NCBI GenBank assembly: GCA_017934595.1 | Contig: JAGBJG010000008.1 | Location: 65,687-129,686 of the forward strand | DNA length: 64,000 bases | From: Bacilli bacterium | GTDB lineage: Bacteria > Bacillota_I > Bacilli_A > RF39 > UBA660 | Direction of reading: 5' to 3' | Part shown: positions 1 through 64,000 of the stretch, piece after piece | Layout: every line of letters begins with the position of its first letter | Numbering within the stretch: position 1 is the stretch's first letter | The notes under the pieces: generated by a model | Databases searched by the model: none | What the model saw: only the letters and a program-made list of their open reading frames with translations | Told to the model about the DNA's origin: nothing | Translations under genes and position numbers: made by a program

Positions 1-9
1 AATACATAT

Positions 10-246
10 ATGACTAATTTAATGAGTTTTATCAATAGTAATACTAAATTATTAAAAACAAATATAATTGATGATACTATGGAATTAGTATTTAATAGCT
101 ATATTTTAAATGATACAGATAATATATTAGAAGAAGTTATAAATACAATATCTTTATCAATTAAAGATAATTATGACGTATCAGAAGTGATATTTTATGT
201 AGATAATGATGAAATTTATAAAAGTGTGTTAAAAAGTCTTGAATAA
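10..246 (+). CDS. hypothetical protein; the frame is open to the window edge, so this may be the C-terminal part of a longer gene
   Basis: ORF with no in-frame stop upstream to position 1; no recognisable motif. Confidence 0.3.
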   Translation: MTNLMSFINSNTKLLKTNIIDDTMELVFNSYILNDTDNILEEVINTISLSIKDNYDVSEVIFYVDNDEIYKSVLKSLE

Positions 247-292
247 TATTTAATTTTATTATATAATTAATGTGTTTCCAAATGAAGCACAT

Positions 293-369
<77 letters not shown>

Positions 370-441
370 TTTATGATAATTACCCCTTATTGGGGTTTTT
401 ATTTTGCCTTAATATATGTTATAATTTCATTAGGTGATATT

Positions 442-1104
442 ATGGAAAATGAGTATTTGAATGAAGACATGTATAATAAAGGTAAAAATAAAATAAGAGT
501 AATTATTATAGTTATTGTCTTAATTGGTTTAGCTATAGGTGGTGGATTAATATATTTTGGTATTAATAGATCTAATCCAGAGAGAATAGAATCTTTAACT
601 AATGAATTAAACATAGCTAAAGAAGAATTAGTTACTTTAAAAAATTCATTGACTGAAAAGAATAAACCAGTTAATGAAGAAATAAAAAAATTAGAACGTG
701 TTCCTTTTAGAGGTTTTACAGAAGATTATTACGAAAACCAAGATAAAATAGTTGAATTAAAGGAAAGTATAAAAGAAGATACTAAAACTATCGAAGATAT
801 TAATTACGTATTTGAATATGGATGTACATTTAATCATAATATTAATCTTAATAAATATTGTGATTTATATAATACTTTAGAAAGAGCTAATGATAAAACA
901 TATAGTATACCATTTTATATGTTTGGTGGATTTGTTATAGTTGCTGTGCTTATGTCATTATTACCATTTATATTTATGTTAAAAGGTAGAGAAATAACTT
1001 CATTTGTGACTGAGCAAGGTTTACCAATTGCTAAAGAATCAGTAGAAAAGATGGGACCATCAGTTGCTAAGATGGCAAAAGATATTAAAGATAAAATAAA
1101 ATAG
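442..1104 (+). CDS. membrane protein with central coiled-coil, unknown function
   Basis: RBS AGGTGA before the ATG at 442; TM helix near the N-terminus and a second near the C-terminus; charged coiled-coil middle. Confidence 0.5.
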   Translation: MENEYLNEDMYNKGKNKIRVIIIVIVLIGLAIGGGLIYFGINRSNPERIESLTNELNIAKEELVTLKNSLTEKNKPVNEEIKKLERVPFRGFTEDYYENQDKIVELKESIKEDTKTIEDINYVFEYGCTFNHNINLNKYCDLYNTLERANDKTYSIPFYMFGGFVIVAVLMSLLPFIFMLKGREITSFVTEQGLPIAKESVEKMGPSVAKMAKDIKDKIK

Positions 1105-1174
1105 AAGCTAAATGCTTCTATTTTGCATATATTAAAAAAATGTGGTATTATATACCCTCGAAAGAGGGGTTAAT

Positions 1175-1732
1175 ATGAATTATATTGATTATGACGTCGC
1201 TATGTTAAGACAATTTTTCAACGAAAGAGAATTATCTGCGGGTAAGATAAATTATATTTTAAATAAGAATCCATTTGATTTAGACTATGTAATTTGGGAA
1301 AAACAAACAATAAATAATAATTTTACTTTTTCAAAACATGTAAAATGTTTAATAGGAGAAGATGAATCTATATGTGAAATTACTAACCATAAAGATAATA
1401 GAATAACTTCTGTAATGTCTAATCCAAGTGAGTATAGAATATGTACTGAATCAGGTAAAATATATTTAAACTTTGATAGTGTTCTTTTATTTAAAGGAAT
1501 AGCTAATGGTGAGGATTTAATATTAAGAAATATAGATTTTAGAAGAGCTGATATCGTTATGGGTGTATGTACTAAAAACCCTCACTATTATAAAAGATGT
1601 AAAGAATTCTATGAAAGTGTAACAGATGGTTATCACATGTTTAAGATTGTTAAAGAGGATGATAAACAAAAAATATATATCGCGTCTAATAGAAGACCAT
1701 ACAAAAAGAACTTATATAATAGTTCTTTTTAA
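1175..1732 (+). CDS. hypothetical protein
   Basis: RBS GAGGGG 7 nt before the ATG at 1175; no recognised domain. Confidence 0.5.
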   Translation: MNYIDYDVAMLRQFFNERELSAGKINYILNKNPFDLDYVIWEKQTINNNFTFSKHVKCLIGEDESICEITNHKDNRITSVMSNPSEYRICTESGKIYLNFDSVLLFKGIANGEDLILRNIDFRRADIVMGVCTKNPHYYKRCKEFYESVTDGYHMFKIVKEDDKQKIYIASNRRPYKKNLYNSSF

Positions 1733-2301
1733 AATGCTGTTTTTATCTTGTATAATATCTCTAATTTAATAGCTATATTTTTAATATCTTCTAATAGAGT
1801 TTCATCTACGATAGCTTCATATATAACATTTAAATCAAATTCTTTATATAGAATATTAATTACTTTTTGATCTACATAACTTATTTTATCATAAGGTATT
1901 TCAAATCTAATTTTATATCCATCTACTAATTCTTTTATTTCACTAGATTTAACTAAATCATTAATTGAATTAGCATAAGCTCTAAGTAACCCTCCCGCAC
2001 CTAATTTAATGCCACCGAAGTATCTGACTACAATAGCTAATATATGATCTAATTCATTTTTTCTTAATATATCTAAAATAGGTATACCAGCAGTACCAGA
2101 AGGTTCACCATCATCAAATGCTTTTTCTTTTCCGTCACAAATGTATGCATAACATATATGAGTAGCATCTTTATATTCATCTTTCATTTTATCAAGAATG
2201 TTTTTTACATCATCAGTACTATTTATTTTAATTAAATAACCTATAAATTTAGATTTATTTATTTCTTTAGTATCAGACATATTTCTAGCTATAGTATACA
2301 T
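1729..2301 (-). CDS. yigZ: YigZ/IMPACT family protein (UPF0029)
   Basis: GEPSGTAG motif and overall IMPACT-family pattern; RBS GGTGAT upstream on the minus strand. Confidence 0.75.
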   Translation of the reverse strand: MYTIARNMSDTKEINKSKFIGYLIKINSTDDVKNILDKMKDEYKDATHICYAYICDGKEKAFDDGEPSGTAGIPILDILRKNELDHILAIVVRYFGGIKLGAGGLLRAYANSINDLVKSSEIKELVDGYKIRFEIPYDKISYVDQKVINILYKEFDLNVIYEAIVDETLLEDIKNIAIKLEILYKIKTAF

Positions 2302-2346
2302 AAAATCACCAAGTTAATTATATCAATTTTTCTTGAAAAATGCTAT

Positions 2347-2375
2347 TTGACATATTTTTGTAAAGAATGTATAAT
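2347..2375 (+). promoter_or_regulatory. consensus sigma-A promoter: TTGACA, 17-nt spacer, extended -10 TGTATAAT
   Basis: Perfect -35 at 2347-2352, TG at 2368-2369, TATAAT at 2370-2375. No plus-strand ORF lies downstream. Confidence 0.55.
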
Positions 2376-2381
2376 CTAATT

Positions 2382-2432
2382 AATGAGATTGGTCGTGACC
2401 CGTATGGGTTGCGGTCAATCTTATTTTCTTTT
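2382..2432 (+). ncRNA. candidate very short sRNA or orphan terminator: a 15-bp hairpin with 4 G-U pairs and a GUAU loop, followed by UUAUUUUCUUUU
   Basis: Stem 2387-2401 pairs with 2406-2420 only as RNA on the plus strand (G-U pairs become A-C mismatches on the minus strand). U-tract at 2421-2432. Confidence 0.3.
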
Positions 2433-2936
2433 ATAAATAGCTATAAGTTTTGAACCCTTTTTTAATATTATTTTATTTATCCATTTTCTAGCGGCATTAT
2501 TATAAATATTTTTGATTTGATATTTTGCTTCATTTATTGTTAATTTACTATTAGAAATATCTATAATAAAATTTTTTGATTGTTCTTTACTATCTTTTAT
2601 CATATTTTCAATTGTTCTTCGACTAGAACCGATTGGCATTTTTAAATCCCAATATTCGCCGTTCCACCAATAATCTGCTGTCTTAATTCCGTCAGGTATA
2701 TTAACTTTAGGATTCATATAAAATTCACCGCCAATTATTGTTTCGATCCATATAGCTATTTCTAATTCTTTGTCGCTGTAATCTAGGATTACTTTTTTTG
2801 TTCCATCTACAATATATATATTGTCGTTAGAAATATAGAAGTAACTATTCACTATCGTATGGCTATTAGGTATTGCATTTTTTAAATAATCAATTGTTAC
2901 ATCTATGTATTTTTTTTTAATTAAATTTTGTGTCAT
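2421..2936 (-). CDS. hypothetical protein (171 aa), possibly a toxin-like C-terminal domain
   Basis: RBS AAAGGA upstream on the minus strand; no confident family assignment. Confidence 0.5.
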   Translation of the reverse strand: MTQNLIKKKYIDVTIDYLKNAIPNSHTIVNSYFYISNDNIYIVDGTKKVILDYSDKELEIAIWIETIIGGEFYMNPKVNIPDGIKTADYWWNGEYWDLKMPIGSSRRTIENMIKDSKEQSKNFIIDISNSKLTINEAKYQIKNIYNNAARKWINKIILKKGSKLIAIYKRK

Positions 2937-3069
2937 AAATATAATCCTTTCTATTTACAACACACTACATTAAAAATATATAATAAACTATAAAATTTAA
3001 CAATATCTTTAGCAAAACTTTTCTTGAAAAAATATACTATCTATGTTATTATCATTAAAGGTGATTTGT

Positions 3070-4470
3070 ATGAACTTACCAAATATGTTGGACGCGAAAA
3101 AAAGAAATAGTGAAGAAACTAAACATATATATTTAGATGATAAAGTATCTGATATGTATAAAAATAAAAAATACTTTATAAGAACTTATGGTTGTCAGAT
3201 GAATGTACATGATAGTGAAGAGATAGCTTATATCTTAGAAAGTGTTGGAATGACTCCTATAGATACTATAGAAGGTGCAGATGTAGTAGTTTTAAATACA
3301 TGTGCCATAAGAGAAAACGCTCATGATAAGTTATATGGATTTTTAGGTAGATGTAAACATGAAAAAGAAACAAATAATCATGATTTAATTATCTGTATAT
3401 GTGGATGTATGCCTCAAGAAGAGTCTGTGGCTAATGATTTAATTAAAAATCATCCATATGTAGATATAGTATTTGGTACTCATAATATTCATGAACTTAC
3501 TGATATGCTACTTAATAAAATGGATAACCAAAATATTAAAGTATATTCTATGCAAGGTGAAGTATTTGAAAATGTTAAATATAAAAGAGATTCTAATATT
3601 AAAGCTTGGGTAGATATCCAATACGGTTGTGATAAATTCTGTACTTACTGCATAGTTCCATATACAAGAGGTAAACAAAGAAGCAGATATTCAACTGAAA
3701 TAGTAAAAGAAGTAGAATGTCTTAAAAAAGAAGGATATAAAGAAGTAACGTTACTTGGTCAAAATGTTAATGCATATGGTAAAGATATAGATGATATATC
3801 ATTTGCTGAATTATTAGCTAAAGTTGCTGATACAGGAATAGATAGAGTTAGATTTGTTACATCACATCCTTGGGATTTTACAGATGATATGATAGAAGTT
3901 ATAAGTGAACGTGATAATATCATGCCTTATATTCATCTACCATTACAATCAGGTTCTTCTAAAATATTAAAATTAATGGGTAGAAGATATACTAAAGAAG
4001 AATATTTAACTTTATATAATAATATTAAAGCTGCTATGCCAGAATGTGCTATTACAACAGATATTATTGTAGGTTTCCCAGGTGAGACTGAAGAAGATTT
4101 TAACGAGACTTTAGATGTAGTTAATGCTTGTAAATATGATTCTGCATTCACGTTTATTTATTCACCAAGAGAAGGTACACCTGCTGCTAAAATGGAACAA
4201 CTTGATAAAAAAGTATGTGAAGATAGATTACATAAATTAAATGAGTTGATAAATAAATACGCTAAAGAAGCTAATGATAAATATTTAGATAAAGTTGTAC
4301 CGGTATTAATTGAAGGATTAAGTGAAAAAAATGAATCTTTAATGATGGGTTATACTGATACAATGAAATTAGTAAATGTAAAAGGTGATTTATCTAATGT
4401 TGGTAAAATCGTTAATGTACATATAACTGATGTGAAAACTTGGAGTATGGATGGAGAAATAGTTGAATAA
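3070..4470 (+). CDS. miaB: tRNA-i6A37 methylthiotransferase MiaB (radical SAM)
   Basis: N-terminal MTTase motif YFIRTYGCQMNVHDSE, radical SAM CxxxCxxC (CTYCIVP), TRAM-like C-terminus; RBS GGTGA. Confidence 0.9.
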   Translation: MNLPNMLDAKKRNSEETKHIYLDDKVSDMYKNKKYFIRTYGCQMNVHDSEEIAYILESVGMTPIDTIEGADVVVLNTCAIRENAHDKLYGFLGRCKHEKETNNHDLIICICGCMPQEESVANDLIKNHPYVDIVFGTHNIHELTDMLLNKMDNQNIKVYSMQGEVFENVKYKRDSNIKAWVDIQYGCDKFCTYCIVPYTRGKQRSRYSTEIVKEVECLKKEGYKEVTLLGQNVNAYGKDIDDISFAELLAKVADTGIDRVRFVTSHPWDFTDDMIEVISERDNIMPYIHLPLQSGSSKILKLMGRRYTKEEYLTLYNNIKAAMPECAITTDIIVGFPGETEEDFNETLDVVNACKYDSAFTFIYSPREGTPAAKMEQLDKKVCEDRLHKLNELINKYAKEANDKYLDKVVPVLIEGLSEKNESLMMGYTDTMKLVNVKGDLSNVGKIVNVHITDVKTWSMDGEIVE

Positions 4471-4535
4471 ACTATTTTTCTTTTGACATTTATACTTATT
4501 TTTGGTATCATATCATATTGTCTAGAGGTGATGAT

Positions 4536-5348
4536 ATGAAACTAGAAATTATTAATATGTATAGTTATAATACTAATATTGTTAAAAATAATAGTTTTAA
4601 ATATATAAGACCTATCATAGAAGATACTATAGAAAATAAAAAGAAATATGGTATACCAACACTACCTATTATCTATGATTTAGAAAAGGTAGTAGAAGAT
4701 GTTGAAGTAGTTAATAATACAACTAATTTTTTGGAAAATAAATTAGTATCACTTACATTTGATGATGGACCTACTAAATATACAAATGAATTATTAAAAG
4801 TACTTGAAAGAAATCATAGTAGGGCAACATTCTTTATCTTAGGTAATAAGATTAGGGGTAATGAGGAAGCTATTAAAAATATTCGTTCTAAGGGTAACGA
4901 AATAGGTATAAATGGATATTCACATAAACCATTTACTAATATGAGTTTAGAAGATGTAGATGCTGAAATTGATAATACACTTGATATGTTGAAGAACTTA
5001 GGTGTTAAACCATCTAATATAGTAAGACCACCATATGGTAAATTAAACGGATCTATTAAGATAAGATCTAAATCGCCATTTGTACTTTGGAATATAGATA
5101 CAAGTGATGTACGTGATAAAGAAGCAATTAGAAATAAAATTATAAGTAATATTCAGCCTGGTTCAATTATAAAATTACATGATACATCTATAGATACGAT
5201 TGAAGCATTAGAAGAAGTATTACCTGAATTAATTAAAGACGGATATAGATTTGTTACTGTAGGTGAAATGAATAAAATATATGAGAATGATTTAGTTCCA
5301 GGTAAGGTATATGGTAAGGTATATGATAAATTAAAAGAAGTAGCTTAA
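4536..5348 (+). CDS. polysaccharide deacetylase (NodB-homology domain)
   Basis: TFDDGP motif and the HS..H and IKLHD motifs; RBS GAGGTGATGAT. Confidence 0.8.
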   Translation: MKLEIINMYSYNTNIVKNNSFKYIRPIIEDTIENKKKYGIPTLPIIYDLEKVVEDVEVVNNTTNFLENKLVSLTFDDGPTKYTNELLKVLERNHSRATFFILGNKIRGNEEAIKNIRSKGNEIGINGYSHKPFTNMSLEDVDAEIDNTLDMLKNLGVKPSNIVRPPYGKLNGSIKIRSKSPFVLWNIDTSDVRDKEAIRNKIISNIQPGSIIKLHDTSIDTIEALEEVLPELIKDGYRFVTVGEMNKIYENDLVPGKVYGKVYDKLKEVA

Positions 5349-5425
5349 AACACATTTAATAATGTGTTTTTTCTTGTAAAAAATACTATATTTTGATATA
5401 ATTTTTATAGAATAGGGTGAGGCTA

Positions 5426-7183
5426 ATGTTCGGTAAGATAATTTATATTAGTGATAACACAGCGCATATATCAATACCAGAAGGTACTCCTGTAGCTACT
5501 AACTTGATGAATATGCATGTTGTATTTGAAGATGATAATAAAAAAATATTAGGAGAAGTAGAAGATGTATCTAAAGAAGTTATTAAGGTTACTTTTTTGG
5601 GTGAAATTACAGAAAGAGGTTTTATTGGTGGAGTAATTAGAAAACCAACATTAGAAGCTAAATTAAGAATTATAAATAAAGATGAATTAGCTATGTTAGT
5701 TGGTGTACCTGGTAAAGGTAGATTTAGTGTTGGTGTATCACCTTTGTATGATGATTATCCTATTATGGCTAATGTTAATGATATGTTTAGTAATCATATG
5801 GCTATATTTGGTAACTCTGGTTCTGGTAAATCATGTGGCGTAGCTAGATTATTGCAAAATGTATTTACTGATCCAGCATTACTTCCATATAAAGCTAATT
5901 TCTTTATTTTTGATGCTTATGGTGAATATCATAACTCATTTAGAAATATTAATAGTATTAATCCAAATTATAATTTTAAATATTATACAACTAATAAATA
6001 TGACACAATGGGTGAAAAATTGAGAATTCCATTATGGCTTTTAGATACAGAGGATTTAGCGATACTTTTAAATGTTACTGAACATTCACAAATACCAATT
6101 GTAGAAAGAATGTTAAAATTAGTTCAAATATTTGCTTTAAGCAGTGAAATGTCTACTAAATATAAAAATCATTTAATAGCTAAAGCTATTATGGCAATAT
6201 TATTTACTAATCAAACATCCGCGTCTAAAAGAAATGATATATTTGCTATTCTAGAAACTTGTTCAACTAATGAATTTAATATGGAAGCTCCTGTACAAGG
6301 ACTTGGTTATGTTCGTAAGTTTAGAGATTGTTTCATTATAGATACAGCAGGTAACTTTACTGAAAGTATCTTAGTAACTGAATATGTAACATCATTTATA
6401 GATGAAGCATTAGATAAATATGAACCAACAGAAATAAATTATTATACATTAGAAGATTTAGAAAAAGCATTAAACTTCACATTAATATCTGAAGGATTAC
6501 TTAGAAATGATATAGCGTATGCATCTGCTATTACATTAAAAGTTAGATTACATTCATTATTAATTAGTGAATATAGTCAGTATTTTAAAGTACCTGAATT
6601 TATTACAAGAGAAAAATATATTGCTTCATTAGTTACAAAAGACGCTCATAAAGCTCAAATAGTTAACTTTAACTTAGAAGATGTAGATGATTGGTTTGCT
6701 AAATTTGTTACTAAGACTTTTGCTAAAATGTTATTTAATTTTGCTAAGAGTTTAAATAACCGTGCTACAATACCATTCCATATCTTCTTAGAAGAAGCAC
6801 ACAGATATGTTCAAAATGATAATGACTTATATTTACTAGGTTATAATATCTTTGAACGTGTTGCTAAGGAAGGTAGAAAATATGGTGTTATTCTAGATTT
6901 AATATCACAAAGACCAGTTGAACTTTCTGAAACAGTTATTTCACAAGTTTCTAACTTTATGATATTTAAATTAACACATCCAAGAGATATTGATTATGTT
7001 AAGAAGATGTTACCTAATATTTCAGCTGACATAGTTGAAAAACAAAAGAGCTTACAACCAGGTACATGTGTTGCCTTTGGACCAGCATTTAAAATACCAA
7101 TGATTATTAAAATGAAAATGCCAGATCCAGCTCCACAATCTTCAAACTGTGATATTATAAATACATGGACAGTACATCAATAG
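5426..7183 (+). CDS. HerA-like P-loop ATPase (HAS-barrel N-terminus, Walker A GNSGSGKS, Walker B LEEAHRY, SQRP motif)
   Basis: Motifs match the HerA/FtsK-type ATPase family. It is paralogous to 17490-19259. Confidence 0.65.
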   Translation: MFGKIIYISDNTAHISIPEGTPVATNLMNMHVVFEDDNKKILGEVEDVSKEVIKVTFLGEITERGFIGGVIRKPTLEAKLRIINKDELAMLVGVPGKGRFSVGVSPLYDDYPIMANVNDMFSNHMAIFGNSGSGKSCGVARLLQNVFTDPALLPYKANFFIFDAYGEYHNSFRNINSINPNYNFKYYTTNKYDTMGEKLRIPLWLLDTEDLAILLNVTEHSQIPIVERMLKLVQIFALSSEMSTKYKNHLIAKAIMAILFTNQTSASKRNDIFAILETCSTNEFNMEAPVQGLGYVRKFRDCFIIDTAGNFTESILVTEYVTSFIDEALDKYEPTEINYYTLEDLEKALNFTLISEGLLRNDIAYASAITLKVRLHSLLISEYSQYFKVPEFITREKYIASLVTKDAHKAQIVNFNLEDVDDWFAKFVTKTFAKMLFNFAKSLNNRATIPFHIFLEEAHRYVQNDNDLYLLGYNIFERVAKEGRKYGVILDLISQRPVELSETVISQVSNFMIFKLTHPRDIDYVKKMLPNISADIVEKQKSLQPGTCVAFGPAFKIPMIIKMKMPDPAPQSSNCDIINTWTVHQ

Positions 7184-7240
7184 TACTGTTTTTTCTTTAT
7201 ATTAAATACTTAATATGATATAATTAAATAGGTGATAAAC

Positions 7241-8545
7241 ATGTTTGAAAGTTTAGGAGATAGACTTACTAATGCGATTAATAAGATAAAAGGCTATGGT
7301 AAGATTACAGAAGATAATATTAGCGAAATCATGAGAGAAATTCGTCTTGCTTTATTAGAGGCAGATGTAAACTATGATGTTGTAAAGGAATTTACTAATA
7401 ATGTAAAGGAAAAGGCTTTAGGTGAAGAAGTAGCTAAATCACTTAAACCAAGTGAAGTATTTGTTAAAATAGTTAAAGATGAATTAGTAGAATTATTAGG
7501 TGGCGATAAGGCACCTTTATATACTGATGGCAAACCATCTATACTTATGATGGTAGGTTTACAAGGTACAGGTAAAACGACATCTATTGGTAAATTAGCG
7601 TTATTACTAAGAAAAAAATATAATAAGAAACCTTTATTAGTTGCTTGTGATATATATAGACCAGCTGCTATAGATCAATTAAAGCAAATAGGTAAAGAAT
7701 TAAATATCGAAGTATTTAGTGAAGATAAAGACCCAGTTACTATAAGTAAAGACGCAATTGGTTATGCTAAAGAAAATCATTTTGATTATGTTTTAATAGA
7801 TACTGCTGGTAGATTACAAATAGATGAAGAATTAATGTTAGAACTAGAAAACATTAATAAAGAAGTGAATCCAAATGAAATATTACTTGTAGTAGATAGT
7901 ATGACAGGTCAAAGTGCAGTAGATGTAATTAAAGGATTCAATGAAAAACTACCTTTAACTGGTGCTATTTTAACTAAGTTAGATGGTGATACTAAAGGTG
8001 GTGCTGCCTTATCAATTAGACACTTAACTAATATACCAATTAAATATATTGGTGTATCAGAAAAAATGGATGGATTAGAAGAGTTTTATCCTGAAAGAAT
8101 GGCTAATCGTATCTTAGATATGGGTGATATCATGTCTATGATTGAAAAAGCCGAAGATGTTATTGATAAAGACGAGATGGAAAAGACTGCTAAGAAAATG
8201 CAAAATGGTAAATTTGATTTAGAAGATTTCTTATCTACAATGAAGCAAATGAAAAAATTAGGACCACTTGAAAATTTACTTAAGATGTTACCAGGAGCTT
8301 CTAAATATAATTTAAAAGATGTTAAAATAGATCCAAAGGAAATGGCTCATATCGAAGCTATAATCTTATCTATGACACCTAAAGAAAGAAGAAATCCAGA
8401 TATTTTAAAAGCATCACATAAAATTAGAATCGCTAATGGTTCTGGTAGAACTGTTACAGAAGTAAATACTTTACTTAAACGTTTTGAAGAAATGCAAAAG
8501 ATGATGAAACAAATGAAAAATGGTAATTTTAAAATGCCGTTTTAA
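7241..8545 (+). CDS. ffh: signal recognition particle protein Ffh
   Basis: N-domain MFESLGDRL, G-domain GLQGTGKTT and DTAGR, M-domain Met-rich C-terminus; RBS AGGTGA. Confidence 0.9.
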   Translation: MFESLGDRLTNAINKIKGYGKITEDNISEIMREIRLALLEADVNYDVVKEFTNNVKEKALGEEVAKSLKPSEVFVKIVKDELVELLGGDKAPLYTDGKPSILMMVGLQGTGKTTSIGKLALLLRKKYNKKPLLVACDIYRPAAIDQLKQIGKELNIEVFSEDKDPVTISKDAIGYAKENHFDYVLIDTAGRLQIDEELMLELENINKEVNPNEILLVVDSMTGQSAVDVIKGFNEKLPLTGAILTKLDGDTKGGAALSIRHLTNIPIKYIGVSEKMDGLEEFYPERMANRILDMGDIMSMIEKAEDVIDKDEMEKTAKKMQNGKFDLEDFLSTMKQMKKLGPLENLLKMLPGASKYNLKDVKIDPKEMAHIEAIILSMTPKERRNPDILKASHKIRIANGSGRTVTEVNTLLKRFEEMQKMMKQMKNGNFKMPF

Positions 8546-8553
8546 GGTGTAAT

Positions 8554-9024
8554 ATGGAATTTTATGAAGTAGATGGAATTGTAGACTTAGAAAAATATAA
8601 TTATTCCAATTATAAAGTTGGTGTTATAGCGCATATAGTAGATAAAGATGGCAATATATTATTACAACAAAGAGGACTAAAATCTAGAGATGAAAATGGT
8701 TTATTTGAAGATGTTGGTGGAAAAGTAGATAAAGATGATATAGATTATAAATTTGCTATTGAGAGAGAAATAAAAGAAGAAATGGGCGATGATGTCAATA
8801 TAAACATTAGTGGCCCTATGGGAGTATGGTATGTTCCCAAGAAGGATACTAACTGGTTATTTATAGTATTTAAAGGCACTTATTTAAATGGCAATATTAA
8901 AATTATGGAACCAGATAAATGTATGGGGTATAAATTTTTTACATATGATGAAGCAATTAAATCTAATATGTTAAGTGAAAGCTGTAATTTTTTAGTTAAG
9001 ACTATGAAAAAAATTGGTGAATAA
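8554..9024 (+). CDS. NUDIX hydrolase
   Basis: Nudix box GGKVDKDDIDYKFAIEREIKEEMG (GX5EX7REUXEEXGU pattern). Confidence 0.75.
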   Translation: MEFYEVDGIVDLEKYNYSNYKVGVIAHIVDKDGNILLQQRGLKSRDENGLFEDVGGKVDKDDIDYKFAIEREIKEEMGDDVNINISGPMGVWYVPKKDTNWLFIVFKGTYLNGNIKIMEPDKCMGYKFFTYDEAIKSNMLSESCNFLVKTMKKIGE

Positions 9025-9086
9025 GGCATTTTTATTATGCATATAAAACCAACCTACATATGATAGATTAGGTAAGGGAGGATTTT

Positions 9087-9344
9087 ATGTTTAATAAAAA
9101 TTGTTCATGTAATATGCCATATGATATGGATCCATGTAATAGAGAACCAATTATGGAACCTATGATTAATAAATGTGTAGAAAAGGAATTTATACACGAA
9201 GTAAAACACTGCTGTCCTATAAATACACATGTTATTAATAAACATATTTATAATCACACATATACACCTATGTATACATGTACATCTGAGGATGTAGTTA
9301 TTAATAATGATTGTGGTGGATGTTCAAAATTTATAGGTAGATAA
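9087..9344 (+). CDS. small Cys/His-rich protein, possibly an inner spore coat protein D (CotD)-like
   Basis: 85 aa with HCCP, repeated H-x-H/T-H, and a C-terminal DCGGCSKF resembling the CotD family as I recall it; strong RBS AGGGAGG. Confidence 0.4.
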   Translation: MFNKNCSCNMPYDMDPCNREPIMEPMINKCVEKEFIHEVKHCCPINTHVINKHIYNHTYTPMYTCTSEDVVINNDCGGCSKFIGR

Positions 9345-9371
9345 AACTTACTTTATGTAAGTTTTTTTCTT
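9345..9371 (+). terminator. intrinsic terminator (ACTTAC-TTTAT-GTAAGT plus T7); copy 1 of a 27-bp direct repeat
   Basis: Perfect 6-bp inverted repeat followed by TTTTTTT; an identical copy lies at 9995-10021. Confidence 0.7.
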
Positions 9372-9418
9372 GACAAATAGTATAAACAATGTATATACTA
9401 TTATTGTGAGGTGATATT

Positions 9419-9661
9419 ATGGAGGTTAGATTACAAAGATGGGGAAATTCAATGGGTATAAGAATACCAAGTAGTATTTTAAAAGCTTTGAATTTAAAAG
9501 CTAATGATACTTTAGAAATAGTGGAAGAAGATAATAAAATTATAATAACAGTTAGGAAGAATAAAAAGATATCTTTAAGTGAAAGATTTAGAAAATATAA
9601 CGGGAATAATGAAGTTACTCCATATGATTGGGGTGAACCAGTAGGTAAAGAAATATGGTAA
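9419..9661 (+). CDS. mazE: antitoxin MazE/PemI (AbrB/SpoVT fold)
   Basis: MEVRLQRWGNSMGIRIPSSILKAL is a swapped-hairpin barrel antitoxin motif. It overlaps the mazF start; RBS GAGGTGA. Confidence 0.8.
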   Translation: MEVRLQRWGNSMGIRIPSSILKALNLKANDTLEIVEEDNKIIITVRKNKKISLSERFRKYNGNNEVTPYDWGEPVGKEIW

Positions 9662-9996
9662 AAAAGTATATACCTAAACAAGGCGATATCTGCTATATGG
9701 ACTTTAATCCTACTAAGGGTCATGAACAAAAAGGTAATCGACCAGCTATAGTAGTTAGTAATGATGTTTTTAATATTAATACTGGTATGGCTATTGTATG
9801 TCCAATAACATCTAATACTAAAGAATTTCCTACGCATTATATATTATCTGATTCTAAAAAGGTTAAAGGATCAGTTTTATGTGAACATATGAGGAGTATT
9901 GACTATACAATGAGAAAACTATCATTTGTTGAAAAAGCAAGTGATAATGATTTACTTAGTGTAGTGATGCTTATGAATGCTTGTATAGAAGAATAA
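9655..9996 (+). CDS. mazF: toxin MazF/PemK endoribonuclease
   Basis: QGDICYMDFNPTKGHEQKGNRPAIVVSND...VCPITS is the canonical MazF/PemK signature. Confidence 0.85.
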   Translation: MVKKYIPKQGDICYMDFNPTKGHEQKGNRPAIVVSNDVFNINTGMAIVCPITSNTKEFPTHYILSDSKKVKGSVLCEHMRSIDYTMRKLSFVEKASDNDLLSVVMLMNACIEE

Positions 9997-10021
9997 CTTA
10001 CTTTATGTAAGTTTTTTTCTT
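9995..10021 (+). terminator. intrinsic terminator; copy 2 of the 27-bp direct repeat flanking mazEF
   Basis: Identical to 9345-9371. Confidence 0.7.
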
Positions 10022-10058
10022 CAATCTATGATATAATATATAAGATAGGTTGTGGAGT

Positions 10059-11378
10059 ATGAAAAAGAGAAGTAATGGGAATAAAATAGTATTAATAGTA
10101 TTAGTAATACTACTTGTAATAGCTATTTTTACATATTATAAAACTGAATCTATAATAAATCCTAAAGATAATAATGTAGAAGAAAAAACTAAAAAAGAAG
10201 ATAGTAAGGATAATGTTGAAAAAGAAGATAATAAAAAAGACGAATCTGAAGAAAATAAAAATACTACATATACAAGTTCTTATTTAGGTACTGTAACTAA
10301 TAATTCAGGTACTGAAATTAAAGCTGGTTGGCAAGATGTTATTACAAAATATTTAGATTTATATACTGAATCATTGGTAAAGTTAGAAAGTAAAGATGTC
10401 AAAAAATTATTTACGACATCAAACGGTATAGAAGCACATTTAATTAACGCGATTATAGATTTAAAAGTAGAACATCATAAATTACAAAAGAATGATATGT
10501 CATTATCTAGCGCTAAATACGATATAGAATATAAAAATGTATCAATAGATGGTAATAGAGTTAAAATTGAATTTTTAGAAGATGATTATTATCAGTTTAA
10601 ATTTATGAAAAATGAATCTAAAATCTTTGATGTAGAAACTACTATCATGTTAAGAAAAAATAATGATAGCTATACAATTGATTATGTAAGATCTGGTCGT
10701 GATAATTATGTTATGTTTACTGATATAATTGATACAGATAAAGATTCAAAAACTGATATTGATAAATTAAAGTCAAAATATATAACATGGATTAAAGATG
10801 AAGTAGAAGAAAATGAAATATTATTGGAAGAAGCTAATAAAAAGGATTATAAAAGTATTTCATGTGACCATAAATATAATAGGGATGCAGCTACAGATTA
10901 TGCAATGAAGTATGCTGATGATAGAAATAATGAATATCATGATTATTCAAATGATGGTGGTAACTGTGCTAATTATGGATCACAAACTATCTATGCTGGT
11001 GGAATACCTATGGATATAAAAGGCGATTATGAGTGGAAATATTATGGTACTGGTGTTGATGAAAACAATACTAAAAATGGTAGATCTAATTCATGGACAT
11101 CAACAAGTTATTTCTATGATTATGCTAAAAATAATGAAGGCTCTGGAATGTGTGCTTCAACAGATGTAAACTTATTCTATGCAGAAGGTGGAGATATCAT
11201 TCAAGTAGGATATAGTGGATATACACATACAACAGTTGTCATAAATAAAATAATGAAAGATAATAAAATAATAGATATATCAATTAATTCTAATACAGTA
11301 GGATTAGAAAATTATCCATTGCTTGGATATGTATATCAAAACAAAAGACTTATTAAGATATTAGGTTATAATGATTGA
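10059..11378 (+). CDS. membrane-anchored protein with a putative C-terminal amidase domain (Amidase_6-like, GNCANYGSQ Cys motif)
   Basis: N-terminal TM helix, Lys/Glu-rich linker, C-terminal domain with GGNCANYGSQTIYAGG resembling the putative amidase family. Confidence 0.45.
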   Translation: MKKRSNGNKIVLIVLVILLVIAIFTYYKTESIINPKDNNVEEKTKKEDSKDNVEKEDNKKDESEENKNTTYTSSYLGTVTNNSGTEIKAGWQDVITKYLDLYTESLVKLESKDVKKLFTTSNGIEAHLINAIIDLKVEHHKLQKNDMSLSSAKYDIEYKNVSIDGNRVKIEFLEDDYYQFKFMKNESKIFDVETTIMLRKNNDSYTIDYVRSGRDNYVMFTDIIDTDKDSKTDIDKLKSKYITWIKDEVEENEILLEEANKKDYKSISCDHKYNRDAATDYAMKYADDRNNEYHDYSNDGGNCANYGSQTIYAGGIPMDIKGDYEWKYYGTGVDENNTKNGRSNSWTSTSYFYDYAKNNEGSGMCASTDVNLFYAEGGDIIQVGYSGYTHTTVVINKIMKDNKIIDISINSNTVGLENYPLLGYVYQNKRLIKILGYND

Positions 11379-11425
11379 TATAATGTGTATTTTATGATAT
11401 ATTTGTAATAGTAAGAAGGTGCGAC

Positions 11426-12190
11426 ATGGAAAATAGAATAATAAATGGTGTTAGCAATTATGAATATGATGAAAAAAGTGGTAAATTTGCTAATTATTCT
11501 TTAAGAAGATTAAAAACAAGATTAACAGCACTAGGTTTAACGCTTGGATTAGGATTATTTAGTGCAGTTGGTATTGAAACATATAATAATAATCATCCAT
11601 CACATGAATTTACAGTTGATATGTATGATACTGATTTTGTTACACAAGATATGGATACAGGTCTTGCAAGTTATGTTGAGCAACTAGAAAATAACACTAA
11701 TAAAGATATAAACGATTCTGCTATTGAAAATGCTTTAGAAAATTTATCATATTACGCTAATGCGAGAAATACTTATAATGGTGATGGAGTAGGTCGTGTT
11801 GAAATTGTAAAAAGTATTTCTAAAATTGAAGAGGCCTTTAGGGGAGTAATGTATAGGCAACTTACTATATCGTTACATTTGAGTCCTGATGCAGAATTTG
11901 AAATATTATCTTCGCATGGGAATGCTGATGGTGCTGACTATAGAATTATGGTATATGATGGTGATTACACATACGAAGTAACACCTACAGGCGATTATTT
12001 AAAAATAATTAATGGACTAGATGTACTAAATAATAATTGGCATGGTGATGGTTCTAATGAAGTATGGGCATCACAAATAAAAGACTATATTAAAAGATGT
12101 GATTCTATAGTGGAAGAAATTAACAATATAGCATATCTAAATAATTTTAGTTTTAAATATAAATCAGTAGAAAGTTCTAAATCTCTTTAG
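11426..12190 (+). CDS. hypothetical membrane-associated protein
   Basis: RBS AAGAAGGTG; one TM segment; no known domain. Confidence 0.45.
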   Translation: MENRIINGVSNYEYDEKSGKFANYSLRRLKTRLTALGLTLGLGLFSAVGIETYNNNHPSHEFTVDMYDTDFVTQDMDTGLASYVEQLENNTNKDINDSAIENALENLSYYANARNTYNGDGVGRVEIVKSISKIEEAFRGVMYRQLTISLHLSPDAEFEILSSHGNADGADYRIMVYDGDYTYEVTPTGDYLKIINGLDVLNNNWHGDGSNEVWASQIKDYIKRCDSIVEEINNIAYLNNFSFKYKSVESSKSL

Positions 12191-12719
12191 AACTTTTTTT
12201 GTAGTATTCATCATAAGTTAAATTACTTTCATATACTTTAATAGCTAAATCTCCTAAATATCTATAATGCCATGGTTCGTAATCATAACCTGTAATATCT
12301 TTTTTACCTTTAGGGTATCTTAGAATAAAACCATATTCATGAGCATGTTTAGATAACCATATAAATTCGTCTGTATTTTCAAAATCATACATATCATGTG
12401 TATCTGTACATAAATCAAACGCTAATCCAGTTTGATGTTCTGAATGACCGGGTAGGGCTATAGTATCATTTGCTTTATTTCCTTTTTTAGCATATTCAAT
12501 ATCGTATAATTCTTTTTGCCTTTCATATGATCTATAAGCTGATTCATTAATTATATGTAGATTATTTTTTAAAGCATCTTCAGCCATTTTTATAAACGCT
12601 ATAACTGCATCTTTTTTAGCCATTCCTTTAATAGAATATTTTTTATCTATTTCTATTAAATCTTTTGGCTCATAATCATCTGGCAATCCATATTCTTTAT
12701 TAACTAAGATATTATACAT
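12177..12719 (-). CDS. D-alanyl-D-alanine carboxypeptidase, VanY/M15B family
   Basis: LAS metallopeptidase motifs SEHQTGLAFDL and EPWHYRY; RBS AGGTGATTTT directly before the ATG at 12719. Confidence 0.8.
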   Translation of the reverse strand: MYNILVNKEYGLPDDYEPKDLIEIDKKYSIKGMAKKDAVIAFIKMAEDALKNNLHIINESAYRSYERQKELYDIEYAKKGNKANDTIALPGHSEHQTGLAFDLCTDTHDMYDFENTDEFIWLSKHAHEYGFILRYPKGKKDITGYDYEPWHYRYLGDLAIKVYESNLTYDEYYKKSSKEI

Positions 12720-12758
12720 AAAATCACCTAAAACATTATATGAAAAAAACAAGTATAA

Positions 12759-13712
12759 TTACTTGTTTTCTATATAATATGCATAATATTCTTCGTAAGT
12801 TAGGCCACTTTCGTATACTTTAGTAGCTAAGTCACGACCTAAATATCTATAATGCCAAGATTCATAATCATAACCTGTTAAGTATTCTTTATCCTTAGGA
12901 TATCTTAATATAAATCCATATTTGTGTGCATTTTTAGATAGCCATGCAAATTCCTTTGTTTGATCAAAATCATCTCCATCAGCTCCATATGTAACTATAT
13001 CAATGGCTAATCCTGTGTTATGTTCAGAAGCACCAGCTCTTGCGGCTAAAGCATCTCCGTATAATTTATGGGTTTTCTTTTGAGTTTCATAACTTCTATA
13101 TGAATCATTTATTATTAAAGTTAAATCTTCTTCTTTAGCAGCGTCAAACATTAATATAAATTGATCATATACTTCTTCAGTAACTTTTTGTTCTCCATAT
13201 GAATACCAGTTTTTGACATTAACTAATTCTGGCTCGTAATTTTCATCTAAGTTATAGTACTTATTTACTAGCATAGCATTACCTAAGTCAGTATCAGTTT
13301 TTAATTCTAAACTATAGAAATCTTTATCCGCATGTACATTTACTATCGCGATGACATCATCGATGCTTTTATTTTTATTGTTATTATAATAATTTAAATA
13401 ATTTTCTAAATTTTTATCAATGAAATATTTAGATGTTAATATATCTAACATTTTTTCATTGTAATCTAGTTTTTTTACAACTTCACTTTTTTTAATCGCG
13501 ACAATCTTTTTAGCTGTTTCCTTATCATATCCCATTTTATTTAGTTTATGATAATCACTTGTTAAGAATTTAATTATCGTAACCATAAATATTATAAATA
13601 TAATTATACTTACTACTAATATAGCAAATTTAATAACTTTATTTTTACTTATTTTATAAGGCTTATTTTTTTTTACTTCATTTTCTATATTATTTTGGAT
13701 TTCGTTTTCCAT
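12759..13712 (-). CDS. membrane-anchored VanY/M15B family D,D-carboxypeptidase (paralog of 12177-12719)
   Basis: SEHNTGLAIDI and ESWHYRY motifs; N-terminal TM; its own terminator hairpin at ~12736-12756. Confidence 0.75.
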   Translation of the reverse strand: MENEIQNNIENEVKKNKPYKISKNKVIKFAILVVSIIIFIIFMVTIIKFLTSDYHKLNKMGYDKETAKKIVAIKKSEVVKKLDYNEKMLDILTSKYFIDKNLENYLNYYNNNKNKSIDDVIAIVNVHADKDFYSLELKTDTDLGNAMLVNKYYNLDENYEPELVNVKNWYSYGEQKVTEEVYDQFILMFDAAKEEDLTLIINDSYRSYETQKKTHKLYGDALAARAGASEHNTGLAIDIVTYGADGDDFDQTKEFAWLSKNAHKYGFILRYPKDKEYLTGYDYESWHYRYLGRDLATKVYESGLTYEEYYAYYIENK

Positions 13713-13800
13713 ATCATCACCATAACCATTATACCATGAAAATAGTTTTTATAAAATCATAAATAATACTTTTTAGCATATTTATTACTAGAGGTGAATT

Positions 13801-14931
13801 ATGAAGAAAATAATTTTTATATTGATAATAAGTATATTATTTATATCCCCTATAAAAGCACTTGATTTAGGTAGTAATGCCAAAAGTGTTATATTAATAG
13901 AAACTTCTACAGGAGATATTTTATATGAAAAAAATAGTCATGAAAAACTGCCTCCTGCTTCTATGACTAAAATGATGAGTATGTTACTTATATTAGAAAA
14001 TATTGATAAAGGTATAATTAAGTGGGATGACGTTGTAACTGTATCTGCTAATGCATCTGGTATGGGTGGTAGCCAAATTCTTCTTGAAACAGGTGAAGAA
14101 ATGACGGTTGAAGATTTGTTTAAGGGAATAGCTATTGCTTCTGGTAATGATGCTGTAGTTGCTTTAGCAGAATATATAGCTGGTACAGTTGATGAATTTG
14201 TTAATATGATGAATGAGAAAGCTAAAGAATTAAATTTAGCTGATACATATTTTAAAAATCCACATGGTCTAAATGATACGAATCATTATTCAAGTGCTTA
14301 TGATATGGCTATGATAGCTAAAGAATTATCTAAACATGAAAAAGTATTTGAATATACTTCTATATATGAAGATTATTTAAGAGAGGGAACATCAAAAAAA
14401 TTATGGTTAGTTAATACTAATAAATTAGTTAGATTTTATAAAGGGGTAGATGGGTTAAAAACGGGATATACTGAAGAAGCAGGTTATTGTCTTACTGCAT
14501 CAGCTAATAAAGGTTTTAGAGTAATCGCGGTAGTAATGGGTGAACCTTCATCTGAACTTAGAAATAAAGAAGTTAGTGAAATCTTGGATTATGCATATGC
14601 AACATATAAATTAAATACTATTTTGAAAAAAGATGATACTTTAGGTAAAGAAGAAGTAGCTTTATCTAAAAAGAAATATGCCACACTAGTACCGATAGAA
14701 GATATTACTGTTTTAAATAAAAAAATAGATGATGATAAAAATTATTCATATAGTATTACTGTGGATAAATTAAAAGCTCCAATTAAAAAAGGTGATAAAG
14801 TAGGGTATATAGATGTTTTGGAAAACGGTAATATAATTAAAACTTTTGATATAACTGTAAAAGAAGACATAAAAAAAGCTAATATTATAGAATTATATAT
14901 TAGATATTTAAAAGAATTAATTACAATATAA
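13801..14931 (+). CDS. serine-type D-Ala-D-Ala carboxypeptidase (PBP5/DacF-like, S11)
   Basis: Signal peptide; SxxK (ASMTK), SGN (ASGNDA) and KTG (LKTGYT) motifs. Confidence 0.85.
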   Translation: MKKIIFILIISILFISPIKALDLGSNAKSVILIETSTGDILYEKNSHEKLPPASMTKMMSMLLILENIDKGIIKWDDVVTVSANASGMGGSQILLETGEEMTVEDLFKGIAIASGNDAVVALAEYIAGTVDEFVNMMNEKAKELNLADTYFKNPHGLNDTNHYSSAYDMAMIAKELSKHEKVFEYTSIYEDYLREGTSKKLWLVNTNKLVRFYKGVDGLKTGYTEEAGYCLTASANKGFRVIAVVMGEPSSELRNKEVSEILDYAYATYKLNTILKKDDTLGKEEVALSKKKYATLVPIEDITVLNKKIDDDKNYSYSITVDKLKAPIKKGDKVGYIDVLENGNIIKTFDITVKEDIKKANIIELYIRYLKELITI

Positions 14932-14951
14932 AAAGGAACTTAATGTTCCTT

Positions 14952-15908
14952 TTATTTTTCATTTATATGATTCCAACATTCAACCCATGAATTACTATTT
15001 GTAACACCGGCTCTTTCTAATACATTAGTAGTTAATTGGAATATTGATAATATTAAGAAGATTATAACAGCTAAGAATAATCTATTCATAAATTTCTTTC
15101 TGTTTTTTTCTATTTCATCATCCTTACCAGCAATAGTAGCTTTTAGGAAATCGATACTTCCCATTATTATTAAAATAACAGGTGTAACATATCTTAATAA
15201 ATTATATATAGTTTTAACAGTTTTAATTATTGAGGCAACACTTGCATCATTACAATCAAATCCAACTACAATAGTTTCAGAACCAGTAGAACCTGATGAA
15301 GCAGAAGTTGAACCATTACCAGCACTATTACCATCTTGGTCTTCTGCTAAATTGCCGTTATCAGTTATAATTTGTGCATTACCATTTCCTGAATTAACAC
15401 TTTCAGCATTACATTCTGCTTTTGTTTTGTAACCCATATTATAACCGTATCCTTGATTAGCTAAATCATTACATGAACTTTCACTGTTTCTTTGATAGAA
15501 AGTATAAGTGTTATTTTGTTTCATGCAGCATCCTTTAGCATTAGCATTATTTGCCGCGTTATCTGAACTTGTATCAACAACTGTACTAGAAGCATATGTA
15601 CAACATCCGTTACTGTAAGTCCCATTTAATTTCTTTCTACATTCGCTTTCTGTAACATCGCATGCAGTAAGTGTTTCGTTGATATTTACATTTGTATTTT
15701 TCTTATTACATTCATCTTGTGTTAAATTAGTTGAATGATCTGTATAAGTATTACACACGCTATCTGGAAGTGATGCATACACATATTTATTGTCAGCCGT
15801 CTTGTAACAACAATTAACATTTACCGCTTTAACTCCATTAGTAAATCCTAAAAATACTAATGAAAATATAATTAAATATATAAATTTATTTCGTTTCATA
15901 TTTACCAT
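14952..15908 (-). CDS. secreted cysteine-rich protein with a Gly/Ser/Asn-rich linker and two C-terminal TM helices
   Basis: Signal peptide, ~20 Cys in the N-terminal 150 aa including CC pairs, low-complexity middle, C-terminal hydrophobic pair; the start could be ATG 15908 or 15899. Confidence 0.5.
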   Translation of the reverse strand: MVNMKRNKFIYLIIFSLVFLGFTNGVKAVNVNCCYKTADNKYVYASLPDSVCNTYTDHSTNLTQDECNKKNTNVNINETLTACDVTESECRKKLNGTYSNGCCTYASSTVVDTSSDNAANNANAKGCCMKQNNTYTFYQRNSESSCNDLANQGYGYNMGYKTKAECNAESVNSGNGNAQIITDNGNLAEDQDGNSAGNGSTSASSGSTGSETIVVGFDCNDASVASIIKTVKTIYNLLRYVTPVILIIMGSIDFLKATIAGKDDEIEKNRKKFMNRLFLAVIIFLILSIFQLTTNVLERAGVTNSNSWVECWNHINEK

Positions 15909-15993
15909 CCTTACTAATACGATTATATCATAGAATATTATTGTAAATCAATATTAAATATGATAAAATGAATATAGTATTGGAGATGGATTT

Positions 15994-16509
15994 ATGGATA
16001 AGTTTGTGCCTGATATATATCAAAAAAGCATTAACACAATTGACTACAAGAAATTATATAATAGAGGTATCAGATGTATCTTATTTGATATCAATAATAC
16101 ATTAGTTTCTAAAGATAGTAAAATAATAGATAATAAGTTAAAAGAATTATTTGAAAGTATAAAAAAAATTGGTATTAAGCCAGTTATATATGCGAATACT
16201 TTTAAGAAACGTGTAAATTACTTTATGAATGAATTAGGATGTGATGGATATTCACATGTACATTCTATTTTTAATAATAGTATGGATCATATATTAGAGG
16301 ATTACAAAGAATCTGAAATAGCTTTAGTAGGGGATGAAATGATTAATGATATTTCCTATGGTAATAAATATGGTATTACAACTATATTAGTTAATCCTAT
16401 AAGTACTTATGATGGATTTTTATCATGTTCAAGACGTGGTAAAGAAAAAAGAGTTATGACTAAATTAAGAAATAATAATTTATTTGTTAAGGGTAGATAT
16501 TATGAATAA
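15994..16509 (+). CDS. yqeG: YqeG-family HAD phosphatase
   Basis: HAD motif ILFDINNTL; immediately precedes and overlaps yqeH as in Bacillus. Confidence 0.7.
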   Translation: MDKFVPDIYQKSINTIDYKKLYNRGIRCILFDINNTLVSKDSKIIDNKLKELFESIKKIGIKPVIYANTFKKRVNYFMNELGCDGYSHVHSIFNNSMDHILEDYKESEIALVGDEMINDISYGNKYGITTILVNPISTYDGFLSCSRRGKEKRVMTKLRNNNLFVKGRYYE

Positions 16510-17479
16510 GTGTATAGGTTGTGGAGCTGTACTTCAAAATACTGATAGTAATTCAGTTGGATATGTTAAAAACTTAGATTCTAGATTATGTGAAAGATGT
16601 TTTAAAATCAGAAATTACGGCGAATATATAAGTGCTATTAAAGATGAAAATGATTTTATAGTAATGCTAGAAAGTATAAATAAGACTAATGATTTAGTTA
16701 TATTAGTTTGTGATTTATTTAATTTTAATCCAAATATGGAATTAATATCTAAATATATTAAAAATGATGTTTTATTAGTTTTAACTAAAAGAGATTTACT
16801 TCCTAAATCATTATATGAAGAAAAATTATTAAATTATATTGAGACTGATTTAAATATTGTGGATAAAATAATAATTAGTAGTGAAAATAATTACCATTTT
16901 GATGAATTGATGGAATTAATTAGGAAGTATAAAAAAAGTAATGATGTTTATGTTATAGGTTATACTAATGCAGGTAAATCTACAATGATAAATAAAATAC
17001 TTTATAATTATGTAGATAGCAATGATAATATAACTACATCAATATTACCTAATACAACAATCGATAATGTATTAATTAAAATAGATGATGAACTAAATCT
17101 AATTGATACACCAGGTGTATTAGATGATGGAAGTATTTATTATTATAAAGATATCAAAGAATTAAAACGAATTACACCTAAGAAAGCTATAAAACCAATT
17201 AGTTATCAAATAAAGAAAAAACAAAGTATTGTAGTAGAAGATTTATTTAGAATAGATTTAGAAAATAATGATATAGTTATGTATATATCTAATAAATTAA
17301 AAGTAGATAGAACGTATAAAAATATTAAATCTGATATGGATAAATATGATATACATATTAAAGGTGGACAAGATATAGTTGTATCTGGATTAGGATTTAT
17401 TAAATTTATGAAAGATGAAGATATAACATTCTATGTATTAAAAGGCGTAAAAATATATACAAGAAAGAGTTTAATATAG
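16502..17479 (+). CDS. yqeH: ribosome biogenesis GTPase YqeH (circularly permuted GTPase)
   Basis: N-terminal zinc ribbon CIGCGAVLQ...CERC; G motifs TKRDL then GYTNAGKST then DTPG (permuted order). Confidence 0.8.
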   Translation: MNKCIGCGAVLQNTDSNSVGYVKNLDSRLCERCFKIRNYGEYISAIKDENDFIVMLESINKTNDLVILVCDLFNFNPNMELISKYIKNDVLLVLTKRDLLPKSLYEEKLLNYIETDLNIVDKIIISSENNYHFDELMELIRKYKKSNDVYVIGYTNAGKSTMINKILYNYVDSNDNITTSILPNTTIDNVLIKIDDELNLIDTPGVLDDGSIYYYKDIKELKRITPKKAIKPISYQIKKKQSIVVEDLFRIDLENNDIVMYISNKLKVDRTYKNIKSDMDKYDIHIKGGQDIVVSGLGFIKFMKDEDITFYVLKGVKIYTRKSLI

Positions 17480-17489
17480 GAGGCATTTT

Positions 17490-19259
17490 ATGTTAGGGAA
17501 TATAATAGGGATTGAAGAGAACTTAGTATTATTAAAACTTACAGATACTAATAGTGATAATTTATCTAATATGTATGTAACACTAGAAAATAGTGAAAAT
17601 ATATGTGTAGGTGAAATAGGTAATATAAAAGATGGTATTGCTTATATCAATTTATTAGGTGAAATTATTGATAGTAAATTTGTATTTGGTGTCATTAGAA
17701 AGCCATTAATGAATTCAAATGTTAGATTGATACCAACTGAAAAGGTACCTGCTATTATTTCATGCGATAATTCTGATGAATCTAAATATTTATATTTAGG
17801 TAAAAGTCCAATATATAAAGATGTAGATATTAATATACCAATTAACAAATTCTTTAGTAATCACTTTGCTATATTTGGATCAACTGGATCTGGTAAATCA
17901 TGTTCAGTATCAAGAATATTTCAAAATTTATATAGCAAGAGAAATGCGATTCCATATAAATCAACTATATTAATATTTGATGCATATGGTGAGTATCATC
18001 AAGCATTTTCTAAATTAAGTGAAGTTGCTCCAGAAATATCTTTTAAATCTTATACCACTAATACTAAATTTAGTGATACAGATATTATTAAAATACCTTT
18101 ATGGTTACTTGGAGTAGATGATTTAGCTTTATTATTAGGAGTTGAATCACATAACCAAATTCCAATTGTAGAAAAAGCTTTAAAGATAGTATCTATCTTT
18201 GGTAGAGAAGAATCTGAAGTTATTAAAAGTAAAAATGATATCATTGCCAGAGCTATTTTAGATATCTTAACTAGTGGTAGATCTGCATCTCAAATAAGAG
18301 ATCAAGTTGTATCAGTTTTATCTTACTATAACACAAAAGAATTAAATCTTGAAACACAAATATTCCAACCAGGTTATACAAGAACATTAAAACAATGTTT
18401 ACTTATTGATGCTAATGGCAAGATAAGAGAAATGGAATTATTAATGAATTTCATGAACTCTTTCTTAGATGATTCATTAGAATTAAATTTACCTGATGGA
18501 ACATTTGCTTATACATTAAAAGATTTATGTGATGCGATGGATTTTGCATTAATATCTGAAGGTGTATTAAAGAGTGATAAAATATTTGATGAATCTAATA
18601 TTTTAAAAGTAAGATTACATTCACTACTTAATAGTAATGAAGCAAGATATTTTGACGTTCCTGATTATATAACAAGAGATCAATATATCAGAAATTTACT
18701 TACAGCTACTAATGGTAGAAAAGCTCAAATAATTAACTTTAATATTAACTATGTTGATGATAGATTAGCTAAGACTATAACAAAGATATATTCAAAAATG
18801 TTCTTTGATTATGCTAAACAAATGGATGATAGAGGTTCCTTACCTTTCCATATTGTCTTAGAAGAAGCACATAGATATGTTCAAAATGATAATGATAATT
18901 TCTTATTAGGTTACAATATCTTTGAACGTATTACAAAAGAGGGTAGAAAGTATGGAGTTTTATTAGGATTAATATCTCAAAGACCTTCTGAACTTTCTGA
19001 AACTGCTTTATCTCAATGTAATAACTTCTTAATATTTAAGATGATTCATCCAAATGATATTGGATATATTAGAGAAATGGTTCCAAATATTACTGATGAA
19101 ATAGTTAAGAAAATTAAAATCTTACAACCAGGTACATGTATGGCATTTGGTCTTGCATTTAAAGTTCCGACAATTATTAAATTTGAAATGCCAAATCCAT
19201 CACCTGCGTCTAACTCAGCTAATATAGAAGAAAAATGGTTTATTAAAAAGAATGCGTGA
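17490..19259 (+). CDS. HerA-like P-loop ATPase, second paralog
   Basis: GSTGSGKS, LEEAHRYVQNDND, ISQRPSELSE motifs. The C-terminal ~150 aa are highly similar to 5426-7183. Confidence 0.65.
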   Translation: MLGNIIGIEENLVLLKLTDTNSDNLSNMYVTLENSENICVGEIGNIKDGIAYINLLGEIIDSKFVFGVIRKPLMNSNVRLIPTEKVPAIISCDNSDESKYLYLGKSPIYKDVDINIPINKFFSNHFAIFGSTGSGKSCSVSRIFQNLYSKRNAIPYKSTILIFDAYGEYHQAFSKLSEVAPEISFKSYTTNTKFSDTDIIKIPLWLLGVDDLALLLGVESHNQIPIVEKALKIVSIFGREESEVIKSKNDIIARAILDILTSGRSASQIRDQVVSVLSYYNTKELNLETQIFQPGYTRTLKQCLLIDANGKIREMELLMNFMNSFLDDSLELNLPDGTFAYTLKDLCDAMDFALISEGVLKSDKIFDESNILKVRLHSLLNSNEARYFDVPDYITRDQYIRNLLTATNGRKAQIINFNINYVDDRLAKTITKIYSKMFFDYAKQMDDRGSLPFHIVLEEAHRYVQNDNDNFLLGYNIFERITKEGRKYGVLLGLISQRPSELSETALSQCNNFLIFKMIHPNDIGYIREMVPNITDEIVKKIKILQPGTCMAFGLAFKVPTIIKFEMPNPSPASNSANIEEKWFIKKNA

Positions 19260-19273
19260 GTAGCATTCTTTCT

Positions 19274-19301
19274 TGCATTAATATAAATTTTAATATATAA
19301 T
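19274..19301 (+). promoter_or_regulatory. promoter TTGCAT, 16-nt spacer, TATAAT driving the antitoxin-like sRNA
   Basis: -35 at 19274-19279; -10 at 19296-19301. Confidence 0.45.
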
Positions 19302-19307
19302 GTATAT

Positions 19308-19422
19308 AGATGAGGGAAACTTCATAAAATAAAAAAGGAGTTACTTAACTTCGCGTGTTAGGTTACTACCTTAGTTAGGTTTTGCCTAGCCGTTTATGTT
19401 AAATGGTTAGGCGCTTTTTATT
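19308..19422 (+). ncRNA. candidate ~115-nt sRNA (type I antitoxin-like), copy 1
   Basis: Own promoter; 5' hairpin GAGG-GAAA-CUUC; AAAAAGGAG with no start codon after it; terminator GCCUAGCC...GGUUAGGC plus U-tract at 19384-19422. 5' motif shared with 43928-44034. Confidence 0.45.
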
Positions 19423-19490
19423 ATTGTTAATAAATATATTATTAATAATAATATGATAACTAATTTTAGAAATTTATTATCTTTCTTCAT
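19407..19490 (-). CDS. 27-aa hydrophobic peptide MKKDNKFLKLVIILLLIIYLLTIIKSA (type I toxin-like)
   Basis: Strong RBS AAGGAGG 8 nt before the ATG. Single TM helix with charged ends. Its 3' end overlaps the sRNA terminator. Not in the ORF track (too short). Confidence 0.5.
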   Translation of the reverse strand: MKKDNKFLKLVIILLLIIYLLTIIKSA

Positions 19491-19570
19491 AGTATCAACC
19501 TCCTTTTATATATCATTGGTGATGATAAGAAAAAGAGGTAGCAACCTAACAGTCTTTCACTCCTATAGCA

Positions 19571-19599
19571 ATTGTAACACGAAACATTGTTTGTGTAAA
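19571..19599 (-). promoter_or_regulatory. promoter TTTACA, 17-nt spacer, TACAAT for the small toxin-like peptide mRNA
   Basis: Read on the minus strand. It gives a ~75-nt 5'UTR containing ACCUCUUUUU, which is complementary to the SD AAAAGGAGGU. Confidence 0.4.
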
Positions 19600-19614
19600 T
19601 GTAAAAAAGAAATG

Positions 19615-20553
19615 TTAATTCATTTCTTTTATTTTATCTCCTTGATAAATATTTCTCTTTTTCATTTCTTTATCTATATCATTTAAGACACAGAATTTCT
19701 TTACTAACCAATTAGGTTCGATTAAATCTTCTTTATTAGGATCTCCTGTAATTCTATTAATGACTATCTCAGGTCTTAAATATTCTAACTGGTTACATAC
19801 AATATCTATATATTCTTCTTTAGTTAAGATATGGAATGGATTTTCCATATACATTTTAGCTAATACTGTATCTTTAACTACACTTAACATATGTATTTTT
19901 ATACCTTGAATATCTAAGTTATTTAAATACTTTACTGTTTCAATCATCATATCTTTAGTTTCATAAGGTAAGCCATTTATGATATGTACTACAACATTGA
20001 TATTTCTTTTTCTTAAACTTATAACCATGTCATGAAATTCTTTTAAAGTATGACATCTATTGATTAAATTAGATGTACTTTCATGTATCGTTTGTAGACC
20101 TAACTCAACTGTTAAATATGTTTTTTTAGATAACTCTTCTAAATAATCTAAACATTCATCTGTTATAGCGTCAGCTCTTGTAGCTATATTTATACCAACT
20201 ACATTAGGTAAGTTTAATACAGCTTCATATTTTTCTTTTAATACTTCTACTTTAGCATAAGTATTAGTATTAGCTTGGAAATAAGCTATATATTTACTAT
20301 TAGGCCATTTTTTACTAATCATATTTTTTACTTCATTAAATTGTTTTACTAAATTATCTTTAGGATTTCCACCAAATTCACCGGAACCACCTTTGCAATA
20401 AATACATCCACCAATACCTTTAGTACCATCAATATTAGGGCAAGTAAATCCACCGTTTAATGATACTTTAAATACTTTAGAATTAAATTTATGTTTATAA
20501 AAATAATCTAGTGTATGATATCTTTTATTTGAATCACTATATAAAAAGGCCAT
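19615..20553 (-). CDS. TIGR01212-family radical SAM protein
   Basis: CPNIDGTKGIGGCIYC cysteine motif near the N-terminus; RBS GGTGAT. Confidence 0.75.
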   Translation of the reverse strand: MAFLYSDSNKRYHTLDYFYKHKFNSKVFKVSLNGGFTCPNIDGTKGIGGCIYCKGGSGEFGGNPKDNLVKQFNEVKNMISKKWPNSKYIAYFQANTNTYAKVEVLKEKYEAVLNLPNVVGINIATRADAITDECLDYLEELSKKTYLTVELGLQTIHESTSNLINRCHTLKEFHDMVISLRKRNINVVVHIINGLPYETKDMMIETVKYLNNLDIQGIKIHMLSVVKDTVLAKMYMENPFHILTKEEYIDIVCNQLEYLRPEIVINRITGDPNKEDLIEPNWLVKKFCVLNDIDKEMKKRNIYQGDKIKEMN

Positions 20554-20652
20554 AAAATCACCTAATTAATTATAACATATATGAAAAAAATGTGAAAAAA
20601 TATTTATTTTTATTATTTAAAAGTGTTATAATTAAAATGGAGGTTAGATAAT

Positions 20653-22044
20653 ATGAAGAAGAATAGTTTATTAAAAGCGATTCTAATTGCGTTTGGTATT
20701 GCTGTTATTCTAAGTTGGATTATTCCTGCTGGTGGATATAGTTCTGGTACATTTACTGCTGGTACTACTAATCCTGTAGGTATCATTAACTTATTTAGAT
20801 TACCAGTAATGACAATGCAAACATTCATTCAATACACTATTGTATTCTTAAGTATTGGTGCTTTATATGGCGTACTTAATAAAACTGGTGTATATGGTAA
20901 TATCGTTTCAGGTATTGCTAAAAAATGGAAAGGAAAAGAAAAAGCATTACTAGTAATTATTACTATTGCATTTGCGTTAATTGGTTCATTAACTGGATTA
21001 TCAGTATATGCATTCTTAATATTACCATTTGTAGCTGCTATCTTAATGATGGCTGGATTTGATAAATTTTCTAGTCTACTTGCTACAGTAGGTGCGTTAC
21101 TAGTAGGTGAAGCTGCATCAATTTTTGGATTCAGTGGAGCTGGATATATTATTAATGTATTTGGTCTTAAAATGACTGATGAAGTAATTACAAAAATAAT
21201 ATTATTTGTATTACTATTAGGTTTATACTTATTCTTTGTAATAAGAAAGAGTGTAGTAGGAAAGAAGAAAGAAGAAGAAATTCCATTCTTAGTAGTTGAA
21301 AAAGCTTCTAAGAAGAGTAAGATGCCATTAATCATTATATCTGTTGTATTCTTAATTATTTCATTAATTGGTATGTATAACTGGTATTATGGTTGGGGTG
21401 TAGAATTCTTCAATAACTTAGATACTAAGATTAGTTCTATTACTATTGGAACTTATCCAATTATGTCTAATATCTTAAATGGTGTATCTATTTTAGGATA
21501 TTGGGGTAACTATGAATTTGCAGTTGCTATCGTAATTGTAACATTCATTATTGCTTGGGTTTACAATGTTAAATTAGCTGATTTAGCTGAAGGCGCTAAA
21601 GATGGTATGAAAGAAATATTACCTGTTGCTATTTATGCAACTATCTGTAATATTATATTCACTGTTATGTTAGCTGATCAAAGTAATATGTATGCTACTA
21701 TTGTTAACTGGTTAAATGGTATTAAAGGTACATACAGTGTTCCAGTAGCATCATTAATTTCAGCATCAGGATCACTTTTCTATAATGATTTCTATTACTT
21801 ATTATATAATGCCGCTAATGTATTCAGTACATATGAAGCAGTATATTATCCAGTATTAGGAGTATTAACTACAGGTATCTTTGGTATCTTTATGATGGTA
21901 CTTCCTACAAGTGTTATGTTAGTAGCTGGATTAAAATACTTTAATGTTTCTTATACTGAATGGTTAAAGAAGATGTGGTTATATCTATTAGAAGCATTAG
22001 TAGTATTAATTATAGTAGTTATTGTAGTAACAATGATGATATAA
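20653..22044 (+). CDS. polytopic membrane transporter, YfcC-like family
   Basis: ~12 predicted TM helices; N-terminus resembles the YfcC (putative basic amino acid antiporter) family; RBS GGAGG. Confidence 0.5.
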   Translation: MKKNSLLKAILIAFGIAVILSWIIPAGGYSSGTFTAGTTNPVGIINLFRLPVMTMQTFIQYTIVFLSIGALYGVLNKTGVYGNIVSGIAKKWKGKEKALLVIITIAFALIGSLTGLSVYAFLILPFVAAILMMAGFDKFSSLLATVGALLVGEAASIFGFSGAGYIINVFGLKMTDEVITKIILFVLLLGLYLFFVIRKSVVGKKKEEEIPFLVVEKASKKSKMPLIIISVVFLIISLIGMYNWYYGWGVEFFNNLDTKISSITIGTYPIMSNILNGVSILGYWGNYEFAVAIVIVTFIIAWVYNVKLADLAEGAKDGMKEILPVAIYATICNIIFTVMLADQSNMYATIVNWLNGIKGTYSVPVASLISASGSLFYNDFYYLLYNAANVFSTYEAVYYPVLGVLTTGIFGIFMMVLPTSVMLVAGLKYFNVSYTEWLKKMWLYLLEALVVLIIVVIVVTMMI

Positions 22045-22094
22045 TAAATAATTAAAAAGGGATTAAATTAATCCCTTTTTGTGTGTATTTATGA
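22045..22094 (+). repeat. 50-bp direct repeat, copy 1 (contains terminator hairpin GGGATTAA-ATT-TTAATCCC plus T5)
   Basis: A near-identical copy lies at 22908-22958 (one extra A). Confidence 0.8.
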
Positions 22095-22126
22095 AAATGT
22101 GCATATAATATAAGTGAATATACTAT

Positions 22127-22155
22127 TTGACATTTATTATGTTTTATAGTATATT
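22127..22155 (+). promoter_or_regulatory. promoter TTGACA, 17-nt spacer, TATATT for the ToxI-like repeat RNA and toxin
   Basis: Perfect -35; followed by a small leader hairpin GCAUUU-GUG-AAAUGC at 22163-22177. Confidence 0.5.
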
Positions 22156-22183
22156 AAAGTTGCATTTGTGAAATGCAGTAGAT

Positions 22184-22296
22184 AAAAAAGCTGGTGATTC
22201 CCACCATAAGAGGAACCGAAAAAAGATAGTGATTCCGACTATGACAGGAACCGAAAAAAGATAGTGATTCCGACTATGACAGGAAACTAAAAAAGT
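22184..22296 (+). ncRNA. type III antitoxin-like RNA: 3.2 tandem 35-nt repeats starting AAAAAAG
   Basis: R1 22184-22218, R2 22219-22253, R3 22254-22288 (R2 and R3 differ at 2 positions; R1 is more divergent), then a partial 4th unit. Same architecture as ToxI/antiQ. Confidence 0.6.
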
Positions 22297-22330
22297 AACT
22301 AGAGAGCAAACTCTAGTTTTATTTTATATA
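22296..22330 (+). terminator. intrinsic terminator or attenuator between the repeat RNA and the toxin gene
   Basis: AACUAGAG-AGCAAA-CUCUAGUU hairpin followed by UUUUAUUUUAU. Confidence 0.6.
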
Positions 22331-22394
22331 TATTGCGAACAAATGTATTGTAAAAAGGAGTGCGTTATGTTAAAATAAATATAGAGGTGATAAT

Positions 22395-22894
22395 ATGAAC
22401 GGCTTTTTAATAGTCAAGGTAAATTCGAAGTATTGTGATTATTTAAGAAAATATGATAGTAAGGTTCCATATAATTCTGGATTAAAAGAATTAAGACCTT
22501 TTATTGGAGTGTTGTTTTATATTGATAATATGATGTATTTTGCGCCTCTATCAAGTCCTAAACCTAAACATCAACGATTGAGAGCTAAACCTGATTTGAT
22601 TAAAATTGATGATGGTAAACTTGGTGTAGTTAATCTAAATAATATGATCCCTGTTAAAGAAAATTTAATTGAATTAATAGATTTAGACAGAACTAGTGAT
22701 GATATATCAGAAAAACAATATATTAAATTATTAAAAAACAATTAAATTGGTTGAATCGTAATAAGGTAAAGATTAAAGAAAAATCTATTTCGTTATATGA
22801 TAAATATATTACTGGTAGATTAAATGTCTATGTAAAAGAAAGATGTTGTGATTTTAAATTACTTGAAGAAAAATGTATGAAATATAAGTTATAA
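22395..22894 (+). pseudogene. ToxN/AbiQ-family type III toxin (endoribonuclease), disrupted by a frameshift in an A6 run at 22733-22738
   Basis: The N-terminus SKYCDYLRKYDSKVP...FIGVLFYIDNMMYFAPLSSPK matches my recollection of ToxN. Frame 0 stops at 22745. The +1 frame continues for 51 aa to TAA at 22892-22894 and matches the ToxN C-terminus (CDFKLLEEK), restoring ~167 aa. Confidence 0.65.
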
Positions 22895-22907
22895 GGATGT
22901 ATAATAT

Positions 22908-22958
22908 TAAATAATTAAAAAAGGGATTAAATTAATCCCTTTTTGTGTGTATTTATGA
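22908..22958 (+). repeat. direct repeat, copy 2 (51 bp) with the terminator hairpin
   Basis: Identical to 22045-22094 except for one extra A. Confidence 0.8.
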
Positions 22959-22996
22959 TATAATATATAGGTATTAGTTTAAAGGAGGGAATCCCT

Positions 22997-23299
22997 ATGT
23001 TATCTAAAAATGAAGTAGATCATGTAGCTGATTTAGCTAGATTACATGTTGACGAAGCTGAATATGAGTTATATGAAAAACAATTATATGATATATTATC
23101 AGAAATTAAAAAAATAGAAGATGTTGATGTTGAGGGAGAAACTGAAATTATGATATCTCCATCAACAAATAAAAATACATATTCAAATGATTCAATTGGA
23201 CCAATGCTTTCAACAAGTGATGTATTAAAAAACGCTAAACATACTAATGGTGATTTTATTGTTGTGCCTAGAGTAGTTGCTGATTCTGAGGAGATATAA
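22997..23299 (+). CDS. gatC: Asp/Glu-tRNA amidotransferase subunit C
   Basis: Typical GatC N-terminus VDHVADLARLHVDEAE; first gene of gatCAB. Confidence 0.85.
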   Translation: MLSKNEVDHVADLARLHVDEAEYELYEKQLYDILSEIKKIEDVDVEGETEIMISPSTNKNTYSNDSIGPMLSTSDVLKNAKHTNGDFIVVPRVVADSEEI

Positions 23300-23300
23300 T

Positions 23301-24746
23301 ATGACAAAGTATTTAGATTTAAGCATTAAAGAAATTAATGAATTATTAAAAGATAAAAAGATTAAACCAATAGATTTAGTAAACGAAGCATTTGAAAGAA
23401 TTGAAGCAAGTGATTTAAACGCTTTTATAACTTTAAACAAAGAAGAAGCTATAAAAGAAGCATTAGAATTAGAAAATAAAGAAATAGATAATATATTATT
23501 TGGAATCCCTGTTGCTATAAAAGATAACATTGTAACTAAAGGGTTAAGAACTACAGCTGCCTCACATATATTAGATGATTTCAATCCTATATATGATGCG
23601 GAAGTTATAAAAAAAATAAAAGATAAACATATGATAATTGTTGGTAAAACTAACATGGATGAATTTGCCATGGGATCAACTGGTGAGACTAGTTATTTTG
23701 GTAACACTTTAAATCCATGGGACAAAAAAATGGTTCCAGGTGGTTCTTCATCTGGTTCAGCCGCATCAGTAGGAGCTAGATTAGTTCCAATAGCTTTAGG
23801 TACTGATACAGGCGGAAGTATCCGTCAACCTTCAAGTTTCTGTGGCGTAGTAGGTTTAAAACCAACATATGGTAGAGTATCAAGATACGGTCTTATTGCT
23901 TTCGCATCTTCTCTAGATCAAATTGGACCAATCACTAGAAATGTATATGAAAACGCATTAATGTTAAATGTAATTGCAGGTCAAGATGATAAAGATATGA
24001 CTTCTAGTTATGAAGAAGTAAAAGACTATACTTGTTTAATAGGTGAAGATGTTAAAGGTATGAAGATAGCTATACCTAAATTTTATATGAGTGAAACTAT
24101 TGATAAAGAAGTAAGAGATAAAGTAGAAAATGTTACAAAAATATTAAAAGATAAAGGATGTACTGTAGATTATGTAGATATGAAATATGTTTCATCCGCG
24201 ATTCCTTTATATCAAGTAATTGCTTTAGGTGAAGCGAGCTCTAACCTAGCTAGATATGATGGTGTTAGATATGGATATGTAACTAAAGATTTTAAAGATA
24301 TCAATGAATTATATAAAATGACAAGATATGAAGGCTTTGGTAGAGAAGTAAAAAGAAGATTAATGATAGGTTCATATATCTTAAGCGGTAAAAACGCGGA
24401 TAAATATTATAGAAAAGCATTAATTGTAAGGAAAAAATTAACAGATGAATTTAAAAGTATATTATCTAAATATGATTTAATTATTGGACCTACAAATACT
24501 AATGTAGCTTATCCTATAGGTACTAAATTAGATGATGCCTTAAAAAGTTTCTACGATGATTTACTTACTATACCTGTTAATATGGCAGGTCTACCAGCTA
24601 TGTCTCTTCCAATAGGATTTAAAAATGGCCTACCTGTAGGTATGCATATTATAGGTAATTATTTTAGTGAAGAAGAAATATATAAATTAGGAAGTTTTGT
24701 TGAAAAAGAATTAAACTTAAACTTAGATCCAAGAGGTGATAAGTAA
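23301..24746 (+). CDS. gatA: Asp/Glu-tRNA amidotransferase subunit A (amidase signature)
   Basis: Amidase signature GGSSSGSAASV, GTDTGGSIRQP; RBS GAGGAG. Confidence 0.9.
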   Translation: MTKYLDLSIKEINELLKDKKIKPIDLVNEAFERIEASDLNAFITLNKEEAIKEALELENKEIDNILFGIPVAIKDNIVTKGLRTTAASHILDDFNPIYDAEVIKKIKDKHMIIVGKTNMDEFAMGSTGETSYFGNTLNPWDKKMVPGGSSSGSAASVGARLVPIALGTDTGGSIRQPSSFCGVVGLKPTYGRVSRYGLIAFASSLDQIGPITRNVYENALMLNVIAGQDDKDMTSSYEEVKDYTCLIGEDVKGMKIAIPKFYMSETIDKEVRDKVENVTKILKDKGCTVDYVDMKYVSSAIPLYQVIALGEASSNLARYDGVRYGYVTKDFKDINELYKMTRYEGFGREVKRRLMIGSYILSGKNADKYYRKALIVRKKLTDEFKSILSKYDLIIGPTNTNVAYPIGTKLDDALKSFYDDLLTIPVNMAGLPAMSLPIGFKNGLPVGMHIIGNYFSEEEIYKLGSFVEKELNLNLDPRGDK

Positions 24747-26152
24747 TGTACGAAGTAGTAGTAGGAATAGAAGTACACGTTGAATTAAAAAGTAATTCAA
24801 AAGTGTTTTCACATAGTCAAAATGAATATTCTAATGAACCAAATATCTATGTAAATGAAATAGATTTAGGTATGCCTGGAGTACTTCCAGTATTAAATAA
24901 AAAAGTAATTGAAATGGCTTTACAAGCCTCTTTAGCCTTGAACTGTAAAATAAACAAAGTAATGCACTTCGATAGAAAAAATTATTTCTATCCAGACTTA
25001 CCAAAAGGATATCAAATAACAGAGCAAGATACACCAATTGGATATGATGGATATATTGATATTGGTGATAAGAAAATAGGTATTGAAAGATTACATATCG
25101 AAGAAGATACATGTAAAAGTATTCATGGTAAAACTGGTACTATGTTAAATGCCAACAGAGCTGGTGTACCATTAATTGAAATAGTATCTAAACCAGATAT
25201 GAGAAGTCCAGAAGATGCAGTCGCATATTTAACTAAATTAAGAGAAATATTATTATATTTAGGTATCAGTGATGTAAAAATTGAAGAAGGTTCAATGAGA
25301 TGTGACTGTAATGTATCACTACATAAACCTGGAACACCATTTGGTACTAAAATAGAAATTAAAAATATTGGTTCTATCAATAACGTTGGTGAAGCTATTA
25401 AATATGAAATAAAAAGACAAAGTGAAATCCTTGATAGAGAAGGTTTCATTAAACATGAGGAGACTAGAAGACTTGACGACAAGACAATGACAACTATACT
25501 TATGCGTGTAAAGGAAACTGGTAATGATTATAGATATTTTCCTGAACCAGATATTCCTTATGTAGAAATTAGTGATGATTGGATTAATGAAGTAAAAGCT
25601 AATATGCCAGTATTCGCTGATGAATTAAAAGAAAAATATGAAGCATTAGGTATTAATTCTAATAATCTTAAGACTATTATTAGTAGATTAGATTTAGTAG
25701 AATTTTTAGAATCTGTTATTGATTCATGTGATCCTATAATCGCATCTAATTTACTTACAGGAGATATCTTAAGTTATTTAAATAAAAATTATGTATCTAT
25801 TAATAAAATTAAATTAAATAGTGATAACTTTGTAGAACTTGTTAATAATATTAAAGAAGATAAAGTATCTAGTAAGCAAGCTAAGGAAATCATTCCTTAT
25901 CTATGTGAAAATGGTGGTACTTTAGCTGATGCTATATCAAAACTTGGTATAGAAGAAATTAATGATATTAGTGCTATAAAAGATATTATTAAAAAAGTAT
26001 TAGATAGTAATCCAGAATCTATCAAAGACTTTAAAGAAGGAAAAGATAGAGCTATAAAATACCTTATGGGTCAAGTTATGAAAGAGTCAAAGGGTAAGGT
26101 AAATCCAAAGACAGCTAATGATCTTTTAATGTCTTTAATTCGTGAATACTAA
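24746..26152 (+). CDS. gatB: Asp/Glu-tRNA amidotransferase subunit B
   Basis: GatB N-terminal cradle domain and the YqeY-like C-terminus. Confidence 0.9.
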   Translation: MYEVVVGIEVHVELKSNSKVFSHSQNEYSNEPNIYVNEIDLGMPGVLPVLNKKVIEMALQASLALNCKINKVMHFDRKNYFYPDLPKGYQITEQDTPIGYDGYIDIGDKKIGIERLHIEEDTCKSIHGKTGTMLNANRAGVPLIEIVSKPDMRSPEDAVAYLTKLREILLYLGISDVKIEEGSMRCDCNVSLHKPGTPFGTKIEIKNIGSINNVGEAIKYEIKRQSEILDREGFIKHEETRRLDDKTMTTILMRVKETGNDYRYFPEPDIPYVEISDDWINEVKANMPVFADELKEKYEALGINSNNLKTIISRLDLVEFLESVIDSCDPIIASNLLTGDILSYLNKNYVSINKIKLNSDNFVELVNNIKEDKVSSKQAKEIIPYLCENGGTLADAISKLGIEEINDISAIKDIIKKVLDSNPESIKDFKEGKDRAIKYLMGQVMKESKGKVNPKTANDLLMSLIREY

Positions 26153-26203
26153 ATTGTAAATTGAAGACATTTATAGTATAATTAAAATAGAGGTGGAATT
26201 GAT

Positions 26204-26659
26204 ATGGAATTTATAAAAAAGAATAAGAAGATGGTAATAATAATCGCAGTTGCTTTAGTAATAATAATTTTACTTTTTGGTATCATTAAATCTTTAATGC
26301 CAGATACAAGAAAGAGTGTATGGGGTACTAGGACTGTTGATGTTTCTAAACATCCAATAAGTGATGAGGAAATAAGCGCTGTTAAAGAATTCTATGAGAG
26401 TAACGAAAATGTAGTTAATATTACATATCGTTTAAGTGGTAGAAAGATGATCTTCATTATAACTGTAAAAGAAAAAACAGCTAAAAGTGTAGTGGAAGAA
26501 TTATCAGGAAAAATGTTAGAAAAATTAAGTGATGATGTAAAGGGATTCTATGACATTGAACTTTCATATGTATGTGAAGATAGTGAAAATGCTGAATATC
26601 CAATTATGGCTTATAGAAATAAAACAAGACATAACTTTAGATTCACTTATGCGGGGTAA
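26204..26659 (+). CDS. hypothetical membrane-anchored protein
   Basis: N-terminal TM; RBS AGAGGTGGA. Confidence 0.45.
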   Translation: MEFIKKNKKMVIIIAVALVIIILLFGIIKSLMPDTRKSVWGTRTVDVSKHPISDEEISAVKEFYESNENVVNITYRLSGRKMIFIITVKEKTAKSVVEELSGKMLEKLSDDVKGFYDIELSYVCEDSENAEYPIMAYRNKTRHNFRFTYAG

Positions 26660-26662
26660 TAT

Positions 26663-28693
26663 ATGAAGAAAAAAGTAGTAATAATAATTATATCTCTTGT
26701 AGTTGTTCTTGCTATATTAGGTGGTTTCTTATATTTCACAAGTGAAGATAAGATCACATCATTAAACGCTATTGAAAAGAAGTGGATCGATAGTAATAAA
26801 AAAACATTACAAGATATATCAATATATACTGATATTCCAGTATTTAGTTACAATAGTGAAGGTATAATATTTGATTATTTAAACAACTTAGAAAATTCAA
26901 CAGGATTAGAGTTTAATAAAGTTCCATATAAAATTGGTGACACAATTAAAACTGATTATGCTTTTGAGCAAAAAGATACTTTAGATAATGATGATATTCT
27001 TATGTATACTGATAACTATGTATTAGTAACTAAAACAAATAAAGTATATAATAACCCGAGCGAAATGAAAAATTTCACTGTGGGTATATTAAATGATACA
27101 TTAGATAAAGTAAATGGATATTTATTAGGAGCTGATGTATCATATAAAACATTCAATGATTATAATGCGATGATGCAATCTTTAGGTGTAGATGTTGATT
27201 CTGTTGTTATACCTAGAATTAGATTTTTAGCTAATGTAGTTGATAATGATTCATTAAATATTAGTTATAATATTACAGAATATAAAATATATTATGTATT
27301 AAATTTAGGAAGTAATAACACTTTAAATAATATATTAACTAAGTATTACAAAAAGTGGAGTAATGATAACTATGATAAATCATTCAATACTAATTTATTA
27401 AATAGTTATTTTGCTGTATCTGAAGATGCTTCTAAGAATATAGCTAGACTTAGAAGTAAAAGATATATATATGGATTTGTAAATAATGCTCCATATGATA
27501 TTTTAAGTGATGGAGAATTAGTTGGTATAAATAATGAAATAATTTCTAATTTTTCAAAAGTATCAGGTATTACTATTGAATATAAAGAGTTTAATAATGT
27601 TGATAGTTTAGTTGAAGCTTTTAATTCAAATAAAATTGATTTCTATTTTGATAGTAGTAAGGAATATACTTATGATTTAGATATTAATAAATCCGTATCA
27701 CCTTTTAGTGAATCAATAGTTATATTAACATCCAATAAAAGCAATATAATTGTTAATTCAATTAATTCATTAAGTGATACAAAGGTAGGCGTACTTAAAA
27801 ATAGTAAAATATCTAATTATTTAACAGAACACAATATTCCGGTTAAAGAATATGATAGTGTTAAAAAGTTAATGAATGATAAAAAAGTATCTGTTAAGGC
27901 AATCGATAATTATAATTATGAATATTACATAAATAAAGGAATTAAGAATTATCGTAAGAATTATGAAGTAACATTCTCTGGTGATTATACATATGTATTT
28001 AGAAGCATAACTGATAATAAAGATTTTTATAATTTCTTTAATTTCTATTTAACATTTGTAGGCACTAAGTCACTTATAAATACAGGTATAAATGCTGCTA
28101 TTAATAATACAATGATATTTGTAACATTGAGATATGTTGCGTATGTATTAGGAGCTTTATTAATAGCTTCACTAATCGCATTAGTAGTATATAAAATAAA
28201 ACATAGACAAGCTAAAAAATCTAATTTGACTAAAGAAGAAAAATTAAAATACATTGATATGTTAACTTCTTTAAAAAATAGAAATTATTTAAATGATAAT
28301 ATTGAACTTTGGGATAATTCAGAAGTATATCCACAAAGTATAGTTATGGTTGATTTAAATAACTTAGCTTATATAAATGATAACTATGGTCATGCTGAAG
28401 GCGATGAAGTAATTAAAGAAGCAGCTAATATCCTTATTAGAACACAAATACCTAATAGTGAAATAATAAGAACTAATGGTAATGAATTCTTAATATATTT
28501 AGTTTCATATGATGAAAAACAAGTTATAGCATATATAAGAAAAATAGCAAAAGAATTAAAAGATGTAGCTCATGGATTTGGATCTGCAATTGGTTATAGT
28601 ATGATAACTGATGCTATTAAAACAATTGATGATGCAATTAATGAAGCAACACTTGATATGAAAAATAATAAGGAGGAATTAAGCAAAGATTAG
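26663..28693 (+). CDS. membrane protein with periplasmic solute-binding-like domains and a C-terminal GGDEF-like domain whose motif is degenerate (NGNEF)
   Basis: TM at ~470-500; GGDEF-domain flanking motifs (DLNNLAYINDNYGH, RTNGNEF). Confidence 0.65.
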   Translation: MKKKVVIIIISLVVVLAILGGFLYFTSEDKITSLNAIEKKWIDSNKKTLQDISIYTDIPVFSYNSEGIIFDYLNNLENSTGLEFNKVPYKIGDTIKTDYAFEQKDTLDNDDILMYTDNYVLVTKTNKVYNNPSEMKNFTVGILNDTLDKVNGYLLGADVSYKTFNDYNAMMQSLGVDVDSVVIPRIRFLANVVDNDSLNISYNITEYKIYYVLNLGSNNTLNNILTKYYKKWSNDNYDKSFNTNLLNSYFAVSEDASKNIARLRSKRYIYGFVNNAPYDILSDGELVGINNEIISNFSKVSGITIEYKEFNNVDSLVEAFNSNKIDFYFDSSKEYTYDLDINKSVSPFSESIVILTSNKSNIIVNSINSLSDTKVGVLKNSKISNYLTEHNIPVKEYDSVKKLMNDKKVSVKAIDNYNYEYYINKGIKNYRKNYEVTFSGDYTYVFRSITDNKDFYNFFNFYLTFVGTKSLINTGINAAINNTMIFVTLRYVAYVLGALLIASLIALVVYKIKHRQAKKSNLTKEEKLKYIDMLTSLKNRNYLNDNIELWDNSEVYPQSIVMVDLNNLAYINDNYGHAEGDEVIKEAANILIRTQIPNSEIIRTNGNEFLIYLVSYDEKQVIAYIRKIAKELKDVAHGFGSAIGYSMITDAIKTIDDAINEATLDMKNNKEELSKD

Positions 28694-28711
28694 TCTTTGC
28701 TTTCTTACGTT

Positions 28712-29503
28712 ATGAAAAAAGAATTAAAAAGGATATACAAATTAATTTTTCAACCATATATGCGTATTTTACCAGGTAATATAGCTTTTTCACTTATGAT
28801 GGCATTAATACCCATATTATCTTTAATATTTTTAGCGCTAAACATATTTAATTTTTCTTATCCAAGGTTCTCAGATAAGTTAGCCAATTTTATACCTAGT
28901 GCAGTTATAGATATAATAATGGAATTTTTAAGTAGTAATAGATTTAACAGTGCTATTTTGTTAATCATTGGTATATGGGCTGCATCTTCTGGTATGAACG
29001 CGCTTATTATAGCTTCTAATGTTGTTTATAATCACGAGGTAAATACTTGGTTTAAAAGGAGAGCTAAAGCTTTAATTTTAACATTTTTAGTAATATTAAT
29101 GATTGTAATTAATTTGGGTGTATTAGTATTTGGTAGTACTGTATTAGGATTCATTATTCGTCTATTTAGTTTGAGTGGTAAATTATTAATTATATTTGAT
29201 TATGCAAAATGGCCAATCGCGATATTGTTAATTTATACTATTGTTAAAACAATATATATAGTAGCTCCTGATGCTAAAGTAGAAAATAGTACTGTAGTTA
29301 AAGGAAGCATATTTACAACATCAATTTGGATGATATCATCAGCGGTATATTCATTTTATGTTACTAATATAGCTAATTATGGTATTAAATATGGTAGTTT
29401 ATCTAACATAATCATATTGTTAGTTTGGTTATACATATTATCATATGTATTAGTATTAGGTATGGCAATTAATGTAAATGAGTATAATAAAGAATCTAAA
29501 TAG
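28712..29503 (+). CDS. YihY/BrkB family membrane protein
   Basis: Six TM helices and the typical N-terminal IAFSLMMALIPILS pattern; the start is uncertain (a TTG at 28697 is also possible). Confidence 0.6.
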   Translation: MKKELKRIYKLIFQPYMRILPGNIAFSLMMALIPILSLIFLALNIFNFSYPRFSDKLANFIPSAVIDIIMEFLSSNRFNSAILLIIGIWAASSGMNALIIASNVVYNHEVNTWFKRRAKALILTFLVILMIVINLGVLVFGSTVLGFIIRLFSLSGKLLIIFDYAKWPIAILLIYTIVKTIYIVAPDAKVENSTVVKGSIFTTSIWMISSAVYSFYVTNIANYGIKYGSLSNIIILLVWLYILSYVLVLGMAINVNEYNKESK

Positions 29504-29550
29504 ATTGTAATTAAAAAATTATTTTGATATAATTTTATAGAGGTAATAAT

Positions 29551-30174
29551 ATGAAAGATAAAAAGAGATTAATAATATTAATAATAGTTATTGTTTTAAC
29601 TTTAATCGTATGTGGGATAATTGTCTTTGATTATATAAAAGATGATAATAAAAAACCAAATACAGCTGAGGTACAAATTACAAATAATATCAAAGATTAT
29701 GGTTATGTACTTCGTGATACTGATACAGAATACTATAAAGAATTATTTGATAAACTTAAAGTAGCTTTAGACAAAGATGAAGTTGATGAAGAATTATACG
29801 CGACATTATTAAGCCAATTATTTGTTACTGATTTTTATACATTAAGTAATAAATTAAGTAATAGTGATATTGGTGGTTTAGATTTTGTTCTTTCGACTGT
29901 TAAAGATAATTTTGCAGCTAAAGCAAAAGATACTATGTATAAGAGTGTTAAAACAAATTTATATGGTGATAGAGAACAAGAACTTCCTACAGTAACCAAA
30001 GTATCAGTTGATAATATAATTACTAATAATTATTCATATGGTGATAATAAAGATACCAAAGCTTATTCAGTTAAATGTTCCGTTACTTATGATAAAGAAT
30101 TAGGTTATCCAACTACTGTAAAATTAACATTAGTTCATACTGATAATAAGTTAGAGGTAGCAAAAGTAAATTAA
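29551..30174 (+). CDS. hypothetical membrane-anchored or lipoprotein-like protein
   Basis: N-terminal TM (with a cysteine at residue 21 that could be a lipobox); RBS AGAGGT. Confidence 0.45.
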   Translation: MKDKKRLIILIIVIVLTLIVCGIIVFDYIKDDNKKPNTAEVQITNNIKDYGYVLRDTDTEYYKELFDKLKVALDKDEVDEELYATLLSQLFVTDFYTLSNKLSNSDIGGLDFVLSTVKDNFAAKAKDTMYKSVKTNLYGDREQELPTVTKVSVDNIITNNYSYGDNKDTKAYSVKCSVTYDKELGYPTTVKLTLVHTDNKLEVAKVN

Positions 30175-30245
30175 AATAAGAGACTTAATCAATTGATTAG
30201 GTCTTTTTTGTTATTAATAGAATATAATTAATTGGGTGAAGTTAG

Positions 30246-31442
30246 ATGAAAGTTTTAAAAAAATATAGATCATTAATAATATTATTATGTTCTATAATAT
30301 TGGGAAGTATCTTAGGATTAATTTTTGGTTCTAAAGTTACTTTCTTAAAACCATTAGGTGACATATTTTTAAACTTAATGTTTACACTAGTAATACCACT
30401 TATATTTTTTACAGTAGTCAGTGCGGTATCATCAATGCCTAATTTTAAAAGATTAGGTAAGATATTAAAAAATGTTTTATTAATATTTATGATTACAAGT
30501 TTATTAGCTGCTTTAGTAATGTTTATTACTTTAAAAATAGTAAATCCAATTAGTGGTTCCATTCCTTTAGAAGATGGAGTAGTAGAAACATTATCAGTAG
30601 GAGATCAAATTGTAAAAGCAGTAACAGTATCTGATTTTAGTGGCTTACTTTCAAGAAGTAATATTCTACCTCTTATAATATTTTCATTATTATTTGGTAT
30701 ATCGTTATCTTTAGTTGGAGATAAAGCATCAGGAGTTAAAAAGACAATTGATGTACTTGCTAAGACAATGATGAAGATGGTTAAAGTAGTTATGTATTAT
30801 GCTCCTATAGGTTTATGTGCATATTTTGCTTCTTTGGTAGGAGAGTATGGACCTAGTATTATTGGTAGTTATGCTAAAAGTATTATAATTTATTATATAG
30901 CTGCTATAATGTATTTCTTAGTATTTTATACTATTTATAGTTATATTGCAGGTGGTAGTAGTGGTGTTAAAAGATTTTGGAAAAGTATTATTCCATCAGT
31001 TGTAACATCACTTGCTACACAATCTTCTTTAGCTACACTTCCAGTTAATATGGATATATGTGATGAAATGGATATCCCAAAAGATATTTCTAAAGTTACA
31101 TTATCATTAGGTTCTACTATGCATATGGAAGGTTCTAGTATGGGTGCTATTCTAAAAATAATGTTTTTATTCGCATTATTAGGTAGACCATTTACAGGTA
31201 TAGGTAATATTTTAATCGCATTTTTAATTGCCATATTATCAGCTGTTGTAATGGCAGGTGTGCCAGGTGGAGGATTAATAGGGGAAACATTAATAGTAAG
31301 TTTATATGGACTTCCTACATCAGCTTTTGCTGTTATCGCAACTATTGGAATATTAATAGATCCACCAGCCACTTTATTAAATGCTACTGGTGATATAGCT
31401 ACATCTATGTTAGTTACAAAATATGTTGATAAAAAGGTTTAA
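30246..31442 (+). CDS. dicarboxylate/amino acid:cation symporter (DAACS/GltP family)
   Basis: 8 TM plus hairpin-loop architecture; conserved motifs of the sodium:dicarboxylate symporter family. Confidence 0.8.
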   Translation: MKVLKKYRSLIILLCSIILGSILGLIFGSKVTFLKPLGDIFLNLMFTLVIPLIFFTVVSAVSSMPNFKRLGKILKNVLLIFMITSLLAALVMFITLKIVNPISGSIPLEDGVVETLSVGDQIVKAVTVSDFSGLLSRSNILPLIIFSLLFGISLSLVGDKASGVKKTIDVLAKTMMKMVKVVMYYAPIGLCAYFASLVGEYGPSIIGSYAKSIIIYYIAAIMYFLVFYTIYSYIAGGSSGVKRFWKSIIPSVVTSLATQSSLATLPVNMDICDEMDIPKDISKVTLSLGSTMHMEGSSMGAILKIMFLFALLGRPFTGIGNILIAFLIAILSAVVMAGVPGGGLIGETLIVSLYGLPTSAFAVIATIGILIDPPATLLNATGDIATSMLVTKYVDKKV

Positions 31443-31488
31443 AAACCTTTTTATTTTTGCTATAATGTTTAAGGTAGGAGTAGGTTAT

Positions 31489-32010
31489 ATGAAAATATTT
31501 TTAGCACGACATGGTGAGGTTAAACATAATGTCCTTAAATCATTTAATAGTTCAGATGAGGATTTAACAGAAAACGGTATTGAACAATCTTTGAAATTAA
31601 AAGACGATATTAAAGATTTTAACATCGATTTAATTATATCGTCACCACTAAAAAGAACTATGCATACAGCTAATATAATTAATAAAGAATTAAATATTAT
31701 AACTGATAATAGATTAAGAGAAAGAGAATGTGGTAATTTATCGGGTCTTACTTTTAATAAAGAAGATAAAAAAGAGTATTGGAATTATTACACTTCAAAA
31801 AGATATGGTACAGAAGAAGATATTAAAGAATTTTTTGATAGAATATTTAAATTCTTAGATGAACTTAAGGAAAAGAATTATTCATCTGTACTTATTGTAA
31901 CTCATAGTGGTGTTACCAGAGCTTTTAATGCATACTTTAATGGTATAGGTGATGGTGATTTCTCATCTAAAGGATTAAAAAACTGTGAATTTATAGAATA
32001 TGAGTTTTAA
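31489..32010 (+). CDS. histidine phosphatase family protein (phosphoglycerate mutase-like)
   Basis: LARHGEV catalytic RHG motif; RBS GGAGTAGG. Confidence 0.75.
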   Translation: MKIFLARHGEVKHNVLKSFNSSDEDLTENGIEQSLKLKDDIKDFNIDLIISSPLKRTMHTANIINKELNIITDNRLRERECGNLSGLTFNKEDKKEYWNYYTSKRYGTEEDIKEFFDRIFKFLDELKEKNYSSVLIVTHSGVTRAFNAYFNGIGDGDFSSKGLKNCEFIEYEF

Positions 32011-32055
32011 TAGTTTATAATTTAAAAATATGTATAAACTATAAATGGTGATCTT

Positions 32056-32553
32056 ATGAAAAAAATATTTGTCATAACTTTAATCATTTTATGTTTATAT
32101 GGAATATATAAAGTTAATAATAAAAAAACTATACAAGTAAGTAATGTATCTAATTTTAAAATTGATGATTATAATGTATTTTATCTTGATTTAAGTGAAA
32201 CTAATATTACTACTAAAAATATAGATAAATACATTTCTAAAAATATGGATATAATCAGTATTACACCATATATTAATCCTATATATAAAGATAAAGTAGG
32301 CAATATAAAATATAATTTTATGAGTAATTTATCAATTAAGAAAAATATTAATAAATTTGAAAATTATTATAAAGATACAATTAAGGAATATGAATATATA
32401 GATGATATTGACTATAGTATTAAAGATGGTATAAAAATATTAGAATTAGAAGTATACGCGAAAGGTATAGATATCGTTAACTTAATATATGATAATAATA
32501 GTATTAGATATAAAATAGTATTCAATGGAGAATACAATTATTTAGGTATATAA
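32056..32553 (+). CDS. hypothetical secreted protein
   Basis: Signal-peptide-like N-terminus; RBS GGTGA. Confidence 0.45.
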   Translation: MKKIFVITLIILCLYGIYKVNNKKTIQVSNVSNFKIDDYNVFYLDLSETNITTKNIDKYISKNMDIISITPYINPIYKDKVGNIKYNFMSNLSIKKNINKFENYYKDTIKEYEYIDDIDYSIKDGIKILELEVYAKGIDIVNLIYDNNSIRYKIVFNGEYNYLGI

Positions 32554-32635
32554 AAATACCTTTTTTATTTTTTCGACAAAATATGACATAATTCGACAAA
32601 ATAATTTGCTAGTATTTAATTAGATAGGAGGAATT

Positions 32636-33460
32636 ATGAATAATGTCGAAAGATATAGTAGTAAGATTTTTGAAGATATTAAACATGTAGATGATGATGG
32701 AAATGAATATTGGTATGCAAGAGAATTGCAAAAAATATTGGAGTATAGTCAGTGGAGAAGATTTGAAAGTACAATTATTAAAGCAAGAGAGAGTTGTATT
32801 GCGGGCAAATATAATATTTCTGACCATTTTGCCAATGTCGGCAAAATGGTTAAAATAGGTTCGAATACTGATAGGCGACTTGTAGATTACAAATTATCTA
32901 GATATGCATGTTACCTTATAGTAATGAATGGTGATCCGAGAAAAGAGGTGATTGCTTTAGGCCAAACTTATTTTGCTGTTCAAACAAGAAAACAAGAATT
33001 GTTGGAAGAAAAATATAGTGGTCTTAATGAAAATGAAAAAAGAATCCTTTTGAGACGCCAAACGAAAAGTGGCAATATTAATTTAAATAGAACAGCTGTA
33101 AAAGCTGGTGTAAAAAATCTAGATAGATTTCATAATGCAGGATATAAGGGATTATATAATGGTGAAACAGCTGATGATATAGCTAAAAGAAAGAAACTTA
33201 GATATAGAGAGGATATATTAGATAATATGGGTAGCAAGGAGTTGGCAGCAAATTTACTTAGAATTACTCAAACCGATGAGACAATAGAAAATAATAAAAT
33301 AGTAGGCGAAAAAAATGCTTGTGATACTCATAATAAAGTTGGACGTATTATTAGAAAAGCTATTAAAACAGCGGATGGAATTATGCCGGAAAATTTAGAT
33401 TGCCCTAATAAAAGTATTAAAGAATTAGAAAAAGATACAAAAAGAAAGATTAATAGTTAA
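32636..33460 (+). CDS. dinD: DNA damage-inducible protein D homolog (DinD)
   Basis: Strong similarity, as I recall it, to E. coli DinD: FEDIKH...EYWYARELQKILEYSQWRRF...SDHF...LSRYACYLIVMNGDP...GQTYFAVQTRKQEL. Confidence 0.7.
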   Translation: MNNVERYSSKIFEDIKHVDDDGNEYWYARELQKILEYSQWRRFESTIIKARESCIAGKYNISDHFANVGKMVKIGSNTDRRLVDYKLSRYACYLIVMNGDPRKEVIALGQTYFAVQTRKQELLEEKYSGLNENEKRILLRRQTKSGNINLNRTAVKAGVKNLDRFHNAGYKGLYNGETADDIAKRKKLRYREDILDNMGSKELAANLLRITQTDETIENNKIVGEKNACDTHNKVGRIIRKAIKTADGIMPENLDCPNKSIKELEKDTKRKINS

Positions 33461-33539
33461 ATTGACATATATTTTAACAAAATTATGTCGTTTTCTTTTT
33501 TTTTATATGAGAAAATGGTATAATTAAATAGGTGAGCAT

Positions 33540-34262
33540 ATGAAAATAAATGATGTTGATATAAATTATGTAAGATATGGAAATAATAAAAAAGATACCA
33601 TAGTTTTATTACATGGTTGGGGTCAAAATATTGATATGATGAGACCACTAGGTAATTATTTAGAAGATGACTATAGTATCCTTATAATTGATTTACCTGG
33701 ATTTGGAGAAAGCACTGAGCCAACATATGCATGGAGTTTAGATGATTATGTTGAATCAGTAAGAAAAATAATAGAAAAAGAAAATGTTAAAAATCCTATA
33801 GTAATGGGACATAGCTTTGGTGGTAAATTAGCTATATTATATGCATCAAAATATGATACTAAAAAATTAGTTTTATTTGCTCCTCCAATAAATCATAATC
33901 ATAAAGTAAGTATGAAAAGTAAAGTACTTAAAAGTATTAAAAAATTACCTATGATGGATAAAATAGGTGAGAAAATGAAAAAACATATGGGTTCAACTGA
34001 TTATAGAAATGCTTCTCCTATAATGAGAGAAATATTAGTTAATCATGTTAATACTGATATATATGATAAGTTAGATGATATAAAAGCTTCTACACTAATT
34101 ATATGGGGTGAGCAAGATATGGCGGTTAATCCAAGTGTAGCTTATGAAATAGAATCTAAAATAAAAGATTCAGGTGTTGTAATGTTACCCGGTACACATT
34201 ATGCATATTTAGAAAATTTAAATAGAGTAGTTTCTATAATAGAAAGTTTCTTGGAGGGATAG
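33540..34262 (+). CDS. alpha/beta hydrolase
   Basis: HGWGQN oxyanion region; GHSFGG nucleophile elbow. Confidence 0.75.
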   Translation: MKINDVDINYVRYGNNKKDTIVLLHGWGQNIDMMRPLGNYLEDDYSILIIDLPGFGESTEPTYAWSLDDYVESVRKIIEKENVKNPIVMGHSFGGKLAILYASKYDTKKLVLFAPPINHNHKVSMKSKVLKSIKKLPMMDKIGEKMKKHMGSTDYRNASPIMREILVNHVNTDIYDKLDDIKASTLIIWGEQDMAVNPSVAYEIESKIKDSGVVMLPGTHYAYLENLNRVVSIIESFLEG

Positions 34263-34263
34263 T

Positions 34264-35856
34264 ATGAAAAGTTTTATTGTTACATTGATACCTATATTTT
34301 TGTTTTTAGCATTTAAAGTTCATAAAGCTTTTCATATGTTACAACAAAATTGGTACAATGAAGGAAATAGATATAATATATGGATTAAAAGAAATATTAA
34401 AAAAGTATTCTTTAATTATGACTTAGTATTAATACCATTATTTATATTAAGTTTATTTATAGATATGGGTATAATGGTATATGTATATTTAATTACATAT
34501 TTAGTAGTTTTATATTTATATCGTAGAGATTTAAAACGTGAACAATTAAAGAAACCATTAGTATTTACAGCTAGAATCAAAAGATTATCTGTTACAGTAT
34601 TATTAATATATGCATTAGTTATGTATTTTATCTTTAGAGAGTATGATAATTATTATGCCAATATATACTATTTGGTAATAGGTATAGCAGTATATTTAAG
34701 TTTCTATATTGTATTACTTGCTAATTATATTAATCAACCAGTTGAACATTTAGTATATCTACATTTCAAAAGACAAGCACTTAAAAAACTTGAAGGTATG
34801 AATAGTATGGAAGTAATAGGTATTACTGGTAGTTATGGTAAAACAAGTAGTAAAAATATTGTATCAGAAATACTTAATGTTAGATATAATGCATTTCCTA
34901 CACCTAAAAACTTTAATACAGCGTATGGACTTATCAATACAGTAAATAATTACTTAGATAAATTTAGTGATTATTTTGTATGTGAAATGGGTGCGTCTAA
35001 AGTTGGACAAATAAAAGATTGTGCAGATATAGTTAAACCTAAATACGGTATTATTACATGTATAGGTGAAGCACATCTAGAAAGTTTTGGTAGTAAGAAA
35101 AATATTGAAAATACTAAATTTGAATTAGTTGAAGCACTAAAGGAAGATGGACTAGCTATCTTAAATGGTGATGATGAAATTCAAATGAAACATAAAATTA
35201 AAAATAAAGTTAAAGTTATGACAATTGGTATTGATAATCCTGATGTTGATGCAAGAGCTTGTAATATCAAATTATCACATAAAGGAACTAGTTTTGATGT
35301 AATATTTAAAGGTGATAAGAAAAAATATCATTTTGAATCAATGTTATTAGGTAAGAATAATGTTTATAATTTATTAACGGGTATATTATTAGGTAAATAC
35401 TTAGGTATAAGTGTTGATAGATTAGAATTAGGTGTTAGAAATGTTAGACCAGTTGAACATAGATTAGAGTTAAAAAAACATGGTAACTTATCTATTATAG
35501 ATGATGCTTACAATAGTAATCCGGCTGGATCTAAAATGGCAGTTGAAGTACTTGGTATGATGCCTGGTAAAACAATAATAGTAACACCTGGTATGATTGA
35601 ATTAGGTGAATTACAATACAAGGCTAATTTTGATTTTGGTACTTATATAGCTGATAATAAAATTGATGAAGTTATATTAGTAGGAGCTAAACAAACTAAA
35701 CCAATATTAGATGGTCTTAAAAAGAAGAAATTTAAAGAAGAAAATATTCATGTATTAAATGATGTAAGGGATGCTTTCCCATTAATTAATAAATTACAAG
35801 GTAAAGAGACATACGTATTATTAGAAAATGATTTACCTGATATTTTCAACGAGTAG
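34264..35856 (+). CDS. murF: UDP-MurNAc-tripeptide--D-Ala-D-Ala ligase MurF, with an unusual ~170-aa hydrophobic N-terminal extension
   Basis: P-loop GITGSYGKTS and Mur ligase central and C-terminal motifs; the first ~170 aa contain about 4 predicted TM helices. Confidence 0.8.
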   Translation: MKSFIVTLIPIFLFLAFKVHKAFHMLQQNWYNEGNRYNIWIKRNIKKVFFNYDLVLIPLFILSLFIDMGIMVYVYLITYLVVLYLYRRDLKREQLKKPLVFTARIKRLSVTVLLIYALVMYFIFREYDNYYANIYYLVIGIAVYLSFYIVLLANYINQPVEHLVYLHFKRQALKKLEGMNSMEVIGITGSYGKTSSKNIVSEILNVRYNAFPTPKNFNTAYGLINTVNNYLDKFSDYFVCEMGASKVGQIKDCADIVKPKYGIITCIGEAHLESFGSKKNIENTKFELVEALKEDGLAILNGDDEIQMKHKIKNKVKVMTIGIDNPDVDARACNIKLSHKGTSFDVIFKGDKKKYHFESMLLGKNNVYNLLTGILLGKYLGISVDRLELGVRNVRPVEHRLELKKHGNLSIIDDAYNSNPAGSKMAVEVLGMMPGKTIIVTPGMIELGELQYKANFDFGTYIADNKIDEVILVGAKQTKPILDGLKKKKFKEENIHVLNDVRDAFPLINKLQGKETYVLLENDLPDIFNE

Positions 35857-35866
35857 GAGGATTTTT

Positions 35867-37078
35867 ATGAGAATTAAATTAGGAGTTATTTTTGGTGGAG
35901 AAACTGTAGAACATGAAGTAAGTATTATTTCTGCAGTTCAAGCTATGGAAAATATAAATGAAGAGAAATATGAAGTAATACCAATTTATATTGATAAAAA
36001 TAGAGTATGGTATACAGGAAATATGTTAAGAGATATGTCTATATATAGAGATATGGACTTACTTAAAAGATATGCGAAAGAAGTAGTACTATATAAAAAG
36101 AATGGTGAATTCGTATTACAAAACGTTAATGGTATGTTTAAAAAAGTAGTTAATACATTAGATGTAGTACTCCCAATTGTACATGGTCAAAATGTAGAAG
36201 ATGGTTCATTGGCAGGATATTTAGATACTTTAGGTATTCCTTATGCAGGACCTAGTATAATGGGTGCAGCTATTGGACAAGATAAAGTAACTATGAAAGA
36301 AGTATTTAAAGCTAACAATTTACCAATAGTTCCATATTTATGGTTCTATGATGTAGAATATAATAGTAATAAAGAAAGTATCTTAAAAGATATTAAAAAA
36401 TTAGGATACCCAGTTATTGTTAAACCTGCTAGATTAGGTAGTAGTGTAGGTATTAAAGTAGCTAAGACACAAGAAGAAGTAGAAGAATCTATTAATGACG
36501 CAATTGCATATGATGAAAAAATCATTGTTGAAAAAGTTATTGATAATTTAGTTGAAGTAAACTGTAGTGTTTTAGGTAACTATGAATATACTGAAGCATC
36601 AGTATTAGAAGAAGTTACAAGTAAGAGTGATTTATTAACTTATCAAGAAAAATATATGGGTGGCGGAAAAGGCAAACTTAAAGGTGGATTTAAAAATGCA
36701 TCTAAAATGTCATCTAAAGGTATGGCTTCTGCTAAAAGAAAAATTCCTGCTACAATAGGAGATAAGTTAACTAAAGAAGTACAAGATTTATCTAAAGAAG
36801 TATTTAGAGTATTAAACTTAAGTGGTGTATGTAGAATTGATTTCTTAATAGATGGAAAAAATAAGAAAGCATATATCAATGAACCAAATACTATACCTGG
36901 ATCATTATCATTCTATTTATGGGATGCATCTGGTAAGAATTATACTGAATTATTAGATGAAATTATTACGCTAGCTATTAGAAATTATAAAAATAGAGAT
37001 AAGAAAACACATAGTTTTGATACAAATATTTTAAGTAACTATGGTGGTGTAAAGGGCATGAAGGGCAAATTAAAATAA
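35867..37078 (+). CDS. ddl: D-alanine--D-alanine ligase
   Basis: MRIKLGVIFGGETVEHEVSIISA N-terminus and ATP-grasp motifs; it contains a ~30-aa Gly/Lys/Ser-rich insertion near residue 270. Confidence 0.85.
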   Translation: MRIKLGVIFGGETVEHEVSIISAVQAMENINEEKYEVIPIYIDKNRVWYTGNMLRDMSIYRDMDLLKRYAKEVVLYKKNGEFVLQNVNGMFKKVVNTLDVVLPIVHGQNVEDGSLAGYLDTLGIPYAGPSIMGAAIGQDKVTMKEVFKANNLPIVPYLWFYDVEYNSNKESILKDIKKLGYPVIVKPARLGSSVGIKVAKTQEEVEESINDAIAYDEKIIVEKVIDNLVEVNCSVLGNYEYTEASVLEEVTSKSDLLTYQEKYMGGGKGKLKGGFKNASKMSSKGMASAKRKIPATIGDKLTKEVQDLSKEVFRVLNLSGVCRIDFLIDGKNKKAYINEPNTIPGSLSFYLWDASGKNYTELLDEIITLAIRNYKNRDKKTHSFDTNILSNYGGVKGMKGKLK

Positions 37079-37126
37079 GACTATATTTTAGTCTTTTTTT
37101 AATGTATAATAATATTAGGTGATAAT

Positions 37127-37489
37127 ATGAAAAAAGGATTTACTTTGGTTGAATTATTAGCTGTAATAGCTGTACTAGCTTTAATAGCTGCTATATCATA
37201 TCCTATTGTTACAGGCCTATTAGGTGATATGAAAGAAAATGCATCTGAATCACAAAAAAGAGAAATTATTGATGCAGCTAAATATTGGGTACAAAATAAT
37301 AGTGCGTTATTATCAGATACAGTAGGTGCAGAATATACATTAACTGTTCAAAGACTTAAAGATGAAGAATATCTTAGTAATGAAAAATTAAGAGATATAG
37401 AAACTAGCGCAGTATTAAAAAAAGCTTGTGTAAAAATAACTACACAAGATCATAAATACACATATGAATATGTTAAAAATTGCCAATAA
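37127..37489 (+). CDS. prepilin-type (type IV pilin/ComGC-like) pseudopilin
   Basis: MKKGFTLVELLAVIAVLALIA class III signal (G at -1, E at +5). Confidence 0.7.
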   Translation: MKKGFTLVELLAVIAVLALIAAISYPIVTGLLGDMKENASESQKREIIDAAKYWVQNNSALLSDTVGAEYTLTVQRLKDEEYLSNEKLRDIETSAVLKKACVKITTQDHKYTYEYVKNCQ

Positions 37490-37500
37490 AAAAATACTAA

Positions 37501-37629
37501 TTATTTAGCATTTTTTTTGTTCTTTTTTCTATTTGCATAAGTTTTGTTAACTAATTTTACTTTTTTACCAATCTTAGTTATAAATTTTTTCTTAGTACCT
37601 TCAGGTAAGTTTGCTTTAATTACTTTCAT
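37501..37629 (-). CDS. small basic 42-aa protein MKVIKANLPEGTKKKFITKIGKKVKLVNKTYANRKKNKKNAK
   Basis: Very strong RBS GGAGGTG 7 nt before the ATG on the minus strand; Lys-rich; below the ORF-track length cut-off. Confidence 0.35.
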   Translation of the reverse strand: MKVIKANLPEGTKKKFITKIGKKVKLVNKTYANRKKNKKNAK

Positions 37630-37752
37630 ATAGCACCTCCATACACATATAAAATTATATCATAAATATTTTAATTTACATACAATTATTTGTTAAATTT
37701 GCAAAAAAGTATTCCAAAAACTATAAAATATGTTATAATATTATTGTTCTTT

Positions 37753-37828
37753 TGGATTGTTAGCTCAGTTGGTAGAGCAACTGACTCTTAATCAGTGGGT
37801 CTAGGGTTCGAGTCCCTAACAGTCCACC
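37753..37828 (+). tRNA. tRNA-Lys (anticodon CTT)
   Basis: Acceptor GGATTGT/ACAGTCC, anticodon loop CTCTTAA, T-loop TTCGAGT, CCA end. Confidence 0.8.
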
Positions 37829-37921
37829 ATTTATGTTTATTACTGATTTTTTGTTTATTTTGTGTAAAAAGGTATTGCCAAAACGCATAAAATAATATAT
37901 AATTAAAAAGTCAGTTGAATT

Positions 37922-37998
<77 letters not shown>

Positions 37999-38002
37999 AA
38001 TT

Positions 38003-38079
38003 GCCTTAATAGCTCAGTTGGTTAGAGCACTTGACTGTTAATCAAGGGGTCGTAGGTTCGAGTCCTACTTGGGGCGCCA
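38003..38079 (+). tRNA. tRNA-Asn (anticodon GTT)
   Basis: Acceptor GCCTTAA/TTGGGGC, anticodon loop CTGTTAA, CCA end. Confidence 0.85.
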
Positions 38080-38083
38080 TTCT

Positions 38084-38160
38084 GGCCAGTTGGTGAAGTG
38101 GCTTAACACACTGCCCTTTCACGGCAGCATTCATGGGTCCGAATCCCGTACTGGTCACCA
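38084..38160 (+). tRNA. tRNA-Glu (anticodon TTC)
   Basis: Acceptor GGCCAGT/ACTGGTC, anticodon loop CTTTCAC, T-loop TCCGAAT; terminator hairpin follows at 38172-38200. Confidence 0.85.
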
Positions 38161-38242
38161 TTTTGAAATTAACCTAGATTTATATCTGGGTTTTATTTTG
38201 TCTATTTTTATGATAAAATATTATAAGAATAGGAGACTGAAC

Positions 38243-39583
38243 ATGAAGAAAAAGGGATTTACATTAATAGAGTTATTAGCAGTAATAGTAATATTAGCTA
38301 TAATAGCTTTAATATTAACACCAGTGATAAGTAATGTAATAGAAAGCGCACGTGAAGCTGCATTTAAACAAACGATAAATGGAGTACTATCAGCAGCAGA
38401 AAGTTATGTAACAGAACATATATTAGACAATAATGGGACAGATATGCAATATCCAATTACATTTACATGTGATGGCGTATCATGTAAGGATGAAAATAAT
38501 AATGAATTAGTGTTTAATGGAAAAGTACCGATAACAGGAACAGTAATTATAGAAGAAAATACTATAAGAGCAGAGGAATTATGTGATGGAAAACAATGTG
38601 GTTCTGGATCCAAAGAAAACGTAATAGTAAATAATGGTTCAACTCCAGTAGAAGCATGCAACGCTTCACCTGGTGATGTATGGTTATTTAATTATTTAGA
38701 TGAAACACATGAAACAAGATATCATACTTTTGCTATCCCATGTCGTGGAACATATAAATTTGAAGTATGGGGAGCTCAAGGCGGTTCAGTTGATTCATAC
38801 TATGGAGGTAAAGGTGGTTACTCTGTTGGTGAACTCCCATTAACTACTGCTGATACTTTATATATTGCTGTTGGTGGTCAAGGTGGTAAATCCGGATCTG
38901 GCGTAGTTTATGGTGGATACAATGGCGGTGGTAACGGCCATGGTGGAACATGTAATGGAAATGGAAATAGATGGGGGACTTCTGGTGGTGGAGCTACTCA
39001 TATAGCTAAAGTTCCTGGAGAATTACCGTTACTTGAATCTTATAAAGGTATATTAAGTGATAATGGTACTACCAATGATATATCTGATGATCATTATATA
39101 TCTGATTATATTTTAATTGTAGCCGGAGGCGGCGGTGGTGGTTTTAACATTGCAAATTGGATGTATGGACCTGGTGGCTTTGGTGGAGGTGCTGTTGGTG
39201 GAAATGGTACTCATAATAGTGCTGGTCAAACAACTGATTATGCTACAGGTGGTACACAAATATCTGCCGGTTACCCTGGTGATGGATATACAAGTATTTC
39301 ATCTAGAAGTGCTCGCTTTATAGAATATACAATTGCATCTTTTGGTCAAGGCGGTAATACCACTACTTGGGATTGTATAGAAGGCGGCGGAGGCGGCGGA
39401 GGCTTCTTTGGTGGTGGTTCTGGTTCAGAAACAGCAGGAGCTGGTGGATCTGGATATATAGGTGTACTAAGTAATGCTTCAATGATAGCTGGTAATTCAG
39501 CTATGCCAACATATGATGGAACATCAACAATGATAGGTAATGGTGGAAATGGATTTGCCAAAATTACATTTTTAGGTAATTAA
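38243..39583 (+). CDS. type IV prepilin-like N-terminus fused to a large glycine-rich domain (446 aa)
   Basis: MKKKGFTLIELLAVIVILAIIA class III signal, then YKFEVWGAQGG...YIAVGGQGG motifs and long G runs. Start at 38243 with RBS AGGAG. The ORF-track start at 38069 overlaps the tRNAs and is rejected. Confidence 0.6.
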   Translation: MKKKGFTLIELLAVIVILAIIALILTPVISNVIESAREAAFKQTINGVLSAAESYVTEHILDNNGTDMQYPITFTCDGVSCKDENNNELVFNGKVPITGTVIIEENTIRAEELCDGKQCGSGSKENVIVNNGSTPVEACNASPGDVWLFNYLDETHETRYHTFAIPCRGTYKFEVWGAQGGSVDSYYGGKGGYSVGELPLTTADTLYIAVGGQGGKSGSGVVYGGYNGGGNGHGGTCNGNGNRWGTSGGGATHIAKVPGELPLLESYKGILSDNGTTNDISDDHYISDYILIVAGGGGGGFNIANWMYGPGGFGGGAVGGNGTHNSAGQTTDYATGGTQISAGYPGDGYTSISSRSARFIEYTIASFGQGGNTTTWDCIEGGGGGGGFFGGGSGSETAGAGGSGYIGVLSNASMIAGNSAMPTYDGTSTMIGNGGNGFAKITFLGN

Positions 39584-39636
39584 ATAATATAAGATAACTG
39601 CATTTTTGCAGTTTTTTATTATATGAATATATTGAC

Positions 39637-39665
39637 AATTTGATTATAATAATTTATAATTAAGT
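39637..39665 (+). promoter_or_regulatory. perfect consensus promoter TTGACA, 17-nt spacer, TATAAT for tRNA-Ser
   Basis: -35 at 39637-39642; -10 at 39660-39665. Confidence 0.55.
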
Positions 39666-39673
39666 AGTCAGTT

Positions 39674-39764
39674 GGAGTAGTACTCAAGAGGCTGAAGAGG
39701 CGCCCCTGCTAAGGGTGTAGACCGGGTAACTGGTGCGAAGGTTCAAATCCTTTCTACTCCGCCA
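39674..39764 (+). tRNA. tRNA-Ser (anticodon GCT), long variable arm
   Basis: Acceptor GGAGTAG/CTACTCC, anticodon loop CTGCTAA, 19-nt variable arm, CCA end; terminator follows at 39776-39805. Confidence 0.85.
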
Positions 39765-39858
39765 TGATGAAATTGAAGCAATAGACTCAAGTTTATTGCT
39801 TTTTTCATTGTAAAAAAAATATTAAATGATATACTATATACAGAATAGGAGAGTATAT

Positions 39859-41226
39859 ATGAAGGAAAAGGGATTTACATTAATAGAATTATTGGCAGTT
39901 ATAGTAATATTAGCTATAATAGCTTTAATAATAACTCCAATAATATCAAACGTTATTGATGCTTCTAGAAAAGCAGCCTTTAAAGAATCAGTAAATGGTA
40001 TTATTGATTCAGGAGGAAGTTATCTACAAGAATATATTTTAGCTCATAATGATGAATTAAATGATTTTCCAGTAGAATTTCCATGTGATGGAACAAAATG
40101 TGGAAATGATGAATTTACTTTAACATTTAAAGGAAATGTACCAAAAAGTGGAAATATCATAATTCAAAGAGATGGTATATTAGCTGAATATATCACAGAC
40201 GGAAAATACTGTGCATACGGATATAAATGGAATTTAGTAGTAGAAAATAGTTGTGGGGATGTAGATGTGACAAACCCAACAATTACAGGAACACAAAACG
40301 GAAAAGTTATAACATTAACAATGACAGATAATGAATCTGGAATAGATAGTTATTGTGCGACTAATGTTGATAGTACTGAAGGATGTAATTGGGTAGTACC
40401 AAGTAATGCTTCAAGTGAAGAATATGAAATAGCAGAAGCAGGAACAAAATATTTCTTTACTAAAGATAAAAAGGGAAATATTTCAGATAGTATTAATTTT
40501 ACAACGACATCAAATGATTATTGCCAATATATTTTAAATCCAATAGCTGGCGAATATGGATATAAAGGTAGTGTTCAATCATTTACAGTACCAGCTGATT
40601 GTCCTGGAACATATAAATTAGAAGTATGGGGAGCACAAGGTGGTAGTAGTACACAAGGTGGCTCTGGTGCCTATGGTGGTTATTCTTCTGGAACAGTAAA
40701 ACTAGCTGCTGGAACAGTATTATATATTGCAGTAGGAGGCCAAGGCGGCGCTGGTGGTGGTGGCTATAACGGCGGTGGATCTGCGTTTAGTATAAGTGGT
40801 GGCGGTGGCGGAGCTACACATATTGCTACTACTAACCGTGGTACATTATCAAATTATAATTCATATAGAAGTGAAGTTTTAATTGTTGCAGGTGGTGGCG
40901 GCGGAGTTGGTTTTTGGACAGATTATGGTCTTCAATTCTTAGCTGGTGGTGCTGGTGGTGGTACTACTGGTGGAAATAGTACACGTGGTGCTCAAGGTGG
41001 AACTCAAAGTAGTGGTTATGCCTTTGGTCAAGGTGGCAATGGGACATGTTATGGCGGTGGAGCTGGCGGCGGCGGCGGCTGGTATGGCGGCTATGGTATT
41101 AACTGTAATGATGGTGGTGGCGGCGGTGGTTCCGGATATATCGGCGGTGTAACCGACGGAACTACAACAGCTGGGCAACGTGCAGGACATGGTGGTGCTA
41201 AAATAACTTTCATAAGTTTTAATTAA
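39859..41226 (+). CDS. type IV prepilin-like N-terminus fused to a large glycine-rich domain (455 aa), paralog of 38243-39583
   Basis: MKEKGFTLIELLAVIVILAIIA, then YKLEVWGAQGG...YIAVGGQGG and G runs; C-terminal AKITFISFN, like AKITFLGN in the paralog. Confidence 0.6.
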   Translation: MKEKGFTLIELLAVIVILAIIALIITPIISNVIDASRKAAFKESVNGIIDSGGSYLQEYILAHNDELNDFPVEFPCDGTKCGNDEFTLTFKGNVPKSGNIIIQRDGILAEYITDGKYCAYGYKWNLVVENSCGDVDVTNPTITGTQNGKVITLTMTDNESGIDSYCATNVDSTEGCNWVVPSNASSEEYEIAEAGTKYFFTKDKKGNISDSINFTTTSNDYCQYILNPIAGEYGYKGSVQSFTVPADCPGTYKLEVWGAQGGSSTQGGSGAYGGYSSGTVKLAAGTVLYIAVGGQGGAGGGGYNGGGSAFSISGGGGGATHIATTNRGTLSNYNSYRSEVLIVAGGGGGVGFWTDYGLQFLAGGAGGGTTGGNSTRGAQGGTQSSGYAFGQGGNGTCYGGGAGGGGGWYGGYGINCNDGGGGGGSGYIGGVTDGTTTAGQRAGHGGAKITFISFN

Positions 41227-41334
41227 CATTAAGTCTTACTTAATGTTTTTTAATTCCTACTATTTTAGTAGAAATTACATATTTTAGGTTTAATATCTAT
41301 AAATATATGGTATAATTAACTATAGGTGATGTTT

Positions 41335-42456
41335 ATGATATATTTAGATTATTCAGCTACAACTCCTGTAAATAAGGATGTATTAAATAGCTTTGATAAA
41401 GTATGTTTAGATTATCCAGGTAATCCTAATTCATTACATAAATTAGGTACTAGTAACGCTAAATTAATTATGGATGCAACTAAGCAAATAAAAGAATTAT
41501 TAAATATCAATGATATGGAAGTAATTTATACATCTGGTGCATCAGAATCTAATAATACTGTAATTAAAGGTGTTGCTTCTAAATATAGCAATAGAGGTAA
41601 ACATATAATTACATCTCCATTTGAACATTCTAGTGTAAATGCACCACTTAACTATTTAGCTAGTAATGGTTATGATGTAGATTTTGTAGAATTAAATGAA
41701 GATGGGACAGTTAATTTAGATAATTTAAAAAGCTTAATGAGAGATGATACAATCTTAGTATCTATTTCAGCTGTTAATTCAGAATTAGGTATCAGACAAC
41801 CTATAGAAGAAATCGCTAAAATAGTAAAAGAATATCCTAAATGCTTTTTCCATAGTGATATGACACAAAGTATTGGTAAAATTAATATTCCAATTAAAGA
41901 TATTGATTTTGTAAGTTTTACTGCTCATAAATTCTTTGGACTTAAAGGAATAGGCGTCTTACTAAAAAAAGAATCTATAGTTATTGAACCGTTAATTCAT
42001 GGTGGTAAATCAACATCTATTTATAGATCTGGTACACCTTCATCTGCATTAATAGTATCAATTTCTAAAGCATTAAGATTAGCATTAGAAAATCAAAATG
42101 AAAAAATTGAACATATAAGAAAGTTAAACGATTATTTAAAAGAAAATATTAAAGATTTAGAAGGAGTATATATAAATAGTACTGATAAATCTATACCACA
42201 TATATTTAATATGAGTATTATTGGTGTTAAACCTGAGACTATGTTACATGCATTAGAATCTCATGATATTTATATATCAACTCAATCTGCATGTGCTAAG
42301 GGAGATGTTTCTAAAGCAGTACTTGCCTTAACTCATGATGAAGAAAGAGCTAAATCATCAATAAGAGTAAGTATATCTTATGTAACTGAAAAGCGTGAAA
42401 TAGATGAATTCATTAAATGGTTTAAGGTATGCTTGAAGGAGTTAAGATTAAAATGA
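41335..42456 (+). CDS. cysteine desulfurase / class V aminotransferase (NifS/IscS-like)
   Basis: PLP-lysine motif FTAHKFFG; N-terminal YLDYSATTP; RBS AGGTGA. Confidence 0.8.
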   Translation: MIYLDYSATTPVNKDVLNSFDKVCLDYPGNPNSLHKLGTSNAKLIMDATKQIKELLNINDMEVIYTSGASESNNTVIKGVASKYSNRGKHIITSPFEHSSVNAPLNYLASNGYDVDFVELNEDGTVNLDNLKSLMRDDTILVSISAVNSELGIRQPIEEIAKIVKEYPKCFFHSDMTQSIGKINIPIKDIDFVSFTAHKFFGLKGIGVLLKKESIVIEPLIHGGKSTSIYRSGTPSSALIVSISKALRLALENQNEKIEHIRKLNDYLKENIKDLEGVYINSTDKSIPHIFNMSIIGVKPETMLHALESHDIYISTQSACAKGDVSKAVLALTHDEERAKSSIRVSISYVTEKREIDEFIKWFKVCLKELRLK

Positions 42457-42713
42457 AAATAGTAAAGATAAACGCTTTATGGTGTAGTGGTTGTCTTTAT
42501 ATGAAAAAAGTATGGAAAGAAGTATTAAATATTTATCCAGATTTAGAAATAGAAGAATATGATTTAGATATGGATGAAGAAATGGCTAAATCATATAATC
42601 CTGGAGATACTCTTCCTGTCGCTATTTTCTATAAAGGTGATACTGAATATAAAAGATTATGTGGTGAACATAATAAAGATGAAATTATAGACATAATTAA
42701 GGAGTGCATATGA
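42453..42713 (+). CDS. small thioredoxin-like protein (WCSGC)
   Basis: CxxC motif in a thioredoxin-like context; RBS AAGGAG. Confidence 0.6.
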   Translation: MKIVKINALWCSGCLYMKKVWKEVLNIYPDLEIEEYDLDMDEEMAKSYNPGDTLPVAIFYKGDTEYKRLCGEHNKDEIIDIIKECI

Positions 42714-43891
42714 AAAAAATATATTGGTTAATAATAAGTTTATTAATATTATTACCTATAGGTGTGGAAGCTAAAAAAGATGTATATTTATTCCATGATT
42801 ATACATGTATGCATTGTAAAGCTGAAATAGAATATTTAAATAGTGTTAAAGATGAATATGATCTAGATCTACATCTATATGAAATAGGTGATAGAACTGC
42901 TTCATATTATAATGATAATGTAGATTTATTTAAGAAAATAAGTGATAAATTAGGAATTAATAAAAGTAATAAATTTCCGTTTACTATTATTGGAGATAGA
43001 TACTATATAGGTTTTGATGATAGTACAGAAAAATCTATGGATAATTTATTAAAAGAATTTGATAATAGTATAAATGTATTTGAGAAAGTAGTTAATGATG
43101 AAGATGTTTCAGATATTAATATGAAGTATGGGGAATTTAATGAAATAAAAATATTTGGTCATACCATAAATATTAATAAGATGCCGCTTCCTATAATAGC
43201 TACAGTAATAGGTTTTATAGATGGCTTTAATCCATGTGCGATGTGGGTATTAATATTCTTAATAACAATGCTTATGAATATGAAGAACAAAAAAAGAATG
43301 TGGACTTTAGGTATAACATTCTTAGTTACTTCTGCATTTGTATATTTGCTTATTATGCTTGCGTGGTTAACTCTTATAGGTAGCTTATCAACTATTACAT
43401 GGTTTAGATTAGGAATAGCTTTAGTTGCTTTAATAGGTGGATTAGTTAACTTAAATAGCTTCAGAAAGAGTCTTAAAAAAGATGATGGTTGTGAAGTAGT
43501 AGATGAAAAAAAGAGAAAGAAAATTATAACTCGTATTAAGAAAATAGTAACTGAAAAATCATTTATATTAGCTTTAATAGGAGTTATGGCATTAGCTATA
43601 TCAGTAAATGTAATTGAACTTGCATGCTCTGCAGGACTTCCTATGGCATTTACTCAAATATTAGCGATTAATACTTTATCTACATTTGAATATATGATTA
43701 ATATATTAATATATATATTCTTCTTCTTAATCGACGATATTATCGTATTTGTAATAGCTATGTTAACATTGAATGTAACAGGTATATCTACTAAGTATAC
43801 TAAGTATTCTCATTTAGTAGGTGGTATTATAATGGTTATAATAGCAGTACTTATGGTATTTAAACCTGAATGGTTGATGTTTAATATTTAG
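42710..43891 (+). CDS. thiol-disulfide oxidoreductase: N-terminal thioredoxin-like domain (CMHC) fused to a CcdA/DsbD-like membrane domain
   Basis: Signal peptide, YTCMHCK CxxC, then about 6 TM with GFNPCAMW (DsbD/CcdA family cysteine). Confidence 0.6.
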   Translation: MKKIYWLIISLLILLPIGVEAKKDVYLFHDYTCMHCKAEIEYLNSVKDEYDLDLHLYEIGDRTASYYNDNVDLFKKISDKLGINKSNKFPFTIIGDRYYIGFDDSTEKSMDNLLKEFDNSINVFEKVVNDEDVSDINMKYGEFNEIKIFGHTININKMPLPIIATVIGFIDGFNPCAMWVLIFLITMLMNMKNKKRMWTLGITFLVTSAFVYLLIMLAWLTLIGSLSTITWFRLGIALVALIGGLVNLNSFRKSLKKDDGCEVVDEKKRKKIITRIKKIVTEKSFILALIGVMALAISVNVIELACSAGLPMAFTQILAINTLSTFEYMINILIYIFFFLIDDIIVFVIAMLTLNVTGISTKYTKYSHLVGGIIMVIIAVLMVFKPEWLMFNI

Positions 43892-43920
43892 TTGATATAT
43901 TTAATAAAATATTATATAAT
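43892..43920 (+). promoter_or_regulatory. promoter TTGATA, 17-nt spacer, TATAAT driving sRNA copy 2
   Basis: -35 at 43892-43897; -10 at 43915-43920 (perfect). Confidence 0.5.
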
Positions 43921-43927
43921 GTATTTA

Positions 43928-44034
43928 GTGAAGGAAACTTCATACAATATAAAAAGGAGATACTCGATTTCCATAGTCGGGCATCGCCATATAGGTTTGG
44001 CCTAGTCTATGCTTAGATTAGGCATTTTTCTTTT
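43928..44034 (+). ncRNA. candidate ~107-nt sRNA (type I antitoxin-like), copy 2
   Basis: 5' hairpin GAAG-GAAA-CUUC; AAAAAGGAG with no start codon after it; 10-bp terminator stem 44000-44023 plus U-tract. 5' 35 nt ~80% identical to 19311-19345. Confidence 0.45.
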
Positions 44035-44111
44035 AATAACAGAAGCAGTAAAGCAACTGATAAAAAAAGGATAATTATTATTAGAAAAGATATTTCAGTA
44101 TCCTTCTTCAT
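44013..44111 (-). CDS. 32-aa hydrophobic peptide MKKDTEISFLIIIILFLSVALLLLLLKEKCLI (type I toxin-like)
   Basis: RBS GGAGG 9 nt upstream; single TM with a Lys-rich C-tail; 3' end overlaps the sRNA terminator. It is the internal start of the longer ORF-track entry 44013..44228. Confidence 0.5.
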   Translation of the reverse strand: MKKDTEISFLIIIILFLSVALLLLLLKEKCLI

Positions 44112-44199
44112 AATTATCAGCCTCCTTCCATTATCTAAGTAGTAAAATAAGGTAATGAAGGAATTTGGCAATGCCAAACAATCTTGTATCTCCAAAATA

Positions 44200-44228
44200 A
44201 TTATATCAAAAATATGTTCGTATATCAA
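44200..44228 (-). promoter_or_regulatory. promoter TTGATA, 17-nt spacer, TATAAT for the toxin-like peptide mRNA (minus strand)
   Basis: It gives a ~80-nt 5'UTR containing UCCUUC, complementary to the SD GAAGGA. Confidence 0.4.
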
Positions 44229-44293
44229 TTATTAAATTGATATATTTTTAATTTTAAAAAATAATGATATAATACTTCTAGTCAGGTGATACT

Positions 44294-45106
44294 ATGGATT
44301 ATAAAGAGATAGAAAGAAGTATAATTACTAAATATAGAAAAACTATATGGAGTAACTTTGTTAAAGCTATAAAAGAATATAAACTAATTAATGATGGAGA
44401 TAAAATAATGGTATGTATAAGTGGAGGTAAAGATTCATTTTTACTTGCCAAATGTATAGAAGAATTACATAAACATAGTAAGATTAAATTTGATGTATGT
44501 TATGTATCCATGAATCCAGGATATAATAAAGAAAATATGGATAAGATAGTGGAAAATGCCAAAAGATTAAATATTAATTTAGAAGTATTTGAAACAGATA
44601 TATTTGCTGTAGCTAATAAATTAAATAATGAACATCCTTGTTATATGTGTGCCAGAATGAGAAGAGGGCATCTATATAATAAAGCAAAAGAATTGGGATG
44701 TAATAAAATAGCCTTAGGTCATCATATGAATGATGTAGTTGAGACATCATTATTATCTATGTTGTATGCAGGAGAAATTAAAACAATGTTACCAAAATTA
44801 CCAAGTGATAATTTCCCTGGATTAGAGCTTATAAGACCATTATATTATATTTTAGAAGAAGATATTATTTCATGGGCTAAAACAAATAATTTACAATTTA
44901 TTAACTGTGCATGTAAATTCACAGAAAGAAAAGATGAAAACGCTAGTAAAAGATTAGAAATGAAAAATTTAATTAAAGAACTTAAAAAGGTAAATCCTAG
45001 AGTTGAATATAATATATTAAAAAGTTTAGATAATATTAATTTAAACTGTGTGTTAGGTTATAAGAAAAATGGTGAATATCATAGTTTTATGAATGAAGAT
45101 AAGTAG
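44294..45106 (+). CDS. ttcA: tRNA 2-thiocytidine(32) synthetase TtcA-like PP-loop ATPase
   Basis: PP-loop SGGKDS and CxxC Fe-S motifs (CYMCARMRRG, NCAC). Confidence 0.7.
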   Translation: MDYKEIERSIITKYRKTIWSNFVKAIKEYKLINDGDKIMVCISGGKDSFLLAKCIEELHKHSKIKFDVCYVSMNPGYNKENMDKIVENAKRLNINLEVFETDIFAVANKLNNEHPCYMCARMRRGHLYNKAKELGCNKIALGHHMNDVVETSLLSMLYAGEIKTMLPKLPSDNFPGLELIRPLYYILEEDIISWAKTNNLQFINCACKFTERKDENASKRLEMKNLIKELKKVNPRVEYNILKSLDNINLNCVLGYKKNGEYHSFMNEDK

Positions 45107-45177
45107 CAATTCTACTAAAAGTAGGTTGCTATTTTTTTTATTTAACTTTATACTTAAATTAGAGTAGGAGGGAATGT

Positions 45178-46086
45178 ATGAATTACGATAACATAGGTGA
45201 ATTCATAAAAGAAAGAAGAAAAGCTAAAGGTTTAACTCAAAAAGAATTAGCAGTTAAATTAGGTGTTACTGATAAGGCTGTATCTAAATGGGAAACAGGA
45301 TTAGGTTGTCCAGATGTATCTATATTAGAAATCTTATCTAAAGAATTAGATTGTTCTATCTTAGAATTACTTAAAGGTAGAGAAATAGTAGATGAAGTTA
45401 TACCAGTTACTGAGGCAGATGATTATATTAAAACATCTATGAAGTATGGTGAAAATAATTTTAAAAAATTAATAAATAAAGTAATCGCATTTATAGTAAT
45501 ATTTATTGTTTCAATATTATTTATACTAAATATAATTAATATATATAATCAAAGATTAAAATACCCACGCAATGATCTTATATCAAAGCAAATAGCAGAA
45601 AAAATTGATTTAATAAATAAAAATATTAGTATTATTGAAAAACACCAAGGTAAATATAGTAAAGAAGATTATAATACTATAATATCTATTCTTCATGACG
45701 CTAAAAAAGATATAGAAAGTAATCCATATGTTAAATATAGCGGTGATGAATTATCATTGGGTGATTTATATGTTATGGATAGATTAGGAATAAAATACAC
45801 TGATAATATAACGTTACTTAAATTATTGACTAAATATGATAGCAGTAAAGAAGATTATGTTGAATTAATTGTAGAATCAATTGGTACACGTATGTTTTTA
45901 GGTAGTGCAATGGCAGAAGAACCAAGTGATTTAATGTATAGATATCAAATTGGAAAATATACTGATGAATTTGATTATAATCCTATGATACCTGTACAAG
46001 CTCGTGAATATGATATTTACTATAGACTAGGATTATATGTTAATGCAACAAAAATGATAATGGAAGTAGGTGATATACATGAATAA
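45178..46086 (+). CDS. XRE-family HTH transcriptional regulator with TM segment
   Basis: HTH LTQKELAVKLGVTDKAVSKWE; TM at ~110-130. Confidence 0.7.
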   Translation: MNYDNIGEFIKERRKAKGLTQKELAVKLGVTDKAVSKWETGLGCPDVSILEILSKELDCSILELLKGREIVDEVIPVTEADDYIKTSMKYGENNFKKLINKVIAFIVIFIVSILFILNIINIYNQRLKYPRNDLISKQIAEKIDLINKNISIIEKHQGKYSKEDYNTIISILHDAKKDIESNPYVKYSGDELSLGDLYVMDRLGIKYTDNITLLKLLTKYDSSKEDYVELIVESIGTRMFLGSAMAEEPSDLMYRYQIGKYTDEFDYNPMIPVQAREYDIYYRLGLYVNATKMIMEVGDIHE

Positions 46087-46783
46087 AATATTGTTTTGGA
46101 TTAAAAACATATTAAGTGTATTAGTACTTACGTTAATAGTTTTATATTCATTCAAAGTTATATTCAACAATATTATATTTATTTCATTATATGTTATATT
46201 CTTGATAGTTACATTAAAAGATATAATTAAGAAAGATAAAATAAATAATGATAAATTATATAATATTATTTCTATATTAGTATTATTTATTATATCATTT
46301 GTATATCTAAGAGTATTTATGGATTCTGGGTTCATACATAATTCTAGTTATTATATGGATATTATGAATATAACTAATATATATACTGACAATCATATGA
46401 TTAGTACATATATAGATCAAAATATGCTTTGGTTTAATATATCACTAGTATTATTATTACTATATAGATTTATGAATTATACAAGAGTTAAGAAAGAATA
46501 TTTATCTACATCTATAGTATTAATGATTATATCAATAATATCAATAATACCTAGTATTTATACATTGACATTAGTAGATATTGCAAGTAGATACTTAGAT
46601 GCTTCATTTTCAGCAAGTTATTTATTTATAACACTTATCTTAGTTGGTATTGAAGTATTTAGATTTATTCAAGGTAAATATAAAAATAAAATGTATATGT
46701 TTTGGGTATCTTTAGGATTTCATTTATTTGGCATTATTACATGTGCGATTCAAATGCATTATACATTTAAATATTGGCTATAA
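46079..46783 (+). CDS. polytopic membrane protein, unknown function
   Basis: About 6 TM; RBS GTAGGTGA before the ATG at 46079. Confidence 0.45.
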   Translation: MNKILFWIKNILSVLVLTLIVLYSFKVIFNNIIFISLYVIFLIVTLKDIIKKDKINNDKLYNIISILVLFIISFVYLRVFMDSGFIHNSSYYMDIMNITNIYTDNHMISTYIDQNMLWFNISLVLLLLYRFMNYTRVKKEYLSTSIVLMIISIISIIPSIYTLTLVDIASRYLDASFSASYLFITLILVGIEVFRFIQGKYKNKMYMFWVSLGFHLFGIITCAIQMHYTFKYWL

Positions 46784-46818
46784 AATAAATCTGTGATATA
46801 ATTTAAATGGTGATTATA

Positions 46819-46965
46819 ATGGAAGATAAAACATGTGGCTGCAGTGAAAATTGCACATGTGGGTGTCAAGAAGGTTCTGAATGCACTTGTAATGGTGAAT
46901 GTACATGTGGATGTGAATCAGATGAATGCACTTGTGAGGATTGTAATTGCGAAGAAAATAAATAA
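46819..46965 (+). CDS. 48-aa cysteine-rich peptide (17 Cys) MEDKTCGCSENCTCGCQEGSECTCNGECTCGCESDECTCEDCNCEENK; metallothionein-like or a modified-peptide precursor
   Basis: RBS GGTGAT 8 nt upstream; followed by two terminator hairpins (46978-46998 and 47017-47048); not in the ORF track. Confidence 0.5.
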   Translation: MEDKTCGCSENCTCGCQEGSECTCNGECTCGCESDECTCEDCNCEENK

Positions 46966-47053
46966 AAGAGTAGAAATGAAGTGAACCCCAAATAGTTCAC
47001 AAAATAAAAAAAGAGGTTAGATACATATTCTAATCTCTTTTTTTATTGACAAA

Positions 47054-47083
47054 TGTTATATGGTGTTATATACTGTTATATGT
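47054..47083 (+). promoter_or_regulatory. three tandem 10-bp repeats TGTTATATGG/TGTTATATAC/TGTTATATGT overlapping the promoter; likely the GntR (YtrA-like) operator
   Basis: Repeats lie between -35 TTGACA (47046-47051) and the RBS of the GntR gene. Confidence 0.4.
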
Positions 47084-47097
47084 AAGGAGGAATAACT

Positions 47098-47478
47098 ATG
47101 AAAATGATAATTAGTAATAGTAGTTCAGTACCTATATATGAACAAATAAAAAAATCCATTATTGATCAAATAATGAATGATGAATTGTTAGAAGATGAAG
47201 CAATACCTTCAATAAGAACATTAGCGCAGGATATAAAAATAAGTGTAATGACAATTAAGAAAGCATATGATGAGTTAGAAGAAGAAGGATATATCATAAC
47301 AAAACAAGGTAAAGGTAGCTTTGTCGCACCTAAGAATACTAATCTCGCAAAAGAACATGCACAAAAAGAATTGGAAAAACACATTAAAGATATTGTAGAT
47401 ATATCTAATAAATATGATATTTCAAAAGAAGATATAATAGATACATTTAATATATTTTATGGGAGTGAGGAAGAATGA
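47098..47478 (+). CDS. GntR-family transcriptional regulator (YtrA subfamily-like)
   Basis: wHTH PSIRTLAQDIKISVMTIKKAYDELEEEGYI; short C-terminal domain. Confidence 0.8.
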   Translation: MKMIISNSSSVPIYEQIKKSIIDQIMNDELLEDEAIPSIRTLAQDIKISVMTIKKAYDELEEEGYIITKQGKGSFVAPKNTNLAKEHAQKELEKHIKDIVDISNKYDISKEDIIDTFNIFYGSEEE

Positions 47479-48332
47479 AAAACGCAATAGAAATTAAAAA
47501 TTTAAAGAAAATTTATCCAGATTTTAGTTTAAGTATAGATGAACTAAAAATACCATCAGGAGTAGTAATTGGATTAATTGGTGAAAATGGTGCAGGTAAA
47601 ACTACTTTTATAAAATCAATATTAAATATTATAAAAAAAGATAGTGGGACAATAAAAATATTTAATAAGGATTTAGAAGAACAAGAATTAGATATTAAAA
47701 AAGATATTGGTGTAGTATTAGATAATTCATTTATTCCAGATACTCTAAATCCAAAAGATATAAATTTTATAATGAAAGAAGTATATGATAATTGGGATAC
47801 TGAATTGTTCTATAAATATTTAAAAGAATTTAAAATAAAAGATAGTCAAATGTTAAAGACTATGTCTAAGGGGATGAAGAAAAAGGTAGAAATAGCTACT
47901 TCACTTTCACATCATCCTAAATTACTTATCTTAGATGAAGCAACAAGTGGATTAGATCCAATTGTTAGAAATGAAGTTTTAGATATATTCTTAGATTTTA
48001 TCCAAGATGAAGAACATACAGTAATATTATCAACACATATAACAAGCGATTTAGAACATATTGCAGATTATATTATATTTATAAACAACGGTGAAATAGT
48101 ATTAGAAAAAGAAAGAAATGAAATTTTAGATAACTATGGTATTTTAAAATGTGATATAGACGCATTTGATTCTATAGATAAAGAGGATATAGTTAGATAT
48201 AAAAAGACTAAATATAACTATGAAATATTAGTAGATGATAAAAACAAATGTAAGAAGAAATATAAAAAATACATAGTTGATAATATAACATTAGAAGACT
48301 TAATGTTATTAATTATTAAAGGAGGTAAGTAG
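47475..48332 (+). CDS. ABC transporter ATP-binding protein
   Basis: Walker A GENGAGKTT, signature MSKGMKKK-like, Walker B LLILDEATSGLD. Confidence 0.85.
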   Translation: MKNAIEIKNLKKIYPDFSLSIDELKIPSGVVIGLIGENGAGKTTFIKSILNIIKKDSGTIKIFNKDLEEQELDIKKDIGVVLDNSFIPDTLNPKDINFIMKEVYDNWDTELFYKYLKEFKIKDSQMLKTMSKGMKKKVEIATSLSHHPKLLILDEATSGLDPIVRNEVLDIFLDFIQDEEHTVILSTHITSDLEHIADYIIFINNGEIVLEKERNEILDNYGILKCDIDAFDSIDKEDIVRYKKTKYNYEILVDDKNKCKKKYKKYIVDNITLEDLMLLIIKGGK

Positions 48333-48333
48333 G

Positions 48334-48963
48334 ATGTTAGGCATGATTAAAAAAGATTTATGCATGGTAAAAAATACTAAATTTTTATTCTTAATGGCAT
48401 TAGTAATATGTGTAATATATTCATTTATGTTTGATATGGATATGTCATTCTTCTTACCATTTATGGGTGTAATAAGTATAGTATCAACATTTAGTTTTGA
48501 TGATTATAATAATTGGCATGCATATGCGGCTACATTACCACAAGGTAAGGTTAGTGTAGTTAAATCAAAATATATAGTTACAATTATTTTAACTACAATC
48601 TTAACATTAGTAAGTATATTATTAGGACTTGTAATTGGACTAATAAAAAATAATTATAATTTTGATATAGCAATTTCATCTATTATGGGTGAGTTAGTTG
48701 CGATAATATCAATAGCAGCAATATTATTCCCAGTAACATTTAAATATGGTTCAGAAAAAGGTAGAATGGTATTAATAATATTTGGATTAGGACTAGGTAT
48801 AGTTGGATTATTATTTAGTAAAGTAATAGATTTCAAATTACCTGTAGAATTAATTATATTTGTAACTAAATATAACGTACTATTATTTATAGGTTCAATA
48901 GTATTAATATTAACAATATCATATGTTATTTCAAAAAAAGTATATTTAAAAAGAGAATTTTAA
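48334..48963 (+). CDS. ABC-2 type membrane permease
   Basis: 6 TM; translationally coupled to the ATPase. Confidence 0.6.
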   Translation: MLGMIKKDLCMVKNTKFLFLMALVICVIYSFMFDMDMSFFLPFMGVISIVSTFSFDDYNNWHAYAATLPQGKVSVVKSKYIVTIILTTILTLVSILLGLVIGLIKNNYNFDIAISSIMGELVAIISIAAILFPVTFKYGSEKGRMVLIIFGLGLGIVGLLFSKVIDFKLPVELIIFVTKYNVLLFIGSIVLILTISYVISKKVYLKREF

Positions 48964-49024
48964 CTGATAAAAGGGTAGAAATACCCTTTTTATTTATGCT
49001 ATAATTAAGTTAGAAGGTGGTTTT

Positions 49025-50467
49025 ATGAAATATGATCTTATAGTAGTTGGTATGGGTCCCAGTGCAGTTTTTTTAGCCTATGAGCTTACAAAATTAAATT
49101 CTAAGAAAAAAGTACTTTTAATTGATCAAGGAAAGAATATTAAAAAAAGAATGTGTCCAATTGAAAAAACGGGTAAATGTATGAAATGTAAACCTTTCTG
49201 TAATATTACTTGTGGATTTTCAGGAGCAGGTGCATTTAGTGATGGAAAAATACTTTCTTATCACATGTCATCATTAGGTAACTCTAATGATATGTATTTA
49301 GGTGGTAATGGCGGTGGATATATTAAAGAATATATGAGCGAACAAGAAATAAAAGATTTACTTGTATATACTGATAATGTATATCTAGATTTTGGAGCTG
49401 ATACTCATTTAGAGGGATTAGAATATCAAGATGAAATAAAGAAATTACAAAAGAAAGCAGCAGAACAAGACTTAGGTTTAGTATCTTGTCCTATAAGACA
49501 TTTAGGAACTGAAAAGGCACATATCTTATATACTAAGATTCAAGATTACTTAGAAGAACATAATGTTGAAATGATGTATGAAACAGAAGTTAAAGATTTA
49601 ATAATTGAAGATGGTAAAATTAAGGGTGTAGTTATAAAACATAATAACTATAGCGAAACAGAAAATATATATGGTAGTGAAGTTGTTTTAGCTGTAGGTA
49701 GAAAAGGTGCATCTTGGTTAAGTAATATGTGTAAAGTACATGATATTGAAACTAAGATAGGTGCGGTTGATATAGGTATTCGTTATGAATTACCAGATGA
49801 AGTAATGAAAGATATAAATAAATATATGTATGAAGGCAAATTCATAGGTAGATTAAAACCATATGAAGATAAAGTTAGAACATTCTGTCAAAATCCAAGT
49901 GGATTTGTATCATCAGAAGTTTATGATAATGGATTAATATTAGTTAATGGACATTCATATAAAGATAAGAAGAGTACGAATACTAATTTAGCTATATTAG
50001 TAACACATCACTTTACAACACCGTTTGATAGACCAATTGAGTTTGGTGAAAATGTAGCAAGAAACTTAAATGCTTTAGCAGCTGGACATGTCATGGTACA
50101 AAGATTAGGCGATATCAAAAGAGGTGGTAGATCATACCAAAGTTCACTTGATAATAATTCAGTTGTACCAACTTTAAAAGACGCTGTAGCTGGAGATTTA
50201 ACTTATAGTTTAGGTTATAGAACTATGACTGATATTATAAACTTTATATACGCTATAGATAAAGTTGCGCCTGGTTTTGCTAATGATGATAATTTATTAT
50301 ATGGACCAGAAATTAAATTCTATAGTAATGAAGTTGTATTAAACGAAAGATTTGAAACTAGTATTAAGGGATTATACTCTATAGGTGATGGTGGAGGACT
50401 TACAACAGGTCTTATGATGGCATCAGCTTCTGGAGTACAAATGGCTCGTATATTAGAAAAGAAATAA
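49025..50467 (+). CDS. FAD-dependent oxidoreductase (COG2509-like)
   Basis: N-terminal Rossmann DLIVVGMGPSAVFLAYEL; C-terminal GDGGG. Confidence 0.7.
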   Translation: MKYDLIVVGMGPSAVFLAYELTKLNSKKKVLLIDQGKNIKKRMCPIEKTGKCMKCKPFCNITCGFSGAGAFSDGKILSYHMSSLGNSNDMYLGGNGGGYIKEYMSEQEIKDLLVYTDNVYLDFGADTHLEGLEYQDEIKKLQKKAAEQDLGLVSCPIRHLGTEKAHILYTKIQDYLEEHNVEMMYETEVKDLIIEDGKIKGVVIKHNNYSETENIYGSEVVLAVGRKGASWLSNMCKVHDIETKIGAVDIGIRYELPDEVMKDINKYMYEGKFIGRLKPYEDKVRTFCQNPSGFVSSEVYDNGLILVNGHSYKDKKSTNTNLAILVTHHFTTPFDRPIEFGENVARNLNALAAGHVMVQRLGDIKRGGRSYQSSLDNNSVVPTLKDAVAGDLTYSLGYRTMTDIINFIYAIDKVAPGFANDDNLLYGPEIKFYSNEVVLNERFETSIKGLYSIGDGGGLTTGLMMASASGVQMARILEKK

Positions 50468-50522
50468 TTATTGATATATTTGGTTAAATATGTTAGTATA
50501 TAAATCAATTTAGGAGGGTTTT

Positions 50523-51161
50523 ATGAACAAAGAGATAATTAGAGCAAACGGTATAATTGCTGTTGAAACATCTGATGGTCAAAAAGAAGTTTGTGAAGAA
50601 ACTAATGATTTAATGGAAACATTATCTATCGATAATAACATTGAATATTTAAAAGGAAGAATAGATTATTCGGAAAACGAAATAGCAAAACTAAACGGAA
50701 AACGTAGTAATTATGATATTTCATTAAAAATTGAAAGATGGGGTAAATGGCCTATAGGGATTGCATCATTGCTTGCATCAATATGCCTTGTATTCGCGCC
50801 TGCCATAACACTTGAAGGTTATATCTTCGCGGTTTGTTTCCCAATAACTACAGTTGGAATATTAGAAATTTGTAAATTAATGATTAAACATAAAGATGAA
50901 AAAGCTGCTGATATGATAGCTCGTCATGAAGTTGTTATTAAATTTATAGAAGCTGATTTGGAAAAAGAATGCGAAAGAAAAAAATCAGAAGTAGTATATA
51001 AAGAAGAACCTGCTTTTGTGGTAGAAAAAGTAGATACTAAAGAACTTAATGCATATATGGAAAGATATGCTGATTTATATAAATTGTATGATTCCATTGA
51101 AACAGTTGAAGCAGAAGAAGTAGGTAAAGCTAAAACATTTGGCTCAATAAGAAGAAAGTAG
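50523..51161 (+). CDS. hypothetical protein with two TM segments
   Basis: RBS AGGAGGG. Confidence 0.45.
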   Translation: MNKEIIRANGIIAVETSDGQKEVCEETNDLMETLSIDNNIEYLKGRIDYSENEIAKLNGKRSNYDISLKIERWGKWPIGIASLLASICLVFAPAITLEGYIFAVCFPITTVGILEICKLMIKHKDEKAADMIARHEVVIKFIEADLEKECERKKSEVVYKEEPAFVVEKVDTKELNAYMERYADLYKLYDSIETVEAEEVGKAKTFGSIRRK

Positions 51162-51205
51162 TTTATTAAAACTACTTTTTGTTATATAATTAAAGTGGTG
51201 ATACT

Positions 51206-52246
51206 ATGACAATTTTAGATTATGTCAAAAAATATAATTATACTTTTGAAGAAAAAGAATTTAATGAAGTAGATAATTTAATATTGGCTACTATAATTTA
51301 TGCTGATATGAATAAGCTAATAGGAAAAAATGAAAAGATAACATTAGGGGAATTATCAGATAGATTTTTTGAAAATTACAAAAAAGATAAAGTTATAATG
51401 GCTGTTAAAGAATCTATTAAGTTACTTAAAATTGTAAAAGATAGTATAAGATTTAAAGATATATTGGTATATAACTATGTATATAAAAGTGATGATTATT
51501 CACAGTTTTCTGCAGTAACATTTGAATTTGGTAATACGCTTTATATAGCGTATGAAGGTACTGATGAATTAGTAAGTGGTTGGGAAGAAGATTTTGATAT
51601 GGCTTATACATTTCCAGTAAAAGCCCAAAAGGAAGCAATTAAATATTTAAATAAATATACATTTACTAGCAAGAATATAATCTTAGGGGGACATTCTAAG
51701 GGTGGTAATTTAGCTTTAGTAGCTGGTATGTTATCAAATATATTTCTAAGAAGTAGAATTACTAAAATATATAGTAATGATGGACAAGGGCTTAGAAAGA
51801 CAGAATTACATTCAGTTAAATATAAAAGAATTAGAAAAAAATATATTCATCTAATTCCTCAAAATTCTATTGTAGGATTATTATTTAGACACGAAAATGA
51901 TATCGTTGTTAAAGCTAATGCACTTACATTATTTTCACATATTCCATCTACATGGAAAGTAGTAGATGATCATTTTGAAAGAACTGAATTAGTTAAATCA
52001 AGTATTATATTTGATAAAGGTTTATCTATGTGGTTAGATAAATATGGATATGAAGATAGAAAGAAATTTATAAAAGAATCATTCAATGTATTTAGAGAAA
52101 ATGGTATAACATCTATAATACAAATTAGAAAAGATTTTTCACATGTTGTTAATATAATTAAAAGTTCATCTAAAGTATCAGATGAAGTTAAAGAAATGTT
52201 TAGTGAATTAATTAATATTATTAATCAAGTAAGAAAAGAAAAATAG
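51206..52246 (+). CDS. lipase-like alpha/beta hydrolase (DUF2974/Mbeg1-like)
   Basis: GGHSKGGNLA nucleophile elbow. Confidence 0.55.
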   Translation: MTILDYVKKYNYTFEEKEFNEVDNLILATIIYADMNKLIGKNEKITLGELSDRFFENYKKDKVIMAVKESIKLLKIVKDSIRFKDILVYNYVYKSDDYSQFSAVTFEFGNTLYIAYEGTDELVSGWEEDFDMAYTFPVKAQKEAIKYLNKYTFTSKNIILGGHSKGGNLALVAGMLSNIFLRSRITKIYSNDGQGLRKTELHSVKYKRIRKKYIHLIPQNSIVGLLFRHENDIVVKANALTLFSHIPSTWKVVDDHFERTELVKSSIIFDKGLSMWLDKYGYEDRKKFIKESFNVFRENGITSIIQIRKDFSHVVNIIKSSSKVSDEVKEMFSELINIINQVRKEK

Positions 52247-52372
52247 TACAAAAAGTACTATTTTTTTGATAAAATATAGTAAATGCAACCAAAAATATAC
52301 AAAATGAAACTCAAAATTGGTAGTGTGCAACCAGGTGCGTATCATATAATTTTATGTAGAAAGGAGAAATTT

Positions 52373-53701
52373 ATGAATTTCAAAGATAATTTAAAAAAGA
52401 TAAGAAAGGATAATAACTTATCACAAGAAGAACTTGCAGAAAAACTTAATGTGACACGTCAAAGTGTATCAAAATGGGAAAGTGGAATAGCCTATCCAGA
52501 AATGGATAAAGTAATCCAAATATGTAAGATGTTTAATTTAAACATTGATGATTTACTTAATAAAGATATAACTGAGGTAAAGGAAACTAAAGAAAGTAAA
52601 AATACTGTTAATAAGTATGTTGAAGATTTCTTATGTTATATAACTAAAGTAACTAAATTATTTAGTAGTCTAAAATTCAAAGGAAAAGTTAAGTGTATAT
52701 TTGAACAATTAATATTAATATTTGTATTATTTATACTAGTTATGATAATTGGAGGTATAGGTTCATATATCTTAGATACAATATTATCATTTATACCTAG
52801 ATTTACATATAATATTATATATAATATATTTGAAGGTATATATATAGTAGTTTCTTTAATATTTGGTTTATTATTACTAAGTCATATATTTAAAGTTAGA
52901 TATTTAGATTACTATGAAATAGTAGAAGAAGTAGAAGAAAAAGAAGAAGTAAAAACTGATAAACCTGTTTTAGAATCTAAATCTGAAAAAATCATTATAA
53001 GAGATGAAAATCATAGTGGATATAGTTTTATTAAAGGAATAGGTAAATGTATTTTATTTATGATTAAATTCTTTGTATTATGTATTATATTTGGATTAGC
53101 TATGGCATTAATTGGTTTAACAATGGCAACTGTAATATCATTCATGTTTATAAAGACTGGATTAATGTTTATAGGTGTATTATTAATTTTATTATCTTGT
53201 ATAATTATTACTATTATATTTATACATTTATTCTTTAATTTTGTATTTAATAAAAAGATCAACTTTAAGAGAATATTTATTGTTATGATTATATCTTTAT
53301 TAGGTATAGGTATAGGTAGTGGATTATCATTTATCGCGATTAAAGATTTTACTATTGAAAATGAGCATATATCTAAAAATGTTACTGTTGATATGAAAAA
53401 TGATTTATATATAGGTGATAGATATACAAGTATTAAATATATTGAAAAAGATATTTCAAATGTTGAAGTAGTAGTTAATTATAGTAAATATATGGATATG
53501 GACATTGTTACTGACGATAAAGCTATCTTCTTTATTGGTGGATATGAAGAATCTTTTATTAATATGTTAAAGAATAATATTGATGATATTAATAATAAGA
53601 AGATTACTTATTATGATGGTTTTGATGTAGAAGTATATGCATCTAAAGATAACATATCTAAATTAAAAACTAATTCATATAATAGAAGACATCATAATTG
53701 A
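52373..53701 (+). CDS. XRE-family HTH regulator fused to a polytopic membrane domain
   Basis: LSQEELAEKLNVTRQSVSKWE; RBS AAAGGAG before the ATG at 52373. Confidence 0.65.
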   Translation: MNFKDNLKKIRKDNNLSQEELAEKLNVTRQSVSKWESGIAYPEMDKVIQICKMFNLNIDDLLNKDITEVKETKESKNTVNKYVEDFLCYITKVTKLFSSLKFKGKVKCIFEQLILIFVLFILVMIIGGIGSYILDTILSFIPRFTYNIIYNIFEGIYIVVSLIFGLLLLSHIFKVRYLDYYEIVEEVEEKEEVKTDKPVLESKSEKIIIRDENHSGYSFIKGIGKCILFMIKFFVLCIIFGLAMALIGLTMATVISFMFIKTGLMFIGVLLILLSCIIITIIFIHLFFNFVFNKKINFKRIFIVMIISLLGIGIGSGLSFIAIKDFTIENEHISKNVTVDMKNDLYIGDRYTSIKYIEKDISNVEVVVNYSKYMDMDIVTDDKAIFFIGGYEESFINMLKNNIDDINNKKITYYDGFDVEVYASKDNISKLKTNSYNRRHHN

Positions 53702-53764
53702 TGTCTTTTCTCTTGAATAAAAATTTAATTAAATATATAATAGATATATAGATAGGAGTGTAGT

Positions 53765-54442
53765 ATGAAAAAGTTTTTGGTATTAGTTTTAAGTATATTA
53801 CTTATCTTACCATTAGCTGGATGCAGTAAATCTGATGCGAGTAGATTTAAAGAAGAATATGAATCTTTAAATGGTGAAGTTATAAATGGAAAAGAAATAA
53901 GAACTTTAAATATATCTAAGAAAAACCCATTTGTATATAAAGAAGCAAAGGATATTGTATCAATGATTAAAGCTGGTGATACATTTGTAGTATACTTTGG
54001 ATTCGCGAGATGTCCATGGTGTAGAAGTATATTACCTAATTTAATAAAAGCAGCTGATGAATTAGATATTGATAAAATATATTATGTTGATGTACTTGAT
54101 ATAAGAGATACTATGGATATTGATGATAAAGGTAATCCATATAAGAAGAAAGACGCGGATAAATCTTATTATGAATTATTAAATCTATTGGATGGTGTAT
54201 TAGAAGATTATACATTAACTAAGAATAATAAAAAAATTGCTACAGGTGAAAAAAGAATATATGCACCTAATATAGTAGTGGTTAAAGATGGTGAAGTTAT
54301 TAATATGACCACAGGAGTAAGTGAATTACAAACTGATGGCTATATGGAATTAACTGATGAGATGAATAATGAAAGTTATAATAAAATAAAAAATAATTTA
54401 AATGAATTAAATGGTACAGTATGTACAAAGGAAGGATGTTAG
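53765..54442 (+). CDS. thioredoxin-fold lipoprotein (CPWC)
   Basis: Lipobox LAGC; CxxC ARCPWCRS. Confidence 0.55.
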   Translation: MKKFLVLVLSILLILPLAGCSKSDASRFKEEYESLNGEVINGKEIRTLNISKKNPFVYKEAKDIVSMIKAGDTFVVYFGFARCPWCRSILPNLIKAADELDIDKIYYVDVLDIRDTMDIDDKGNPYKKKDADKSYYELLNLLDGVLEDYTLTKNNKKIATGEKRIYAPNIVVVKDGEVINMTTGVSELQTDGYMELTDEMNNESYNKIKNNLNELNGTVCTKEGC

Positions 54443-54445
54443 GTT

Positions 54446-55120
54446 ATGAAGACAAGTAATGTTATGTGGGGTTTTGTATTTATTTTAGTAGGATGTATTT
54501 TAGGAGTTAATGCATTAGGAATCGCACATATAAATATTTTCTTTGATGGATGGTGGACATTATTTATAATTGTTCCAGCATTCATAAATATTTTTAAAGA
54601 TGATGATAAAGAAGCAGCATTCGTATGGTTAATGGTTGGTGTAATCTTATTATTAGCTTGCAATGATTATATATCATTTGATCTAGTATGGAAATTAGCT
54701 TTACCAGCTATCCTAGTATTAATTGGTATATCTATTATGTTTAAAGATAGAGTAGAAAAAGAAGTTAGAGTTAAAATAAAAGAAAGTAGAAAAGATGCTG
54801 ATAGAAAAACTATCTGTGCAACTTTCCAAGAAAAAATAGAAAAAGCTGACAAAAAAGCAGAAGAAGTATCATTAGAAACTATATTTGCTAGTATGAAATA
54901 TGATATGAGAGATGTTGAAGTTAAAAAAGATATGGTTATTAAAACATCTACAGTATTCGGTAGTACAAAAATAATTGCTCCAAAAGGTGTTGCTGTTAAA
55001 GTAAGTGCATCTGGAATTTTTAAAGATACAATCAATAAAGTAAAAGGTAAAGATGCAAAATATACAATATATGTTGATGCTTCAACAGTATTTGGGAGCG
55101 TGATTGTAAGTGACAAGTAG
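54446..55120 (+). CDS. LiaF-like membrane protein (DUF2154-like C-terminal domain)
   Basis: 4 TM N-terminus; C-terminal beta-rich VFGSTKIIAP.. pattern repeated. Confidence 0.5.
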   Translation: MKTSNVMWGFVFILVGCILGVNALGIAHINIFFDGWWTLFIIVPAFINIFKDDDKEAAFVWLMVGVILLLACNDYISFDLVWKLALPAILVLIGISIMFKDRVEKEVRVKIKESRKDADRKTICATFQEKIEKADKKAEEVSLETIFASMKYDMRDVEVKKDMVIKTSTVFGSTKIIAPKGVAVKVSASGIFKDTINKVKGKDAKYTIYVDASTVFGSVIVSDK

Positions 55121-55895
55121 TCAAAAAGTAATTAAAGGTTTAGCTATTGCTTTAGCAGTATTCATAATAATTGGATTTGTTAATTTAATTTTCTTTATAC
55201 TTGGTGGATTTAATTATATATTTGTAGGTAAAGATGATGTTACATATAGTACACATAATATTTACGATGTAGCTAATTTAAATATCAAAGTATCATATTC
55301 AAAAATAAATATTATTGATAGTGATGAATTTAAAATAGAATTAAATAGTTTATGTGAATATAGTATTTCTAATAATACATTAACTATAAAAGATATTAAG
55401 AAATTCAGAGTAAACCCAGGAGCAGATATATATCTAAATTTATACATTCCAGTAGGAAAAGTATTTGATGATGTATATATAGATGCAGGTGCTGGGAATG
55501 TTAAGATTGATACAATTAAAGCTAATACATTAGATTTTGATATGGGTGCCGGAAAAGTATCTATTAATAATCTTGAAGTATATAGTCATGCTAAACTAGA
55601 TGGTGGAGCCGGTAACTTTAATATTGAAAATGGTATTTTATCTAATGTTGACTTTGATATGGGAGTAGGTAATGTAGATATTAAAGCTTCATTAACAGGT
55701 AATAATAAAATCGATATGGGTATGGGTAATCTATCAATTGATTTAATAGATAGTGTTAATAATTATAGATTTGATATTGAAAAAGGTATTGGTTCTGTTA
55801 GTATTGATGGTGAAGGTAAAAGTAATGGTGTTTATGGAAATGGTGCTACATTCATTGAAATAGATGGCGGAATAGGTAGTATTAATATACACTAG
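55110..55895 (+). CDS. DUF4097/LiaG-like putative adhesin (beta-helical repeats)
   Basis: Repeated D.GAGNV.I motifs; GTG start overlapping the upstream stop. Confidence 0.55.
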   Translation: MTSSQKVIKGLAIALAVFIIIGFVNLIFFILGGFNYIFVGKDDVTYSTHNIYDVANLNIKVSYSKINIIDSDEFKIELNSLCEYSISNNTLTIKDIKKFRVNPGADIYLNLYIPVGKVFDDVYIDAGAGNVKIDTIKANTLDFDMGAGKVSINNLEVYSHAKLDGGAGNFNIENGILSNVDFDMGVGNVDIKASLTGNNKIDMGMGNLSIDLIDSVNNYRFDIEKGIGSVSIDGEGKSNGVYGNGATFIEIDGGIGSINIH

Positions 55896-55903
55896 GAGGA
55901 CAT

Positions 55904-56425
55904 ATGGATTTAAAAGAGTTAAGAAAAAACGAATTAGTTAATAATATAATTTTATTAGTTGTAGGTATTATTCTTACAATTTGGCCTGATGAAACATTAG
56001 ATTTAGCTGTTAATTTAGTTGGATCAGTTGTTGTAATATTTGGTATTATTAATTTAGTAATGTTCTTTAAAAGTAATAATGATTATCTAACATTATTTAT
56101 AGGTATATTAGCTTTAGTAGCTGGTATATGTATTATTGTTAAGTCAGCTACAATTATATCTATAATTCATATATTACTTGGTATAGCAGTATTAGCTGAT
56201 GGTATTACTAATATTAAGACATTATTAGATATTAAAAATGATTCTAAGAAATGGAAAGTATTATTTATATCAGCTATTATAACTACTGTATTTGGATTAC
56301 TTCTAATATTTAGACCATTATTTATTGCAGATATGATAATAAGAATTGGTGGTATAATAATTATTATAGCTGCTTTAGAAGGAATGTTAATTACACATGA
56401 TATTAAAAAGCTAATAGAGAAATAA
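55904..56425 (+). CDS. DUF308/HdeD-like small membrane protein
   Basis: 5-6 TM; RBS AGGAGG. Confidence 0.45.
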   Translation: MDLKELRKNELVNNIILLVVGIILTIWPDETLDLAVNLVGSVVVIFGIINLVMFFKSNNDYLTLFIGILALVAGICIIVKSATIISIIHILLGIAVLADGITNIKTLLDIKNDSKKWKVLFISAIITTVFGLLLIFRPLFIADMIIRIGGIIIIIAALEGMLITHDIKKLIEK

Positions 56426-56591
56426 TATTTCTCTTTTTTTATTTTTATGATACAATTATATTGTATTAATTACTTGCCAAGAGTTAATACCTTAAAATTT
56501 GTGACGATAATTTATATTTTTGGGCAAGAAAAATATATCTATTCGAGGTACCTTTATAGGTGCCTCTTTTTAAATATGAAAGGAGTAATAT

Positions 56592-57587
56592 ATGTTAGAA
56601 AGTGATTTTAAAAAGGTTATAGGCGATATAAAAAAGCAAATAGAAAATACTAGATTAGAGATTTTCCAAAATGCTAATAAAAGTTTATTGAATTTATATT
56701 TTTATATTGGTAAGTCACTTGTTGAAAATTCTAAATATGGTAATAATTTTATTAATAATATGTCTATTGAACTTAAAATTTCATATCCTAATATGAAGGG
56801 TTTTTCAGTTAGAAACTTGAAAAATATGCGAAAATACTATTTGATATGTTCACAAAATGAAAAAGTGCAGAAAGCTTCTGCACAAATTCCTTGGTCACAT
56901 AATATTCTTATTTTCGATAAGATAAAATCTGATGATGAGAGAATATGGTATATAAATCAAACTTTTTTGAATGGTTGGGGATATTATCGATTGCAAGATG
57001 AAATTCAACTTGATACATATTCTAGACAAAATGCAAATTTAAAATTACATAATTTTTCTAAAGTACTTCCAGATATTCATGGTGATATGGCAAGGGAAAT
57101 AATGAAAGATCCATACATATTTGATATATCAACATTGAAAGAAAATTACCTTGAGAAAGATTTGGAAAATGCGATGGTTGAGCAAATAAAGAATACCTTA
57201 CTTGAATTGGGTAGTGGATTTAGTTTTGTTGGCAATCAATATAAAATTATGGTTGGCAATGAGGAATATTTTATTGATTTATTATTTTATCATATTAAAT
57301 TACATTGTTACGTAGTAATTGAATTAAAAAATACAAAATTCAAACCTGAGTATGCTGGTAAAATGAATTTTTATTTAACTGCAGTAGATGAAATAGTAAA
57401 AAGTGATTCAGATAATCCTTCAATAGGGTTAATATTATGCAAAGAAAAAAATAAATTTACAGTTGAATATGCACTTAAAAATCTTAATAAACCTATTGGT
57501 GTTAGTACATATGAGTTAACTAAGTATTTACCAACAGAGGAAGATTTGAATTTGCATATTAATATTGAATCTAAAGTTTTAAATTAA
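56592..57587 (+). CDS. DUF1016/YhcG-family PDDEXK nuclease
   Basis: N-terminal YhcG-like region; C-terminal D...ELK PDDEXK-like motif (IDLLFYH...VVIELK). Confidence 0.6.
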   Translation: MLESDFKKVIGDIKKQIENTRLEIFQNANKSLLNLYFYIGKSLVENSKYGNNFINNMSIELKISYPNMKGFSVRNLKNMRKYYLICSQNEKVQKASAQIPWSHNILIFDKIKSDDERIWYINQTFLNGWGYYRLQDEIQLDTYSRQNANLKLHNFSKVLPDIHGDMAREIMKDPYIFDISTLKENYLEKDLENAMVEQIKNTLLELGSGFSFVGNQYKIMVGNEEYFIDLLFYHIKLHCYVVIELKNTKFKPEYAGKMNFYLTAVDEIVKSDSDNPSIGLILCKEKNKFTVEYALKNLNKPIGVSTYELTKYLPTEEDLNLHINIESKVLN

Positions 57588-57660
57588 TGCATTATATATA
57601 GATTATAATCTTAAATTTTGCTATAATTAGTATGTTACAAAGTGTAGGAAAGGACAATTT

Positions 57661-60039
57661 ATGTTAGAAATAAAAAACATTAGTAAGAAGTATGTTGTAG
57701 GTGATTTTAAGCAAGTTGCTTTAAATGATGTATCTGTTAATTTTAGAAAAAGTGAATTTGCATCAATATTAGGACCATCTGGTTCTGGTAAAACAACACT
57801 TTTAAATATAATAGGTGGATTAGATCACTATGATACAGGTGATTTAATCATTAATGGTGTAAGTACTAAAAAATATAAAGATAGTGATTGGGATAGTTAT
57901 AGAAATCATCGTATAGGTTTCGTATTTCAAAGTTATAATTTAATATCTCATCAAACTATTTTAGCTAATGTAGAACTTGCATTAACTCTATCTGGTATAT
58001 CAAAAAAAGAAAGAATTAAAAAAGCTAAAAAAGCATTAGATGAAGTAGGATTATCACGCCATATTCATAAAAAACCAAATCAATTATCAGGAGGTCAAAT
58101 GCAAAGGGTTGCTATTGCGAGAGCTTTAGTAAATGATCCTGATATTATCTTAGCCGATGAACCTACCGGTGCACTTGATAGTGAAACTAGTATTCAAATT
58201 ATGGATATATTAGCTAATGTAGCTAAGACTAAATTAGTTATTATGGTTACACATAATCCAGAATTAGCTAATAATTATTCAAATAGAATTATTAAATTAA
58301 AAGATGGTGAAATTATAAGTGATTCTAATCCTTATAGTGAGAAAGAATCATCAGTAACTAATAGTAAAAGTAAGAAAACATCTATGAACTTATTCACAGC
58401 GTTATCACTTTCATTAAATAACTTAATGACTAAAAAAGGTAGAACTTTCTTAACTGCTTTTGCTGGTTCAATAGGTATAATTGGTATTGCTTTAATATTA
58501 TCTTTATCAAACGGTGTAAGAACTTATATTGATAAAACAGAAAGAGAAACATTATCAAACTATCCATTAACAATAGAGGCTAAAACATTTAGTATAGATA
58601 GTTCATTTAGTTTTTCTAATCCAAATGTTAATGTAGAGTGTGAAGATGGATATATTTGTACTAAAGATGATATTACATCTAATCCAGCTATTATGACATT
58701 GTCTAGAGAAGTTAAAAATGATTTAAAAGCATTTAAAAAAGAAATAGATAATAATTATCAAAATATTAAAGATTATGTAACTGATATTTCATATGACTAT
58801 AATATTAATTTACATATTTTTGATAAAAAAAGTAAAAAAGAAGTTAGTAATGCATCTGTAAGTGATTATATAGATTCATCTACATTTAATATGCTTATAG
58901 ATAATAAAGAATTATTAGATGGTCAATATGATATTTTAAAAGGTAGAATGCCATCTAATTATAATGAATTAGTATTAGTATTAGATAAAGAGGGTAATAT
59001 TCCTTTGTCTTTAGTATATAATTTAGGTTTATTAGATAGTAAGAATTTAAATGATGAAATTAAAAAGGTTAAAGATAAAGAGAAGAAATCTTTAGATAAA
59101 GTTACATATACATATGATGATTTCATAGGTTTAAAATATAGTTTAGTTTTAAATAATTTATATTTTGAAAAAATAAATAATAGATGGACTAATATATCAT
59201 CCGATCAATCTAAACTTGATAATTTAATTAATAATGGTATAGATTTAGAAATAGTAGGTATTATTAAAGTATCAGAATCTACTAAATCAGCAGCTAGTAA
59301 TTTTGTTGGTTATACTAATGAATTAATTAAATATGTAATAGATAATAATATGAAAAGTGAAGTTGTAAAAGAACAATTAGCTAATACTAATGTATCTGTA
59401 TTTACAGGAACAGAATTTAATGAAAGAATGAGCTATGACTCAGTTAGATATTTACTTGGTATGGCTGATTATGAAAATCCATCATCTATAAATATTTATC
59501 CTAAAGATTATGATTCTAAAGATAAAATTAAAGATATTATTGCTAAATATAATGAAGGTAAGAAAGATGATAATAAAATAACATATACTGATTATGTTGG
59601 TATATTAATGAGTGGTATTACTGATGTCATAGATGTTATTACATATATCTTAGTAGCCTTTGTAGCTATATCACTTATTGTATCTAGTATAATGATATCT
59701 ATAATTACTTATATCTCTGTATTAGAAAGAACTAAAGAAATAGGTATATTAAAAGCATTAGGTGCATCTAAAAAAGATATAACTAGAGTATTTAACGCGG
59801 AGACTATTATAGAAGGTTTTGTAGCAGGAGTATTTGGTATAGTAGTAACTTTATTAGTAAATATTCCAATTAATAAAATTGTATATAATATGTTTAGTGT
59901 GGATAGAATCGCATCTCTTCCATTTATTGGTGGAATAGTATTAATAGGTATAAGTGTCATCTTAACAGTAGTGGCTGGATTAATACCGGCTAGAATGGCA
60001 AGTAAGCAAGATGCAGTGGAATCACTAAGAACAGAATAA
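57661..60039 (+). CDS. fused ABC transporter ATP-binding protein/FtsX-family permease (MacB-like)
   Basis: GPSGSGKTT, LSGGQMQRVAIARAL, ILADEPTGALD; C-terminal FtsX 4-TM permease. Confidence 0.8.
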   Translation: MLEIKNISKKYVVGDFKQVALNDVSVNFRKSEFASILGPSGSGKTTLLNIIGGLDHYDTGDLIINGVSTKKYKDSDWDSYRNHRIGFVFQSYNLISHQTILANVELALTLSGISKKERIKKAKKALDEVGLSRHIHKKPNQLSGGQMQRVAIARALVNDPDIILADEPTGALDSETSIQIMDILANVAKTKLVIMVTHNPELANNYSNRIIKLKDGEIISDSNPYSEKESSVTNSKSKKTSMNLFTALSLSLNNLMTKKGRTFLTAFAGSIGIIGIALILSLSNGVRTYIDKTERETLSNYPLTIEAKTFSIDSSFSFSNPNVNVECEDGYICTKDDITSNPAIMTLSREVKNDLKAFKKEIDNNYQNIKDYVTDISYDYNINLHIFDKKSKKEVSNASVSDYIDSSTFNMLIDNKELLDGQYDILKGRMPSNYNELVLVLDKEGNIPLSLVYNLGLLDSKNLNDEIKKVKDKEKKSLDKVTYTYDDFIGLKYSLVLNNLYFEKINNRWTNISSDQSKLDNLINNGIDLEIVGIIKVSESTKSAASNFVGYTNELIKYVIDNNMKSEVVKEQLANTNVSVFTGTEFNERMSYDSVRYLLGMADYENPSSINIYPKDYDSKDKIKDIIAKYNEGKKDDNKITYTDYVGILMSGITDVIDVITYILVAFVAISLIVSSIMISIITYISVLERTKEIGILKALGASKKDITRVFNAETIIEGFVAGVFGIVVTLLVNIPINKIVYNMFSVDRIASLPFIGGIVLIGISVILTVVAGLIPARMASKQDAVESLRTE

Positions 60040-60133
60040 GATAAGGAAACTTATCTTTTCTTTTTGACAAATTTTAAAAAAGTATTATAATAAGACATCA
60101 ACAAGGGGAAAAGTTGCGGGTGATAATTATATT

Positions 60134-60436
60134 ATGGAAAATGATCTAAAAATTAAGAATTTAAAAATAATAAATGATAAAATTAAAGAATTAAATTATA
60201 ATTTAGCTCTTGAACGTATTGGTATAGTTCAATCTGGTGTAAGTATTGCTGTTATGGGAGCTGGATGTAAGATGTTTTCTGAAGTGATTAGTACACCTTG
60301 TAAATTTGTATGTGGACTTGCTATATTACTATGTACAGGAAATTTCATCCTTTGCGCTAATAGTGCTTCACGTGATAAATTTGCTATTGATGAATTAAAT
60401 TTTGAAAAAGAAAAATTAGAAGGTAAAACCTATTAA
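60134..60436 (+). CDS. hypothetical small membrane protein
   Basis: 100 aa; two hydrophobic segments. Confidence 0.4.
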   Translation: MENDLKIKNLKIINDKIKELNYNLALERIGIVQSGVSIAVMGAGCKMFSEVISTPCKFVCGLAILLCTGNFILCANSASRDKFAIDELNFEKEKLEGKTY

Positions 60437-60492
60437 TTTTTTTCTATTGTAAAAATAAAGGTGATGTGATAAAATTATTTTGTCACTTACAT

Positions 60493-60569
60493 GGCCTGTT
60501 GGTGAAGTGGTTTAACACATAGCCCTCTCAAGGCTACACACATGGGTCCGAATCCCATACAGGCTACCA
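60493..60569 (+). tRNA. tRNA-Glu (anticodon CTC)
   Basis: Close paralog of the tRNA-Glu at 38084-38160 but with anticodon loop CTCTCAA; terminator ACACCAUUAUGGUGU plus U-tract follows. Confidence 0.8.
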
Positions 60570-60727
60570 CGGTTAATTACACCATTATGGTGTTTTTATT
60601 TACATAAAAAAGGATAGGCACCGCAGCGACTATCCTACTGGACCCTAAAGGTCTTAAATTAACAATAGGGGCTAAACCCTTTGTTGATAATATTATATGT
60701 TATTTTTGTAAAAAAATCAACTCAAAC

Positions 60728-61408
60728 TTATTCTTGCGTAAAAAATCTATCATTGATTGCATTATCTATTGTCTTCATCATGTCTTTTGGACATTTTGCT
60801 TTTCCCATTATGTCGTATTCATTAATTGGCGGGAATATCCGTTCTTTAGATATTGTTGTTATCAAACTTGGACATGCATAAGTTGTTTTGATATACGTTT
60901 TATAATATTCTAATAATGTGGCGATTTTATTAACTTTTATTATTTCGGCAGGAGTTAATTTGTCTTTTCGATCAAATTTTTCTAAATCTTTATGTACTTT
61001 ATCTATAAATAATTCAGCAATTAATGTTGATAGATTTATATTAAATTTGTTGCTTTTAGATGTTAATGGGACTACTGTTAAAATATTATTTTTTGGATTA
61101 TCATAATTATTCATAACTATCGCAAAGTGTACTTGAGACATTTCTGAACCAATACCAATTCCAAAATCAGCCTTTATGATTGTTCCGCGCCCATAAGTCC
61201 TATAAGATTGTACATTTTTTTGGCCATTTAAACTATTTTCTAAAGCATTAGCTTCATTAGTTAATAATTTTGATTTTTTTAATAGCCATTCATCGACATA
61301 ACTAAATTTGTAAGGTAGTTTCTTTTTTACAATATTGTCATAGTTTATATAGGACAAATCTAATCTTATTTTTTCGTTGACTTCTTCCTGTGTTATATTT
61401 TTTTTCAT
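60728..61408 (-). CDS. extended MazF/PemK-like protein (226 aa) with N- and C-terminal extensions and no adjacent antitoxin
   Basis: Core GTIIKADFGIGIGSEMSQVHFAIVMNN...VVPLTSK matches the MazF fold signature; extended -10 TGGTATAAT promoter at ~61455; terminator at 60601-60624. Confidence 0.55.
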   Translation of the reverse strand: MKKNITQEEVNEKIRLDLSYINYDNIVKKKLPYKFSYVDEWLLKKSKLLTNEANALENSLNGQKNVQSYRTYGRGTIIKADFGIGIGSEMSQVHFAIVMNNYDNPKNNILTVVPLTSKSNKFNINLSTLIAELFIDKVHKDLEKFDRKDKLTPAEIIKVNKIATLLEYYKTYIKTTYACPSLITTISKERIFPPINEYDIMGKAKCPKDMMKTIDNAINDRFFTQE

Positions 61409-61529
61409 CTGTTTCTATCACGTTATCATATCCTTTCCTAGGAGTATTATACCAAAAATATGTTCGGTCAGCAATGTTTTTATAACATTTTTGTGTTTTA
61501 TTTATAATTATTTGATATAATTATATTAG

Positions 61530-62666
<1,137 letters not shown>

Positions 62667-62815
62667 AAGTGAACCATATGAAGAGGAAACGATTAAACGT
62701 TTCCTTATTTTTTGGCTATAAATGAATAAAATTATTTAATATTTTTAATTTATTACGATTAAAATGTAATTTTATGGTATAATACCATCTATAGAATATA
62801 CGTGGAGGTGATGAT

Positions 62816-63559
62816 ATGGATAATAAAACACAAGAAATATATATAAATTTAGATGATTCTGGGAAGTTGACTTCAAATGAAAAAATTTCTGTCTATGGTG
62901 GTTTATTATTTTTTTCCAAAAAAGAAAAAGATAAATTTATAACACAATATAGAAGTATAATAAATGATATAAAATGTAAATATTGTCATTGTTCTGCTGA
63001 TAATTGTAGCAAGAAATGTCCGGAAATTAAAAATACAAATATCCGACCAGTTGATAAAAGACGTATAATGAATTATATAAAAAAGTATTATGTGATCGCA
63101 TTAATTATTAAAAATGATGATGTATATGAACATATAAAAAATAATAAAGCGGCAAAAGGGAGATTTACGGATTATGCTATTCGAAGATTAATAAAAGAGA
63201 CGATTATTTCGTTGGTTAAATCAAAAGGATTAAATCCAAACATGCCCGTTAAATTAATTATAAATATTGATCAACAAAGTACAAAGAGTAATGGATATTA
63301 TAATTTGCATGATGGGTTGGTTGAGGAACTAAAAATAGGATTTAATAATTTTAATTATTCTTTTCAAATAAAACCGGTTTTAAGTGGTGATTTAGAACTT
63401 GATATTTCATATCAAGATTCTGGTAAAAGCTATGTCGTTCAGGCTGCGGATTTACTAGCTGGTACAATAAGAAAAAAATCATTAGATGCACTTTTGAGTA
63501 ACCAAGATATACACAATGAATTATCAGAATTTGTTGATTTTAAAATAATTTTACCATAA
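62816..63559 (+). CDS. DUF3800-family protein
   Basis: N-terminal IYINLDDSGK and C-terminal VQAADLLAGTIRK match the DUF3800 termini. Confidence 0.55.
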   Translation: MDNKTQEIYINLDDSGKLTSNEKISVYGGLLFFSKKEKDKFITQYRSIINDIKCKYCHCSADNCSKKCPEIKNTNIRPVDKRRIMNYIKKYYVIALIIKNDDVYEHIKNNKAAKGRFTDYAIRRLIKETIISLVKSKGLNPNMPVKLIINIDQQSTKSNGYYNLHDGLVEELKIGFNNFNYSFQIKPVLSGDLELDISYQDSGKSYVVQAADLLAGTIRKKSLDALLSNQDIHNELSEFVDFKIILP

Positions 63560-63561
63560 GA

Positions 63562-63671
63562 AAAAAGGCAACTAAGTGTTGCCTTTTCCCAGTTAGGGCG
63601 ACGTACATACAGCACGCTTAATTTATTAAAATCGACACCTAACTATCGACCTGACAAGATTTCTCTCCGGT
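63562..63671 (-). ncRNA. candidate ~110-nt sRNA (minus strand) in a 270-nt gap between convergent genes
   Basis: Minus-strand promoter TTGACA (63706-63701), 17-nt spacer, TATCAT (63683-63678); relatively GC-rich body; terminator GGCAACACUUAGUUGCC plus U6 ending ~63562. Confidence 0.3.
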
Positions 63672-63827
63672 ACATCAATGATACTATAAAAAAATATTTT
63701 TGTCAATATAAGTATCATTGTATTATTATCTTATGTAATAAAAAAAGAAATATGTATTGCATTAAAATATAATCGTAAATAATAGTAAAAAATAAAAGAG
63801 GTCAACATGTTGACACTCTTGGGAGTT

Positions 63828-64000
63828 CTAATTAGAACTCTTTATTTTATCTACATTTTTAAAATTCATTTTAGCTACTTCATATAATTTATCAAAACCA
63901 TATTTATTAACTATTTCTAATCCAACTTTATCAACTGCATCTGATGCACCTTTAGGAATATTCATACCTAAATCTTTACTCATTTTATCTATTTCTTTTA
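63828..64000 (-). CDS. 3' end of a small protein or small ORF (...MSKDLGMNIPKGASDAVDKVGLEIVNKYGFDKLYEVAKMNFKNVDKIKSSN); may start beyond the window
   Basis: Open frame on the minus strand with no upstream stop inside the window; internal ATG at 63983 has only a weak SD. Confidence 0.3.
   Translation of the reverse strand, partial: KEIDKMSKDLGMNIPKGASDAVDKVGLEIVNKYGFDKLYEVAKMNFKNVDKIKSSN

Follow-up and report, generated by a model that had tools for sequence, protein, structure and literature searches.

The type I toxin-antitoxin modules closest in layout to the locus described here are bsrG/SR4 and txpA/RatA, whose antitoxins SR4 and RatA promote RNase III-dependent decay, SR4 also tightening the sequestration of the SD. 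In this type of organisation, the two genes are convergent and the sRNA, located on the 3' side, overlaps the end of the ORF (PMC8594479, T1TAdb). T1TAdb counts four features as key determinants of type I toxin mRNAs, namely SD/anti-SD pairing, a stem-loop at the 5' end, a terminator at the 3' end, and a long-distance interaction between the two ends (PMC8594479), and pairing of the 5' and 3' ends is also at the heart of the concept of a compact, inert full-length toxin mRNA (PMC8594479). In the par system, the repeats are direct in the DNA, which makes the RNAs complementary at their 5' ends, with an interaction outside the overlap (PMC8594479). As for the type I modules of Clostridioides difficile, they are described as adjoining CRISPR arrays or sitting in prophages (PMC5961336, PMC7699646). 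We consider it likely that the region 19270-19600 of the window (i.e., the whole 64,000-nt stretch of DNA that we analysed) carries a chromosomal type I toxin-antitoxin-like module, belonging to a previously undescribed family of this known kind. Several marks of a type I system are found here: a gene for a small (<60 aa) hydrophobic peptide with a predicted membrane helix; an RNA gene complementary to the putative toxin mRNA, over an extent that is predicted; and, as predictions, the cis silencing elements (SD/anti-SD, 5' stem-loop, and 5'-3' interaction). All four T1TAdb determinants are found or predicted in the family of this sRNA and its 27-aa peptide.

On the plus strand, the candidate antitoxin is a ~115-nt sRNA with predicted ends at 19308..19422, a fold z of -4.2, and a score of 73.9 bits (E = 1.2e-9) against the covariance model R1. 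Its promoter, read directly from the sequence, consists of a -35 TTGCAT (19273-19278) and a -10 TATAAT (19296-19301); both hexamers are those of the original prediction, the spacer being of 17 nt and not of 16 nt. A simple promoter scan missed it because TTGCAT fits TTGACA at only 3/6 positions. The sRNA begins with the announced 5' GNRA hairpin, H1 (AUGAGG-GAAA-CUUCAU, 19310..19325; fold and family alignment), and continues with an A-rich linker and GGAG (19326..19340), which in the alignment are the complement of the U-tract and stem base of the predicted toxin mRNA terminator. Then comes the helix H2 (AGGAGU-UACUUAAC...GUUAGGU-ACU-CCU, 19336..19371), identified from its fold and from compensatory changes, and finally an intrinsic terminator detected by scan (19383..19419), whose stem occupies 19383-19413 and whose T-run occupies 19415-19419. 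In the region of this locus, two terminator-like sites were detected vs 0.1 expected. The internal AAAAAAGGAG (19331-19340) is indeed followed by no start codon at usable spacing, the nearest being a GTG, 16 nt further downstream, with a frame of 7 codons. We rejected the AAAAAGGAG box as the SD of a hidden ORF, neither of the two window copies having a start codon at usable spacing; in relatives, an ATG does occur, with a frame of only 3 codons (locus L003). The box is conserved, but its interpretation as an orphan SD or SD mimic did not hold; it is better explained as complementary to the terminator predicted for the toxin mRNA.

The minus strand carries the convergent peptide gene. The promoter scan recovered the predicted TTTACA-17-TACAAT at 19599..19571, with a score of 10/12 and an upstream TG. 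From the predicted transcription start, a 5'UTR of ~74 nt (19491..19564; fold and family comparison) leads to the ATG at 19490, which opens the expected hydrophobic ORF of 27 aa, MKKDNKFLKLVIILLLIIYLLTIIKSA, running with its stop from 19490 to 19407. The stop codon (19409..19407) falls inside the sRNA terminator, as had been noted, more precisely in its 3' arm. In the leader, the SD AAAAGGAGGU (19498..19507), whose GGAGG lies 9 nt 5' of the ATG, pairs with the anti-SD ACCUCUUUUU (19530..19539) in both the minimum-energy and centroid folds (z = -2.3), which bears out the proposed SD-sequestering stem. The leader also contains the motif UGUUAGGUUGCUACCUC (19535..19551), which by comparison and duplex prediction repeats, in the same sense, the 3' arm of the sRNA helix H2 (UGUUAGGUUACUACCU, 19356-19371). 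[quoted passage not shown] Every element claimed for 19270-19600 was thus found in the sequence.

The whole sRNA/ORF arrangement is repeated at ~100 other loci. Pattern scans of genome and metagenome collections yielded at least 150 sRNA copies on ~120 contigs (128 copies defined by the pattern and 23 more obtained via nhmmer), borne by low-GC bacteria of the gut and rumen, among them "Mycoplasma sp. CAG:611" along with uncultured Bacilli and Tenericutes MAGs. The -10 box of the sRNA promoter lies at the expected fixed distance in 124/127 copies, and a TTG occupies the -35 position in 96 of these 127. Since this promoter is conserved and the genes upstream of the sRNA vary from locus to locus, the sRNA is independent of the 3'UTR of the HerA-like gene, in agreement with the original prediction. 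Tandem arrays of family loci occur on 25 contigs; orphan sRNAs, without ORF, also exist, and putative toxin genes with nonsense, frameshift, or truncating changes adjoin intact sRNAs. Such traits are common in TA populations, and the damaged ORFs may hint indirectly at toxicity. In around 10% of the sRNA copies, a tRNA gene of the same strand lies just upstream. In the window, the neighbours of the modules are housekeeping genes. We rejected a plasmid or phage origin: blastn returned no match, and three pattern matches on viral contigs proved to be non-members.

The family did not join any of the described ones. Rfam 15 gave no match at gathering score in the window or at 13 other loci, and nothing relevant at E <= 10 within 19100-19750. 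A search of the peptide against known type I toxin families, which had been suggested at the outset, failed to relate it to any of them: Pfam offered no family at E <= 10 for any of eight representative peptides, and NCBIfam returned only noise (HokA, E = 0.12, 12.4 bits vs a cut-off of 89). None of 10 peptides looked up in a collection of 15 billion proteins was present, and publications dealing with type I systems of Mollicutes, Tenericutes, or RF39, as far as we searched them, contain no description of this sRNA/peptide family. The family was detected via RNA features, not via peptide homology. It is abundant and wholly unannotated in these uncultured, genome-reduced low-GC bacteria of the gut and rumen, and its loci would explain otherwise empty intergenic stretches in many MAGs. 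The resources obtained are a covariance-supported sRNA model, the sequences of ~100 peptides belonging to several classes, and predictions open to test, both on where the transcripts end and on pairing of the mRNA 5' and 3' ends vs pairing with the antitoxin.

The sRNA model comprises three helices, two of which are backed by compensatory changes, at 6/7 consensus pairs for H2 and at 9/9 for the terminator. Over the alignment, standard pairs occupy 95.6% of cells vs 87.1% in shuffles and 26-43% with slid partners, and compensatory cells number 221 vs 58 in shuffles. The G-U pairs are consistent solely with a plus-strand sRNA transcript. The variants of H1 found in relatives preserve the stem (e.g., GAAA-GAAA-UUUC). 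H1 and the A-rich linker are near invariant family-wide while the peptides diverge, an invariance that is partly a product of the search pattern. The conservation of these two elements far exceeds what antisense pairing alone needs.

A small hydrophobic ORF converges on the sRNA in 99/108 copies with enough flank; its stop is only a few nt away from where the sRNA ends, falling inside the sRNA terminator in about 99 of the 108 loci, and only three spurious same-strand ORFs were found in these 108 loci. Most of these ORFs encode 24-34 aa, and at least six unrelated-looking peptide classes share the one conserved sRNA. The column entropy per codon position (0.88 / 0.46 / 1.09), the T found at 75% of second codon positions, and the synonymous fraction (0.56 vs 0.23 expected) are the sequence signature of coding-type, purifying selection, under which we place the family ORFs. 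In most loci, the equivalents of the toxin promoter are located ~55-80 nt from the start codon.

Sequestration of the SD extends to the family. The SD is paired with an upstream segment in 52/70 loci, and its unpaired probability is 0.18 vs 0.38 with a shuffled leader. The upstream hairpin that hides it covaries, the sequences of its arms differing among subfamilies. Blocking the 3'UTR hardly alters the predicted SD accessibility (0.19 vs 0.12), and we rejected sRNA binding as a strong switch of this accessibility. As the accessibility stays near constant in the predictions, an effect of the sRNA on translation is not supported.

To end the toxin mRNA, a bidirectional action of the sRNA terminator can be set aside: in the antisense direction, its hairpin is followed by a mean of 2.2 U in the next 10 nt. 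In contrast, the 10 nt after the antisense H2 hairpin contain 6-8 U in all of the 105 aligned copies. This hairpin is moderately stable (mean -7.1 kcal/mol), and with its U-tract it appears, on sequence grounds, to be the sole signal resembling a terminator that the toxin transcript could use. The overlap of the two RNAs is therefore predicted to span ~95 nt; the transcripts would overlap at their 3' ends, as proposed, but not only within the limits of the terminators. Such a 3' end has a further consequence. The toxin leader carries a locus-specific copy of the sRNA helix H2, which covaries with it locus by locus, and this copy predicts a pairing between the 5' and 3' ends of the toxin mRNA. 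With the mRNA 3' end deduced in this way, a pairing of ~25 bp was predicted in 70/70 loci tested, and the 5' x 3' duplex of the present locus, likewise predicted from this deduced end, reaches -32.5 kcal/mol. The mean is -33.5 kcal/mol for cognate duplexes, vs -21.4 for distant non-cognate and -12.3 for shuffled ones. For the sRNA 5' domain against the toxin start region, the predicted pairing is at chance level (-6.8 vs -5.2 kcal/mol for shuffles, with scattered sites), and we rejected a trans pairing of the par/SprA1 style.

These elements suggest the following mode of action. The minus strand would give a ~240-nt mRNA for the 27-aa single-helix membrane peptide, the putative toxin, whose SD would be held base-paired by the upstream anti-SD, as it is in silico family-wide. 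The plus strand would produce constitutively the ~115-nt sRNA with its three hairpins, predicted to be perfectly complementary to ~95 nt of the toxin 3'UTR. Like RatA and SR4 in B. subtilis, this sRNA would pair with the 3' region of the toxin mRNA, and the duplex would be cleaved by a double-strand-specific activity, the mRNA being kept untranslated; upon loss of the sRNA, a stable toxin mRNA would remain. The first ~30 nt of this mRNA, as a same-sense copy of the sRNA H2, may pair with its own 3' end and confer on it a compact, end-protected, and translationally silent form, with which the sRNA would compete.

Compared with bsrG/SR4 and txpA/RatA, and with BsrE/SR5, YonT/SR6, and SprG/SprF, the architecture is the same, as the original prediction stated for the first two: the genes are convergent, the antitoxin sits on the 3' side and overlaps both the ORF end and the 3'UTR, the peptide is small with a single helix, and the SD is partly sequestered in cis. 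This likeness does not extend to sequence kinship, since neither the peptides nor the RNA show similarity in Pfam, NCBIfam, or Rfam. Unlike those of this group, the peptides here are shorter (mostly 24-34 aa), the setting seen for the family is not prophage-like, the sRNA is far more conserved than its toxin, the toxin leader holds a same-sense copy of an sRNA helix, and the SD is predicted to be almost unaffected when the 3'UTR is blocked. With par (Fst/RNAII, pAD1) and SprA1/SprA1as, the module shares convergent genes with a common terminator-proximal sequence, a 5' stem-loop, an upstream helix hiding the SD, and repeats common to both RNAs. The repeats are inverted in the DNA, unlike those of par, so that both RNAs carry the same sequence. 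Moreover, the chance-level pairing between 5' domain and start region separates it from par and SprA1/SprA1as, and there is no match of the eight peptides to Fst_toxin in Pfam, nor any in Rfam. A long-distance interaction between the mRNA ends, recalling hok/Sok and AapA1/IsoA1, is strongly predicted beside the SD/anti-SD and may give a compact, inert full-length form, provided that the toxin mRNA has the deduced 3' end and that the inverted repeat does not act at the DNA level. In these Gram-negative systems, the antitoxin overlaps the 5' part of the mRNA, whereas here it would overlap the 3' part, for which it would compete directly with the mRNA 5' end; the HokA match of the present peptide is, as said, at noise level. 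The type I toxins of C. difficile are about 50 aa long. Compared by description, the modules of this low-GC gut Firmicute, such as CD2517.1/RCd8, share with ours convergent antisense sRNAs, toxins that are small and hydrophobic, and the presence of several paralogs, and differ by a CRISPR-array or prophage setting that we did not see here (PMC5961336, PMC7699646).

Among the other explanations, the peptide might be a small membrane protein with a regulatory or structural role and no toxicity, under an antisense control in which the sRNA only tunes its level. Small membrane proteins are commonly benign, the peptide is under purifying selection, its flanking genes are housekeeping ones, and no plasmid or phage link was found. 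However, tandem multi-copy arrays fit poorly with a dedicated cellular function, as do the six or more unrelated-looking classes of peptide that go with a single conserved sRNA, an ORF repeatedly lost through nonsense, frameshift, or truncating changes while the sRNA is kept, and an SD so tightly sequestered. By analogy, the arrays, the peptide diversity, the ORF decay, and the SD sequestration are all typical of toxic selfish modules, and we regard a non-toxic role as unlikely. We also find it quite improbable that the sRNA is mainly a trans-acting or protein-binding regulator, with the peptide gene as a passenger or as part of a dual-function module. The near invariance of H1 and of the A-rich linker beside divergent peptides would suit such a regulator, as would the orphan sRNAs and the copies just downstream of tRNA genes, but this invariance comes partly from the search pattern and the linker is accounted for by the toxin terminator. 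Furthermore, the ORF is kept at a fixed distance in 99/108 copies, the covariation of the toxin leader with the sRNA H2 at each locus ties both genes together, and the sRNA 5' domain matches the toxin start region no better than chance.

Does the inverted repeat formed by H2 and its leader copy (H2/H2') act rather on DNA, as part of a mobile element or of an invertible toxin cassette, the RNA readings being secondary? Imperfect inverted repeats of 13-35 bp do flank a cassette of ~200 bp and covary by locus, and copies lie in arrays and near tRNA genes. Against this, the opposite cassette orientation was seen in none of 108 loci, which led us to reject an invertible cassette; the window has no adjacent recombinase gene, the repeats are imperfect, and both copies form RNA hairpins with G-U pairs matching the transcribed strands. 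We thus judge a DNA-level role very improbable. Lastly, a window of 26.6% GC makes promoter-like hexamers common, and the scan found six promoter-like sites vs 11.3 expected, so that one could think of chance features of AT-rich intergenic DNA, or of an sRNA that is the 3'UTR and terminator of the HerA-like gene. This is hardly credible, and the comparative data already refute it: a promoter at a fixed distance recurs in a paralog and in more than 150 homologous copies, whose upstream genes are unrelated, the sRNA structure covaries, and the ORF evolves under coding selection. The type I reading, for its part, is supported by an independent and covarying sRNA, a convergent ORF under selection, a conserved SD sequestration, arrays, and decayed ORFs.

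Within the type I reading, we tentatively propose, as a possibility that we hold with considerable doubt, that the antitoxin works partly by mimicry, i.e., that the sRNA and the toxin mRNA 5' end compete for the terminator region at the mRNA 3' end. In the absence of the sRNA, a fold-back of ~25 bp would keep the mRNA as a stable reserve with protected ends; when present, the sRNA would bind the 3' region in one long, perfect duplex, and the mRNA would be destroyed. The near-invariant H1 and linker would serve some further function. If true, this would associate a fold-back in the style of hok and AapA with a 3'-overlapping antitoxin in a Gram-positive-derived lineage, and would bring together the two principal designs by which type I systems are regulated.

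The window itself contains a second copy of the module, at 43890-44230, with the same layout as the first. The two copies align at 69% identity (E = 2.5e-13), and the pattern GGAAACTTCATN{6,10}AAAAGGAG occurs twice in the window vs 0.00 expected. A third copy, at 46977-47046, was rejected, its weak R1 match (E = 0.14) being merely the terminator of a Cys-rich ORF. At the second locus, the plus-strand promoter TTGATA-17-TATAAT (43892-43920) precedes an sRNA of ~108 nt (43927-44034), read from sequence and fold, with H1 at 43928-43943, a terminator at 44000-44023, and an R1 score of 63.1 bits. On the minus strand, the promoter TTGATA-17-TATAAT, with a TG (44228..44200), precedes a putative toxin gene with an 82-nt leader and a 32-aa ORF, MKKDTEISFLIIIILFLSVALLLLLLKEKCLI (44111..44013).

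At locus 1 (19270-19600), a candidate antitoxin RNA encoded on the plus strand (the sRNA) faces a convergent minus-strand gene for a small hydrophobic peptide, the putative toxin. Reading the sequence from 19100 to 19800, we found both sRNA promoter boxes of the original prediction, TTGCAT (-35, 19273-19278) and TATAAT (-10, 19296-19301), separated by 17 nt and not by 16. The 5' GNRA hairpin (H1, AUGAGG-GAAA-CUUCAU) is present at 19310-19325; the internal AAAAAAGGAG ends at 19340 and indeed has no usable start codon downstream. The proposed terminator is there, with a 14-pair stem (19383-19413) and a T-run, and scanning this region returned 2 terminator-like sites vs 0.1 expected. On the minus strand, the toxin promoter TTTACA-N17-TACAAT, which carries a TG, lies where it had been placed (19599..19571) and scores 10/12. 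The promoter scan found 6 sites vs 11.3 expected; at a window GC content of 26.6%, lone promoter-like hexamers therefore weigh little. The toxin leader, announced at about 75 nt, reads as approximately 74 nt; the SD AAAAGGAGGU precedes the expected ATG at 19490, which opens the small ORF (19490..19407, product MKKDNKFLKLVIILLLIIYLLTIIKSA), and the 3' arm of the sRNA terminator contains, as foreseen, the stop codon. Folding yields three hairpins in the plus-strand RNA (z = -4.2) and recovers the SD-sequestering stem of the leader, in which ACCUCUUUUU pairs with the SD (z = -2.3). Both elements had escaped annotation: in the source scaffold, locus 1 sits in a gap without gene call.

A blastn search of the window with locus 1 revealed a paralog, locus 2 (43890-44230; match 43910-44127, 69% identity, E = 2.5e-13), whose parts follow the same order. 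Its plus-strand sRNA (108 nt) has a promoter (TTGATA-17-TATAAT) and a terminator at 44000-44023, and shares with locus 1 the 5' hairpin and the AAAAAGGAG box. The convergent minus-strand toxin promoter is TTGATA-17-TATAAT with a TG, and the 3' end of the 32-aa ORF (MKKDTEISFLIIIILFLSVALLLLLLKEKCLI) overlaps the terminator. The middle hairpins of the two loci differ in sequence and keep their form on folding.

The two loci belong to a large family. In the window, the conserved block GGAAACTTCAT-N(6-10)-AAAAGGAG has two occurrences vs 0.00 expected. In a genome collection this pattern matched 51 stretches, among which about 20 copies (17 loci) agree in promoter, hairpin and the structure downstream; these all come from MAGs or assemblies of low GC (uncultured Bacilli, "Mycoplasma sp. 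CAG:611", a Tenericutes MAG); the remaining matches are chance occurrences within coding DNA. A slightly altered pattern matched at least 120 stretches of a metagenome collection, and among the matches listed some contigs are named human gut metagenome. Both collections together gave at least 128 pattern-defined copies, at least 115 of them distinct, and a profile HMM trained on the alignment added 23 copies lacking the search pattern, bringing the family to at least 153 hits on at least 122 contigs. R1, a covariance model of the sRNA built on 105 distinct copies, is significant in the window for exactly two loci (73.9 bits for locus 1, 63.1 bits for locus 2). At least 25 contigs carry 2-4 copies each, most of them arranged head-to-tail and repeating every 330-420 nt or so. 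In arrays of 3-4 modules (L024:5576-6642, L115:4475-5288, L076:3305-4090, L002:5024-6018), H1 and the A-rich linker that follows it are gone from some units and the toxin ORF from others; copies thus seem to arise and decay quickly. Contigs L008, L029, L039 and L051 come from one MAG (SRP287540_co1_194) and L048 from its sister SRP287540_co1_203; five module-bearing contigs lie in MAGs labelled 'uncultured Muribaculaceae', and their 27-30% GC is odd for this group, so that label or binning is probably wrong.

In silico, the sRNA is a real, independent and structured transcript unit. Of 127 copies, 124 have a -10 box at the distance expected (TG-extended in 99), and 96 have TTG at -35. The DNA farther upstream is unlike between loci, which excludes that the sRNA is the 3'UTR of the HerA-like gene preceding it at locus 1, the alternative named in the original prediction. 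The consensus has three helices. In the 105-sequence alignment, standard pairs fill 95.6% of cells vs 87.1% after shuffling and 26-43% with partners slid, and compensatory cells number 221 vs 58 in shuffles; double changes affect 6 of the 7 pairs of the middle helix (H2) and all 9 terminator pairs. The frequent G-U pairs (e.g., one H2 pair is U-G in 45 sequences) are compatible with the plus-strand transcript alone. H1 and linker are near-invariant across the family; the invariance of H1 among the 105 aligned copies has to be read with its presence in the search pattern, and pattern-free HMM copies keep the stem despite changes (e.g., GAAA-GAAA-UUUC), except two without H1. No Rfam 15 family matched the window or 13 other loci. 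A tRNA gene (Glu, Arg, Ser or Lys) lies 12-110 nt upstream, always on the same strand, in 15 of the 153 sRNA copies listed (e.g., L169:223-335, L062, L104, L059, L147, L127); in L169 just 12 nt separate it from the sRNA, so co-transcription is possible.

Position and codon statistics mark the convergent ORF as conserved and protein-coding. Of the listed copies, 108 have at least 300 nt of flanking sequence, and in 99 of these a hydrophobic ORF occupies the minus strand, about 90 times with SD and start codon; the control search on the sRNA strand gave 3 spurious ORFs. Most encode 24-34 aa, and their stop, about 95-110 nt past the loop of the hairpin, lies where the sRNA ends. The peptides form at least six classes (e.g., MxKKDFLIxSLxIIIxLLLxLLFIVLI, MKTKTFIINVLRYISIILFIITFLIIIIKK, MKNNNSFNKDVISLFKMISITLILIALIFLFKI), in all of which a charged N-terminus is combined with a single hydrophobic helix; many also have a charged C-terminal end. 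Column entropy at codon positions 1/2/3 is 0.88/0.46/1.09, T occupies 75% of second positions, and 56% of single-base codon differences are synonymous vs 23% expected. The search against type I toxin families proposed originally gave, for representative peptides, no match in Pfam and noise only in NCBIfam; none of ten peptides was found in a collection of 15 billion proteins. Some ORFs are damaged beside an intact sRNA, by an in-frame TAA (L004), truncation (L002 copy 2, L046), frameshift (L105) or nonsense codon (L108), and in at least 5 loci the sRNA faces an ordinary gene. One subfamily (L003, L013, L050; Mycoplasma sp. CAG:611, Tenericutes UMGS1485) shows an apparent ATG start (MKKRFDKV...) that lacks an SD and is absent from L050; the true start is probably a downstream GTG after AAAAAGG, since its product (MKTKTFII...) aligns with relatives.

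Toxin promoters are conserved, and the 5'UTR mostly measures 55-62 nt (74 and 82 nt in the window copies). The leader consists of a 5'-terminal module, H2' (e.g., (A/U)GGAACAUUUAAUAAGUUGGGUGGAGCC), and an anti-SD/SD hairpin that starts at the ...ACC/...GCC end of H2'. The arms of this hairpin vary by class (GCCAAACUUC/GAAGGGAGGC, ACCUUCAUCAU/AUGAUUGGAGGU, GCCUUUCUUU/AAAGGAAGGAGGC); the SD core is paired upstream in 52 of 70 loci, and its unpaired probability is 0.18 natively vs 0.38 with shuffled upstream leaders. H2' is a shortened same-sense copy of H2, the longest shared words joining leader -56..-64 to sRNA 29-36 and leader -39..-53 to sRNA 52-59. It tracks its own locus: locus 1 combines GUUGCUACC with GUUACUACC, locus 2 combines GGCAUUGCC with GGCAUCGCC, and GUGUCUACC goes with AUGUCUACC elsewhere. 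Being same-sense, the two copies form an inverted repeat in the DNA, with one arm on each side of the ORF. Such a repeat could exist for a reason at the DNA level; among the 108 loci listed, however, we saw no inverted cassette, and we consider this explanation very improbable.

Where the toxin mRNA ends bears on the role of the box after H1. Past the antisense of the sRNA terminator, the minus strand has a mean of 2.2 U in 10 nt. The sRNA linker being AUAAAAUAAAAAAGGA, 6-8 U come after antisense H2 (mean -7.1 kcal/mol) in 105/105 copies. Given this U-run, the most plausible reading of the A-rich linker with its GGA(G) is that it complements an intrinsic terminator of the toxin mRNA, and we rejected AAAAAGGAG as an orphan SD. 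With a terminator there, the overlap with the mRNA would comprise some 95 nt of the sRNA, everything from about nt 20 onward: the overlap of 3' ends originally predicted would then reach beyond the terminators. All 70 mRNAs modelled with this putative 3' end form about 25 bp between their first 35 and last 60 nt. Cognate 5' x 3' duplexes average -33.5 kcal/mol (-32.5 for locus 1, -35.2 for locus 2) vs -21.4 for distant non-cognates and -12.3 for shuffles, and are stronger than at least 95% of non-cognates in 71% of loci. Blocking the 3' region as a mimic of sRNA binding hardly shifts modelled SD accessibility (0.19 vs 0.12); in its free state the mRNA exposes the SD more in 25 loci and less in 5. 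Since accessibility is so little altered, the fold-back would not be an on-switch but a form that stores or stabilises the mRNA.

T1TAdb names SD/anti-SD pairing, 5' stem-loops, 3' terminators and long-distance interactions between the 5' and 3' ends as the key determinants of toxin mRNAs in type I systems, and places the antitoxin of Gram-positive families on the 3' side, in partial overlap with the mRNA (PMC8594479). By its predicted features, the window family fits this kind. Tandem copies, decayed ORFs and ORF-less sRNAs are also population traits typical of type I modules. The closest systems in working principle are bsrG/SR4 and txpA/RatA, as had been suggested; the likeness does not extend to sequence, since Rfam, Pfam and NCBIfam place the family in none of Fst/RNAII, SprA1, TxpA/RatA, BsrG/SR4 or Hok. 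Relative to bsrG/SR4 and txpA/RatA, it adds the same-sense repeat common to toxin leader and antitoxin; it lacks the complementary 5' domains of par and SprA1, and its predicted fold-back resembles that of hok/AapA. We found no description of it in the literature on type I systems in Mollicutes, Tenericutes or RF39. The family, the covariation and the coding selection support the type I toxin-antitoxin-like interpretation, and we regard the window locus as quite likely a new family (variant) of such modules, with function inferred.

The neighbours of the window loci are housekeeping genes (YqeH-like GTPase, DUF87/HerA-type ATPase, radical SAM enzyme, PP-loop ATPase). The gene upstream of locus 1 (17490-19259, plus strand) encodes a 589-aa DUF87/HerA-type ATPase (Pfam E = 7.5e-26), and a Pfam scan of the neighbours of this ATPase found no NurA-like or other defence partner. 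Plasmid and phage searches gave no match to the module. A supposed third sRNA copy at 46977-47046 is a weak, spurious R1 match to the terminator following a 52-aa Cys-rich ORF, metallothionein-like in look (46807-46965, plus strand; MVIIMEDKTCGCSENCTCGCQEGSECTCNGECTCGCESDECTCEDCNCEENK); a 126-aa ORF (47098-47478) lies downstream of this terminator. The window also contains a DUF3800-I RNA (Rfam RF02969) at 63553-63678 on the minus strand, scoring 60.9 bits vs a gathering score of 44.2.

Follow-up and report, generated by a model that had tools for sequence, protein, structure and literature searches.

The spacer between a membrane transporter gene and the gatCAB operon of an uncultured ruminant-gut bacterium holds a ToxIN-type toxin-antitoxin cassette flanked on either side by nearly the same terminator-bearing stretch of DNA, which raises the question of how the cassette came to lie there and whether the two flanking copies record its arrival. 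From the window, i.e., the whole 64,000-nucleotide stretch of DNA that was analysed, the first-pass annotation had taken this arrangement as a cassette inserted into an intergenic terminator with duplication of the target and had expected a lone copy of the repeat, with no ToxIN, in related genomes. The features on which the argument turns are collected in Table 1.

Table 1. Features of the transporter-gatC spacer and its flanks, with positions in the window
Feature	Position	Strand	Basis and remarks
Membrane transporter, DcuC/YfcC type, 463 aa	20653..22044	+	ORF; Pfam PF03606 DcuC, E = 5e-11; gene kept in relatives
Copy 1 of duplicated target, 50 nt, A5 variant	22045..22094	+	Same as copy 2 except for one A; hairpin 22054-22080 predicted to end the transporter transcription unit now
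Inserted DNA, 813 bp	22095..22907	+	Absent from same-species empty-site contigs; BLAST break at 22094
ToxIN promoter TTGACA-17-TATATT, 11/12 consensus matches	22127..22155	+	Scan; also in L016
toxI antitoxin RNA gene (putative), three tandem 35-nt repeats each beginning AAAAAAG	22184..22288	+	Repeat search
Internal terminator/attenuator between toxI and toxN	22297..22318	+	Scan; conserved in L016 and L017
toxN (ToxN/AbiQ endoribonuclease) pseudogene	22395..22894	+	ORFs 22395-22745 and 22751-22894; Pfam PF13958 positions 3-111 and 117-159
Copy 2 of duplicated target, 51 nt, A6 variant shared with all empty sites	22908..22958	+	Hairpin 22918-22944 predicted to terminate toxN now; final bases give the extended -10 of gatCAB its TG
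gatCAB extended -10 TGATATAAT (predicted)	22956..22964	+	Read from sequence; overlaps right end of copy 2
gatC-gatA-gatB host operon	22997..26152	+	ORFs; Pfam GatC match; Amidase and GatB annotations

The two copies share an exact 41-nt match (22054-22094 and 22918-22958; AAAAAGGGATTAAATTAATCCCTTTTTGTGTGTATTTATGA) that is found at these two sites and at no other in the 64-kb window, and the match extends leftwards via TAAATAATT with one more A in copy 2 (A5 versus A6), to a total of 50/51 nt; the repeats reported in the first reading, including the extra A of the second, were thus recovered by direct inspection, repeat search and pattern search alike. A perfect 13-1-13 palindrome with a T-run after it is present in both copies and is recognized by the terminator scan, on both strands, as an intrinsic terminator, bearing out the claim that the repeat holds one. 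The duplicated stretch can be divided into 9 nt, the 27-nt perfect terminator palindrome and a further 14 nt that reach into the TG of the extended -10 of gatCAB. Its placement between the neighbours is tight: copy 1 begins at the base after the transporter stop codon (22042-22044), and gatCAB follows directly as originally stated, with the gatC ATG (22997) lying 38 nt downstream of the end of copy 2. The motif TATTTATGATATAATATATA(G/A)G is kept 5' of gatC in all relatives, and the extended -10 is predicted to be a promoter element of gatCAB. The first-pass annotation had further assigned the terminator to the preceding transporter; the terminator itself stands, whereas the segment travels with gatCAB and not with the transporter, and includes the TG of the extended -10.

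A chance origin of the repeat finds no counterpart in randomized sequence, with none of 100 dinucleotide-preserving shuffles giving any match, even at 3 mismatches. A 21-nt core with 3 mismatches allowed retrieves only the same two sites in the window, and a 25-nt core has no match among the IMG/VR viral contigs and one among the JGI metagenome contigs, namely the same locus in another strain. The possibility of a dispersed element was rejected on these grounds, and across the window, the viral contigs and the JGI metagenome contigs the repeat appears as neither a tRNA/integrase att site nor a dispersed repeat. An assembly artefact was likewise rejected: it is made unlikely by the A5/A6 difference between the copies and by the identical structure of seven independent contigs, and the repeat is shorter than the read length. 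Logan contigs (k=31) break at the repeat.

The evidence on the polarity of the event comes from relatives. A contig scan based on the transporter returned only 68% and 40% relatives in which the downstream synteny is lost and which are uninformative on the empty site; the informative loci were found by exact-protein look-ups. These include no fewer than seven same-species contigs with an empty site (L020, L021, L022, L023 (= L015), L025, L027 and L028), in which GatC is 100% identical to that of the window and the flanking DNA is 96-99% identical. In all of them the order is transporter stop codon, one copy of the 51-mer, and then TATAAT and gatC, and the same order is seen in a 93% relative (L006). 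Alignments of the window against the empty sites stop at 22094 and restart at 22887, just before copy 2. More distant relatives (L013 and L008-L010; 85-89%) also have one terminator copy 5' of gatC and no ToxIN, and in them the transporter is followed by a different gene, for a pilin-like protein of 128 aa; L007 is cut short. The prediction of a single copy without ToxIN thus holds in the same-species contigs, in L006 and in the distant relatives. Neither a duplicated state common to relatives nor a dispersed repeat, the two findings that the first-pass annotation had named as speaking against its reading, was encountered.

The filled allele, for its part, is present on seven contigs, which look like one clone since all of them encode identical proteins, and the cassette can be placed in one strain or lineage of the species. 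Both copies in the window share one haplotype (A at the loop centre, GTGTG), which L020 and L028 carry too, in a single-copy allele, and duplication in place fits this sharing; most empty sites carry a different haplotype, with T in the loop, or GCG. The converse polarity, in which the filled state is ancestral and the single-copy alleles arose as deletions, has in its favour that recombination between 51-bp direct repeats would precisely restore a single copy and that L020 and L028, with the loop haplotype of the filled allele, could in principle be products of such excision. Yet the flanks of L020 and L028 are no nearer to the filled allele than are those of other empty sites, most empty-site haplotypes (loop T, or GCG) cannot derive from the filled allele, and all outgroups (93%, 89% and 85%) have one copy and no ToxIN. 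The current data, with the seven filled contigs resembling a single clone, point to one derived tip, and a filled ancestor would leave the origin of the duplication unexplained. We regard this polarity as very improbable; as judged from the compared sequences, the single-copy, ToxIN-free state is ancestral. Therefore, the 813 bp between the copies can be seen as an insertion with a 51-bp target duplication, and that a ToxIN unit entered as a derived insertion in this manner is very probable from the comparison of alleles. The first reading thus holds in its central claim of an insertion into an intergenic terminator with duplication of the target, given the single copy and the lack of ToxIN at the empty sites and in the outgroups.

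The insert consists of toxI and toxN alone, ends 13 nt past the toxN stop codon and has a GC content of 25.8%, against 26.6% for the window. The toxI array is the putative antitoxin RNA of toxN; its repeat is predicted to form a 4-bp hairpin backed by covariation, with compensatory changes at three of the four pairs across nine repeats from three loci. An Rfam search of 21000-24000 gave no ToxI (E <= 1) and no other credible RNA family. The toxin gene carries a -1 frameshift, having A6 at 22733-22738 where an intact homologue (L016) has A7. When the frame is repaired, ToxN keeps all the invariant residues and matches the AbiQ model of PADLOC at 2e-40 and the ToxN of PDB 4ATO at 1e-24, with further matches to PDB 2XD0 and 4GLK. 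The truncated 116-aa form occurs on 7 contigs, i.e., every contig that carries this toxN, and an intact form identical to this ToxN was not found in the protein database. The first-pass annotation had described a self-contained type III module between the copies; a ToxIN module it is, but not an intact one, because the loss of an A from the A7 run splits toxN into two ORFs. In terms of what defines type III systems, a gene of the ToxN/AbiQ fold and upstream repeats (about 34-36 nt) followed by a terminator are in place, whereas an intact toxin frame is not. The organization otherwise parallels that of the known ToxIN/AbiQ systems (Pectobacterium pECA1039; Bacillus thuringiensis, PDB 4ATO; and Lactococcus AbiQ, PDB 4GLK), with a promoter, tandem 35-nt repeats, a terminator and a gene of the ToxN family; it differs from them in the frameshifted toxN and in its chromosomal setting among housekeeping genes, as against plasmids or phages.

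The insert, at 813 bp, is well below 20 kb and carries neither a recombinase gene nor other mobile-element genes. Terminal inverted or direct repeats at its ends are found at null level only; local alignment of the left end with the right end in reverse complement gives a score of 10, against 11.3 +/- 2.1 in shuffled sequence. These observations bear on insertion by a transposase acting on the cassette as a non-autonomous element, with an unusually long target-site duplication spanning the hairpin, for which IS1630 of the IS30 family or the IS1634/IS1549 group might serve as precedents. The long and variable duplications of IS1630 in Mycoplasma fermentans are documented (19-26 bp; cited in PMC2853133), and the present target is similarly an inverted repeat duplicated upon insertion in a low-GC genome of the Bacilli/Mollicutes type. 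However, IS1630 has a transposase and terminal inverted repeats, whereas the cassette shows neither; no transposase was found in the window, the insert is single-copy, and 51 bp is twice the IS1630 range. It is hard to give such a transposition more than a slim chance.

Another enzymatic route is site-specific integration by an integrase supplied in trans. Here, the 51-mer or its palindrome would be an att site, the copies would be attL and attR, and the 864-bp unit would be a non-autonomous, cis-mobilisable-like cassette served by an integrase elsewhere in the genome, in a phage or in an ICE. Direct repeats of tens of bp, such as the present ones, do flank integrase-mediated insertions (prophages, ICEs and cis-mobilisable remnants); moreover, the two copies are nearly identical and the perfect palindrome within them is typical of recombinase-binding architecture. 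Against this, no integrase is found in the insert, integrase and transposase domains are wanting among the scanned ORFs of >=120 aa in the 64-kb window, and a tRNA gene search over 18000-27000 returned none. The site does not recur: the 25-nt core is seen in no viral contig and only at this chromosomal locus in the JGI metagenome scan, and no other cargo occupies the site in about 15 related contigs. A cargo of merely 813 bp also sets the locus apart from the known att duplications.

Other ToxIN loci speak to the same point. At 17 of these (3 metagenomic and 14 from IMG/VR), the longest words shared between the flanks are of 9-13 nt, which is chance level, and a repeat search on L017 and L029 likewise gave no flanking repeats. 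As the flanks of these 17 loci share no more than 13 nt, the duplication is a feature of this one event, not of ToxIN loci as a family. The closest cassette, that of L016 (74% ToxN identity), sits on a contig of 1.2 kb that extends no further than the toxN stop codon; homology to it starts at about 22102, i.e., at most 8 nt inside the left joint, and its left flank is unrelated. A blastn comparison of the 813-bp insert with the plasmids of PLSDB and the phages of INPHARED gave only matches of 66-72% over parts of toxN. Taken with the missing integrase, site-specific integration in trans is improbable. The first-pass annotation had offered site-specific and illegitimate recombination side by side; with no integrase, tRNA gene, recurrence of the site or repeats at the 17 loci, the former lacks support and illegitimate recombination is the better fit.

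The joints themselves allow for a history in two steps, whereby the terminator unit would have been tandemly duplicated by slippage between copies of an 11-nt direct repeat, ATGATATAATA, followed by simple insertion of ToxIN at the junction of the units. The empty site indeed has the terminator between two copies of ATGATATAATA, one at the stop codon of the transporter and the other at the -10 of gatC, and the 13 nt that precede copy 2 (GGATGTATAATAT) are similar to the end of the transporter (GATGATATAAT). This resemblance is part of a marginal similarity at the right joint between the last 25 nt of the insert and the 25 nt to the left of the target (P about 0.02-0.04); at the left joint the similarity does not reach significance (P about 0.09-0.14). 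For other loci, a similar model in which duplication comes first has been put forward (PMC3457768). On the other side, a tandem-duplication intermediate devoid of ToxIN is found in no contig, two more indels (-A and +TTA) are needed within 14 nt while the other 51 nt differ by one indel, and two rare events are required at one spot. Such a sequence of events is unlikely.

A Campbell-type single crossover has also to be considered, in which a circle bearing ToxIN and the same 51-bp host sequence (e.g., from another strain of the species) would have entered by RecA-dependent homologous recombination. Crossover with a circle automatically places the shared segment, in direct orientation, at both ends of the insert, and copies 1 and 2 are of the same haplotype. 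This nevertheless merely pushes back by one step the origin of a ToxIN beside the host-specific 51-mer, and the 864-bp circle would be without a replication function. The shared segment, at 51 bp, is near the minimum length for efficient homologous recombination. No such circle or plasmid was seen in the plasmid, phage and viral collections. A crossover of this kind is quite improbable.

The account that we favour is, then, an insertion with a 51-bp duplication brought about by a recombinase-free mechanism; as a whole it is somewhat more probable than not, and recombinase-independent illegitimate recombination as the specific mechanism can be given slightly less than an even chance. A minimal ToxIN transcription unit (promoter, three toxI repeats, internal terminator and toxN) would have entered the transporter-gatC spacer as foreign DNA joined by illegitimate recombination, its two joints lying to the left and right of the terminator hairpin with a stagger of 51 bp. 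Such a stagger might have come from a template switch by a replication or repair polymerase that left the chromosome after ...TATTTATGA and returned upstream of the hairpin, or else from staggered breaks followed by fill-in synthesis. The weak similarity at the right joint also speaks in favour of this account. Subsequently, copy 1 would have lost one A, and the A7 run of toxN would have lost one as well, inactivating the toxin while the toxI array was kept. Loss of the toxin by a homopolymer frameshift with retention of the antitoxin array fits the usual path of decay of chromosomal toxin-antitoxin modules. Because the duplicated segment comprises the terminator and promoter-proximal bases, the transporter would keep its terminator, toxN, which has none of its own, would gain one, and the gatCAB promoter would be exactly restored. 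The preserved terminators and the restored promoter of the essential gatCAB operon probably explain why the event was tolerated, and the duplication of a terminator together with a promoter edge illustrates how foreign DNA can land before gatCAB and leave it undisturbed.

Among described phenomena, the event matches the class termed 'insertion with long target duplication' (Nobusato et al. 2000, Gene 259:99; Furuta, Abe & Kobayashi 2010, NAR 38:2428, PMC2853133). In those cases, restriction-modification genes unaccompanied by any mobility gene are surrounded by duplications of 46-47 bp (Haemophilus and Thermus) and longer, whose repeat has no further occurrence in the genome and abuts or overlaps the 3' ends of genes; DNA breakage by the cargo itself was considered as possibly involved (PMC2853133). 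By one account, the class takes in 'other DNAs' as well (PMC3457768). The present locus shares with them a presence/absence polymorphism within a species, a compact selfish 'addiction' module lacking integrase and transposase, and direct repeats of more than 30 bp that adjoin the 3' end of a gene and are found once in the empty genome. In keeping with the definition of the class, the indel lies within one species with both flanks aligned, and the duplication, over 30 bp in length, is single in eight empty sites (L006, L020-L023, L025, L027 and L028). The cargo is a type III toxin-antitoxin and not the restriction-modification genes for which Furuta et al. screened, a feature of their screen and not of the mechanism. 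Two further differences are that the toxin here is an RNase unable to cut DNA and that the duplicated segment is an intrinsic terminator with a promoter edge.

Thus, a class documented so far mainly for restriction-modification genes also occurs with a cargo that cannot cut DNA, which argues that DNA breaks made by the cargo are not essential to the mechanism. The locus does not overturn current views; its value is that of a well-documented example, a filled/empty polymorphism of a defence/addiction cassette resolved to the base pair in one uncultured species, with the joints, the ancestral site and the outgroups in hand. A wider generalization might be entertained, albeit as a long shot: compact addiction or defence cassettes that run from promoter to stop codon (toxin-antitoxins of type III, and perhaps of type I) might enter chromosomes by a hairpin-directed, recombinase-free route that targets and duplicates intrinsic terminators, so that cassette and adjacent operons alike are automatically insulated. 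Were this true, insertion with long target duplication would no longer be confined to DNA-cutting cargo, and its mechanism would be linked to terminator palindromes, e.g., by way of stalled replication and a switch of template.

Another small module that resembles a toxin-antitoxin is seen at 19272-19600, 2.6 kb upstream, where it is likewise variably present and lies between terminator hairpins. A BLAST overlap had raised the possibility of a second long-duplication insertion, which was rejected; the hairpins are separate, diverged terminators of two convergent genes and are also present in outgroups free of that insert.

The 813-bp ToxIN insert of the window lies between two direct copies of a segment of about 51 nt, at a site where other strains carry the segment once and no cassette; this is what insertion with duplication of the target, as put forward in the first-pass annotation, would leave, and the copies lie exactly where it had placed them, the second being longer by one A. 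The 64-kb window has two, and only two, exact matches to the core AAAAAGGGATTAAATTAATCCCTTTTTGTGTGTATTTATGA (22054-22094 and 22918-22958), and 100 dinucleotide-preserving shuffles have none even at three mismatches; the identity runs on leftward through TAAATAATT, in which copy 2 has its extra A. Each copy holds a perfect 13-1-13 palindrome, AAAAAGGGATTAA-A-TTAATCCCTTTTT, for which a terminator scan gives an intrinsic-terminator call on both strands. Copy 1 starts directly 3' of the transporter stop codon, and the gatC start codon (22997) lies 38 nt after the end of copy 2. That the 51-mer might be a dispersed or mobile-element sequence is ruled out by searches within and beyond the locus, the latter as the annotation had proposed: in the window, a 21-nt core searched at up to three mismatches gives the two known sites and no more; a 25-nt core finds no match among the viral contigs of IMG/VR and one among JGI metagenome contigs, namely the empty site of another strain; and among all 50 loci fetched the core is confined to this locus, twice in filled contigs (with ToxIN) and once in empty ones.

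The host, with a window GC of 26.6%, an identical ruminant-gut metagenome scaffold in ENA (L003) and proteins listed by NCBI under 'Bacilli bacterium', is a walled, uncultured member of the Bacilli, since peptidoglycan enzymes are encoded in the window. Same-species loci, collected by an exact-identity look-up of the GatC protein, are of two kinds: filled (L019 and six similar contigs) and empty (seven contigs with identical GatC, L020, L021, L022, L023 (= L015), L025, L027 and L028). In the latter a single 51-mer comes after the transporter stop codon, with TATAATATATAGG...gatC adjoining it, and the flanks are 96-99% identical to the window in DNA, which makes these contigs conspecific with it. 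L006, a 93% relative, is empty in the same way. In relatives at 85-89% DNA identity (L007, L013, L008-L010) the transporter is followed by a different terminator and a pilin-like (N_methyl) gene of 128 aa, within which the L007 contig stops; the other contigs, L013 and L008-L010, next have one GGGATTAATTTAATCCC terminator segment, directly before gatC. The alignment of transporter-gatC regions called for by the annotation thus yields ToxIN-free, single-copy sites in the seven same-species contigs, L006, L013 and L008-L010, as it had predicted. Given this distribution, a single copy is the ancestral condition, the ToxIN insertion is derived and confined to one lineage, and the repeated segment, standing once directly before gatC in relatives, is the native gatCAB terminator and leader. 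The reverse polarity, with the filled state ancestral and the empty sites as later deletions, is a rival with specific weaknesses, the outgroups being ToxIN-free and single-copy.

The 51-mer is polymorphic within the species, with T or A at the loop centre and GTG or GCG downstream. Both window copies, L020 and L028 have A at the centre, against T in L021-L023, L025, L027, L006 and the outgroups; at the midpoint of a perfect palindrome, such a swap cannot be told from an inversion of the palindrome. Both window copies are of the A/GTG haplotype, which also exists as a single-copy allele (L020, L028), and this sharing fits duplication in place. A tandem duplication that came first, with insertion second, is a rival with specific weaknesses. 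The five A of copy 1 represent a later loss, as all empty sites have six A before GGG.

Between the copies, promoter, repeats, terminator and ToxN gene follow one another in the canonical type III toxin-antitoxin layout, and the toxI repeats form a 4-bp hairpin with compensatory changes at 3/4 pairs (nine repeats, three loci). The module had been described as self-contained, but toxN is a frameshifted pseudogene. Pfam ToxN positions 3-111 fall in one ORF (22395-22745) and positions 117-159 in the next (22751-22894), the break being a run of six A (22733-22738; -1 frameshift) at which one added A restores a 166-aa protein. The closest ToxN homologue (L016, 74% identity) is intact, with seven A at this position. 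The repaired protein has all residues invariant across 24 ToxN sequences and matches PADLOC AbiQ (2e-40) and the B. thuringiensis ToxN of solved structure 4ATO (1e-24). As the truncated 116-aa product occurs on seven contigs, which are all database contigs with this allele, and a 5.8-billion-protein collection holds no intact version of it, the frameshift is real and fixed; as the codons downstream remain fully conserved, the loss is of recent date, or slippage may be able to reverse it.

The effect of the duplication on the neighbouring transcription units can be read from consensus and conservation, on which the promoter and terminator functions rest. The 51-mer of the empty site ends ...TATTTATGA|TATAAT, and the segment supplies the TG of the extended -10 TGATATAAT (22956-22964), kept before gatC in all relatives. 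Copy 2 with the unique TATAAT would therefore restore the gatCAB promoter exactly. The insert ends 13 nt past the toxN stop codon, so that toxN brought no terminator of its own, and copy 2 probably serves as one. Copy 1 probably still terminates the transporter gene after insertion, to which extent the annotation's view of the repeat as the transporter's terminator holds; but the segment is native to gatCAB, and the transporter of the 85-89% relatives has a different terminator.

As to mechanism, the annotation had offered site-specific or illegitimate recombination, and the latter, independent of a recombinase, is favoured from several sequence features. There is no space in the insert for a recombinase, its ends lack inverted repeats (score 10; shuffle null 11.3 +/- 2.1), no tRNA gene was found in 18000-27000, no integrase or transposase domain was found by Pfam in 60 window ORFs (essentially every ORF of at least 120 aa), and the flanks of 17 other ToxIN loci have at most 9-13 nt in common, which is chance level. 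From this comparison of loci, the duplication belongs to this event and not to ToxIN loci as a family. A trans-acting integrase, encoded elsewhere, is one rival, and a transposase with a long target-site duplication has a partial precedent in IS1630 of Mycoplasma, which duplicates 19-26 bp (cited in PMC2853133); both have specific weaknesses, and IS1630 has a transposase and inverted repeats whereas the present insert has neither. Homology to the nearest cassette (L016) starts at most 8 nt inside the left joint, so that the transfer comprised essentially nothing beyond the ToxIN transcription unit; insert GC (25.8%) equals the host's. A Campbell-type crossover of a circle carrying the 51-mer would account for two copies, and it too has specific weaknesses. 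Under illegitimate recombination, the two joints, offset by 51 bp about the hairpin, could arise by template switching in replication or repair, or by staggered breaks that were then filled in. In the empty site an 11-nt direct repeat, ATGATATAATA, flanks the terminator; the final 25 nt of the insert show a marginal likeness to the transporter end (P about 0.02-0.04), and similarity at the left joint is not significant (P about 0.09-0.14).

The event belongs to an already known kind, insertion with long target duplication (Nobusato et al. 2000), and is, though well resolved, not surprising. Furuta et al. 2010 (PMC2853133) defined a class of within-species indels, with inserts below 20 kb lacking mobility genes and duplications above 30 bp that are single-copy and unique in the empty genome. 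It was described for restriction-modification systems; the authors suggested that cargo-made DNA breakage might take part in its mechanism, and noted that naturally competent species account for most cases (PMC2853133). Its Haemophilus and Thermus examples, with 46-47-bp repeats abutting 3' ends of genes (PMC2853133), are very like the present case in repeat length and position, whereas the cargo here is an RNase-based toxin-antitoxin pair. If the process is the same, a DNA-cutting cargo is not needed. That small toxin-antitoxin or defence cassettes enter in general by a route directed at terminators and free of recombinases seems very improbable, the 17-locus survey giving it little support.

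Features of the ToxIN insertion site and of other variable or defence-like loci (window positions unless a contig is named)
Feature	Position	Strand	Details
Transporter gene	20653-22044		DcuC/YfcC-type, 463 aa
Copy 1	22045-22094		50 nt
Palindrome centre	22067 and 22931		unpaired, polymorphic base
Insert	22095-22907		813 bp
Cassette promoter	22127-22155		near-consensus TTGACA-17-TATATT
toxI	22184-22288		three tandem 35-nt repeats
Terminator	22297-22318		between toxI and toxN
toxN (ToxN/AbiQ gene)	22395-22894		broken
Copy 2	22908-22958		51 nt
Hydrophobic peptide	19407-19490	-	27 aa, MKKDNKFLKLVIILLLIIYLLTIIKSA; strong ribosome-binding site AAGGAGG
Convergent promoter of type I-like module	about 19274-19302	+	TTGCAT-17-TATAAT
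Prepilin-type (N_methyl) gene of 85-89% relatives	L013 7461-7847; L008 6220-6606; L007 1706-2068		128 aa
Three clustered genes	37127-37489, 38069-39583, 39826-41226		prepilin N-terminal methylation motifs
Two paralogous HerA-like (DUF87) ATPase genes	5417-7183 and 17490-19259		about 590 aa, 10 kb apart
PemK/MazF-like domain protein	60728-61408	-	226 aa
CdiA C-terminal toxin domain protein	2421-2936	-	171 aa
YhcG-type PDDEXK nuclease	56592-57587	+

The transporter-gatC spacer is a site of recurrent gene gain and loss, since the prepilin-type gene, which has its own upstream terminator and lies between the transporter and the gatC terminator (window equivalent 22044/22045), is present in the 85-89% relatives and missing in the window species and L006. 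Its nearest window paralogue (37127-37489) has 40% identity in the N-terminus only; the other two of the three clustered prepilin-motif genes encode large proteins with an ALK/LTK-type glycine-rich domain. In the empty-site strain L022 the transporter gene is split into two ORFs of 136 and 332 aa (1519-2911), which suggests that it is dispensable. At the ToxIN locus of L017 (68% ToxN identity) the upstream gene's terminator, ACTAGAG..CTCTAGTTTTATTTT, resembles the internal toxI-toxN terminator (3694-3722 and 3915-3940; 18 nt at 83% identity), a likeness that may reflect chance, convergence or partial duplication. Where the HerA-like and radical-SAM genes converge, the spacer (19272-19600) contains a module like those of type I toxin-antitoxin systems, made up of the hydrophobic peptide and convergent promoter of the table and a 16-nt complementarity (19356-19371 with 19536-19551). 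Its presence varies: it is missing from the same-species L023 and from L009, while L008, closely related to the latter, has it with a roughly 10-nt direct repeat, TAAATACAAA, on its flanks. In L008 the second HerA-like gene is called as fragments, and in L022 an ALK/LTK-type glycine-rich gene adjoins the radical-SAM gene in its place.

Follow-up and report, generated by a model that had tools for sequence, protein, structure and literature searches.

The locus described here lies in a stretch of DNA of 64,000 nucleotides, which is called the window throughout. [quoted passage not shown] A promoter, a 5' hairpin, three 35-nt repeats with a terminal A-run, an intrinsic terminator and a split toxN gene follow one another on the same strand, and a short DNA segment is present in one copy on each side. 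The features are as follows:

22045-22094, no strand assigned: left copy of the putatively duplicated target segment, holding the bidirectional terminator of the DcuC-like gene (palindrome 22054-22080)
22095-22894, + strand: inserted ToxIN cassette, starting ~32 nt before the -35 hexamer and ending with the stop codon of toxN
22127-22155, + strand: sigma-70-type promoter, TTGACA-17-TATATT, matching at 11 of 12 positions
22160-22178, + strand: hairpin in the leader, where the transcript is predicted to begin (MFE -5.3 kcal/mol, z = -1.95)
22184-22288, + strand: ToxI-like antitoxin array, with units 22184-22218, 22219-22253 and 22254-22288
22289-22295, + strand: terminal AAAAAAG (the '0.2' copy), running into the terminator
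22297-22330, + strand: intrinsic terminator between the array and toxN, with a stem at 22297-22318 and then a T-run
22384-22389, + strand: ribosome-binding site GAGGTG, separated from the ATG of toxN by 5 nt, as read from the sequence
22395-22745, + strand: 5' part of toxN, a 116-aa ORF with a premature TAA (PF13958, E = 2.4e-34, profile 3-111), identical to MBP3259072.1
22733-22738, + strand: A6 run, the site of a 1-nt deletion; the closest intact relatives have A7
22739-22894, + strand: 3' part of toxN in the -1 frame, Q116 to L166 and the stop (PF13958, E = 8.9e-10, profile 109-159)
22908-22958, no strand assigned: right copy of the putatively duplicated target segment (palindrome 22918-22944), now the terminator after toxN, upstream of gatC

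The initial annotation had read this region as a type III toxin-antitoxin locus made up of a promoter, repeats, a terminator and a frameshifted ToxN-like toxin. This reading is borne out, as each of the elements lies where it had been placed and the reconstructed toxin belongs to Pfam family PF13958 (E = 6e-49). The locus contains everything by which Blower et al. 2012 (PMC3401426) recognize such loci, namely a toxin of the family, a terminator, a repeat array and a promoter. What the native toxN lacks is an unbroken reading frame that could be translated into a toxin with the residues required for activity, since a stop follows residue 116. The further claim that a protein-only annotation would not report the system is wrong: NCBI nr names both MBP3259072.1 and MBP3259073.1 'type III toxin-antitoxin system ToxN/AbiQ family toxin', and the locus has therefore not been missed by annotation. 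The ToxIN family, its operon logic and its structures are already known. The unannotated part of the locus is the RNA antitoxin only.

The hexamers of the promoter, which the initial annotation had called a consensus promoter, are identical and at the same position in the relatives L002 and L003. As a class, promoter-like sites occur in this AT-rich DNA about as often as expected (12 found, 10.4 expected). A hairpin at the leader position is frequent among the relatives, with an MFE of -4 or lower in 50 of 77 loci. The intrinsic terminator, which had been put at 22296-22330, is confirmed as well. Its stem of 8 bp, three of them GC pairs, folds with an MFE of -9.7 kcal/mol (z = -2.9), a value equalled by none of 200 shuffles, and the terminator lies 65 nt upstream of the toxN ATG. 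The stem, ACTAGAG...CTCTAGT, is the same or nearly so in nine of the 12 relatives printed. The window has far more terminator-like sites than expected (7 against 0.1).

Tandem Repeats Finder recovers the array at 22184-22295 with a period of 35, 3.2 copies, 89% matches and a score of 168, in agreement with the three near-identical 35-nt repeats and the partial fourth, starting with AAAAAAG, that had been described earlier. It is the strongest tandem repeat in the 64-kb window, where the runner-up has a score of 64. Each of the three units opens with AAAAAAG, and this A-run is followed by a hairpin and by a 3' arm that is complementary to the hairpin loop and would form a pseudoknot with it. 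The terminal AAAAAAG at 22289-22295 is predicted to be the last processing site, at which unit 3 would be freed. A 34-40 nt array is found upstream of the toxin in 80 of 84 related loci, and three of the four array-less loci have truncated upstream DNA. Three full units are the commonest layout (51 of the 80 loci). The tails of 12 arrays were printed; each of them ends with a last unit, an A-run and, directly after it, the terminator.

The pairing within the unit was assessed by covariation in 129 distinct repeat units, each taken with its genuine next A-run included. An A-rich run bounds all 129 of them, which fits the A/AAA(A) cleavage specificity reported for ToxN_Bt and AbiQ (PMC5086642). 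Three pairs of the hairpin are formed in 100% of the units: pair 10-22 (GC in 100, AU in 28 and GU in 1), pair 11-21 (GC in 129) and pair 12-20 (UG in 60, UA in 54 and CG in 15). In the pseudoknot helix, pair 16-37 is UA in 113 units, CG in 7, UG in 5, GC in 2 and AU in 1, with 1 unit unpaired, while CG accounts for 124 units at pair 17-36 and for all 129 at pair 18-35. The pairing scores 0.216 for covariation; slid registers score 0.057 at most, and none of 500 shuffles attains 0.216. The outer hairpin pairs 8-28 and 9-27 are weak (paired in 56% of the 129 units), pair 13-19 is formed in just 38 of them, and column 19 pairs with column 34 in 60 units instead. The claim is therefore limited to a 3-bp hairpin core and a pseudoknot helix of 3-4 bp. 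Within these limits, the computational evidence supports the folding of each repeat unit as a pseudoknot with single-stranded tails, in which a hairpin of 3-4 bp is joined by a helix of 3-4 bp between its loop and the 3' arm. The fold of a single repeat, which the initial annotation had suggested comparing with known antitoxins, gives a hairpin that matches the covariation, and the design of the unit is the same as that of the pAW63 ToxI and is common to arrays of L. lactis and Fusobacterium. Rfam leaves the array unmatched, both at permissive thresholds on 21900-23100 and at gathering thresholds on the whole window; its local matches are all weak and all to flanking terminators.

Adding one A to the A6 run gives a ToxN of 166 aa, not 167 as stated originally. 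This repaired protein matches the ToxN_toxin profile PF13958 from end to end (profile 3-159 of 159). Both fragments are individually above the Pfam 25-bit cut-off, their profile segments adjoin, and the 47-aa nr entry MBP3259073.1 falls inside the 3' part. The PADLOC AbiQ model matches the repaired protein at 2e-40; the NCBIfam search with it gave no match. Sequence-level matches to four solved ToxN/AbiQ structures (4ATO, 1e-24; 7D8O, 4e-20; 2XD0, 5e-18; AbiQ 4GLK, 2e-10) settle the fold. In the alignment to ToxN_Pa and ToxN_Bt, the active-site equivalents R34, S53, S54 and K56 are kept in the 116-aa part. As the catalytic Ser/Ser/Lys cluster is retained, this fragment could formally have some residual activity. 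The 3' part keeps 15 of 15 family-invariant residues, with no stops across 52 codons of AT-rich DNA, and its identity to L002 (65%) shows no clear difference from that of the N-terminal part (76%); the ToxN of L002 is 74% identical.

The cassette has been inserted, in some strains only, at the terminator that separates a DcuC-like transporter gene from gatC. Empty sites, with a single copy of the flanking segment, are found on contigs that encode the identical GatC and whose flanks share 96-99% identity with the window. In the window, the two copies form a perfect 41-nt direct repeat (22054-22094 and 22918-22958), which reaches ~50 nt if a single A indel is allowed. The intact cassettes L002 and L104 have other, unrelated surroundings, and their homology to the window covers positions 22094-22887 and coincides with the insert. 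The insertion may have taken place with duplication of a target of ~50 nt. No flanking direct repeats longer than 17 nt were found in 73 other loci, which makes the duplication a peculiarity of this insertion rather than a trait of the family. The 430-nt 'direct repeats' of L039 and L083 are slicing artefacts in loci with short upstream DNA. The flanking terminator was ruled out as a dispersed repeat, having just two copies in the window. A close phage or viral source of the cassette was not found; the matches are a weak one of 172 nt to a Clostridioides phage-plasmid and one to a viral contig at 44% identity.

By combining the anatomy of the locus with what is established for characterized ToxIN systems, it is possible to describe how an intact cassette might work. 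Transcription from the promoter at 22127-22155 would yield an RNA with a small hairpin followed by three 35-nt ToxI units split by A-runs. The bulk of the transcripts would end at the terminator at 22297-22330, so that the RNA antitoxin is made in excess, and read-through would supply the toxN message. By analogy, the ToxN endoribonuclease would cut the precursor inside the A-runs, and each freed unit, a hairpin-type pseudoknot, would link two ToxN molecules into a closed complex that is inactive. A shut-off of transcription, for instance upon phage infection, would let the RNA decay, and free ToxN would cleave A-rich RNAs and arrest the cell. In the native allele, which has lost one A from the A7 run, the antitoxin RNA would be produced without an active toxin.

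The frameshift is real and not an artefact. At the deletion site, L002 and L104 read AAA TTA TTA AAA AAA CAA. The window is identical to an independent ENA assembly (L001) across 6351 nt, the identical 116-aa product occurs on 7 contigs, and the NCBI MAG record has the same two-protein split, with both halves held in nr. An intact 166-aa allele was not found in a collection of ~15 billion proteins. In the E. coli toxin ToxN_Ec, the substitution Gln117Ala abolishes toxicity (PMC8860590). The equivalent residue here is Q116, which is placed just past the frameshift and so is lost by truncation. Because translation ends after 116 residues, before the required Gln, the locus most likely makes antitoxin RNA and no active toxin; the toxin of the native allele is thus probably inactivated. 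The 3' part of toxN shows no decay, and the break must therefore be either very recent or partly bypassed. That the same frameshift is present at every occupied site seen, with no intact allele known, also fits selection for this state over simple decay. We consider it likely, on all the evidence, that the locus is a chromosomal ToxIN cassette which was probably inactivated recently, is a strain-variable insertion and has kept its RNA antitoxin array intact.

Errors of sequencing or assembly often take the form of homopolymer indels, and the healthy downstream frame is what an intact toxN would show; the seven contigs, the identical ENA assembly, the split in the MAG record and the lack of any intact sequence among the ~15 billion proteins make such an error very improbable. 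A working toxin is unlikely. In this case the A-run would be a switch or a recoding site, through -1 frameshifting, transcriptional slippage or reversible A6/A7 slipped-strand mutation, and the ToxIN system would be down-tuned but functional. The A_AAA_AAC at 22733-22739 is a canonical -1 slippery heptamer in the zero frame of toxN, which would allow some full-length ToxN to be synthesized: slipping by -1 yields ...LLKNQLNW... and the exact family length, the downstream frame is fully open with all its invariant residues, and 7 of 7 occupied contigs share the frameshift. However, the loss of one A from an ancestral A7-C automatically yields the slippery motif, so its presence is not independent evidence of recoding. 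A programmed frameshift is recognized by a downstream stimulatory structure and a conserved split gene, and toxN has neither: no such structure is found in 22732-22810 (MFE -8.3 kcal/mol, z = -1.36, with 21 of 200 shuffles folding as well), and 0 of 82 relatives are split at this site, only 5 of the 82 having the A7 run. Six or seven A's are also short for efficient transcriptional slippage or phase variation. A recoding site or switch would explain both the frameshift shared by every occupied site and the 15 invariant residues kept in 52 codons. We nevertheless regard it as quite unlikely that the single-A deletion represents a maintained low-expression or switchable state, in which full-length ToxN is restored by a minor share of ribosomes or transcripts, or the tract alternates between A6 and A7 within the population, and the dose of toxin is set by recoding or phase variation and not by the terminator alone.

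The array might also have been kept under selection as an orphan because it neutralizes related ToxN toxins that arrive on plasmids or phages, which would amount to anti-addiction or immunity. The toxin is dead on this view as on the favored one, and the two overlap to that extent. The promoter, the leader, the three units with their pairings and the terminator are all intact next to a broken toxin, full arrays beside shortened toxins are known from Blower et al. 2012 (PMC3401426), and ToxN relatives are very common in related gut genomes, being found in more than 567 genome stretches. On the other hand, published work emphasizes that an antitoxin of the ToxI type acts with high specificity on its own toxin (PMC5086642), which limits the cross-protection that an orphan array could give. 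An intact array is equally expected from a recent frameshift alone, and comparative support for maintained toxin-less arrays is absent in this analysis. Selection for the orphan array is unlikely. It is exceedingly unlikely that the repeats act at the level of DNA, for instance as protein-binding iterons or as a degenerate array of CRISPR-like type, and lie beside toxN by chance. Tandem repetition alone would fit such an element, but the array is on the toxN strand between a promoter and a terminator, contains no spacers, and accompanies ToxN in 80 of 84 loci with compensatory changes that keep the hairpin and the pseudoknot.

The probably inactivated ToxIN cassette with its intact antitoxin array adds little as an example of its kind, because the family, the operon logic and the structures are well described. 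It does belong to a ToxIN_Bt-like clade that abounds in the genomes of uncultured gut Bacilli, Clostridia and 'Tenericutes', with more than 567 genome stretches and 2013 protein clusters. The layout of this clade is strikingly uniform: about three units, then an A-run, then a terminator. No Rfam model detects the RNA of this clade, and the 129-unit alignment with its covariation-supported pseudoknot pairs is a possible seed for one. The clean comparison of occupied and empty sites shows that a ToxIN module of 0.8 kb, from promoter to stop, acts as a discrete insertion. The apparent natural knock-out of the toxin by a homopolymer deletion, with the antitoxin intact, is useful for asking whether orphan ToxI arrays persist.

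Among the solved toxins, the closest is that of ToxIN_Bt from the B. thuringiensis plasmid pAW63 (4ATO), which matches residues 9-165 with E = 1e-24 (90.9 bits). Its ToxI has 2.9 copies of 34 nt, compared to about three repeats of 35 nt here, and both arrays are followed by an A-run and a terminator. The units are alike in their order of A-run, GGTG, loop, ACC, linker and loop complement, and the A-rich unit boundary matches the A/AAAA cleavage by ToxN_Bt (PMC5086642). The two systems differ in that the protein identity is only ~36%, the loop is shorter here and the pseudoknot is UUCC/GGAA instead of the ACUC/GAGU of ToxIN_Bt. Furthermore, the locus described here is chromosomal with a frameshifted toxin, whereas ToxIN_Bt resides on a conjugative plasmid.

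AbiQ/antiQ from the L. lactis plasmid pSRQ900 (4GLK) is of the same family, PF13958. Its antiQ consists of 2.8 copies of 35 nt and is cleaved at A/AAA, and AbiQ has, like the toxin here, Ser in place of Thr at the first active-site position (PMC5086642). The system had been described initially as closest to AbiQ. This holds for the unit length and the copy number; the protein is nearer to ToxN_Bt (E = 1.1e-24, 90.9 bits) than to AbiQ (E = 1.9e-10, 44.5 bits). In the AbiQ-like lactococcal array L087 (37 nt), which is the array that was read and is not antiQ itself, the unit sequence differs from that found here.

ToxIN_Pa from the Pectobacterium atrosepticum plasmid pECA1039 (2XD0/2XDD) shares the operon logic and the toxin fold family (E = 5e-18), and conservation extends to the APL(T/S)SPK motif of the active site and to the Gln in helix 4. 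Its ToxI has about 5.5-5.6 copies of an unrelated 36-nt repeat without the A6 boundary, its toxin cleaves at AA/AU, and the system is plasmid-borne with an intact toxin. The type III loci with shortened toxins reported by Blower et al. 2012 (PMC3401426) resemble the present locus in having a full array and a terminator beside a partial toxin ORF. Most of them are cptIN loci with remnants of 45-66 aa, whereas here a single-base homopolymer deletion has left the rest of the gene pristine.

The 0.8-kb insert at window positions 22095-22894 (+ strand) is a chromosomal, strain-variable type III toxin-antitoxin cassette resembling ToxIN_Bt, one more case of a well-known kind. Its antitoxin RNA gene is intact, but judging from the sequence a homopolymer deletion has most likely inactivated the toxin. 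All the elements named in the initial annotation (promoter, repeats, terminator and a frameshifted ToxN-like toxin) are present in the following arrangement.

20653-22044: DcuC-like transporter gene (Pfam DcuC), left neighbour of the cassette
22127-22155 (+): promoter TTGACA-17-TATATT, 11 of 12 positions matching
22160-22178 (+): small hairpin, after the -10 hexamer and before repeat 1
22184-22288 (+): three 35-nt direct repeats, each starting AAAAAAG
22289-22295 (+): fourth AAAAAAG, after the array
22297-22330 (+): terminator, stem-loop and T-run
ahead of the toxN ORF (+): ribosome-binding site GAGGTG
22395-22745 (+): toxN ORF, 116 aa, carried on in the -1 frame to 22894
22997-23299: gatC (GatC), right neighbour of the cassette

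The array is the top tandem repeat of the 64 kb (score 168; runner-up 64). The window is enriched in terminator-like sites (7 found, 0.1 expected) but shows no excess of promoter-like sites as a class (12 found, 10.4 expected), so that the promoter call rests on match quality and conservation in relatives. The neighbouring genes encode a radical-SAM protein, the DcuC-like protein and GatCAB. About 3 kb upstream, at 17490-19259 (+), lies the gene of a 589-aa HerA-like DUF87 ATPase. HerA-type ATPases are found in some defence systems; because the adjoining gene encodes a YqeH/RsgA-like GTPase, this one may have a housekeeping role. Elsewhere in the window there are an Rfam DUF3800-I RNA motif at 63553-63678 (-) (60.9 bits, gathering threshold 44.2), four clustered tRNA genes (37754-38157, +) and two isolated ones (293-366 and 60493-60566).

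The addition of one A to the A6 run at 22733-22738 gives a protein of 166 aa, rather than the 167 first counted. Its proposed membership of the ToxN/AbiQ family is borne out by Pfam PF13958 ToxN_toxin (E=6e-49, profile positions 3-159 of 159) and the PADLOC AbiQ model (2e-40). The native fragments cover adjoining stretches of PF13958, 3-111 and 109-159, both above the curated cut-off. Alignment places the equivalents of the ToxN active-site residues (listed in PMC8860590) at R34, S53-S54-P55-K56 (APLSSPK motif) and Q116. A protein search returned 2013 matches, and relatives are encoded in >567 genome stretches, chiefly of gut Bacilli, Clostridia and 'Tenericutes' MAGs. The Lactococcus plasmid pLLWG2A and a Fusobacterium plasmid (L087 and L088) carry unusually long ORFs of this family (about 542 aa and about 290 aa), both with a 37-nt x 3.1-3.4 array ahead, which suggests ToxN fused to extra domains.

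The frameshift is no one-off error. Over 6351 nt an independent ENA assembly agrees with the window at every position, the truncated 116-aa product is found on 7 contigs, and the intact 166-aa sequence is absent among about 15 billion proteins. Both toxN halves have entries in NCBI nr, next to each other (MBP3259072.1, MBP3259073.1), and the locus is thus not invisible to protein-only annotation, as had been supposed. The closest intact relatives, proteins P0001 and P0122 (74% identical), read AAA TTA TTA AAA AAA CAA at this site, which means that one A of an A7 run is gone from the window. Q116 is missing from the truncated product, and the equivalent Gln117Ala substitution abolishes the toxicity of E. 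coli ToxN (PMC8860590). The 52 codons past the frameshift are still open and retain 15/15 family-invariant residues, so that the lesion would be either recent or else partly bypassed. Identity to L002, one of the two closest intact cassettes, is 65% past the frameshift versus 76% in the N-terminal part. The deletion leaves A_AAA_AAC, a canonical -1 slippery heptamer, in the zero frame, and recoding there, or phase variation at the A-run, might restore ToxN. This is improbable, because loss of one A from A7-C creates the heptamer automatically, the sequence 3' of it forms no stimulatory structure (z = -1.36), and 0/82 relatives are split at the site. Inactivation by the deletion is the preferred reading; Blower et al. 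2012 (PMC3401426) had already noted type III loci in which the array is full and the toxin shortened.

An array of 34-40 nt units lies upstream of toxN in 80 of the 84 loci fetched, and in three of the other four the upstream DNA is truncated. Three full units are the commonest layout (51/80), and the last unit leads into an A-run abutting the terminator in 12/12 loci printed. Pairs were counted under a hairpin-plus-pseudoknot model in an alignment (A3) of 129 distinct units, each with a genuine next A-run.

Base pairs in the 129 aligned units
hairpin 10-22: GC 100, AU 28, GU 1
hairpin 11-21: GC 129
hairpin 12-20: UG 60, UA 54, CG 15
pseudoknot 16-37: UA 113, CG 7, UG 5, GC 2, AU 1
pseudoknot 17-36: CG 124
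pseudoknot 18-35: CG 129

The hairpin core is paired in 129/129 units, with compensatory change, and the loop pairs with the 3' arm to form the pseudoknot. The covariation score is 0.216, against <=0.057 in any slid register, and 0/500 shuffles score as high. Column 19 closes the hairpin in 38 units and lengthens the pseudoknot in 60. The outer pairs 8-28 and 9-27, weakly supported across the 129 units, are left out of the proposed structure. Each of the window's three units has the bases for the core pairs; ViennaRNA gives the same hairpin for them, the centroid of unit 2 having a UUCC/GGAA pairing instead. No Rfam family detects the array RNA in the window.

Where the ToxI transcript is predicted to begin stands the leader hairpin at 22160-22178 (TTGC...GCAA type). 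It recurs at the same position in L002, L003, L005, L007-L010 and L016, and such hairpins are common in the family (MFE <= -4 kcal/mol in 50/77 loci). Its role may be to stabilise the 5' end or to define where processing first occurs; no mention of it was found in two papers on type III systems. The inter-gene terminator (22297-22318) is kept in sequence as well as structure (ACTAGAGAGCAnACTCTAGTTTT) in 9/12 loci printed, in a comparison of the array tails of L002, L003, L005-L011 and L014, whose toxins are only 55-75% identical. In two more the stems are spelled differently yet pair (L010 CAGAG/CTCTG, L011 TTAGAG/CTCTAA). In L003, the gene that precedes the cassette has a terminator which looks like the inter-gene one (CTAGAGTTATACTCTAG).

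Look-up of the exact GatC protein found seven empty sites (L091-L094, L096, L098 and L099), each with the transporter gene, one terminator and gatC in direct succession and no ToxN; the flanks on these contigs match the window at 96-99% identity. Homology to L002 and L104, intact cassettes in unrelated contexts, spans 22094-22887, exactly the inserted segment. The insert is bracketed by two copies (22045-22094 and 22908-22958; 41 nt perfect, one A indel) of a ~50-nt segment with a bidirectional terminator, of which the empty sites have a single copy. Fainter similarity carries on leftwards for about 20 nt (22025 and 22887), and the toxN stop codon may for this reason have been supplied by the duplicated target. 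The duplication exceeds the length of the usual transposon target duplication. No such flanking repeats occur in other loci among 73 examined, within the window the terminator does not recur as a dispersed repeat, no integrase, transposase or recombinase gene adjoins the cassette, and searches for a close counterpart in phages or viruses found none. The cassette may have come in through one crossover with a circular intermediate that bore the ~50-nt segment; alternatively, the duplication may be associated with repair. Four Logan contigs with 100% identity to the window (L095, L097, L101 and L102) stop at 22083 or begin at 22929, positions where the 41-nt exact repeat would be expected to break a k=31 assembly graph. 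This suggests that the samples behind them likewise carry the occupied site, and the cassette may, owing to these breaks, be under-represented in short-contig assemblies. The clean occupied/empty comparison and the family-wide RNA alignment are useful by-products rather than surprises.

The locus had been described as closest to AbiQ, which is true only of unit length and copy number. Among solved structures the repaired protein ranks 4ATO (1e-24) before 7D8O (4e-20), 2XD0 (5e-18) and AbiQ 4GLK (2e-10); 4ATO is ToxIN_Bt and 2XDD is ToxIN_Pa (PMC5086642). Arrays read directly from the reference plasmids are 34 nt x 3.1 in pAW63 ToxI (unit AAAAAATTGGTGTAACTCTACCGTAGTGAGTACC), 36 nt x 3.1 in L. 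lactis (unit AAAAAAGCGGTGAATCTCCACCATCAAGTGAGAATC) and 37 nt x 3.4 in Fusobacterium. These share with the window one unit design, consisting of A-run, GGTG, loop, ACC, linker and loop complement, whereas Pectobacterium ToxI (36 nt x 5.6) has an unrelated sequence. [quoted passage not shown] In both its protein and its RNA design, the locus belongs with ToxIN_Bt.

What the first reader, a model, noticed from the sequence alone, without database searches (positions are those of the whole stretch)
22731..22745. ToxN-like toxin interrupted at an A6 homopolymer: +1 frame restores a full-length toxin
Frame 0 ends ...KLLKNN* at 22743-22745, giving only 116 aa. From 22739, 51 codons in the +1 frame continue to TAA at 22892-22894 and read QLNWLNRNKVKIKEKSISLYDKYITGRLNVYVKERCCDFKLLEEKCMKYKL. 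This aligns with the C-terminal third of ToxN (CDFAVLEEK region). The break is inside AAAAAA (22733-22738), so one extra A restores about 167 aa. This could be a sequencing or assembly indel in a homopolymer, a genuinely inactivated (domesticated) toxin, or a slippery site giving phase-variable or programmed frameshifting.
Basis: seen in the sequence. Interest (0 to 1): 0.55.

Follow-up and report, generated by a model that had tools for sequence, protein, structure and literature searches.

The report
Frameshift-broken ToxN toxin gene
A small anti-phage toxin-antitoxin cassette (ToxIN/AbiQ type) in a gut bacterium has its toxin gene broken by loss of one A from a run of seven; it looks like an ordinary, very recent pseudogene and not a recoding device.

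Summary
ORF 22395-22745 (116 aa) matches positions 3-111 of Pfam ToxN_toxin. The frame one base back, 22739-22894, matches positions 112-159. Adding one A to the A6 run (22733-22738) gives a 166-aa protein with a full ToxN/AbiQ match and fold (TM 0.81-0.83 to four solved structures).

The gene sits in a complete type III toxin-antitoxin cassette: promoter, 3.2 copies of a 35-nt ToxI-like repeat, terminator hairpin, ribosome-binding site, toxN. The closest intact homolog (74% aa, same cassette layout) has A7 at exactly this site. All other homologs examined read through in one frame.

The downstream piece keeps all 13 invariant family residues, and its dN/dS (0.163) equals that of the upstream piece (0.161), so the break is recent. 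The identical 116-aa product occurs on 7 long contigs, and no intact allele of 90% identity or more is on record.

Nothing supports programmed frameshifting. The in-phase A_AAA_AAC heptamer is one of 60 such A6 heptamers in this 26.6% GC window, there is no downstream structure (z 0.16), and the shift is not conserved.

The cassette is a strain-variable 864-bp insertion flanked by about 50-nt direct repeats. At least 7 of 40 related loci are also disrupted, at other positions.

Verdict: an ordinary pseudogene, of low interest.

The parts
22045..22094 (+). Left copy of the ~50-nt direct repeat that bounds the cassette. It contains the terminator hairpin of the upstream DcuC-like gene (22053-22081).
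   Evidence: Same-species contigs without the cassette carry a single copy.
22127..22155 (+). Promoter-like site TTGACA-17 nt-TATATT of the cassette.
   Evidence: 11 of 12 consensus matches. The same sequence block is conserved in the intact homolog locus L052.
22184..22295 (+). ToxI/antiQ-like antitoxin RNA array: 3.2 tandem copies of a 35-nt unit, each starting AAAAAAG.
   Evidence: Equivalent arrays of 34-38 nt and 2.2-4.2 copies precede 32 of the 39 other homolog loci with enough upstream sequence. Two interleaved helices covary across loci. No Rfam family matches.
22297..22318 (+). Terminator-like hairpin followed by a T-rich tail, between the repeat array and toxN.
   Evidence: The element is conserved in L052.
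22383..22389 (+). Shine-Dalgarno-like AGAGGTG, 5 nt upstream of the toxN ATG.
   Evidence: Read directly from the sequence.
22395..22745 (+). toxN 5' fragment: 116 codons plus TAA. It carries the beta-sheet core and the APLSSPK loop.
   Evidence: PF13958 positions 3-111, E 2.4e-34. An identical protein, P0002 / MBP3259072.1, is on 7 contigs.
22733..22738 (+). A6 run: the site of the inferred one-base deletion (ancestral A7). With C22739 it forms the in-phase heptamer A_AAA_AAC.
   Evidence: L052 reads TTA TTA AAA AAA CAA at the aligned codons.
22739..22894 (+). toxN 3' fragment in the -1 frame: 51 codons plus TAA. It encodes the C-terminal helices.
   Evidence: PF13958 positions 112-159, E 9.7e-9. 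It keeps all 13 invariant residues that lie after the break. Its dN/dS against L052 is 0.163.
22908..22958 (+). Right copy of the ~50-nt direct repeat (hairpin 22918-22944). It serves as the terminator after toxN and precedes gatC.

Best explanation
[quoted passage not shown] One promoter drives an array of 35-nt repeats, which is the precursor of the antitoxin RNA. A leaky terminator follows, and then toxN, which encodes a MazF-related endoribonuclease.

In this lineage a replication-slippage deletion shortened an A7 run (Leu-Lys-Lys-Gln, TTA AAA AAA CAA) to A6. Translation now stops after 116 residues, in the middle of helix 104-122. The product lacks the four C-terminal helices and 13 of the 44 invariant family residues, so it is most likely an unstable, non-toxic fragment.

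The event is recent: promoter, repeats, terminator, ribosome-binding site and the downstream reading frame are all undamaged. The cassette is therefore a freshly dead defence/addiction module with an orphaned antitoxin RNA. A trace of full-length toxin from spontaneous -1 slippage on A_AAA_AAC is possible, but would be incidental.

Shown: gene identity, the break, the A7 state in the nearest relative, the cassette anatomy, the recency, and the strain variability. Inferred: loss of toxicity of the fragment, and replication slippage as the cause.
For: Identity of the gene:
- PF13958 covers both pieces contiguously.
- PADLOC AbiQ E 2e-40.
- PDB ToxN_Bt 4ATO E 1.1e-24, aligned across the junction without a gap.
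- AlphaFold model of the repaired protein has pLDDT 92.7, and Foldseek gives TM 0.81-0.83 to 7D8O, 2XD0, 4ATO and 4GLK.

Ancestral A7:
- The closest intact homolog (P0001 in locus L052, 74% aa) has the same promoter, repeat and terminator layout and reads TTA TTA AAA AAA CAA at this site.
- Of the other 35 homologs aligned, 34 read through in one frame, mostly with K-E, K-Q or R-E at this position; L025 has an in-frame stop four codons upstream.

Not an isolated read error:
- The exact 116-aa product is on 7 contigs, all longer than 50 kb, in both ENA and NCBI.

Recency:
- All 13 invariant and the near-invariant residues after the break are kept.
- dN/dS against L052 is 0.161 upstream and 0.163 downstream of the break.
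- 51 open codons occur by chance in 0.13% of cases.
- Regulatory parts are intact.

Loss of function:
- The break lies inside helix 104-122, and helices 124-139, 145-150 and 154-163 are lost.
- Engineered frameshifted toxN encoding truncated ToxN is the standard null control in the ToxIN literature (PMC4615649, PMC5772629).

Decay of toxN is common:
- At least 7 of 40 species-representative loci are disrupted, at other positions.
- Three of them (L025, L029, L035) keep the repeat array; the four most decayed (L034, L036, L037, L038) have lost it.
Against: - The independence of the 7 contigs could not be established. They collapse as 'similar places', and some may be re-assemblies of the same reads.
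- No read-level data were available.
- The perfect preservation of the downstream frame and of the antitoxin array would also be expected if the full-length product were still made and selected.
- A_AAA_AAC is a proven, if weak, bacterial -1 frameshift heptamer in an IS element cluster (PMC4066793).
Confidence: 0.8

Rival explanations
1. Sequencing or assembly error: the organism really has A7 and an intact toxN, and the consensus lost one A in the homopolymer.
For: - Homopolymers are the classic site of consensus indels.
- The downstream frame and all regulatory parts are pristine.
- The 7 contigs could not be shown to be independent.
Against: - The same 116-aa product is recorded on 7 contigs of different lengths from ENA and NCBI.
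- No intact allele is recorded anywhere.
- No other gene junction in the 64-kb window looks like a homopolymer break, although the window holds 115 A6 and 44 A7 runs.
- From general knowledge: short-read consensus errors at 6-7-nt runs are rare.
Confidence: 0.07
2. Phase-variable (contingency) switch: the A6/A7 tract flips by slipped-strand mispairing, turning the abortive-infection toxin OFF and ON within the population.
For: - The break is exactly at a homopolymer, and a relative has the ON length A7.
- Everything needed for re-activation is intact.
- From general knowledge: phase-variable defence genes are known, for example restriction-modification systems.
Against: - All recorded copies in this lineage give the OFF product, and no A7 allele exists.
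- From general knowledge: a 6-7-nt tract is shorter than typical contingency tracts of 8-9 nt or more.
- A7 arises here simply from Leu-Lys-Lys in an AAA-preferring 26.6% GC genome: 95 of 194 Lys-Lys pairs are AAAAAA, and the window has 44 A7 runs.
- Other homologs use K-E, K-Q or R-E with no tract.
Confidence: 0.06
3. Programmed -1 ribosomal frameshifting (or transcriptional slippage) on A_AAA_AAC produces a controlled low amount of full-length, functional ToxN.
For: - The heptamer is in the canonical X_XXY_YYZ phase (start and frame).
- A_AAA_AAC is a proven frameshift site, without a known stimulator, in an IS cluster (PMC4066793).
- The 0-frame stop follows within two codons, and the downstream frame is under the same constraint as the upstream one.
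Against: - Downstream RNA folds no better than shuffles: -9.3 kcal/mol, z 0.16.
- No SD-like element lies upstream (seen in the sequence).
- 60 in-phase A_AAA_AAN heptamers and 161 in-phase X_XXY_YYZ motifs occur in 56 ORFs of this window, so the motif carries no information.
- No other homolog is frameshifted at this site, and the nearest one is a plain A7 single ORF.
- Without stimulators such motifs give only 2-10 times a background of about 0.05% in E. coli (PMC4066793).
- From general knowledge: transcriptional slippage generally needs longer A runs.
Confidence: 0.04
4. The truncated 116-aa core, alone or together with a re-initiated 47-aa C-terminal piece (TTG 22751), has been retained for a new or split function.
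For: - The fragment keeps the MazF-like beta core and the conserved APLSSPK loop.
- TTG 22751 lies 5 nt after the stop.
- NCBI annotates both pieces as CDS.
- Several other disrupted loci also break near residues 98-123.
Against: - There is no SD before TTG 22751 (seen in the sequence).
- A split product would lack invariant Q116 and W119.
- The break bisects a helix.
- There is no family of about 116-aa homologs: P0002 is the only short protein among the top 120 hits, and its cluster has a single member.
- There is no sequence divergence with which to test selection.
Confidence: 0.03

Closest known systems
ToxIN of Bacillus thuringiensis pAW63 (ToxN_Bt, PDB 4ATO)
   Same: - Best solved-structure sequence match (E 1.1e-24, aligned over residues 9-165), with the same fold (TM 0.82).
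- Same operon logic: constitutive promoter, short tandem repeats, terminator, toxin (PMC4615649, PMC5086642).
- The A-rich repeat boundary is consistent with its reported A^AAAA cleavage site (PMC7781912).
   Different: - Here the toxin ORF is frameshifted.
- The locus is chromosomal, between a DcuC-like transporter gene and gatCAB, rather than on a plasmid.
- The repeat sequence is unrelated at the primary level.
AbiQ/antiQ of Lactococcus lactis pSRQ900 (PDB 4GLK)
   Same: - PADLOC AbiQ model E 2e-40 and TM 0.83.
- antiQ is a 35-nt repeat in 2.8 copies followed by a rho-independent terminator (PMC7781912). Here the array is 35 nt in 3.2 copies followed by a hairpin.
   Different: - Sequence identity is only about 29%.
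- The toxin here is broken.
- No anti-phage data exist for this locus.
ToxIN of Pectobacterium atrosepticum (PDB 2XD0) and of E. coli (PDB 7D8O)
   Same: - Same family and fold.
- The break site (K114-K115) aligns with ToxN_Pa Y115-K116. Y115A is reported to weaken control by ToxI (PMC5772629).
   Different: - Their ToxI is 36 nt in 5.5 copies.
- Their toxins are intact and experimentally toxic.
Engineered toxIN-FS negative controls
   Same: A frameshift in toxN giving a truncated ToxN is used as the inactive control for both the Pectobacterium and the Bacillus systems (PMC5772629, PMC4615649).
   Different: Those were made in vitro, and the position of the shift could not be read from the papers held. 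This one arose naturally at a homopolymer.
IS1-type A_AAA_AAC and dnaX A_AAA_AAG -1 frameshift sites
   Same: An identical or near-identical slippery heptamer in the correct phase.
   Different: No stimulatory element, no conservation of the two-frame arrangement among homologs, and a high background frequency of the motif in this genome.

Membership tests
Type III toxin-antitoxin, ToxIN/AbiQ family | Toxin belongs to Pfam PF13958 (ToxN_toxin) | tested here: met
   Both fragments hit contiguous parts of the profile. The repaired protein matches profile 3-159 of 159, E 6.1e-49, 166.7 bits against a cut-off of 25.
Type III toxin-antitoxin, ToxIN/AbiQ family | ToxN/AbiQ three-dimensional fold | tested here: met
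Foldseek gives TM 0.81-0.83 to 7D8O, 2XD0, 4ATO and 4GLK. This applies to the repaired protein, not to the encoded 116-aa product.
Type III toxin-antitoxin, ToxIN/AbiQ family | Tandem array of short (about 34-38 nt) nucleotide repeats directly upstream of the toxin gene | tested here: met
   35 nt in 3.2 copies at 22184-22295. The same feature is found upstream of 32 of the 39 other homolog loci with enough upstream sequence.
Type III toxin-antitoxin, ToxIN/AbiQ family | Rho-independent terminator between the repeats and the toxin gene | tested here: met
   Hairpin 22297-22318 with a T-rich tail. Seven terminator-like sites were found in the region against 0.2 expected in shuffles. Function not tested.
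Type III toxin-antitoxin, ToxIN/AbiQ family | Single promoter upstream of the repeats | tested here: inconclusive
   TTGACA-17 nt-TATATT at 22127-22155 matches 11 of 12 positions and is conserved in L052. Promoter-like sites as a class are not enriched in this AT-rich region (12 found against 10 expected).
Type III toxin-antitoxin, ToxIN/AbiQ family | Repeat unit folds as an RNA pseudoknot | tested here: inconclusive
   Two interleaved helices are present in nearly all units and covary. S1 changes ATAGT/ACTAT, ATAGC/GCTAT, TGGTG/CACCA. S2 changes TTCC/GGAA, CCCA/TGGG, GCCA/TGGC, TACC/GGTA. This was a hand-anchored search, not a formal covariation test, and no Rfam model matched.
Type III toxin-antitoxin, ToxIN/AbiQ family | Intact toxin ORF encoding a full-length endoribonuclease | tested here: not met
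   The ORF ends at codon 116 of about 166, and the remainder is in the -1 frame. The locus is therefore a disrupted member (pseudogene) of the family.
Type III toxin-antitoxin, ToxIN/AbiQ family | Toxicity neutralised by the repeat RNA; abortive infection of phage | not testable with these tools
   Requires expression and phage assays.
Programmed -1 ribosomal frameshift site | X_XXY_YYZ slippery heptamer in the 0-frame phase | tested here: met
   A_AAA_AAC at 22733-22739. Position 22733 is the third base of codon 113 (start and frame).
Programmed -1 ribosomal frameshift site | Stimulatory element (downstream stem-loop or pseudoknot, or upstream SD-like sequence) | tested here: not met
   RNA 22740-22830 has MFE -9.3 kcal/mol against a shuffle mean of -9.74, z 0.16. 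No SD-like sequence lies within 20 nt upstream (seen in the sequence).
Programmed -1 ribosomal frameshift site | Two-frame organisation and motif conserved among homologs | tested here: not met
   Of the 36 aligned homolog genes, 35 read through this site in one frame and one (L025) has an in-frame stop just upstream. The nearest homolog has A7 in one frame. Other disrupted loci break elsewhere.
Programmed -1 ribosomal frameshift site | Motif rarer than expected elsewhere (that is, informative) | tested here: not met
   60 in-phase A_AAA_AAN heptamers and 161 in-phase X_XXY_YYZ motifs occur in 56 ORFs of the window.
Phase-variable contingency locus (homopolymer switch) | Tract-length polymorphism among closely related genomes | tested here: not met
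   Seven contigs carry the identical truncated product. No intact allele of 90% identity or more exists in the protein collection, and pattern scans found no other tract length. The independence of the contigs is unverified and no read data were available.
Phase-variable contingency locus (homopolymer switch) | Long repeat tract maintained against codon-usage expectation | tested here: not met
   The tract is 6-7 nt and arises from TTA-AAA-AAA. 95 of 194 Lys-Lys pairs in the window are AAAAAA, and there are 44 A7 runs. Most homologs have no tract at this site.

The most novel reading that the evidence does not exclude
The broken gene is not dead but throttled. Spontaneous -1 slippage on A_AAA_AAC, or occasional A6-to-A7 reversion in a subpopulation, supplies a very small dose of full-length ToxN. 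That dose is held in check by the intact ToxI array. The result would be a low-cost, 'safety-catch' abortive-infection module that selection keeps one slip away from full activity. This would account for the flawless preservation of the downstream frame and of every regulatory part.
Probability: 0.05. Interest if true: 0.6.

Novelty: new member of a known kind. Interest (0 to 1): 0.15.

Why it matters
As it stands this is an annotation-level result: a naturally frameshifted toxN in an otherwise complete ToxIN/AbiQ cassette of an uncultured, AT-rich gut Bacilli lineage. GenBank already lists the two pieces as two 'ToxN/AbiQ family toxin' CDS.

It has modest use in three ways:
- It is a clean example of how type III toxins die: by homopolymer slippage, with the antitoxin RNA outliving the toxin.
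- With at least 7 of 40 related loci disrupted, it suggests frequent turnover of these defence modules.
- It warns that in-phase slippery heptamers carry no information in genomes of about 27% GC.

It would matter more only if read data or reporter assays showed real ON/OFF switching or recoding.

Tried and rejected
- Rfam search of the repeat region found no ToxI-like or other meaningful family.
- A metagenome-wide pattern scan for any tract length (N4-10) between the exact flanks gave one hit, a chance match on a ciliate telomeric contig. The same scan and a protein-based scan of viral contigs found nothing.
- I tried to retrieve the six other contigs carrying the 116-aa product by changing the flank size. 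The tool collapses them as similar places, so their independence stays unknown.
- blastn of the cassette against plasmid and phage collections gave only distant toxN hits (65-72% identity) in Fusobacterium and Lactococcus plasmids and a Clostridioides phage-plasmid. No donor element was found.
- I looked for flanking direct repeats around the other 40 toxIN loci, to test for a general mobility mechanism. There are none, so the ~50-nt duplication is particular to this insertion.
- I looked for other homopolymer-type gene breaks in the window, as a sign of systematic assembly error. None is evident.
- Fineran et al. 2009 (PMC2630095), which would give the position of the classical toxN-FS mutation, is not held.

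Full report
**1. The observation**

- An ORF starts at ATG 22395, preceded by AGAGGTG at 22383-22389. It ends ...QYIKLLKNN* at TAA 22743-22745, giving 116 aa.
- The A6 run occupies 22733-22738.
- From 22739, 51 codons (QLNWLNRNKVKIKEKSISLYDKYITGRLNVYVKERCCDFKLLEEKCMKYKL) run to TAA 22892-22894.

One correction concerns frame naming. Position 22733 is the third base of codon 113. The continuing frame is therefore reached by inserting one base, or by a ribosome slipping back one base. That is a -1 shift, and A_AAA_AAC (22733-22739) sits in the classical X_XXY_YYZ phase.

The open downstream frame is not chance. In this 26.6% GC window the -1 frame stays open 5.2 codons on average, and reaches 51 or more codons at 0.13% of in-gene positions.

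**2. What the gene is**

- The 116-aa piece matches Pfam PF13958 (ToxN_toxin) positions 3-111 (E 2.4e-34). The 51-aa piece matches positions 112-159 (E 9.7e-9).
- With one A added, the 166-aa protein matches positions 3-159 (E 6.1e-49).
- It also matches the PADLOC AbiQ model (E 2e-40).
- It matches four solved toxins: 4ATO, 7D8O, 2XD0 and 4GLK. The alignments cross the junction without a gap.
- An AlphaFold model of the repaired protein, built on a 43-sequence alignment, has mean pLDDT 92.7. It superposes on those four structures at TM 0.81-0.83.
- The break falls inside helix 104-122. The encoded product lacks the rest of that helix and helices 124-139, 145-150 and 154-163.
- Of the 44 invariant alignment columns, 13 lie after the break: L113, Q116, W119, N121, Y135, R150, C151, C152, L156, L157, E158, K160 and C161.

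**3. The surroundings: a complete type III cassette**

Upstream of toxN, in order:
- a promoter-like TTGACA-17 nt-TATATT at 22127-22155;
- 3.2 tandem copies of a 35-nt unit at 22184-22295, each beginning AAAAAAG;
- a terminator-like hairpin at 22297-22318 with a T-rich tail.

This is the defining layout of type III TA loci (PMC5086642). It is very close to antiQ/abiQ, which has a 35-nt repeat in 2.8 copies followed by a terminator (PMC7781912).

Among the homolog loci fetched, 32 of the 39 others with enough upstream sequence carry 34-38-nt repeats in 2.2-4.2 copies at the same place. Across these repeat units two interleaved helices covary, for example TTCC/GGAA, CCCA/TGGG, GCCA/TGGC and TACC/GGTA. 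That is the topology of a ToxI-like pseudoknot. No Rfam family matches.

**4. The ancestral state and the age of the break**

The closest intact relative is P0001 in locus L052 (74% aa identity). It has the same promoter block, an identical first repeat unit, the same terminator, and TTA TTA AAA AAA CAA, which is A7, at the aligned codons. The window allele is therefore A7 minus one A.

Of the other 35 homologs aligned, 34 read through this site in a single frame, mostly with K-E, K-Q or R-E and no A tract. The exception, L025, has an in-frame stop four codons upstream.

Between the window and L052, dN/dS is 0.161 before the break and 0.163 after it. All invariant residues after the break are retained. 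The downstream part was thus under normal purifying selection for essentially all of its history, so the deletion is recent.

**5. Is it real?**

- The exact 116-aa protein (P0002, NCBI MBP3259072.1, 'Bacilli bacterium') is recorded on 7 contigs, all longer than 50 kb, in ENA and NCBI.
- The 47-aa remnant is annotated separately as MBP3259073.1.
- One of the contigs (ERZ28655883 scaffold_20) is identical to the window over 6351 nt.
- No other junction in the window resembles a homopolymer break, despite 115 A6 and 44 A7 runs.

A consensus error is therefore unlikely. I could not, however, show that the 7 contigs derive from independent reads.

**6. Programmed recoding or phase variation?**

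I find no positive evidence for either.
- The heptamer is one of 60 in-phase A_AAA_AAN motifs, and of 161 in-phase X_XXY_YYZ motifs, in 56 ORFs of the window.
- The 91 nt downstream fold no better than shuffles (z 0.16).
- There is no SD-like element upstream.
- The two-frame arrangement is unique to this allele.
- In E. coli, heptamers without stimulators give only 2-10 times a background of about 0.05%. A_AAA_AAC is nonetheless a proven weak site in one IS cluster (PMC4066793). A trace of full-length product is therefore possible but incidental.
- For phase variation, all recorded copies are OFF, and the tract is short. It also follows simply from Leu-Lys-Lys in an AAA-preferring genome: 95 of 194 Lys-Lys pairs are AAAAAA.

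**7. Context: a strain-variable cassette, and frequent toxin decay**

The whole module is an 864-bp insertion between a DcuC-like transporter gene and gatC. It is bounded by direct copies, about 50 nt long, of the transporter gene's terminator region (22045-22094 and 22908-22958).

Six same-species contigs, 96-99% identical in the flanks, have the empty site with one copy. None of the other toxIN loci has such flanking repeats.

Among 40 species-representative loci, at least 7 have a disrupted toxN:
- L025, nonsense codon;
- L035, L036 and L037, frameshift or deletion elsewhere;
- L029, L034 and L038, truncated.

L025, L029 and L035 still have the repeat array. The four most decayed loci (L034, L036, L037, L038) have lost it. 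The window locus belongs to the 'just broken' class.

**8. Mechanism and verdict**

The most likely account (confidence about 0.8) is as follows. A ToxIN/AbiQ-type abortive-infection and addiction cassette was acquired, or is variably retained, in this lineage. It lost toxin function through a one-base slippage deletion in an A7 run. The fragment lacks the C-terminal helical half and is expected to be non-toxic, in line with the routine use of frameshifted, truncated toxN as a null control (PMC4615649, PMC5772629). The antitoxin RNA array is now orphaned.

The rivals are assembly error (0.07), a reversible phase switch (0.06), programmed or leaky recoding with function (0.04), and a retained or split function of the fragments (0.03). 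All can be tested with read pile-ups, a frameshift reporter and toxicity assays.

This is a new, disrupted member of a well-known family, and it is already annotated as two ToxN/AbiQ CDS in GenBank. Interest is low.

Noticed in passing
window 22045-22958 (repeat copies 22045-22094 and 22908-22958); empty sites in L043, L044, L045, L046, L048, L050: The ToxIN cassette is an 864-bp strain-variable segment bounded by ~50-nt direct repeats of the upstream gene's terminator region. Same-species contigs (96-99% identical flanks) have one copy and no cassette. The left copy has A5 where the right copy and all empty sites have A6. Whether this is an insertion (for example single-crossover integration of a small circle) or a deletion by repeat recombination cannot be decided. 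No other toxIN locus examined has such repeats.
   Followed up: yes
window ~19272-19599, minus strand: A second strain-variable mini-segment lies 2.5 kb away and is absent from same-species contig L046. It encodes, after an AAAGGAGG ribosome-binding site, a 27-aa hydrophobic peptide (MKKDNKFLKLVIILLLIIYLLTIIKSA) followed by a hairpin terminator. It looks like a type I toxin. No Pfam or Rfam match.
   Followed up: partly
loci L025, L029, L034, L035, L036, L037, L038: At least 7 of 40 species-representative toxN homologs are disrupted. L025, L029 and L035 keep the upstream repeat array; the four most decayed (L034, L036, L037, L038) have lost it. Four breaks (window, L025, L029, L037) fall between residues ~98 and 123, at the start of the C-terminal helical part. 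The sample is too small to tell whether this clustering is meaningful.
   Followed up: partly
L011 3001-3486 and 3751-4236: Two toxN homologs in tandem on one contig (56% and 49% identity to the query), about 265 nt apart: a duplicated or stacked type III locus.
   Followed up: no
L047 and L049 (Logan contigs from SRR12529170 and SRR12529204): These contigs are 100% identical to the window and start at window position 22929, inside the right-hand repeat copy. This is the behaviour expected of a de Bruijn assembly where the ~50-nt repeat is duplicated. It is indirect evidence that the cassette-bearing lineage is present in those runs.
   Followed up: partly
L045 1519-2911: In another strain of the species the DcuC-like transporter gene next to the insertion site is called as two ORFs (136 + 332 aa) instead of one of 463 aa. 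This is either a frameshift or a low-coverage assembly error.
   Followed up: no
window 22734-22739, against ToxN_Pa residues 115-116: The break site (K114-K115 of the repaired protein) aligns with Y115-K116 of Pectobacterium ToxN. Y115A is reported to reduce the response to ToxI (PMC5772629). The truncation therefore begins in a region implicated in antitoxin control.
   Followed up: no
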